Source: an uncultured bacterium (lineage in GTDB: Bacteria > Lernaellota > Lernaellaia > Lernaellales > Lernaellaceae). Taken from it: 25,523 nucleotides of DNA. Below the pieces are notes generated by a model. That model did no database searches and was not told where the DNA came from. It was given only the letters and a program-made list of their open reading frames with translations. Location: contig CAZHPN010000078.1 of assembly GCA_964534375.1 (NCBI GenBank), positions 1-25,523 on the forward strand, written 5' to 3'. Positions 1 to 25,523 of the stretch are shown here, one piece after another. The number at the start of each line of letters is the position of its first letter. The first letter of the stretch is position 1. Made by a program: the position numbers and the translations under genes.

Positions 1-2
1 AG

Positions 3-1061
3 TTGCCATCCGTCGAGGCCGGGGATGCCGGCGAGCGCTGCGTCGAGGTCGTCGACCGTGACGGCGCGGCCGTCGGCGGCGAAGGTGACGTCTTTGGTGC
101 GCCCTTCGATCGCGGCGAGGGTCAGGCCGGCGGTCCGGCCGCACGGGCACGGCCCGCGGTCGTCGAGCCGGGCGACGTCGGCGATGTCGTAGCGCAGCAC
201 GGCGAACCACGGATTGCGCAAGACGGTGACCAGCATCCGGCCGCGCGCCGGCCCGCCATGCCGCGGCAGCCACGGCAGAAAATCGACGCGGCAGTGCTCG
301 ACGTTCTGGTGCAGCCGCCCGGCTTCGCAACCGAAAAACACATGGCCGGTTTCGGTCGAGCCGTAGGAACTGGCGATCGGCGCCGCCAGCGCCTGCCGAA
401 TCTGGCGCAGGTAAATCCGCGACGGATACGAGTACGTCAGCGTGATCAACTGCGGTTCGACCAACGCGAGGCCGAGTTGCGCCGCCCGCCGCGCGAACGG
501 CGCGAGATAGGCCGGATCGCCTTCGAGCGCGACCGGGGCGAAGCGGATGTATTCCTCGGCCATGCGGCGCACGTCGGCGTCGCTCCACGTGGCCGGATTG
601 AGCTTTTCGTTGAGGAACAAGTGCCGGCCGAGCGTGCGTTCGGCCATCGGGCGCGGCGTCGGCGAATAGCCCGGGCCGACGCACCGCGGCGACGCCACCA
701 CGGCCTCGCGATGCGTTCCCGTGGCGGCGCGGCTGGCGTGCGCGTTCAGTTGCCAGGCGGCGCGCTCGGACGCCTGCCACCACGCGGCGTCGAAGACGAT
801 CGTCACCTGATCGTCGGTGCTGCCGCTGGTCTGAGCGAACTCGATTTCCCCGGCGCGCAGGCCGTCGTCGACGTTCTTCCCGCGCGGCGTAAACCCGCCG
901 GGCCCGCCGTCGCGCAAGTCCTGCTTGGTCAATATCGGCAACGCGGCGTAGCGCTCGTCCGCGTCCGCGGCCGGCCCCGGGTCGAGCGCGCGCCACGGCG
1001 CGTAACCGGGCACGTTTGCCAAAGCGGCTTCGAGCGCCGCCGTATCGATCTTGTTGTTCAT
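3..1061 (-). CDS. Phenylacetate-CoA ligase (PaaK/CapK)-like adenylate-forming enzyme, 3' end truncated by window edge
   Basis: Manual translation of the minus strand from ATG at 1061 is open to the window edge: MNNKIDTAALEAALANVPGY...LPILTKQDLR...TSGST...SSYGSTETG...LRYDIADV...CPCGRT...IEGRTKD. These are the ANL-family P-loop (TSGST), YGxTE, RYxxxD and CPCGR/EGR motifs of PaaK-like ligases. Missing from the ORF track because it has no stop in the window. Confidence 0.85.
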   Translation of the reverse strand, partial: MNNKIDTAALEAALANVPGYAPWRALDPGPAADADERYAALPILTKQDLRDGGPGGFTPRGKNVDDGLRAGEIEFAQTSGSTDDQVTIVFDAAWWQASERAAWQLNAHASRAATGTHREAVVASPRCVGPGYSPTPRPMAERTLGRHLFLNEKLNPATWSDADVRRMAEEYIRFAPVALEGDPAYLAPFARRAAQLGLALVEPQLITLTYSYPSRIYLRQIRQALAAPIASSYGSTETGHVFFGCEAGRLHQNVEHCRVDFLPWLPRHGGPARGRMLVTVLRNPWFAVLRYDIADVARLDDRGPCPCGRTAGLTLAAIEGRTKDVTFAADGRAVTVDDLDAALAGIPGLDGWQ

Positions 1062-1126
1062 TCTCGGTTGCTCGCTAACTGTCGCACGCGGCCCTCGGCC
1101 GCAATGAAACGGAAATGTCTTTTTGT

Positions 1127-1197
1127 CTCACGCGGAGAGCGCAGCGAAGACAAGCGGCTTCTTTTTTGTCTCCGCGACCTCCGCGACTCCGCGTGAG
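1127..1197. repeat. Intergenic inverted-repeat element built from CTCCGCG units
   Basis: CTCACGCGGAG (1127-1137) and CTCCGCGTGAG (1187-1197) are a perfect 11-bp inverted repeat; the right arm has three tandem CTCCGCG units. Confidence 0.7.
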
Positions 1198-1212
1198 CCT
1201 CGGTTCCGCCGC

Positions 1213-2346
1213 TCAATCGCGGTCTGCGCCGTACAGGGTCGCGAACTCTTGAATGGCATAGCGGTCGGTCATGCCGGCGATGTAATCGCAGATGGTGCGT
1301 TCGAGGCCGGCGGCGGGCACGCGCGCCACGTATTGCGGCGGCATCATCTGCGGGTTTTGGCGATAGGCGTCGAACAGCTTGCGCAAATAGATCGACGCCT
1401 TGAAAAACGTCCGTTGAATCTGGTGGTGGCGGTACAGATTGCGGTAGAGGTGGTCGTTGAGTTGCAACCGTTTTTCCTCCATCTCCGCCGACCAGCCCAT
1501 CAGCACCTTGTTGACCTCGCGCACGTCCTCCAGGCTCCGGATCTCGTATTCCGCGATGCGCGCCCTCGCCGTCTCGACCAGGTCTTCGACAAAGCGGCCG
1601 ATGAGCTGGCTGATCGCCATCAGCCGCAATTTCTTGCCGTTCAGCCCCGGGTAGCGTTTGAGCACCATCTCTTCGGATTCGCGCCAGATCGGCACGCTTT
1701 CGCGCAATTCCACGGGGTCGAGCAGCCGCGATTCGATGCCGTCGTCGAGGTCGTGGTTGTGGTAGGCGACGCTGTCGGCGCAGTTGATCAACTGGGCTTC
1801 GAGCGTCGGGACGAGCTGCGGCTCGTAATCCGCCAGCGACTCGTCGTCGGCGTGGTCGTAGAACGTCGCGTGCTTGATGATCCCCTCGCGGCTCTCCCAC
1901 GTGAGGTTGAGGCCGGGGAAGTCGGGGTAGCGCTCCTCGAGCAGCGTGACGACGCGCAGGCTCTGCACGTTGTGCTCGAAGCCGCCGTGGTCGGCCATCA
2001 ACTCGTGCAGCACGGCCTCGCCGACGTGGCCGAACGGCGTGTGGCCGACGTCGTGGGCCAGCGCGAGCGTTTCGATCAAGTCGAGATTCAGTCCCAGCCG
2101 CTTGCCCATGCCGCGGGCGATCTGCGCAACCTCAACCGAGTGCGTGAGGCGCGTGCGGTAATAATCGCCCTCGTGGATGATGAAAACCTGCGTTTTGTAT
2201 TCCAATCGGCGAAACGCCGCGCTGTGAATGACGCGGTCGCGGTCGCGTTCGAACGCCGGACGGTCGTCTTTGAACTGTTCCGGGTAGGCCCGGCCGCGGC
2301 TGATGTCGCTGCGCGCGGCGTATGGCGCGAGGACATATCGATCCAT
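1213..2346 (-). CDS. dgt: Deoxyguanosinetriphosphate triphosphohydrolase (dGTPase, HD superfamily)
   Basis: Motifs RDRDRVIHSAAFRRLEYKTQVF, RTRLTHS, AHDVGHTPFGHVGE, FEHNVQSLRVV, DYIAGMTD. Start set at ATG 2346 (MDRYVL), preceded by an AAGGGG Shine-Dalgarno-like sequence. Confidence 0.95.
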   Translation of the reverse strand: MDRYVLAPYAARSDISRGRAYPEQFKDDRPAFERDRDRVIHSAAFRRLEYKTQVFIIHEGDYYRTRLTHSVEVAQIARGMGKRLGLNLDLIETLALAHDVGHTPFGHVGEAVLHELMADHGGFEHNVQSLRVVTLLEERYPDFPGLNLTWESREGIIKHATFYDHADDESLADYEPQLVPTLEAQLINCADSVAYHNHDLDDGIESRLLDPVELRESVPIWRESEEMVLKRYPGLNGKKLRLMAISQLIGRFVEDLVETARARIAEYEIRSLEDVREVNKVLMGWSAEMEEKRLQLNDHLYRNLYRHHQIQRTFFKASIYLRKLFDAYRQNPQMMPPQYVARVPAAGLERTICDYIAGMTDRYAIQEFATLYGADRD

Positions 2347-2380
2347 GAAAACGCCCCTTGTTGCCGGTGGGAAGACGACG

Positions 2381-2419
2381 AAAAACACCGCCGCGCCTGT
2401 TTTGGCCAAGCGCGGCGGT
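2381..2419 (-). terminator. Rho-independent terminator-like hairpin between the Mut7-C gene and dgt
   Basis: Minus strand ACCGCCGCGC-TTGGCCAAAACAG-GCGCGGCGGT followed by GTTTTT: 10-bp GC stem plus U-tract. Confidence 0.65.
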
Positions 2420-2459
2420 TACGGAAGGACCGTGGTCCCTCCCCCCTTGTTCAACGCTG

Positions 2460-2948
2460 TTAGTTTGGTCCGGAAGTGGTTGGATTGTCAAGCGTTTCGT
2501 CAAGCCACGCGAGCATTCGGGTTTTGTGCGTGCCGGCCCAATAGATCCGCCGGCAACGCGGGCAGCGCCGGAAGACGGTTTGCGTGGCGAAGACAAACGG
2601 CGGCGCGATGCCGCGCACCTCGGCCGGGGCGACGTCATCGAGGCGCTCGTTGCAGACTGAACAAATCGTCAAAATGTTTTCTTTATCGATAGTTAGATTA
2701 TAATATTTCATAACTTGCTTTAGCTGCTGGCGTATGCGGTCGAAAGCAATGAGCAAACATTCGTCAGGGGCCGCCGCGGCCGCAAGGGCGGTGTTTTTGG
2801 TGAGCAAAACCCGCCCCTCGGCACGGCATCGGACGAGCAGCCGCAGAATATCGTTGTCGGGCTGCATGGCGCAGTCGAAGCCGAGCAGGCGCAGCCACCT
2901 GGCCAGCCGGCCGACCGTTTTGTCCGCGAGGAACAAGCGCTTGCTCAT
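2460..2948 (-). CDS. Mut7-C RNase domain protein (PIN-like fold with zinc ribbon; DUF82-type)
   Basis: FLADKTVGRLARWLRLLGFD, EGRVLLTKN, QQLKQV, CSVCN...CPRCRRIYWAGTH: characteristic Mut7-C pattern with two CxxC pairs. Confidence 0.9.
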   Translation of the reverse strand: MSKRLFLADKTVGRLARWLRLLGFDCAMQPDNDILRLLVRCRAEGRVLLTKNTALAAAAAPDECLLIAFDRIRQQLKQVMKYYNLTIDKENILTICSVCNERLDDVAPAEVRGIAPPFVFATQTVFRRCPRCRRIYWAGTHKTRMLAWLDETLDNPTTSGPN

Positions 2949-2954
2949 GACTTA

Positions 2955-2963
2955 ATTATAACA
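2955..2963 (-). promoter_or_regulatory. Extended -10 promoter (TGtTATAAT) for the Mut7-C gene, probably leaderless
   Basis: Minus strand TGTTATAAT-TAAGTC-ATG: perfect TGnTATAAT 6 nt before the start codon, no SD. Confidence 0.65.
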
Positions 2964-3109
2964 TGCGCAAAGGGTCGGTCCCCGCAGAAGGGGAAAACGG
3001 AAAAAGGCGGCGCGGACCTTGGCAATGGGGGTGGTCGCCGCCACGCACGGGCGATCGAGGTCCGGTTTTTCAGCCTCTCTCAGTTTCTCAGCTACCCACC
3101 CTTCCCTGT

Positions 3110-3138
3110 TTGCCCTGCGGTGCGGCGGCGCTTACAAT
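3110..3138 (+). promoter_or_regulatory. Sigma70-type promoter for the sensor kinase, probably leaderless
   Basis: TTGCCC (3110-3115), 17-bp spacer, TACAAT (3133-3138); ATG follows after 7 nt at 3146 with no SD. Confidence 0.6.
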
Positions 3139-3145
3139 CGCGCGC

Positions 3146-4858
3146 ATGAATTTTCGGCAGACGAAATTTCTGCTCTTCGCGGCGCTGCTGGCGTTTTCGA
3201 TCGGCCCGGTTCTCATGCTGGGCTACCGGATGGCCCGACTGGACGAGCGAGAATTGCGCGAACGCGACATCGCCAACATGGCGACGCTGGCCGACGACGC
3301 CGCGGACATCACCGACAGTTTCGTTGGCGAACGTCTTGGCGACATGCGCGTCGTCGCCCGGGCCGGGCTTGGCCGCTCGCCGGCGGAAGCCGAGCATCGC
3401 AAGAATCTCGTGCGGTCCGTCGTGAACACCTACCCCTTTTACCGAACGGTGTTGATTACCGACGCCGAGGGTCGGGCGACCTCCGCCGTCGCCGGACGGC
3501 CGCCGGCCGACGACAGCCCGGCGCTAAGGCTCGCGGTCGCGGCGGCTCGCGCCGGCCAGGAATACGTCAGCGAGCCCTTTGCGGATCCGGACCGCGGCGA
3601 TTTGCAAATTCTCATCGCCGTGCCGATGGCGGGCGAAGAGTTGCCGAGCGGCGCGATGGCGGCTGGAATCCTGGGCATGGCGCCCTTGGCGGACCGGTTT
3701 CGCCAGGTGCAATTCGGCGAGACCGGCGAGGTGCTGCTCGTGGACGGGCGCGGCCTTCTGCTGCTTTCCAGCCGTCCGGGCCGGCGGAATTTTCACGATG
3801 TTCTGACCCTCGCCCCCGGCGCCGCCCCGACGGGCAACCGCGTCACCGTCGAGCAGACGGATTACCGCGGCAGACGGGTGCTGCGTACGCAACAACGCGC
3901 CATCCTCGTGCCGTGGTGTGCGATTGCGGAGTGCGCCGTCGCCGAGATCGGCGGCAAGATCGGCCGGCTGCATCGGAAGATGATCGGCGTGTCGTTGCTG
4001 TTCCTAAGCGTGGACACGGTGATCGCCTACCTGCTGGCGACGACGATCGTCAACGGCATGCAACGCGCATACGGCCGCGAGCGGCAACTCGAATTTCAGG
4101 TGCTGCAAAAGGACCGCCTGGCATCCACCGGATTGCTGACCACCGGCATGGCGCACGAGTTGAACACGCCGCTCGCCAACGCCCTGTTGTACACGCAACT
4201 GGCCCTGGAAGGCGACTCGGATCGCGGCGCTGCACGGCGCGCCGATTTGGCTGCCGTCGAGAGCGAAATCCAGCAGTGCATTCGCATTGTGAAGAACCTG
4301 TTGGACTTCGCGCGACAGTCGCAAACGCCGGCCGTGACCGCCGACGTCAACACTCTGCTTGAGCGGCTGTTGTTGATCGCCGAGCCGCGTTGCGCATCCA
4401 ACCACATTGCCGTCAAACGAAACTTCGAGCCCGCTTTGCCGGAAGCGGCCGCCGACCCGAGCGTACTCCAACAGGTCTTTGCGAACGTGTGCGCGAACGC
4501 CGTCGAGGCCATGCCGCACGGCGGCGAGCTTTCGGTGACCACGCGCCATTTGCGCGCGGAAAGGAAAATTCGGGTGGAAATCGCCGACACGGGTCCCGGT
4601 GTTCCGCGCGAAGAACTCGGTAAAATCTTTGAACCGTTCTACACAACCAAGAAGGGCCACGGGATGGGCTTGGGGTTGTTTGTCAGCCATGGGATGGTTC
4701 AACATCTGCACGGGGAACTGCGGGTCGCCAACGTCGCGGCCGACGGCGAGCGGAATCGCGGCGGCCCAACGGGCGCGATATTCACGATCGAATTGCCGGC
4801 CGGCGGCGCCCGGCCGCCGGAATCGGCGACGGCGGGCGACGCCGCGGAGGATGGCTAA
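3146..4858 (+). CDS. Membrane sensor histidine kinase with extracytoplasmic Cache-like domain
   Basis: Two hydrophobic segments flank a Cache-like region (YVSEPF, GETGEVLLVD). H-box MAHELNTPL, N-box QVFANVCANAVEAM, G1 DTGPG, F-box FEPFYTTK, G2 GMGLGL. Start chosen at ATG 3146 (MNFRQTK). Confidence 0.92.
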   Translation: MNFRQTKFLLFAALLAFSIGPVLMLGYRMARLDERELRERDIANMATLADDAADITDSFVGERLGDMRVVARAGLGRSPAEAEHRKNLVRSVVNTYPFYRTVLITDAEGRATSAVAGRPPADDSPALRLAVAAARAGQEYVSEPFADPDRGDLQILIAVPMAGEELPSGAMAAGILGMAPLADRFRQVQFGETGEVLLVDGRGLLLLSSRPGRRNFHDVLTLAPGAAPTGNRVTVEQTDYRGRRVLRTQQRAILVPWCAIAECAVAEIGGKIGRLHRKMIGVSLLFLSVDTVIAYLLATTIVNGMQRAYGRERQLEFQVLQKDRLASTGLLTTGMAHELNTPLANALLYTQLALEGDSDRGAARRADLAAVESEIQQCIRIVKNLLDFARQSQTPAVTADVNTLLERLLLIAEPRCASNHIAVKRNFEPALPEAAADPSVLQQVFANVCANAVEAMPHGGELSVTTRHLRAERKIRVEIADTGPGVPREELGKIFEPFYTTKKGHGMGLGLFVSHGMVQHLHGELRVANVAADGERNRGGPTGAIFTIELPAGGARPPESATAGDAAEDG

Positions 4859-4859
4859 G

Positions 4860-6227
4860 ATGCAGTCGGTGAAGATCCTGATCGTCGAGGACGACCCCAA
4901 AATGAGGTCCGCGCTGCTGTCGATTTTGCGCAAGGACGCGTACGAGGTCGACGCCGTCGAAACAGGGGAGCAAGGGCTCGCCCAACTCGCAGTCGCGAGC
5001 TATGACCTGCTGATCACGGACTTGAAACTTCCCGGCATGAGCGGCCTGGAGTTGCTCACCGCCGCGAAGGAATCGTCGCCGGACCTGGTCGCCGTCATGA
5101 TCACGGCGTACGCCTCCGTCGACTCGGCGGTCCAGGCGATCAAGGCCGGGGCGGACGACTATCTTCCCAAGCCGTTCAGCCTTGAGGAAATCCGCCTGGT
5201 CGTGCGCAAAGTGCTCCAGAAGCGGAACCTGATCGCCGAGAACCGCTTTTTGCACGAACAAATTCTGAAGCAACGTTATTCCGGAAACCTCGTCGGCGGG
5301 AGCGAGGCCATGAACGAGGTGCACCAACTCATCGACCGGGTGAAAGACTCGAAGACGACGGTGTTGGTTCTTGGCGAAACCGGAACCGGCAAGGAGTTGG
5401 TGGCGCGCGCGATCCACACCGGCAGCGTGCGCGCCAAGCGGCTTTTTCTGCCGGTCAATTGCGCCGCGTTGAACGAGAATTTGCTGGAAAGCGAACTCTT
5501 CGGCCATGTCAAGGGTTCGTTCACCGGCGCGACGCGCGATAAAACCGGAATTTTCGCCGCCGCCGACGAGGGGACCGTGTTTCTCGACGAGGTCGGCGAT
5601 CTCGGGGCCAATCTGCAACAAAAGCTCCTGCGCGTTCTGCAGGACGGCGAAATCCAGCCGGTGGGCTCCGTGGCGCGAAAAAAGGTCAACGTGCGTGTGA
5701 TCGCCGCGACGAACCGCGACCTGGCCAAGATGGTCGAGGAAAAAACCTTTCGCGAAGATCTGTATTACCGCGTCAACGTGGTATCGATTCGCTTGCCGCC
5801 ATTGCGCGAGCGCCGCGACGACATCGCGCCGCTGGCCGCGCATTTCCTGCGACGATACGCGGCGGAAAACAAGAAAGACATTCACGGGTTTTCCTCCGCG
5901 GCGGTGAAGGTTTTGGAGCAATACAATTGGCCCGGCAACGTCCGCGAATTGGAAAATGCGATCGAACGCGCCGTGCTGTTCGAGGCCGGCGAGATCGTCA
6001 CGTCCGCGAGCCTGCCGCCGACAATCCGCCAGACCGACGTGCCCGTCGGCTCTACGGACAACCTCCCCAAGACAATCGACGAAGTGGTGCGCGAGCACGT
6101 CGAGCAAACGCTGGTGGCGGCCGGCCAAAACAAAGCCAAGGCCGCAGAGATGCTGGGCATCGATCGCTCCTCACTGTGGAGAATGATCAAGAGGGTGCGA
6201 ACCGACAAGAAACCGCCCGACGTCTGA
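4860..6227 (+). CDS. Sigma54-dependent response regulator, NtrC family (REC-AAA+-Fis HTH)
   Basis: REC (ILIVEDD, DLKLPGMSG, KPF), Walker A GETGTGKE, ESELFGHVKGSFTGA, Walker B FLDEVGD, RVIAATNRDL, FREDLYYR, WPGNVREL, HTH NKAKAAEMLGIDRSSLWR. GGAGG lies 9 nt before ATG 4860 (alternative ATG 4851). Confidence 0.95.
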   Translation: MQSVKILIVEDDPKMRSALLSILRKDAYEVDAVETGEQGLAQLAVASYDLLITDLKLPGMSGLELLTAAKESSPDLVAVMITAYASVDSAVQAIKAGADDYLPKPFSLEEIRLVVRKVLQKRNLIAENRFLHEQILKQRYSGNLVGGSEAMNEVHQLIDRVKDSKTTVLVLGETGTGKELVARAIHTGSVRAKRLFLPVNCAALNENLLESELFGHVKGSFTGATRDKTGIFAAADEGTVFLDEVGDLGANLQQKLLRVLQDGEIQPVGSVARKKVNVRVIAATNRDLAKMVEEKTFREDLYYRVNVVSIRLPPLRERRDDIAPLAAHFLRRYAAENKKDIHGFSSAAVKVLEQYNWPGNVRELENAIERAVLFEAGEIVTSASLPPTIRQTDVPVGSTDNLPKTIDEVVREHVEQTLVAAGQNKAKAAEMLGIDRSSLWRMIKRVRTDKKPPDV

Positions 6228-6239
6228 TCGCCGAATTGC

Positions 6240-6272
6240 GTTGCAACATGCAACAACGTTGCGAAATGCAAC
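6240..6272. promoter_or_regulatory. Tandem palindromic enhancer (UAS)-like sites GTTGC-N5-GCAAC x2
   Basis: GTTGCAACATGCAAC (6240-6254) and GTTGCGAAATGCAAC (6258-6272), just after the regulator stop and about 125-155 bp upstream of a sigma54 promoter. Confidence 0.75.
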
Positions 6273-6396
6273 GCTCTTCCCTTCGCCAAAGCCCATCCTC
6301 GTCTAGCCATCAAGTTGATCGACGATCGATCAACTAACTTGTTATTTGGCGTTTTTACTCGTGCAGACGCCGAATATCGCGCTATTCCCGGGATCG

Positions 6397-6412
6397 TGGC
6401 ACGTAATTTGCT
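6397..6412 (+). promoter_or_regulatory. Sigma54 (-24/-12) promoter
   Basis: TGGCACG-TAAT-TTGCT matches the consensus TGGCACG-N4-TTGCW exactly; predicted +1 near 6423. Confidence 0.8.
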
Positions 6413-6425
6413 TTCGATTCCCCTG

Positions 6426-7070
6426 GTGTTGAGTTTATTTTTCATTCGGGACGGTCTCTGTCGACGGCAACGACTGCGCCGGCGTGGGCATGCTGCATTG
6501 TTGACGATAAATCATTACGCCAAATTGCTTTCCGATCTGCGGCGATTCGCCACGGCGAAGAATTTCGCCGCGAGCCTGGAGATCGCGATCGTTGTTGGCT
6601 CTCTCGTCTTCACGGCCCGTTATCTCACGAATTATTGCATGCTGCAGCGACCGCTCGACCGCATCACGCAGCGCGACGCCGGCAATTCGTGCGTGCGCGC
6701 CGAGGTTTACTACGGTTCCTTTCTCGATTTCGGCGACGTTGTATTCAATTTTCAAGACATGTCGCCGCTGTGCGCCGCGGCGGACTCGCTCCGGGTGTTT
6801 GCGCAATTCGGCCGCGAAATGCGCGGCCGGCATTTTCGCCGCGTCACCGCCGCCTATCGGCGTCAAAGATTATTCGAGATTCGCGGCGACGAGTTCGCCG
6901 ATTTGGACAATCCGCAGCATTTGAACCGGCAGCGCGAACTGCTCGCCGCGCTCGACCGCTGGGTAGGTCTTTCCGCCGGTGGAGCGATCGCGGACGAAGC
7001 CCTGTATTTGCGGGCGAATCGCGTCGTTCGCGAATGGGCCGCGCCGGCCGCACGAACCTGTAGTTTGTAG
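6426..7070 (+). CDS. Hypothetical protein with one predicted TM helix (start uncertain)
   Basis: Open frame ending at TAG 7070 with a hydrophobic segment (SLEIAIVVGSLVFTA) followed by a globular-looking region. GTG 6426 is the first in-frame start after the sigma54 promoter; TTG 6498/6501 are alternatives. Confidence 0.5.
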   Translation: MLSLFFIRDGLCRRQRLRRRGHAALLTINHYAKLLSDLRRFATAKNFAASLEIAIVVGSLVFTARYLTNYCMLQRPLDRITQRDAGNSCVRAEVYYGSFLDFGDVVFNFQDMSPLCAAADSLRVFAQFGREMRGRHFRRVTAAYRRQRLFEIRGDEFADLDNPQHLNRQRELLAALDRWVGLSAGGAIADEALYLRANRVVREWAAPAARTCSL

Positions 7071-7083
7071 TTCGCTCCACGCA

Positions 7084-7112
7084 TTGACTTTCCGCGAAAA
7101 CCGATTCAGATT
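7084..7112 (+). promoter_or_regulatory. Possible sigma70 promoter upstream of the GT-C-like genes
   Basis: TTGACT, 17-bp spacer, CAGATT (weak -10). Confidence 0.3.
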
Positions 7113-7284
7113 CTGTTTTGTTCGCTCCGTGGGAGGAGCCTCAGAAAATAAGCAGATTAGTCGGCGCCGGTAGAAAAGTATCGCGAGCGCCGGGCGCGAC
7201 GAGCAGAACTGGGGCTCGATTTTCCAGGCGCGATCGTTTCGGTTGTCAAATGCCTGCAACCCTCGGGGAGGAAGGTTCAGGGAA

Positions 7285-8940
7285 GTGGACGGCTGCAACC
7301 CTCGCGAGCCTGAAAACGGCGCGCGGTCGGCTGGCGAGACGCCGCCGCGCGACTTGCGCGATTTGGCGATCCTCGGCGTCGTTGCGTTTCTGGCCCTGCA
7401 AGTTTTCTTTCACGTTTTCGATTTGCGCGCCGTCAATCCGGATGTCGACGTCTTTCTCAAGCGCACGATCAACCATGTCGACGCTGGGCAGCCGCTGGAT
7501 CAAGGCAACCTGATCGGTTACGGGTTCCGCCTCGGACCGTTCGCCAACAGGTGGAGCACCGTGCCCCTGCTCGCTTCGCACGACCTCCGCGCCCAATACT
7601 ACTTCATCACGTTGCAGGACCTGCTGGCGGTGGCGCTCATCTTTCTCGCGATGCGGCAATTGTTCGGGGCCGGCATCGGCAAGTGGATTGCCGCCGCCGC
7701 TTACGCTTTCCATTTTTTGCTGACGCCTTTCGCGGCCGAACACAACTACTACCTGCCTTTTTTCCTGGCGTTTTACTTCTACTTCCTGGCCTTGTCCGCC
7801 CGCGGCCGGACATGGGCAATCGTTCCGGCGTGGTTCTTTCTCGGCGTTGCGATGCAAACGCACATGTCGGCCGTTTCGTTGGTCCTGCCGACCATGATCG
7901 TCACGCGCTTCTGGCGCAGTCGTCTGTCTTTCTTGTACACGGTGCTGGGCGCCGCAGGGCTGGCCGCGGTCAACATTTCGTTGATCGACCAAGCGTTGTC
8001 CCATCTGGCGCCCGGCGGCCCGCACCTCAATGAAAACGAGGACTTGTTGCGCGTGATGCGGGGAACCCTCGGAACATTACCATGGTCCGCGCCGCCCATT
8101 GTTGCGGCGACCGTCGTCATGGGCGGCCTGGGCAAACACGTGTATGCCGCACTGACCTTGGCCCGGCTCGACCGCTGCTTCCGGACGTTGCGGACCGACC
8201 GCCACGTCGTCATCGGCGCCGCGGCGGCGCTGGCTCTGACGTGGGGCGTGATGCTGCCTCTGTACCTCGTTCGCTACCGCGTCACGGCAGCGCGGTTTTC
8301 GCCGACCACCTATTTTTTCCCCGCCTCCCCGTTCCTCTGTTATTTCGCCGGATTGTTTTTTCAACGCGTGAAAATGTCGCCGCCTTTCCGCAACTGGCGC
8401 GAAAACGGGGCCCGGCACGCGAAGATTTTTGCGGCGCTGACCGGCGTGACGGTGATCGCCATTCTGACGTCGGCCATCGCCGCGCGGTTGTTTCCGGGCT
8501 ATTTCGTCAACGTCGGGAACCAATTGGCCGTTTATCATCACGTCGCCGCCGCGGTCGAGCGGAACCGCTTGTCGAATTTTCGTTTCAGTCAATGCAATCG
8601 GTTTTCGTTCGGCCGTCCCGCAAGTTGGGGGCTGGGCAAACCCGGCCTTTATTACTATGCGGAACCGCAGCTTCGCGGCGAGGCGACAACGGTTTCGCGA
8701 CAAGCAATGGTCGTGGTGGTGGACTCCAAGGCGGCATTGGAGTTGTGGGCGGAACTCTCGGCGCATTCGCTGACGCGGCCGCTGTCCGGCAAAATCATGA
8801 AGATTCGCGGGAGCCTCGCGGACTGCGGCGTGCGGCCTCGCGCGCGCCTGCTCGATCATTTTGATACGCGGGACATGGACATCTCGATTTATTTCGACCT
8901 CGGCGAGGCGGCGCAGGATCAACCGGCGGGACCGCCATAA
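7285..8940 (+). CDS. Polytopic membrane protein, GT-C (ArnT/PMT, GT39-like) glycosyltransferase-like
   Basis: Many TM segments; first loop has an acidic PDVD motif followed by G..FRLGP; later LGVAMQTH; soluble C-terminal domain. Start set at GTG 7285 after GGAGGAAGG. Confidence 0.6.
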   Translation: MDGCNPREPENGARSAGETPPRDLRDLAILGVVAFLALQVFFHVFDLRAVNPDVDVFLKRTINHVDAGQPLDQGNLIGYGFRLGPFANRWSTVPLLASHDLRAQYYFITLQDLLAVALIFLAMRQLFGAGIGKWIAAAAYAFHFLLTPFAAEHNYYLPFFLAFYFYFLALSARGRTWAIVPAWFFLGVAMQTHMSAVSLVLPTMIVTRFWRSRLSFLYTVLGAAGLAAVNISLIDQALSHLAPGGPHLNENEDLLRVMRGTLGTLPWSAPPIVAATVVMGGLGKHVYAALTLARLDRCFRTLRTDRHVVIGAAAALALTWGVMLPLYLVRYRVTAARFSPTTYFFPASPFLCYFAGLFFQRVKMSPPFRNWRENGARHAKIFAALTGVTVIAILTSAIAARLFPGYFVNVGNQLAVYHHVAAAVERNRLSNFRFSQCNRFSFGRPASWGLGKPGLYYYAEPQLRGEATTVSRQAMVVVVDSKAALELWAELSAHSLTRPLSGKIMKIRGSLADCGVRPRARLLDHFDTRDMDISIYFDLGEAAQDQPAGPP

Positions 8941-8949
8941 AGGGCGTGC

Positions 8950-10617
8950 ATGAGTTTCCCCTCGTCATTCGTTCGCCCGGCGTGGAAAAGTCTCTCGCGG
9001 CACCTCCTGTTCTGCGGGGCCGCCCTCGTCTTTCCGATCCTGTGGGTCAAAAACATCCTGTTGTTCAACCGCCCGCAACTGTGGAACGACGCGTTCGGTC
9101 AACTGTGGGGCGCCGAGCAACTTATCGTCGAAAAAACGTTCCCCCTGGCCGGCAACGCTGCGTTCTGGCCGCTTCGCCTCGGTCCACTCGCCTATCTGCT
9201 GACGGCGCTGCCGCAGTTCGTCAAACCCGGCGTCCTTTCTTCCTATGTTTTGATTTGGTCGTTGTATCTGCTGTCGGTCCCGCTGTTCTATGTCGCCGTC
9301 TGGCGGTTTCTCGGCCATCGCGCCGCTGCTTTCGCCGCCGCGTTTTGGTTCGCCATTACCCCGAATTTCAAAGAGCCGTTGCTGGAATTGACGCAAAACG
9401 ATTCCTTTTTGCCTGTTTTCCTGGCGTTCTACTCCCTGCTGCTGTTGCGCCGGCCGCAAAAAGCCGCCCTGCTGCCGCTCTATGCCGTCATCGGCCTGGC
9501 CATGCAGTTGCACCTGACCGCCGTGTGCCTGATTCCTTCGACGTTGATTTTCCTTTGGCAGGACAGGCGAACTCTGGCCGCCCAACTGCCGTGGCACGCT
9601 CTGGGGCTGCTCGTTGTCGTTTTCTTGCACGGCACCGTGATGATGGATGCATCGGCCCTCAACCCGCGGGCGTTGGCCGGCGCGTCGCAGAGCGTTGTCG
9701 AGAACCTGCGCCGCTTCAACTGGCCGTTATTTTCCCTCTCGCTGCGCAGCGCTGCGTGGATTTGCCTGCCGGCGATCGTCGCGACGCCGACGCTATTCGT
9801 CGCCTACGCGACCATGAACGCGGCAATGAAAAAACTGCTGCCGAAATTGGCCCTGATTCTCGGCGCGCAAATTCTCGCGGCGGCCTTCTTCGCCGCGCTG
9901 AAATCCGCCGGGACGGAAGTCCCGCAATGCTACTTCGCCGTCGACACGCCATTTCTCGGCCTGCTGCTCGCCGCCGCGATCGCCGAGGCAGCGCGGCTCT
10001 GGCGCGGCCGCCCGAAGCCGGCGGCGCGGAACTGGCTGGCGCCGCTTTTTCCCGCCGCGGCGGTGGCGTTGGTCTTCGCCACGCTGGCGGCCCGCAACGG
10101 CGAGGCCCGGTATCGGCTCGACGACGCCGACATGCTGATCTCCAATCACGTGGCCAACGCCGCCGCGATGGACCGCTGGCTTCGCGAGAACCGCCTTCCC
10201 GGTGTGGCGCAGATCGTCGGCTACTGGTTTCTGGAAGATCGCCACGACGAAATCTACGCAATTTGGCCGGCCAATTGCGACGGCTCCGTCTATCGGACGT
10301 TTAGCGTGTACAAGACGCTGTTCTGCCTGCAGCACCCGCGCGAGTGCCCGGCCACCGGCGGCGAAACGGTCTTCCAACTGACGTTCGAGTTCTGCGATGA
10401 CGCGCAACAGGCGGCGTTTGTCGGCGCGCCGGACCGCGTCCTGGCGAACCCGGAGCAGTGCACCGGCCCGGTCCCGATCGCCGGGCGGCTGATCAGCTAT
10501 TTCTGCCGCGGGCCCCGCGACCCGACCCGACCGGCCGCCCGCGTCACGAAAACACACCCGCGGTTTCGTCTGGGCGTGGAACTCCCGTGCGCGACGCCGA
10601 GGGGCGACGCAAAATAG
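8950..10617 (+). CDS. Polytopic membrane protein, GT-C-like; paralog of the preceding gene
   Basis: Same layout: WND in the first loop, PLAG...LRLGPLAYLL, IGLAMQLHLT, many TM helices, Cys-rich soluble C-terminal region. Confidence 0.6.
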   Translation: MSFPSSFVRPAWKSLSRHLLFCGAALVFPILWVKNILLFNRPQLWNDAFGQLWGAEQLIVEKTFPLAGNAAFWPLRLGPLAYLLTALPQFVKPGVLSSYVLIWSLYLLSVPLFYVAVWRFLGHRAAAFAAAFWFAITPNFKEPLLELTQNDSFLPVFLAFYSLLLLRRPQKAALLPLYAVIGLAMQLHLTAVCLIPSTLIFLWQDRRTLAAQLPWHALGLLVVVFLHGTVMMDASALNPRALAGASQSVVENLRRFNWPLFSLSLRSAAWICLPAIVATPTLFVAYATMNAAMKKLLPKLALILGAQILAAAFFAALKSAGTEVPQCYFAVDTPFLGLLLAAAIAEAARLWRGRPKPAARNWLAPLFPAAAVALVFATLAARNGEARYRLDDADMLISNHVANAAAMDRWLRENRLPGVAQIVGYWFLEDRHDEIYAIWPANCDGSVYRTFSVYKTLFCLQHPRECPATGGETVFQLTFEFCDDAQQAAFVGAPDRVLANPEQCTGPVPIAGRLISYFCRGPRDPTRPAARVTKTHPRFRLGVELPCATPRGDAK

Positions 10618-10710
10618 CGGCGCCGTCGCGCCGGACCCAAAGAACACTTGACAATCCGCCGGCCGGCGCCTCAGGGTTAGCAAAGCGTCGGCCGACAGGG
10701 AATTATCGAA

Positions 10711-12963
10711 ATGTTTGGCGTCCAGGCAACTGCCCGCAAGACAATCGTCGCCGTTATTGCGGCGCTCGCCGGCGTTCTTTGGCTGGGCGGCGTGGGTTGC
10801 CGCTGCCGCGCGCCGTCGGCGCGCCCCACCTTCCCGACGCTGTTCCACGCGGTTTCGAGCAACGGCGCCGACGGCACCATCGCGCCGATCACCATCAACA
10901 ACGAAGTTCGCGAGGCCCTCGCCGCGACCCCCGGCGCCGTCGTGGCGTGGCCCTTTGCGCGGCTGCGGGCGGGGTGCAGTTTGTCGTTCGGGCACGGCAT
11001 TTATTCCGCCGACATGGGGAATTTGATGCCGATTCACTTCACGGTTTACCTGCGCGATATCTCCGGGAAGCTCAGCCTGCTGTATTCCAAATCGACCGGC
11101 GACGATCGCCGCTGGATCGACCGCGAGGTCTCGCTGTCGCCGTTCGTCGGAAAATCCGGGACGCTCATTTTTCGCATCACGTGCGATGCGGATCCGGCTG
11201 GCCCCGGTCAACCCGCCGGAGTGATTCCCGTTTGGAGCAACGCCAGGATCGTCGCGCCCGCGGATGGTTCGCCAGCGGATCGCCCCTCGTTTCTCTGGAT
11301 CACAGTCGACACGCTGCGAGCCGATCACCTGGGTTGCTATGGCTGCGCCCGCCCGACCACGCCGTTTATCGACAGCCTGGCCGCCCAGGGGGTTGTCTAC
11401 GAAGCCGCCTTCTCGCAGGCGCCGTGGACGCAACCGTCTGTGCAATCGATGATGAGTTCGCAGTACCCGCGGCCGGCCGAGGCAAAATACAACCCGAATG
11501 AAGGCCTGAACCGCTTCCTCGATATCCGCCATTCGCACCTGCTGCCGATGGAATTCGAAAACGCCGGTTATACAGTGGCCGCGTTCACAAATATCGAGAG
11601 CGTGTACGCGCCGTTCAGTTACAGCAAGCTCGGCTTCTCCCGGTCCTTCCAGAATTCGACCGGCACGGAAAACTTCCGCGATTGGCTCGGCGCCAACGGC
11701 GGCAAACCGTTTTTCGCCTACGTTCATCTGTTCGGCGCCCACGCGCCCTATTCTTTCGTTCCCGGCATCAGCACGCAGTTCATCGATCAGGAAACGGCGA
11801 AAGCGACCGAAAACGCCACCGAAAACCTGAGCAGCGGTTTCCTCCGGAAGCAGCAACCAGGGCCCGAAGTGACCGCCAATCTCGTCCGCCTTTACGATGG
11901 CCGGATTCTGTTGAACGATCAGGTGGTCAAATATCTGGTCGAAACGCTGGCCGCGCACGGCGCCCTGGACCGAACCTTCATCGTCATCACCGCCGACCAC
12001 GGCGAAGAATTCTGGGAGCACGGGCATTGGGAGCATGGCCACAGCTATTATGACGAGTTGCTCCACGTGCCGCTGATCCTCGTGCCGCCCGGGAAGAACC
12101 CGGGAAAGCGGATCGCCGGAATGACGAGTCTGCTGAACGTCGCGCCGACGCTCCTGAATTACGCCGGGTTGCCCGTGCCGGACGATTATCGCGGCCGGCC
12201 ATTGCAGTTTCGCGAGGAAGACGACGCCGACCCGGTGATCTACGCCGAGAACATGCTGTACGGGCAAGTCGCCGAGGGCGGCGCCGATCGCCCGCGCGAT
12301 TTCGGACTGCGCACGAACGACCTCAAATACGCCAATCTCGGCAACGCAATTCAAGTGTTCGACTTGAAAGCCGATCCGGGCGAACGAAACAACCTTGCGG
12401 CCGTCCCGGAATGGAAAGAGAAGGCCGAAAAGGCGCTGCAGGAGTTTCTGCAAACCGACTACGAAACCGTCGCACAGCGGCAGGCGAATTTCCTGTTTCA
12501 ATCCTCGTCGCCGAAGAAATGGACGCTGAAATTCGCGTCCGATCGCGACGTCATCCCGATTTTTCCCGACGACGGCTTCGATAATGCGCCGGCGATCACC
12601 GCTGCCAAAGGCCGTACGGAATGCAATTTCACGACCGACAAGGGAAAGCCCCTGGTGGTCAAGGTCATTTTGTACAAAGGACTGAAATTGCTCTCGGCGC
12701 AAATTCGCGCGCAGGGAAAGCCCCTGCCCGCCGGCCAATTGGTCCTGCCAGGCGGCCAGGCCGCCGTTTCGCCCGCCGCGTTGCTGAAGAATCTCGCCGC
12801 GCCGGAAGCATTCCGGACGTTGCGGGGCGCGCCGCCCGTCCCAGCCGCGACCGACAATGTGACGATTTGGATCGATTCGTCGGTCAAACGGATTCCGACT
12901 GCCCCAAAGGCCAGCGACGAGGAAACCCGCCGGAAAATTCTTCGATCGCTGGGCTATTTGTAG
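10711..12963 (+). CDS. Exported sulfatase-like (alkaline phosphatase superfamily) protein with Thr at the nucleophile position
   Basis: N-terminal signal or anchor. VDTLRADHLGCYG, TPFIDSLA, WTQPSVQSMMSSQYP (position of CxPxR), HLFGAHAPY, TADHGEEF, HGHSYYDELLHVPL, FDLKADPGE, C-terminal LRSLGYL. Confidence 0.85.
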   Translation: MFGVQATARKTIVAVIAALAGVLWLGGVGCRCRAPSARPTFPTLFHAVSSNGADGTIAPITINNEVREALAATPGAVVAWPFARLRAGCSLSFGHGIYSADMGNLMPIHFTVYLRDISGKLSLLYSKSTGDDRRWIDREVSLSPFVGKSGTLIFRITCDADPAGPGQPAGVIPVWSNARIVAPADGSPADRPSFLWITVDTLRADHLGCYGCARPTTPFIDSLAAQGVVYEAAFSQAPWTQPSVQSMMSSQYPRPAEAKYNPNEGLNRFLDIRHSHLLPMEFENAGYTVAAFTNIESVYAPFSYSKLGFSRSFQNSTGTENFRDWLGANGGKPFFAYVHLFGAHAPYSFVPGISTQFIDQETAKATENATENLSSGFLRKQQPGPEVTANLVRLYDGRILLNDQVVKYLVETLAAHGALDRTFIVITADHGEEFWEHGHWEHGHSYYDELLHVPLILVPPGKNPGKRIAGMTSLLNVAPTLLNYAGLPVPDDYRGRPLQFREEDDADPVIYAENMLYGQVAEGGADRPRDFGLRTNDLKYANLGNAIQVFDLKADPGERNNLAAVPEWKEKAEKALQEFLQTDYETVAQRQANFLFQSSSPKKWTLKFASDRDVIPIFPDDGFDNAPAITAAKGRTECNFTTDKGKPLVVKVILYKGLKLLSAQIRAQGKPLPAGQLVLPGGQAAVSPAALLKNLAAPEAFRTLRGAPPVPAATDNVTIWIDSSVKRIPTAPKASDEETRRKILRSLGYL

Positions 12964-13000
12964 CACGCAGAGCCGCGGCGAGACGGAATGTCGCTTTTCG

Positions 13001-13882
13001 TCAATGCGCCGGCATTTCCTGAAGTCCGTATGGCGGCGAGGCGTTGACCAGCACGCCGGGCCGGCAGCGGATGTGCGCCGGCGTGAACGTCGTGCCTGGT
13101 TTGGCGGCGGTGAGCAGGTAATCGCCGGGCGGAACGTTGACGAAGATCACACCGCCGTCGCCGGTCGTTTCCGTCAGGCCGCGCACCGGGATGTCGATCG
13201 CCGGCAGATTCGGCAAATCGACGAATTCAAAATAGAATGGGCCGGAAGCGGCATCGACCGGCGGTTCGATCGTAACGGTTGCGCCCGCGATGCCCGGCGT
13301 ATTCGGCGTGTCGCCGTCGGAAACGGTCGCCGCGATCTGGCATTGCTGCGGATCGAGCGCCGTCAATAACGTCAACGCGATCAGCCAGACCACAACGCGC
13401 GGCGGCGTTTGCACCGTGAGGTTGTTCAGGCCTTCCGGCGGCAAAACCACCGTCGCCGTCTGCGTCGGAAAGAACGCTGCGTCCGTTGCGAGAAAAGTCG
13501 TTTCGACGCCGGCGTAAACGTTGTCGATCGCAAAATGGCCGTTTGCGTCGCTGATCGCCGGCGGCAAGTCGGGCTGTTCGACGACCGTCACCGCCGCCCC
13601 GGCCAGCAGCGCGAAGCTCGGATCGAAACGATACACATCGCCGGCCGCCGTCGTCAGGGAAGGCGGCGACGCGTCGTTGTCGTCATCGTCGTCGACGGGC
13701 GAGGCATCGTTGTCGTTGTCGTCATCGTTGTCATTGTCATCATTGTCGTCGTCATCGAGAGCGCCATCGTCGTCGAGCGCACGACCGCTGCCGCTGGCGC
13801 CGCCCGAACCGCTGCAAGCGACCACGCCGGCGAGCAAGCCCGCCGACACGAGCAACAATAAAAACCAGCCACAGCGTGTCAT
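13001..13882 (-). CDS. Predicted lipoprotein with Asp/Asn-rich linker and carboxypeptidase-regulatory-like beta-sandwich domains
   Basis: Signal peptide with lipobox VVAC; DDDDNDDNDNDDDNDND linker; two GA(A/T)VT...G..F/I.NV..G segments typical of transthyretin-like/CarboxypepD_reg folds. Confidence 0.75.
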   Translation of the reverse strand: MTRCGWFLLLLVSAGLLAGVVACSGSGGASGSGRALDDDGALDDDDNDDNDNDDDNDNDASPVDDDDDNDASPPSLTTAAGDVYRFDPSFALLAGAAVTVVEQPDLPPAISDANGHFAIDNVYAGVETTFLATDAAFFPTQTATVVLPPEGLNNLTVQTPPRVVVWLIALTLLTALDPQQCQIAATVSDGDTPNTPGIAGATVTIEPPVDAASGPFYFEFVDLPNLPAIDIPVRGLTETTGDGGVIFVNVPPGDYLLTAAKPGTTFTPAHIRCRPGVLVNASPPYGLQEMPAH

Positions 13883-13897
13883 GAAACCGCCTGTTGT

Positions 13898-14059
13898 CAG
13901 TGAACAGTGAACAGATAAACAAATACTAAAGCCGCGCTCTCTACCGGGGCCACGCTCGCACGCGCTTAATCGTTCGACGTTTCCGGCTATTTGAGATGCG
14001 CTCCCGTCCGTTCACTGTTCACTGTTCGCTGCTCACTGTTTGCTGTCAGTTGTTCGCTG
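13898..14059. repeat. Inverted arrays of 7-bp tandem repeats (CAGTGAA / TTCACTG)
   Basis: Left arm CAGTGAA CAGTGAA CAGATAA (13898-13918). Right arm TTCACTG TTCACTG TTCGCTG CTCACTG TTTGCTG TCAGTTG TTCGCTG (14011-14059). About 90 bp of unique spacer between them. Confidence 0.8.
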
Positions 14060-14060
14060 C

Positions 14061-14981
14061 TTACCCGCCGTAGTGCAGAATCGTGCCGCCGTCGCCCACG
14101 GCGAATACGTCCGCGGCAGCGCTTCCCCAAACGCCGTGCAATTCGACGGCCGTCCCGCTCATGACTTGCGACCACGAGGAACCGTCGTAATGCAAAATCG
14201 TTTCCTCGCCGCCGGCGGCAAATAGGTCTGTCGAAGAGGTTCCCCAAAGGGCTTGCAACGCCACGGTGGCCGGGCTGGTCATGGCCGACCACGCGGAACC
14301 GTCATAATGCAGAATCGTGCCGACGTCGCCGGCGACAAATACGTCCGTGGCGGAGCTTCCCCAAACGCCGAACAACGTCAAGGTCGTCCCGCTCGTCAGC
14401 GCCGACCAGGCGGCGCCATCGTAGTGCAGAATCGCGCCGTCGCCGCCCACGGCGAACACGTCCGACGCGGCGCTGCCCCAGACGCTTTGCAACGTTTGCG
14501 TGGTCCCGCTCTCCATCGCCGACCAGGCGGCGCCGTCGTAGCGAAGAATCGCGCCGCCGGCGCCCACGGCGAACACGTCCGACGCCGAAGCCCCCCACAC
14601 GCCTTGCAAATCCGCCGTTGTCCCGCTCGTCATCGCCGACCACGCGGAGCCGTTGCTATGCAGAATCGTGCCAGAATCGCCCACGGCGATGACGGTTGCC
14701 GCCGAGCTTCCCCAAACGCCGTACAGATTCGCGGTCGACGCGTTGGTCATCGCCGACCACGATGACGCGGCGTAGTTCAAAATCGTGCCGCCGGAGCCCA
14801 CGGCATAGACGTTGCTGCCCGAGCTTCCCCAAACGCCGTACAGCCACAGCGCCGTCCCGCTCGTCATCGCGGACCACGAGGATGCGCCGCTGCTTGTGCT
14901 GGTGACGCCGATGCAAGCATACGCGCCGGCGAACAACGCCAGCGTCAGCAGAATTGACAAAACCAACGGGCTGAGTTTCAA
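14061..14981 (-). CDS. Predicted lipoprotein, 7-bladed beta-propeller repeat protein (WD40/YVTN/BNR-like)
   Basis: TTG start at 14981 with an AGGGGG SD; signal peptide with lipobox AYAC; seven repeats of about 39 aa, WSAMTSGT..L.GVWGS..DVFAVG..G.ILHYDG, with a 117-bp DNA period. Confidence 0.85.
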   Translation of the reverse strand: MKLSPLVLSILLTLALFAGAYACIGVTSTSSGASSWSAMTSGTALWLYGVWGSSGSNVYAVGSGGTILNYAASSWSAMTNASTANLYGVWGSSAATVIAVGDSGTILHSNGSAWSAMTSGTTADLQGVWGASASDVFAVGAGGAILRYDGAAWSAMESGTTQTLQSVWGSAASDVFAVGGDGAILHYDGAAWSALTSGTTLTLFGVWGSSATDVFVAGDVGTILHYDGSAWSAMTSPATVALQALWGTSSTDLFAAGGEETILHYDGSSWSQVMSGTAVELHGVWGSAAADVFAVGDGGTILHYGG

Positions 14982-15128
14982 AGCGTCGCCCCCTGCCCGA
15001 GCCGACCCGCCAGGCAATATTAACGGAAACGGCGCCGGTTTGCGAACAAACCAAACGCCGTCTCTCAATTACATAGGCGAATGTCAGCGGTCACGACCCA
15101 GCAGCAGGCGTCGCGACCCTGGTGGGAC

Positions 15129-15431
15129 CTACCAGCGGTTGTTGCGTCCGCCGCCGCCGCCACTGCGGCCGCCGCCGTCACGGGGCTTGTCCTGGGCCTC
15201 GTTCACCTTAATGGCCCGACCATCGAGTTCCCGGCCATCCAACGCACTGATCGCCTTCGCGGCGTCTTCCGCCGCGGCGAAGGTGACGAACCCGAATCCG
15301 CGCGAACGGCCGGTGTCACGGTCCGTGATGACCTTGGCTTCCGTGATTTCGCCGTGAGGGGCGAACGCCGCTTGGAGACGAGCATCCGTCGTATCCCAAC
15401 TCAAACCGCCTACGAACAACTTCTTCGACAT
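15129..15431 (-). CDS. RRM (RNP-1) RNA-binding protein with Gly-rich tail
   Basis: RNP2 LFVGGL, RNP1 RGFGFVTF, LDGRAIKVNEA, tail GGGRSGGGGGRNNRW; 100 aa from ATG 15431. Confidence 0.95.
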   Translation of the reverse strand: MSKKLFVGGLSWDTTDARLQAAFAPHGEITEAKVITDRDTGRSRGFGFVTFAAAEDAAKAISALDGRELDGRAIKVNEAQDKPRDGGGRSGGGGGRNNRW

Positions 15432-15663
15432 GTCTTCGATCTTTCTTTTCACGCTCGTCGCCTTTAGGGACGGCGTAATTCGTGGCGGGGAAAAACGCCC
15501 CGCCGGCGCGTGAGCGGCCACCGCGGCCGTCCATTCGACGCCCATTTTAGCGAACCGTTCGTCTTGAGAGGATGAAACCTACGCGAGGCGCTCGGGTCGA
15601 AAAACAAGCGGGATTTCCTTGAAATCCACTCCACTTCCGAAAACTATTTTCGGTAGATGACGC

Positions 15664-15691
15664 AATATAGCACAGTTCATTTCAAATGCAA
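15664..15691 (-). promoter_or_regulatory. Sigma70 promoter with extended -10 for the RRM gene
   Basis: Minus strand TTGCAT, 16-bp spacer ending in TGC, then TATATT, in an AT-rich patch; implies a leader of about 225 nt. Confidence 0.55.
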
Positions 15692-15767
15692 TAGGGAAAT
15701 CGAATTTTTTTGAGACGATGCGCGTCTCGCCTGAATTTCCCCATTCCGGCGCCCACTTTCGCCTTGC

Positions 15768-17429
15768 TCAGCTTGCCGCCGGCGCCGCCCCACGCACGAG
15801 ATCCGTCGCGCCCGCGGGCGACTCCGCCCTGGCCGGCGCGGGCCGGAAGCGCGTCACGATCGTCCCCGGCTGCCGCAGGTTGCCAATCAGCCGAATGCGC
15901 GCCGCCTCGATCGCCGCCAGCGCCAACGCGGCCGCGGTTTTCGCGCGCTGCACGGCGTCGGCTGGGCCGAACGTTTCGCGGAAGCGCGCCAGCAACGTTT
16001 CGGCGTACTCGCGTTCCAAACGGTTGTGCGCAAACCGGCGAATGACGTGCAGCGCCGGGTAATATTCGCGGCAGATGCGCGCGAAGTATTCGTGGCGCGC
16101 GATCAGCCGCGGCTCGGTCGCGTCGCGGGTCGAGAGAAAACCGTTCAGATTCGTCTCGATGAGCCGCGCCAGCGAACAGCCGAGTTCGTCCCAGGCCCGG
16201 CGAAACGCCGCACGGAGGTAGTCCTCGGATTCCGCCGGCGTGAAGTGCGGGTGCTTGAACCAGATGCGGCCCTGGCCGTGCCGCTCCTCATAGGGCACGT
16301 CGTCACGCATCATGCCGCGCGCTTCAAAATCTTTGGTCAACGTCGTGCCGGGCATCGGGCCGAGCTGCATGAACTGGATGAAGTCGGGCCCGGTTTCGAT
16401 CGCGAAGTCGATGTCGCGGTGGATCGTTTCTTTCGTGTGGTCTTCGGTGAAGAGGATCACCGACCCGAGCACCGTAATGCCCGCGCCGCGCAATTCGCCG
16501 ACGAGTTGGCGAAAGTCGATGCCGCGGTTCTTCTCGTAGCCGCTGGCGACGCCTTCCATGCCCAGCCAGATGAACGTCACGCCGAGGCGCTTCATGAACT
16601 CGACGCCCACGTCGCGGATCGTCTCCGCCGAACTGAAAATCGAGAACGTGTACCGCTTGCCGCCGCGTTCCATTTCGGTCACCAGATCTTCCGCGCGCCG
16701 GCGCTGCTTGAGGAAATTTTCGTCCATCACGAAAAAGTCCTGGCAGCCCCGCTCGCGTTCGACGCGCTCGCAAAACTCGTAGATCTCGCGGCCCGTCTTG
16801 AAAAAGGCCGTATATTCGCGGTCGAAAAAGTGACTGGTGCAGCAGAATTTGCAGCCGTTGACGCAGCCGACGCCCGGCATCAGCACGACGCCGTCGCCGG
16901 AAAGCGGGATGCCGATCAGATGTTTGTTGAACGCCGCCGGCACGATCGGATGCGCGACCGGGCGCGTCGGGTCGTCGCCGAGCAGCAAGCGCATAAAGCG
17001 CACGCCCTCGCCGCGGCAGACGTGATCGCAATCGATGCGCGTGGCGACGTCGGGGATCGTCGTGCCATGGCCGCCGAGCACGATTTTCGCCTGCGGCGCG
17101 TGCTCACGGATCAGCGCCGCCATGCGTTGCGCTTTGAGGAAATTGGGCACGATGAAGGAGATGCCGATGTAGTCGTAGCGATTTTGCGTAATTTCGCGCA
17201 CGAACCTTTTCTGCGACGGGAAGTCGAGCACGGTCGTGTCCGCGCGCAGGTTCTCGGCGATCAGTTGCAGGCCGAACGTTTGGTGGTGAAACCGCAGCGA
17301 GAAGAGCCCCTGCTCGCGCGTCACCTGGTTGTGAAACAGTTCGACGACATTTTCTTTGCGGCCGTATTCGTCGTCCACGCCGAACGGGCCGAATACCGAG
17401 GTGAGTAAAATCTTAGGCGTCGCACGCAC
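15768..17429 (-). CDS. Cobalamin-dependent radical SAM protein
   Basis: N-terminal B12-binding-like region (YDYIGISF...KIVLGGHG), CxxxCxxC motif GCVNGCKFCC, FFVMDENF, WLGMEG. GTG start at 17429 with an AGGAG SD. Confidence 0.88.
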   Translation of the reverse strand: MRATPKILLTSVFGPFGVDDEYGRKENVVELFHNQVTREQGLFSLRFHHQTFGLQLIAENLRADTTVLDFPSQKRFVREITQNRYDYIGISFIVPNFLKAQRMAALIREHAPQAKIVLGGHGTTIPDVATRIDCDHVCRGEGVRFMRLLLGDDPTRPVAHPIVPAAFNKHLIGIPLSGDGVVLMPGVGCVNGCKFCCTSHFFDREYTAFFKTGREIYEFCERVERERGCQDFFVMDENFLKQRRRAEDLVTEMERGGKRYTFSIFSSAETIRDVGVEFMKRLGVTFIWLGMEGVASGYEKNRGIDFRQLVGELRGAGITVLGSVILFTEDHTKETIHRDIDFAIETGPDFIQFMQLGPMPGTTLTKDFEARGMMRDDVPYEERHGQGRIWFKHPHFTPAESEDYLRAAFRRAWDELGCSLARLIETNLNGFLSTRDATEPRLIARHEYFARICREYYPALHVIRRFAHNRLEREYAETLLARFRETFGPADAVQRAKTAAALALAAIEAARIRLIGNLRQPGTIVTRFRPAPARAESPAGATDLVRGAAPAAS

Positions 17430-17558
17430 GGGAAATTCTCCTTTTTCGTCGTTTCGCAATGTTCCCGGCGGCATCTTCCCAAATTCGGCGGCGGCCGATT
17501 GTCAAAGATCTGTAAAAGCGCGGGGCGAGGATTTCGATACTTCCGTAAAAGGCGTTAC

Positions 17559-17685
17559 ACGGCGGAGCGCGCGGAGAAAAAAAACCTGGCGACAGCATTC
17601 GCGACGAGCCGCGGACGGCGCGCAAGTCGGATTCCACAGACTTTGTCGGCCACGCGTTCGCCGCGTCTCCGCGCGAACGCGCCGT
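17559..17685. repeat. Intergenic imperfect inverted repeat related to the 1127-1197 element
   Basis: ACGGCGGAGCGCGCGGAGA (17559-17577) pairs with TCTCCGCGCGAACGCGCCGT (17666-17685); same CGCGGAG/CTCCGCG core. Confidence 0.5.
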
Positions 17686-17695
17686 TCTTCCACCC

Positions 17696-19102
17696 TCACG
17701 CTCTCGGCGTGATCCATTTCGCCCGGTGGACTTTCGCCTCGTCGAGCGTCTTGCCAAGAACCTCGATCTGCTTGCGCACGGCTTCCGGCGCGGTTCCGCC
17801 GGCGACGTTGCGGCGCGCGATCGACGCGGCGTAGTCGATCGCGAAATCGCGGCCGGCCAGTTCCGGAAAGCGCTGGGCCAGGTCGGCCGGCGCGAGGTCG
17901 AGCAAACTGCGGGAGGCCGCCTCCAGTTCGCCGATCAGCCGCGCCACGCGTTCGTGTGCGAGGCGGAACGGCGCGCCGGCGCGGACCAACTCGTCGGCAA
18001 GATCCGTGGCCAGCATTTCGCCGCGCAGCGCCGCCGCGAGGCGGTCGAGCGCGAATTCGGCGTCGCCGAGCGCCGCGCGAAACACCCGCGCGGCCAACAG
18101 GGCCGTGTCCAGCGCATCAAACAGCGCGGTTTTGTCCTCTTGCAGGTCTTTGACGTACGACGGCGGCGCTCCCTTGAGCAGCGCCAGCAGCGCCGTCAGG
18201 TCGCCGATAACCCGCGCCGCCTTGCCGCGCACCAGTTCCATCGCATCCGGATTGCGCTTCTGCGGCATCATCGACGAGCCCGTCGACCATTGGTCGCCGA
18301 AACGCACGCCGCCGAACGCCGGATTCGCCCAGATGACGAACTGCTCGGCGTAGCGCGACAGCCGCGTGCAGAGCAGCGCGCAGCCCGCGGCGATTTCCGC
18401 CGCGAAATCGCGATCGCCGATCGCGTCGAGCGCGTTTTCGCAAATCCCGTCGAAACCGAGCGCGGCGGCCAGCCGCGCGCGGTCGACCGGGAAGCCCGAG
18501 CCCGCCAGCGCGCCGGAACCGAGCGGGCAACGGTTGGCGCGCGCCCGCGCCTGCGTCAGCCGTTCGAGATCGCGCGCCAGGCCGAACGCCAACGACAGCA
18601 GGAAAAATCCCAGCGTGATCGGCTGCGCCGGCTGCAAGTGCGTTTCGCCGGCGATCGGCGCCGTCGCGTGCCGCGCAGCCAATTCCACGAGCGCGCGGGC
18701 CAGGGCGTCGATTTCGTCGAGCAACTCGGCGAGCGCGGCGGCCGCGTACAGCCGCACGTCGCAGACGACCTGGTCGTTGCGGCTGCGGCCGGCGTGGATC
18801 TTCGCGCCGGTTTCGCCGAGCTTTTCGGTGAGCAGCCGCTCGACCAGCGTGTGGACGTCTTCATCCGGCGGCAGCGGCGCGAAGGCGCCGGCCGCCGCCT
18901 GCGCGACAATCTGGTCGAGCGCGCCTTCGATGGCGGCCTGCTCGGCGGCGGTCAGCAGGCCGAGACGGCGCAGTTCGCCGGCCCACGCCTTGTTCGTCTG
19001 CGCGTCAAAGGGCAGCAAACGAAAATCGGTCGGCAGCGAACGATTGATCGCGTCCATCAGGCCCCGTTGATCGGCGGCGATGCGGCCGCGATACAGCGTC
19101 AT
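17696..19102 (-). CDS. argH: Argininosuccinate lyase
   Basis: EDVH, HAGRSRNDQV, THLQPAQP, PLGSGALAG, fumarase-family signature TGSSMMPQKRNPD, DLQEDK; starts 2 bp after the argG stop. Confidence 0.97.
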   Translation of the reverse strand: MTLYRGRIAADQRGLMDAINRSLPTDFRLLPFDAQTNKAWAGELRRLGLLTAAEQAAIEGALDQIVAQAAAGAFAPLPPDEDVHTLVERLLTEKLGETGAKIHAGRSRNDQVVCDVRLYAAAALAELLDEIDALARALVELAARHATAPIAGETHLQPAQPITLGFFLLSLAFGLARDLERLTQARARANRCPLGSGALAGSGFPVDRARLAAALGFDGICENALDAIGDRDFAAEIAAGCALLCTRLSRYAEQFVIWANPAFGGVRFGDQWSTGSSMMPQKRNPDAMELVRGKAARVIGDLTALLALLKGAPPSYVKDLQEDKTALFDALDTALLAARVFRAALGDAEFALDRLAAALRGEMLATDLADELVRAGAPFRLAHERVARLIGELEAASRSLLDLAPADLAQRFPELAGRDFAIDYAASIARRNVAGGTAPEAVRKQIEVLGKTLDEAKVHRAKWITPRA

Positions 19103-19104
19103 CG

Positions 19105-20376
<1,272 letters not shown>

Positions 20377-20389
20377 GAAATCCTCCGCG

Positions 20390-20839
20390 TTATGGGGTCG
20401 AATCCGGCGCAATCGCCGCGAGCCGGGCCAGAAGTTTTTTCTGCGCGGCGCGGCCGTCGCAGGCGATGAACAGCGTATCGTCGCCGGCCACCGTGCCGGC
20501 CGACTCCGGCCAGCGGGCGCTGTCGATGGCCAGCGCCGTCGCGCTCGCCTCGCCCACCGACGTGACCACGACGATCAGATTGTGGCCCGCCGGCCGCACG
20601 TGGCGAATCAACGCCGCCAGGCGCGGCGCCGGGTCGCCGGGCGGCGGCGCGCCGTTCGGCAACGCGTAGCGGCCGCCCGTCTTGACCAGGCCGAGCGCCG
20701 CGATGTCGCGCGAGATCGACGCCTGCGTGCAATCGGCCCCGCGGCGGCGCAGCAGCCGCACGAGCTGGCCCTGCGTCGCGATCGGCCGCTCGCGAATCAG
20801 CTCTTCGATCAACCGTCGGCGGCGCAGCGTTTCAGGCAT
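20390..20839 (-). CDS. argR: Arginine repressor
   Basis: wHTH TQGQL...[14 protein letters not shown] and C-terminal arginine-binding GTVAGDDT. Confidence 0.93.
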
Positions 20840-21914
20840 GGGCTTTTCCCGCCGGCAACCGGGCGAGGCACTGGCCCGTCAGCCGGATCAAATCCGCCAC
20901 GGCCGCCGTGAAATCCCGCAGCGCGATGCGCTCGTCCGGCGCGTGCGAAAACGTCGGGTCGCCCGGACCGAGCTTGAGCCCCGGAATGCCGCGCCGCTGC
21001 AAAAAGGCCCAATCGCTTGCGGCGTCCGACGCGAACACCGAGGCCTGCGGCAATGCCTCCTTCGCGGCGAGCGCGAGCGGATGCGCCGGCGGCGTCTCGC
21101 ACGGCGGCCACAGGTCGGAGCGCACGGCGACCGTCGACTCGACGGCCTCGCGGATCAGCGCGAGCAGTTCCTCGGTTTCGTACGCCGGCGTCGTGCGCAC
21201 ATCGACCAGCGCCGTCGCCACGGGCGCGGTCATGTTGTCGGCGACGCCCGCCTGGAGGCGCGTCGGCGTGATCTTCACGCGGCCGAGCGACGGATGCGCG
21301 CGCGGCGGCCGCAGCGTTTCGAGCGCGACGAGATCGCGCGCGAGCACGTGAATGGCGTTCGCGCCGTGGGTGCGCGCCGCGTGGCCTTGCGGGCCGCGCG
21401 CGGTCAGCTCGAGCACGAGCAGACCGCGCTGCGACGAGGCGATGTTCATGCGCGTCGGTTCGCCGACGAGCCCCGCATCGATGGGCCCGATCGCATCGAG
21501 CAGGCGCGGCAGCGAGGGGTCGTCGCCCTCCTCGCCGATCGAGAGCGCGACGACGAGCCGGCCGCGCGGCAGGCCGGCCTCGGCGAAATGGCGGGCGACG
21601 GCGAGAAACGCGGCGCACGAGGCGCGCGCGTCGACGGCGCCGCGGCCGTGGAGCCAGCCGTCGACGACGGCGCCGGCGTAGGGCGGCGTGCGCCAGCCGT
21701 CGCCCGCGGGCACCGTGTCCAGATGCGAGCAGCAAAGCAGCGTCGGGCCCGGCGCGACGCCCGGCAGGGTCACGATCACGCCGTCCGGCGACACGACGGG
21801 CGCCAGGCCGAGTTCGTCGACCAAAGCGGCGGCCTCGGCGAGGATGCCCGACTCGCAGCCGGTCACGCCTTCGACGGCCACCAGCCGGCGCAATATTTCG
21901 GCCGCTTCGATCAT
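20832..21914 (-). CDS. argE: M20 metallopeptidase, acetylornithine (or acetylcitrulline) deacetylase
   Basis: SHLDTV, GRGAVDA, GEE, GEPT, GHAA, SHAPDERI metal-binding motifs; located inside the arg operon. Confidence 0.8.
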   Translation of the reverse strand: MIEAAEILRRLVAVEGVTGCESGILAEAAALVDELGLAPVVSPDGVIVTLPGVAPGPTLLCCSHLDTVPAGDGWRTPPYAGAVVDGWLHGRGAVDARASCAAFLAVARHFAEAGLPRGRLVVALSIGEEGDDPSLPRLLDAIGPIDAGLVGEPTRMNIASSQRGLLVLELTARGPQGHAARTHGANAIHVLARDLVALETLRPPRAHPSLGRVKITPTRLQAGVADNMTAPVATALVDVRTTPAYETEELLALIREAVESTVAVRSDLWPPCETPPAHPLALAAKEALPQASVFASDAASDWAFLQRRGIPGLKLGPGDPTFSHAPDERIALRDFTAAVADLIRLTGQCLARLPAGKAHA

Positions 21915-22828
21915 CGCCCCGCTTCCTGGTAGCTCTGTTTTTCGCGTTGGCTGACGATCATCGTGCCGCAGCCTTCGCCGGTGAACGCTTCGACCAGCAG
22001 CGACGCCGGCGCCGCGCCGTTAATGATGTGCGTGCGTTTGACGCCGCCCGCCGCGGCGCGCAGGCAGGCCTCGACCTTGATCCGCATGCCGCCACCGATC
22101 GCGCCCGAGGCGAGCAGGCCGGCCAGGTCGTCGGCGTCGCCAAAGGGCACGAGGGTGCTGGGGTCGGCCGGATCGCGCAGCACGCCGCGCGCGTCGGTGA
22201 GGAAGATCAGTTTTTTGGCGCGCAGGGCGACGGCGAGCGCCTCGGCGACCGCGTCGGCGTTGACGTTCAGCGGCCGGCCCTGGGCGTCGCCGGCGAGGCA
22301 GGCGACGACGGGGACGAAGCCGGCGTCGAGCAGGCGTTCGAGCAGCGTCGGATCGACGCGCACGATGTCGCCGACGTGGCCGAAATCGACCTCGCGTTCG
22401 GCGCCGTCGTCGTCGCGCACGAGCCGCGGCGGGCGCTTGTCGGCCACGAGCAGGCCGCCGTCGAGGCCGGTCAGGCCGACCGGGCGCGAGCCGCAGCGCC
22501 GCAGCAACGACACCAGGTCGACGTTGACCTGGCCGGCGAACGCCATCTTCACGGCCTCCAGCGCGCCGTCGTCGGTGACGCGCCGGCCGCCGACCTGCAC
22601 CGGCTCGAAGCCGAGCCGCCGCGACAGCGCGCTCGCCTGCGCGCCGCCGCCGTGCGCCACGACGACGCGGATGTTCAGATCCGCCAGCAGCGCGCATTGC
22701 TCCGCGACGTTCTGCGCCGCGTGCGCGTCGGCGAGCACCGCGCCGCCGATTTTGATGACGAACACCTCCTGCCGATACAGGCGAATGTACGGCGCCGCCC
22801 CTTGCAGCGCCTCGGCGATCCCGTTCAT
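21911..22828 (-). CDS. argB: Acetylglutamate kinase
   Basis: APYIRLYRQEVFVIKIGG, VAHGGG, GRRVTD, NVNAD, LTDARG, GGMRIKV, EAFTGEGCGT; ATGA overlaps on both sides. Confidence 0.95.
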   Translation of the reverse strand: MNGIAEALQGAAPYIRLYRQEVFVIKIGGAVLADAHAAQNVAEQCALLADLNIRVVVAHGGGAQASALSRRLGFEPVQVGGRRVTDDGALEAVKMAFAGQVNVDLVSLLRRCGSRPVGLTGLDGGLLVADKRPPRLVRDDDGAEREVDFGHVGDIVRVDPTLLERLLDAGFVPVVACLAGDAQGRPLNVNADAVAEALAVALRAKKLIFLTDARGVLRDPADPSTLVPFGDADDLAGLLASGAIGGGMRIKVEACLRAAAGGVKRTHIINGAAPASLLVEAFTGEGCGTMIVSQREKQSYQEAGR

Positions 22829-23991
22829 GCCGTTCCTTCCTGCAGGACCGCCGCGAGCGCCTCGACGAACCGGTCCGCGTCTTCGATGGTGAGATTGAGC
22901 GGCGGCAGCAGGCGCAGCATGTCCGGCGCCGCGCTGTCGCCCACGATGATGCCCCGCGCCAGCAGCGCCGCGCGCACCGGCGCCGCCGGCCGATCGAGCC
23001 GGACGCCGACCAGCAGGCCCAAACCCTGCACCAGCCGCACGCCCGGTATCGCCGGCAGCCGCGCCAGCCAATGCGCGCCGACGCGCGCCGCGTTGGCGAA
23101 CATGTCTTCTTCCTGCATCGCTTCCAGATTGGCGACCGCCGCCGCGCACGCCAGCGGGCCGCCGCCAAACGTGCTGCCGAGCGCGCCCGGTTTCGCCGCG
23201 GCGGTCGTCGCCGCGTCGGCGAGCACCGCGCCGATCGGCACGCCGGCGGCCAGGCCCTTGGCCAACGTCGTCAGATGCGGCGCGACGCCCAGGCGCTGGC
23301 CGGCGGTGAACGCGCCGCAGCGGCCGGCGCCGCACTGCACCTCGTCGAAAATCAATTTCGCCCCGCGCCGGTCGCAGAGCGCGCGCAGGCCGGCGAGATA
23401 CTCGGTCGTCGCCGGCCGTCCGCCGCCGAGCCCTTGCACCGGCTCGATAATGATGGCGGCGCACGTCTCGTCGAGCAGCGCCGCGGCCGCGTCGAGATCG
23501 CCGAACGGCGCCAGCCGCGCCCCGGCGTAGAGCGGCGCGCCGCCGGCGGCGGCCAGCGCGCGAAATTTCGGGAAGCCCGCCAGCGACAGCGTCAGCATCG
23601 TCCGGCCGTGAAAGCCTTCGCTGACCGCGACGACGTTCGGCCGGCCGGTCGCCAGCCGCGCCAGCGTCAGCGCGTTTTCGTTCGCTTCCGCGCCGCTGTT
23701 GCATAAAAATACGGCGGTCATGCCCGCGGGCCCGAGCGCCAGCAGGCGGGCGCACAGTTCGCGCCGCACGGGCAGATCGACAGCGTTGGAGTAAAAAATC
23801 AGCCGCCCGGCCTGCGCGGCGATCGCTGCCGTCACACGCGGATGGCAATGGCCGGTCGAGGCGACCGCGTGGCCGCCGTAGAGGTCGAGATAATCGCGGC
23901 CGGCGTCGTCGATGACGTGCGGGCCGCGGCCGGCGACGAGCGTCAGCGGCATGCGCGTGTAGACGGGCATTTCCGGCGGTGCGCTCAACAT
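22825..23991 (-). CDS. argD: Acetylornithine aminotransferase (class III PLP)
   Basis: YLDLYGG, GHCHP, NSGAEANE, FHGRT, IEPVQG, FDEVQCGAGRCG, AKGLAAG (PLP Lys), STFGGGP; ATG 23991 overlaps the argC stop. Confidence 0.92.
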   Translation of the reverse strand: MLSAPPEMPVYTRMPLTLVAGRGPHVIDDAGRDYLDLYGGHAVASTGHCHPRVTAAIAAQAGRLIFYSNAVDLPVRRELCARLLALGPAGMTAVFLCNSGAEANENALTLARLATGRPNVVAVSEGFHGRTMLTLSLAGFPKFRALAAAGGAPLYAGARLAPFGDLDAAAALLDETCAAIIIEPVQGLGGGRPATTEYLAGLRALCDRRGAKLIFDEVQCGAGRCGAFTAGQRLGVAPHLTTLAKGLAAGVPIGAVLADAATTAAAKPGALGSTFGGGPLACAAAVANLEAMQEEDMFANAARVGAHWLARLPAIPGVRLVQGLGLLVGVRLDRPAAPVRAALLARGIIVGDSAAPDMLRLLPPLNLTIEDADRFVEALAAVLQEGTA

Positions 23992-25022
23992 GGGAAAGCT
24001 CCGGGGTGCATCAGGCCCGCGGTTTCCGGCAGGCCGAGCGCCAGGTTCATGTTCTGGATCGCCTGCCCCGCCGCGCCTTTGACGAGGTTGTCGAGCGCGA
24101 GCGTCGCCTCGATTTCGTCGCCCTGCTGCTTGACGTGCACGCAGACGAAATTCGTCGCCGCGACTTCGGCGACCTGCGGCGGGCGCGCCAGCGCGTCGAC
24201 GAACGGCTCGGCCGCGTAGGCGCCGGCGTAGAGCCGCGCGATGTCGCGCGCCGCAAAGCCCGCGTCGCGCAGGTGCGCGGTCGCGTGAATGCCGCGGACG
24301 AACGGGCCGGAATGCGCGAGCAGGCGCGCGCGCCGCGGCTGGCCGGCGACCTGCGTCAGGGTTTGATCGATCTCCGCCTCGTGCGGGTGCGCCAGCATTT
24401 TGTAGGCGTAGAAATTGCCGTCGCGAAACGGATGGTGCGTCGTCGGCTTGGGCAGCGCGCCCGAGCCGGACGAGCCGGTGACGCCGTGGACCGCGACGAG
24501 TTCCGGCAGCAGGCCGGCGCTCGCCAGCGGCAGCAGCAGCAATTGCACCGCGGTCGCGAAGCAGCCGGGGTTGGCGATCAGGCGTGCGCCGCGCACCGCG
24601 TCGCGAAACGCCTCGGGCAGGCCGTAGACGAAGTCGGCCGCGAGTTCGGGGCAGACGTGCTCGCCGTAGTGGGCGCGAAACACGGCCGGGTCGCGCAAGC
24701 GAAAATCCGCGCCGAGGTCGACGACCAAACGCGGCCCGGCGGCAAGAATCTCGCGCATCACCCGCTGGCTGTCGCCGTGCGGCAACGCGGCGAAGACGAC
24801 ATCGGCGTCGGCTGCGGCCTCGCCGGCCGGCCGCGCGACAAAGGCGATCGGCGGCAGCCGCCGCAGGCTCGGGTGCGTCTCGTGCGCCATCTTGCCGGCC
24901 TGGCTTTGCGAAACGGCGACGATGCGCGCGACGTCCGGGTGCAGCGACAGCAACCGCATGAGTTCGCCCGCGACCAAGCCGCCGGCGCCGAGCACGACGG
25001 TCTGCAAACCGGCCGCCGTCAT
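23985..25022 (-). CDS. argC: N-acetyl-gamma-glutamyl-phosphate reductase
   Basis: ALPHG, VDLGADFRL, YGLPE, catalytic ANPGCFATA, DNLVKGAAGQAIQNMN; ATG 25022 overlaps the upstream stop (ATGA). Confidence 0.95.
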   Translation of the reverse strand: MTAAGLQTVVLGAGGLVAGELMRLLSLHPDVARIVAVSQSQAGKMAHETHPSLRRLPPIAFVARPAGEAAADADVVFAALPHGDSQRVMREILAAGPRLVVDLGADFRLRDPAVFRAHYGEHVCPELAADFVYGLPEAFRDAVRGARLIANPGCFATAVQLLLLPLASAGLLPELVAVHGVTGSSGSGALPKPTTHHPFRDGNFYAYKMLAHPHEAEIDQTLTQVAGQPRRARLLAHSGPFVRGIHATAHLRDAGFAARDIARLYAGAYAAEPFVDALARPPQVAEVAATNFVCVHVKQQGDEIEATLALDNLVKGAAGQAIQNMNLALGLPETAGLMHPGAFPC

Positions 25023-25523
25023 GCCGCCGCTCCCTTCCGCCGGCAATGCTCGAACACCGCCGCCGCGAGGCCCGCCAAGTCATAGCGCGCGTTGTGCGCC
25101 GCGAGTTGCAGCGAGCCGCGAATGAAATCGACGCCGACCGAGTTGTCGGTCACCGGGCCGGTCGCGATGTCGATCGCCAGGCCGAAGCGCTCTTCGTAAA
25201 TGCGTTTGGCGCCGAGAATCGCCACCGGGTCGGGCGCCGCGACGACGTGGCAGCAGGCGCGCGACATCAACTCCGCGTCGTCGAGCAGCGCGCCGACGCC
25301 GTACTCGCCGAGGATGCCGTCGCCGAGTTCCGCGACGATCACATCGGGCTTCGCCTTGGCGAGGTGGTTCAGCAGCCCGCGCGCGATCGGCCGCACGTCG
25401 ACGTTCCAGGTGGCGACGATGCCGGCGTCGTTGAAATCGACGGCCTCGATCGCGCCGGCGTCGTGCATGCCCAGCGTGTCGCGCATCAGGCTGACGCCGG
25501 TCATCTTGCACGCGCCGACGCGC
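25019..25523 (-). CDS. Uncharacterised protein, DUF1611/DgcN-like (P-loop NTPase-fold) C-terminal half; 5' end outside the window
   Basis: Frame is open to the window edge: RVGACKMTGVSLMRD...DAGA...DFNDAG..AT...DVIVAELGDGILG...ATGPVTDN. I recognise this pattern from DUF1611-related proteins (from memory, not searched). Its stop overlaps the argC ATG. Confidence 0.6.
   Translation of the reverse strand, partial: RVGACKMTGVSLMRDTLGMHDAGAIEAVDFNDAGIVATWNVDVRPIARGLLNHLAKAKPDVIVAELGDGILGEYGVGALLDDAELMSRACCHVVAAPDPVAILGAKRIYEERFGLAIDIATGPVTDNSVGVDFIRGSLQLAAHNARYDLAGLAAAVFEHCRRKGAAA

Follow-up and report, generated by a model that had tools for sequence, protein, structure and literature searches.

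The first gene of an arginine biosynthesis operon in an uncultured bacterium, here designated orfX, probably encodes the missing enzyme of step 1 of this pathway (we put the probability at roughly 0.7). As judged from sequence comparisons, it would be an N-acyl-L-glutamate synthase with neither a GNAT nor an ArgJ fold. The first-pass annotation of this DNA presented the gene as a candidate for a new type of synthase, yet the same proposal had already been printed in GapMind 2026 (preprint and PLoS Genet), and our finding is therefore confirmatory of a published idea. There, the Steroidobacter homologue ACG33_RS14135 is predicted to be an alternative N-succinylglutamate synthase, and the corresponding table gives "no" under experimental evidence. 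No experimental work on the orfX family was found in the literature on DUF1611/DgcN and acetylglutamate synthase. New here are two points: in this lineage, orfX is accompanied by a canonical ornithine carbamoyltransferase and not by the acyl-ornithine transcarbamoylase ArgF', and orfX retains the catalytic residues of BioD.

The window, i.e. the whole stretch of 25,523 nucleotides that was analyzed, is one complete contig (C78) of the source assembly. Pfam and NCBIfam place the genes orfX-argC-argD-argB-argE(M20)-argR-argG-argH on its minus strand (Table 1), in the order read in the first-pass annotation. The description of these genes as overlapping or nearly abutting also held at the operon junctions, which comprise three ATGA overlaps (among them, as had been noted, that of the orfX stop with the argC start), overlaps of 7 and 8 nt, and spacings of 2 nt between argG and argH and of ~13 nt between argR and argG. 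orfX is the first gene of the operon and is translationally coupled to argC. The argD product scored below the cut-offs of all NCBIfam transaminase models, and the M20 protein did so with the DapE-type models (109 and 103 bits) as well as with the ArgE model (97 bits). The orfX promoter is sigma-70-like (TTGACA, 17-nt spacer, TATATA), and an exact ARG box (TGAAT-N4-ATTCA) is located 35 nt upstream of the orfX start. ARG-like boxes with at most two mismatches were present 27-66 nt upstream of orfX in 10 of the 18 loci tested; the 25.5-kb window itself contains no ARG box with one mismatch or fewer.

Table 1. Genes of the arginine operon and the two parts of orfX (positions refer to the window unless a contig is given).
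Feature	Position	Strand	Basis and remarks
orfX, N-terminal 205 codons	G000:C238:1-615	-	GTG start
orfX, C-terminal 167 codons and stop	25019..25523	-	conserved Lys-x-Thr-Gly motif of the P-loop domain and everything after it
argC	23985..25022	-	Pfam Semialdhyde_dh and Semialdhyde_dhC_1; ATG overlaps the orfX stop (ATGA)
argD, acylornithine aminotransferase	22825..23991	-	Pfam Aminotran_3; likely ATG overlaps the argC end by 7 nt
argB, N-acylglutamate kinase	21911..22828	-	TIGR00761, 206 bits (cut-off 151); ATGA overlap with argD
M20 deacylase at the ArgE position	20832..21914	-	Pfam/NCBIfam; ATGA overlap with argB
argR, arginine repressor	20390..20839	-	Pfam Arg_repressor and Arg_repressor_C
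argG, argininosuccinate synthase	19105..20376	-	Pfam; start codon from junction analysis
argH, argininosuccinate lyase	17696..19102	-	Pfam; start codon from junction analysis

Within the window, orfX is represented by its C-terminal part (25019-25522, minus strand; stop codon TGA at 25019-25021), which consists of 167 codons and is open at its 5' end at the window edge, in line with the earlier estimate of about 167 visible residues; all motifs quoted at that stage recur in the translated fragment (CKMTGVSLMRD, HDAGA, DFNDAG, VAELGDG). Codons 1-205 were located on C238, a second contig from this assembly. The last 55 bases of C78 are identical to the first 55 of C238 and match no other contig of this assembly, and the frame on C238 ends in the same 18 residues that begin the window fragment. 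The two halves, which were analyzed separately with the contigs left unjoined, predict a protein of about 354 amino acids; in relatives, both correspond to a single uninterrupted gene of 350-355 aa. The fragment has homologues of 44-63% identity in all eight related loci, and both halves match the database protein P0126 (window half, 46% identity over 157 aa, E 9e-38; C238 half, 50% identity over 201 aa, E 9e-56). Because of these matches, the frame is evidently a genuine gene and not a high-GC artefact.

The position of orfX directly upstream of argC is conserved far beyond this genome. It was found in 8/8 related loci (one of them from another phylum), in 79 of the 80 genome-contig loci (in the 80th, orfX is not followed by any detected arg gene), and in three of four divergent loci of the Gemmatimonadota sample; at least three phylum-level groups keep this order. 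GapMind 2026 states that the homologues are "virtually always" located in arg operons and never occur together with ArgA. Most orfX clusters, including the window operon, have an M20 deacylase gene nearby; it is missing from the clusters L016/L030, L122, L123 and L125. One genome (G086) additionally possesses a 32%-identical paralogue away from arg genes, next to PGA_cap and ABC-transporter genes. Matches to the family are present in at least 599 species genomes, mostly labelled Gemmatimonadales and some Myxococcota or Deltaproteobacteria, and its Atlas clusters are most frequent in Pseudomonadota and Acidobacteriota.

The known enzymes for this step appear to be missing where orfX is present. 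The first-pass annotation had seen neither argA nor argJ in the window, and this extends to the source genome (94% complete, 381 contigs): ArgJ was not found in it, nor was a vertebrate-type NAT domain, and the only match to classical ArgA was the argB kinase domain. Furthermore, Pfam detects no GNAT or ArgJ domain in orfX or its homologues. A short GNAT-type synthase may be present among the generic acetyltransferases of the source genome. The LysW carrier-protein route was considered as well and rejected, as the Zn_ribbon_LysW match on contig C219 (Pfam, 31 bits) is a zinc ribbon within a long frame, without an acidic LysW tail in the stretch viewed and without apparent lysine or arginine genes in the frame list of that contig.

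orfX and ArgJ were never found in the same genome in either phylum sample, although the counts come from related genomes that are not independent samples. In the own phylum (17 genomes), orfX is present in 14 and ArgJ only in G008, which has no orfX; the two other genomes lack argB as well, and one switch may account for what is seen within this phylum. Among 121 Gemmatimonadota genomes, 34 possess orfX and 44 ArgJ, and none possesses both (without the unpublished genome G096, orfX is present in 33 of 120). ArgA above the cut-off occurs in none of the 121, and weak matches to its GNAT part (E 1e-11 to 1e-14) were obtained in 5 of the 34 orfX-positive genomes (G041, G062, G086, G157, G158). ArgJ is also absent from four additional orfX-positive genomes.

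No transcarbamoylase gene is present in the arg cluster of the window (Pfam). The source assembly encodes only two such enzymes, PyrB and a canonical ornithine carbamoyltransferase on contig C23 (TIGR00658, 385 bits; cut-off 281), for which reason the idea of orfX being the missing transcarbamoylase was rejected. In the clusters described in GapMind 2026, ArgF' is encoded instead, and the authors infer succinylated intermediates from it. As there is no ArgF' in the source genome, the M20 enzyme must here act on acyl-ornithine, and the nature of the acyl group is not readable from ArgF'. By analogy, succinyl is slightly favoured over acetyl, since the Gemmatimonadales orthologues, 60-65% identical to orfX, adjoin an ArgF'-type transcarbamoylase that is interpreted as succinyl-specific in print (at locus L047, the orfX neighbour scores 415 bits with NF003384; cut-off 288). 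The earlier suggestion that orfX could acetylate L-glutamate in step 1 is supported with regard to the role, which fits the linkage to argC, the ARG box, the absence of ArgJ and ArgA and the exclusion of ArgJ; acetyl is not the only acyl group to be considered, and N-succinylglutamate is the product predicted in print.

orfX would thus form N-acyl-glutamate, which ArgB, ArgC and ArgD would convert to N-acyl-ornithine; the M20 enzyme would then remove the acyl group, and the canonical ornithine carbamoyltransferase encoded elsewhere in the genome would complete the pathway together with ArgG and ArgH.

In both structure models of orfX, residues 1-150 form an all-beta domain; residues 155-354 correspond to a SIMIBI P-loop domain of the BioD/DUF1611 type (pLDDT of the AF2 model, 97.6). 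A search of the N-terminal domain against 48,161 solved chains returned nothing at Z ≥5 (best match, Z 3.5, to the C domains of LexA or lambda repressor), which is not proof of a new fold. The P-loop domain matches the DUF1611 structures 2g0t (Z 17.7) and 2obn (16.3), DgcN (7xrj, 15.3) and BioD (16.2-16.5); the alignments with 2g0t, 2obn and 7xrj cover 181-186 residues, approximately the size of this domain. BioD, CTP synthase and formyl-tetrahydrofolate synthetase together span Z 13-16.5, and the metallochaperone GTPases HypB, UreG and MeaB lie at Z 12-15. When the whole model was compared with Foldseek, SRP-type GTPases came first and the DUF1611 protein 2obn 32nd, with TMq of about 0.38 throughout, so Foldseek alone does not single out DUF1611. 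Of the sequence profiles, profile A1 found only a chance P450 match among solved structures, and profile A2 found the P-loop proteins FtsY/SRP, BioD and MobB (E about 1e-4), with no DUF1611 entry among its 44 matches at E up to 10.

The family assignment was examined further, as orfX had been regarded as DUF1611-related. With PF07755 (cut-off 25 bits), the C238 half scored 19.3 bits and three full-length homologues 13.5-18.2 bits, over about 36-48 of the 201 profile positions; the window half did not match, and DUF1611_N (PF17396) was not detected in orfX at E up to 1. True DUF1611 proteins reach 212-236 bits with PF07755 and 79-100 bits with PF17396. By these profile scores, orfX is evidently not a member of DUF1611, and what stands of the earlier assignment is a remote relationship of the P-loop fold. 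Profile-profile comparison (hhalign) supports this relationship (93.4% probability, E 2.5e-7, 103 columns, with a thin DUF1611 profile of 6 sequences), but BioD is equally close (91.1%, E 1.1e-6, 141 columns). According to both profiles and models, the P-loop domain is as near to BioD as to DUF1611/DgcN, and the similarity is not specific for DUF1611. The BioD family model itself matched neither half of orfX (NCBIfam, E up to 0.1), which gave only MobB/CobB P-loop matches. Among 70 diverse family members, the G-K of Walker A is invariant and is followed by Thr (69) or Ser (1); the second lysine after strand 2 (K193) and the glutamate of ELGDG (E252; numbering of the homologue at locus L020) are kept in all 70. 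In the N-terminal domain, S13, E53, R75 and P86 are invariant. hhalign pairs the GKT, K193 and E252 of orfX with the GKT of BioD, the Lys of its F-K-P-V and the Glu of its VEGAGG, residues with catalytic roles in BioD. The DUF1611 counterparts of the orfX motifs GKT, K-x-TGV and ELGDG are GKMT, ATGQTG and EGQG..HP.

Two chemistries share the probability given above for the step-1 role. By analogy to DgcN, orfX may be an acyl-CoA-dependent transferase, a reading to which we give somewhat less than an even chance; its P-loop domain would bind the phosphates of acyl-CoA, and the amino group of L-glutamate would be acylated, as DgcN reportedly does with D-glutamate. This analogy is weak because orfX has no Rossmann-like N-terminal domain, has GKT in place of GKMT and carries an extra lysine. 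The other chemistry, a tentative one, is that of a BioD-like acid:L-glutamate ligase dependent on ATP or GTP, which would turn the free acid, succinate or acetate, into its acyl phosphate for attack by the amino group of L-glutamate, with no CoA thioester involved. The products would be N-acyl-glutamate, ADP and phosphate; orfX would feed the classical ornithine route, and its N-terminal beta domain would bind the substrate and have a fold unseen in solved structures. Such a ligase would represent a new class among the enzymes that form N-acylglutamate. Three of the fold matches, BioD, CTP synthase and formyl-tetrahydrofolate synthetase, are ATP-dependent and activate an oxygen via phosphorylation. 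It is the conservation of the BioD catalytic residues that keeps ATP-dependent ligation under consideration: the G-K of Walker A, K193 and E252 are invariant and align with BioD, the corresponding positions of true DUF1611 proteins read GKMT and ATGQTG and include no lysine, and orfX lacks the DUF1611_N domain. However, DUF1611 also has the Walker lysine and the glutamate of EGQG, so such residues need not mean ATP use, and DgcN, the sole characterized remote relative that acts on glutamate, is named an acetyltransferase.

Proposals that place orfX outside step 1 appear less probable. It is unlikely to be an accessory NTPase of the linear pathway, whether as a factor of the SIMIBI type that inserts metal into the M20 deacylase or helps to assemble it, or as a partner that regulates ArgB or ArgC. 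Its fold class does contain the metallochaperone GTPases mentioned above, and the anticorrelation with ArgJ suits anything bound to the linear route of the ArgE type; it would be expected of an ArgE helper too, because genomes with ArgJ need neither ArgA nor ArgE. However, orfX is retained in the clusters without M20 gene and, according to GapMind 2026, in Steroidobacter, which has no ArgE; its nearest folds are enzymes (DUF1611, BioD) and not G3E GTPases, and step 1 would be left without an enzyme. The absence of the deacylase from some clusters and the mutual exclusion of orfX and ArgJ would fit an ornithine acyltransferase, which moves the acyl group of N-acyl-ornithine onto glutamate (the second activity of ArgJ) while another enzyme primes the cycle. 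This is quite improbable: such recycling would make M20 redundant, yet M20 is encoded beside orfX in most clusters including the present one, and the priming synthase would still be missing in the source genome. Moreover, P-loop enzymes are not known to catalyze acyl transfer of the ArgJ type. Finally, orfX could merely share the transcript and have a function unrelated to arginine, as no family member has been characterized and the distant paralogue is located next to PGA_cap and ABC-transporter genes; the coupling to argC, the ARG box at the orfX promoter and the position before argC in at least three phylum-level groups make this very improbable.

If orfX is indeed an N-acyl-L-glutamate synthase, its family solves the first step of arginine synthesis in a further way, unrelated to the known ones, and would serve large groups of soil and sediment bacteria, most of them uncultured. 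Every named member of the family is labelled "hypothetical protein", and genome-based metabolic models would therefore wrongly call its carriers arginine auxotrophs, provided the prediction holds. The window adds a lineage in which this enzyme would work together with a canonical ornithine carbamoyltransferase; if its product here is N-acetylglutamate, the lineage may be easier for complementation testing. Succinylated intermediates may not be accepted by the enzymes of E. coli.

With ArgA and ArgJ, orfX would share the reaction and the position in the pathway; it has no sequence or fold similarity to them, its architecture being that of a P-loop protein. DgcN functions in the DgcN-DgcA pathway. 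Its family (DUF1611; PF17396 and PF07755; 7XRJ, 2G0T, 2OBN) resembles orfX in the P-loop fold, in remote profile similarity and in the conserved Walker lysine and EGQG glutamate, and the product proposed for orfX, an N-acyl-glutamate, is similar in kind to that of DgcN. DUF1611 differs in the Rossmann-like N-terminal domain, where orfX has an all-beta domain, and in having no lysine at the position of K193; moreover, DgcN is catabolic and acts on a D-substrate, whereas the setting of orfX is biosynthetic and its substrate would be the L-form. The PDB title of 7XRJ and GapMind 2026 designate DgcN as a D-glutamate N-acetyltransferase. BioD (TIGR00347; 1A82, 3OF5, 3FGN) shares with orfX the fold, the GTxxxxGKT loop, the strand-2 lysine and a glutamate in an E-G-x-G-G-like motif, but it has no N-terminal beta domain, being a single-domain protein of about 225-240 aa, and participates in the synthesis of biotin and not of arginine. 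The closest counterpart is the Steroidobacter protein (A0A127FCT3); its host, Steroidobacter denitrificans, is stated in GapMind 2026 to grow on defined medium. The protein belongs to the same family through P0126, which shares long identical stretches with the Steroidobacter insert (compared by eye with the plasmid map of the paper, not by a tool alignment), and both proteins have about 355 aa. According to GapMind 2026, this system also resembles ours in the position within an arg operon, the absence of ArgA and the remote fold link to DgcN (7XRJ). In contrast, the published clusters carry ArgF', whereas canonical ArgF and PyrB are the only transcarbamoylases of the genome studied here.

The gene heading the arginine operon, orfX, is cut by the end of the contig. 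Its 167 residues encoded in the window contain every motif quoted in the first-pass annotation, and its stop overlaps the argC start (ATGA), so that the gene reported ahead of argC is confirmed. The window is the whole of contig C78, and its terminal bases match no other contig than C238 of the same assembly, where the frame extends by a further 205 codons up to a GTG start; the final 18 residues of that frame are the same 18 that open the window fragment. In eight related genomes both halves form a single uninterrupted gene (350-355 aa), and the break looks like one of the assembly graph, the gene not being really disrupted. The halves were analyzed separately, with a homologue 59-67% identical to them (locus L020, used for residue numbering) as full-length stand-in.

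Features of the arg operon, its surroundings and the loci compared with it
Feature	Location	Strand	Remarks
orfX, 3' part	window 25019-25522	-	open at window edge; TGA stop 25019-25021
Contig overlap	window 25469-25523 = C238:1-55		exact, 55 bases
Promoter, ARG box and ribosome-binding site 5' of orfX start	C238:634-690	-	promoter sigma-70-like; TTGACA, 17-nt spacer, TATATA
argC	directly after orfX	-	Pfam/NCBIfam
argD (class-III aminotransferase)	after argC	-	Pfam/NCBIfam
argB	after argD	-	TIGR00761, 206 bits (cut-off 151)
M20 deacylase	argE position	-	Pfam/NCBIfam
argR, argG, argH	in this order after the M20 gene	-	Pfam/NCBIfam
B12-binding radical SAM protein	window 15768-17474	-	3' of argH
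Small RRM-type RNA-binding protein	window 15129-15545	-	3' of argH
Rest of window, ordinary-looking	2963-6227	+	
Rest of window, ordinary-looking	10711-12963	+	
Rest of window, ordinary-looking	1213-2948	-	
Full-length orfX homologue	L020:9733-10794		
orfX paralogue	L124 (G086:C21) 6805-7944	+	
Zn_ribbon_LysW match	C219 (source genome) 1456-1560	+	31.3 bits (cut-off 27)

The order argC-argD-argB-argE-argR-argG-argH on the minus strand, described before, is reproduced by the Pfam and NCBIfam matches. The orfX/argC, argD/argB and argB/M20 junctions are ATGA overlaps, argC/argD and M20/argR overlap by 7 and 8 nt, and argR/argG and argG/argH are separated by about 13 and 2 nt. Behind the promoter, 35 nt before the orfX start, lies an exact, AT-rich TGAAT-N4-ATTCA palindrome (TGAATAAATATTCA), the classical ARG-box core, followed by an AGGAG ribosome-binding site; on both strands of the 25.5-kb window this pattern does not occur with up to one mismatch. 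Of 18 loci tested, 10 have a box with up to two mismatches 27-66 nt before orfX, and the other eight have none there (L017, with its sole match at -142; L022, L035, L122, L123 and L125; L045 and L047, in which orfX is not the first gene). The promoter, the exact box and the overlapping junctions therefore identify orfX as the gene that opens an operon controlled by the arginine repressor and translationally coupled. Other genes of the window encode a histidine kinase with a Cache domain, accompanied by a sigma-54 response regulator, as well as a sulfatase, a phosphohydrolase of the HD-domain type and a protein with a Mut7-C RNase domain.

The AlphaFold2 model (70-sequence alignment; pLDDT 97.6, pTM 0.94) shows residues 1-150 as an all-beta domain, followed by an alpha/beta P-loop domain. 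The proposed similarity to DUF1611/DgcN holds for the latter only: the matches listed by an exhaustive structural comparison all span only about residues 151-353 and comprise DUF1611 proteins (2g0t, Z 17.7; 2obn, 16.3) and DgcN (7xrj, 15.3), but equally BioD (4a0f, 16.5; 3of5, 16.4; 1a82, 16.2) and CTP synthase (15.0), and Foldseek ranks SRP GTPases at the top. Profile-profile comparison gave 93.4% probability (E 2.5e-7, 103 columns) against six true DUF1611 proteins and 91.1% (E 1.1e-6, 141 columns) against a single BioD. None of 48,161 chains matched the N domain, modelled alone (pLDDT 90.3), with a Z of at least 5. Genuine DUF1611 proteins have both PF17396 and PF07755 at 212-236 bits, whereas orfX and its homologues reach neither threshold and give only sub-threshold P-loop matches (DUF1611_C, 13.5-19.3 bits, cut-off 25; MobB, CbiA, AAA_26). 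Thus, orfX belongs to a family separate from DUF1611, that label being wrong in the strict sense; according to the model, its members combine a P-loop domain of BioD/DUF1611 type with a beta domain whose fold is not recognised.

Among 8,000 candidates scored, 2,492 proteins belong to this family at E 0.001 or better; of clusters at 50% identity, 1,746 attain E 0.001 and 286 E 1e-30. Where named, the members are all called 'hypothetical protein'. At least 599 species genomes carry it; the best 80 of these are mostly labelled Gemmatimonadales, some Myxococcota or Deltaproteobacteria bacterium. In its ESM Atlas clusters Pseudomonadota and Acidobacteriota are commonest; one of them bears the automatic name 'DUF1611 domain-containing', and PF07755 is found on 11% of the members of another. 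A paralogue (32% identity) away from arg genes lies directly upstream of genes for an 803-aa PGA_cap protein (CapA, poly-gamma-glutamate capsule synthesis) and an ABC transporter; the family may thus serve a further function linked to glutamate.

We predict that orfX encodes an N-acyl-L-glutamate synthase (probability about 0.7), a role well supported by genome comparison and already predicted in print. As suggested, its homologues adjoin argC: immediately 5' in all eight relatives' loci (one, from another phylum, reads argR-orfX-argC-argD-?-argB), in 79 of 80 genome_contigs loci (the remaining one having no arg gene detected downstream) and in 3 of 4 divergent loci of a Gemmatimonadota sample; a function not related to arginine is very improbable. 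The lack of argA and argJ, previously seen in the window, extends to the whole source genome (94.4% complete), with no ArgJ found and argB the only match of TIGR01890 (ArgA). The expected anti-correlation with ArgJ is observed in two samples, neither with a genome possessing both, the counts taking in kin and thus non-independent genomes. In the own phylum, 14 of 17 species genomes have orfX, and ArgJ is confined to G008, which is without orfX (argH-argJ-argB-argD-argC); in G001 and G012 (both 96% complete) neither orfX nor ArgJ nor the argB kinase domain was matched, and the two may be arginine auxotrophs. Among 121 genomes from the phylum of a Gemmatimonadales carrier, 34 have orfX (33 of 120 without the unpublished G096), 44 ArgJ and none ArgA above cut-off. 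Four further orfX carriers, including one whose 6-Mb chromosome is complete, are likewise without detectable ArgJ. An ArgJ-like transacylase activity of orfX itself appears quite unlikely. Exclusion alone does not separate a first-step enzyme from an ArgE helper, since neither ArgA nor ArgE is required where ArgJ is present. However, orfX persists in clusters without an M20 gene (L016/L030, L122, L123, L125), which favours the first step and makes an accessory NTPase unlikely. A short GNAT synthase may provide N-acylglutamate in orfX-carrying genomes; no NAT domain was found in the source genome at its 94.4% completeness. In the Gemmatimonadota sample the argB-like match is far weaker in ArgJ genomes (E about 1e-19) than in orfX carriers (1e-42), often with a GNAT match about 1-2 kb away, and this kinase-plus-GNAT pair also occurs in several genomes that lack both orfX and ArgJ; the phylum seems to contain three or more distinct gene sets for starting the pathway. 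The LysW-type match in the source genome, a CxxC...CxxC zinc ribbon within a long frame, is probably not an amino-group carrier protein: the stretch inspected shows no LysW tail, and genes for lysine or arginine synthesis are not evident nearby.

For the chemistry of the predicted synthase, acyl-CoA-dependent transfer by analogy with DgcN is our tentative choice, and ATP-dependent ligation of the free acid via an acyl phosphate a somewhat less likely one. The ligation would fit the strict conservation of BioD-type residues, a GKT of canonical form and the fact that the Rossmann-like N domain of DgcN has been lost. In 70 members 27-66% identical to the reference, P86, G170, K171, K193 and E252 are invariant, position 172 is Thr (69; Ser in one), 202 Asp (68; Glu in two) and 75 Arg (68; Lys in two), and S13 and E53 are each present in 67 members. 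K171-T172 aligns with the BioD GKT, K193 with the Lys of F-K-P-V and E252 with the Glu of VEGAGG, whereas DUF1611 has GKMT and ATGQTG, without Lys, at the GKT and K193 places.

An N-acylglutamate synthase role was predicted for this family before (PLoS Genet PMC13759103; preprint 10.1101/2024.10.14.618325). The authors name four grounds (10.1101/2024.10.14.618325): the hypothetical protein is 'virtually always' in arg operons, it and ArgA are never together, Foldseek shows a weak similarity to DgcN 7XRJ, and a succinyl-type residue occupies position 92 in 90% of the 70 ArgF' neighbours. The activity of DgcN, a D-glutamate N-acetyltransferase, is taken here from the title of PDB entry 7xrj and citing passages. 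The authors' table gives 'no' for experimental evidence on the Steroidobacter protein (PMC13759103); a construct for it is in their plasmid archive, with no reported result found. The insert, read by eye, shows the motifs of the family and shares long identical stretches with the database protein P0126, to which the orfX halves are 50% and 46% identical; orfX is therefore a member of the Steroidobacter protein's family.

Gemmatimonadales clusters read argG-orfX-argC-argD-argF'-argB-M20-argH-argR, and the L047 transcarbamoylase belongs to the N-acylornithine type (NF003384, 415 bits, cut-off 288). No transcarbamoylase was found in the window's cluster, nor in five similar loci of 80 (L029, L030, L034, L035, L040), and in the whole source genome there are just two, a canonical ornithine carbamoyltransferase (TIGR00658, 385 bits, cut-off 281) and PyrB. 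As ArgF' is missing, it cannot serve to indicate the acyl group; succinyl is weakly favoured by the 60-65% identity of orfX to ArgF'-linked orthologues and by the M20 enzyme, whose scores with DapE (desuccinylase) models equal or exceed those with ArgE models, none reaching its cut-off. With the canonical enzyme instead of ArgF', N-acylglutamate from orfX would lead to N-acylornithine, which the M20 enzyme would deacylate for the classical ornithine route. The gene thus represents a family of predicted role in a variant pathway setting: the published and Gemmatimonadales clusters contain ArgF', whereas this lineage possesses a canonical ornithine carbamoyltransferase.
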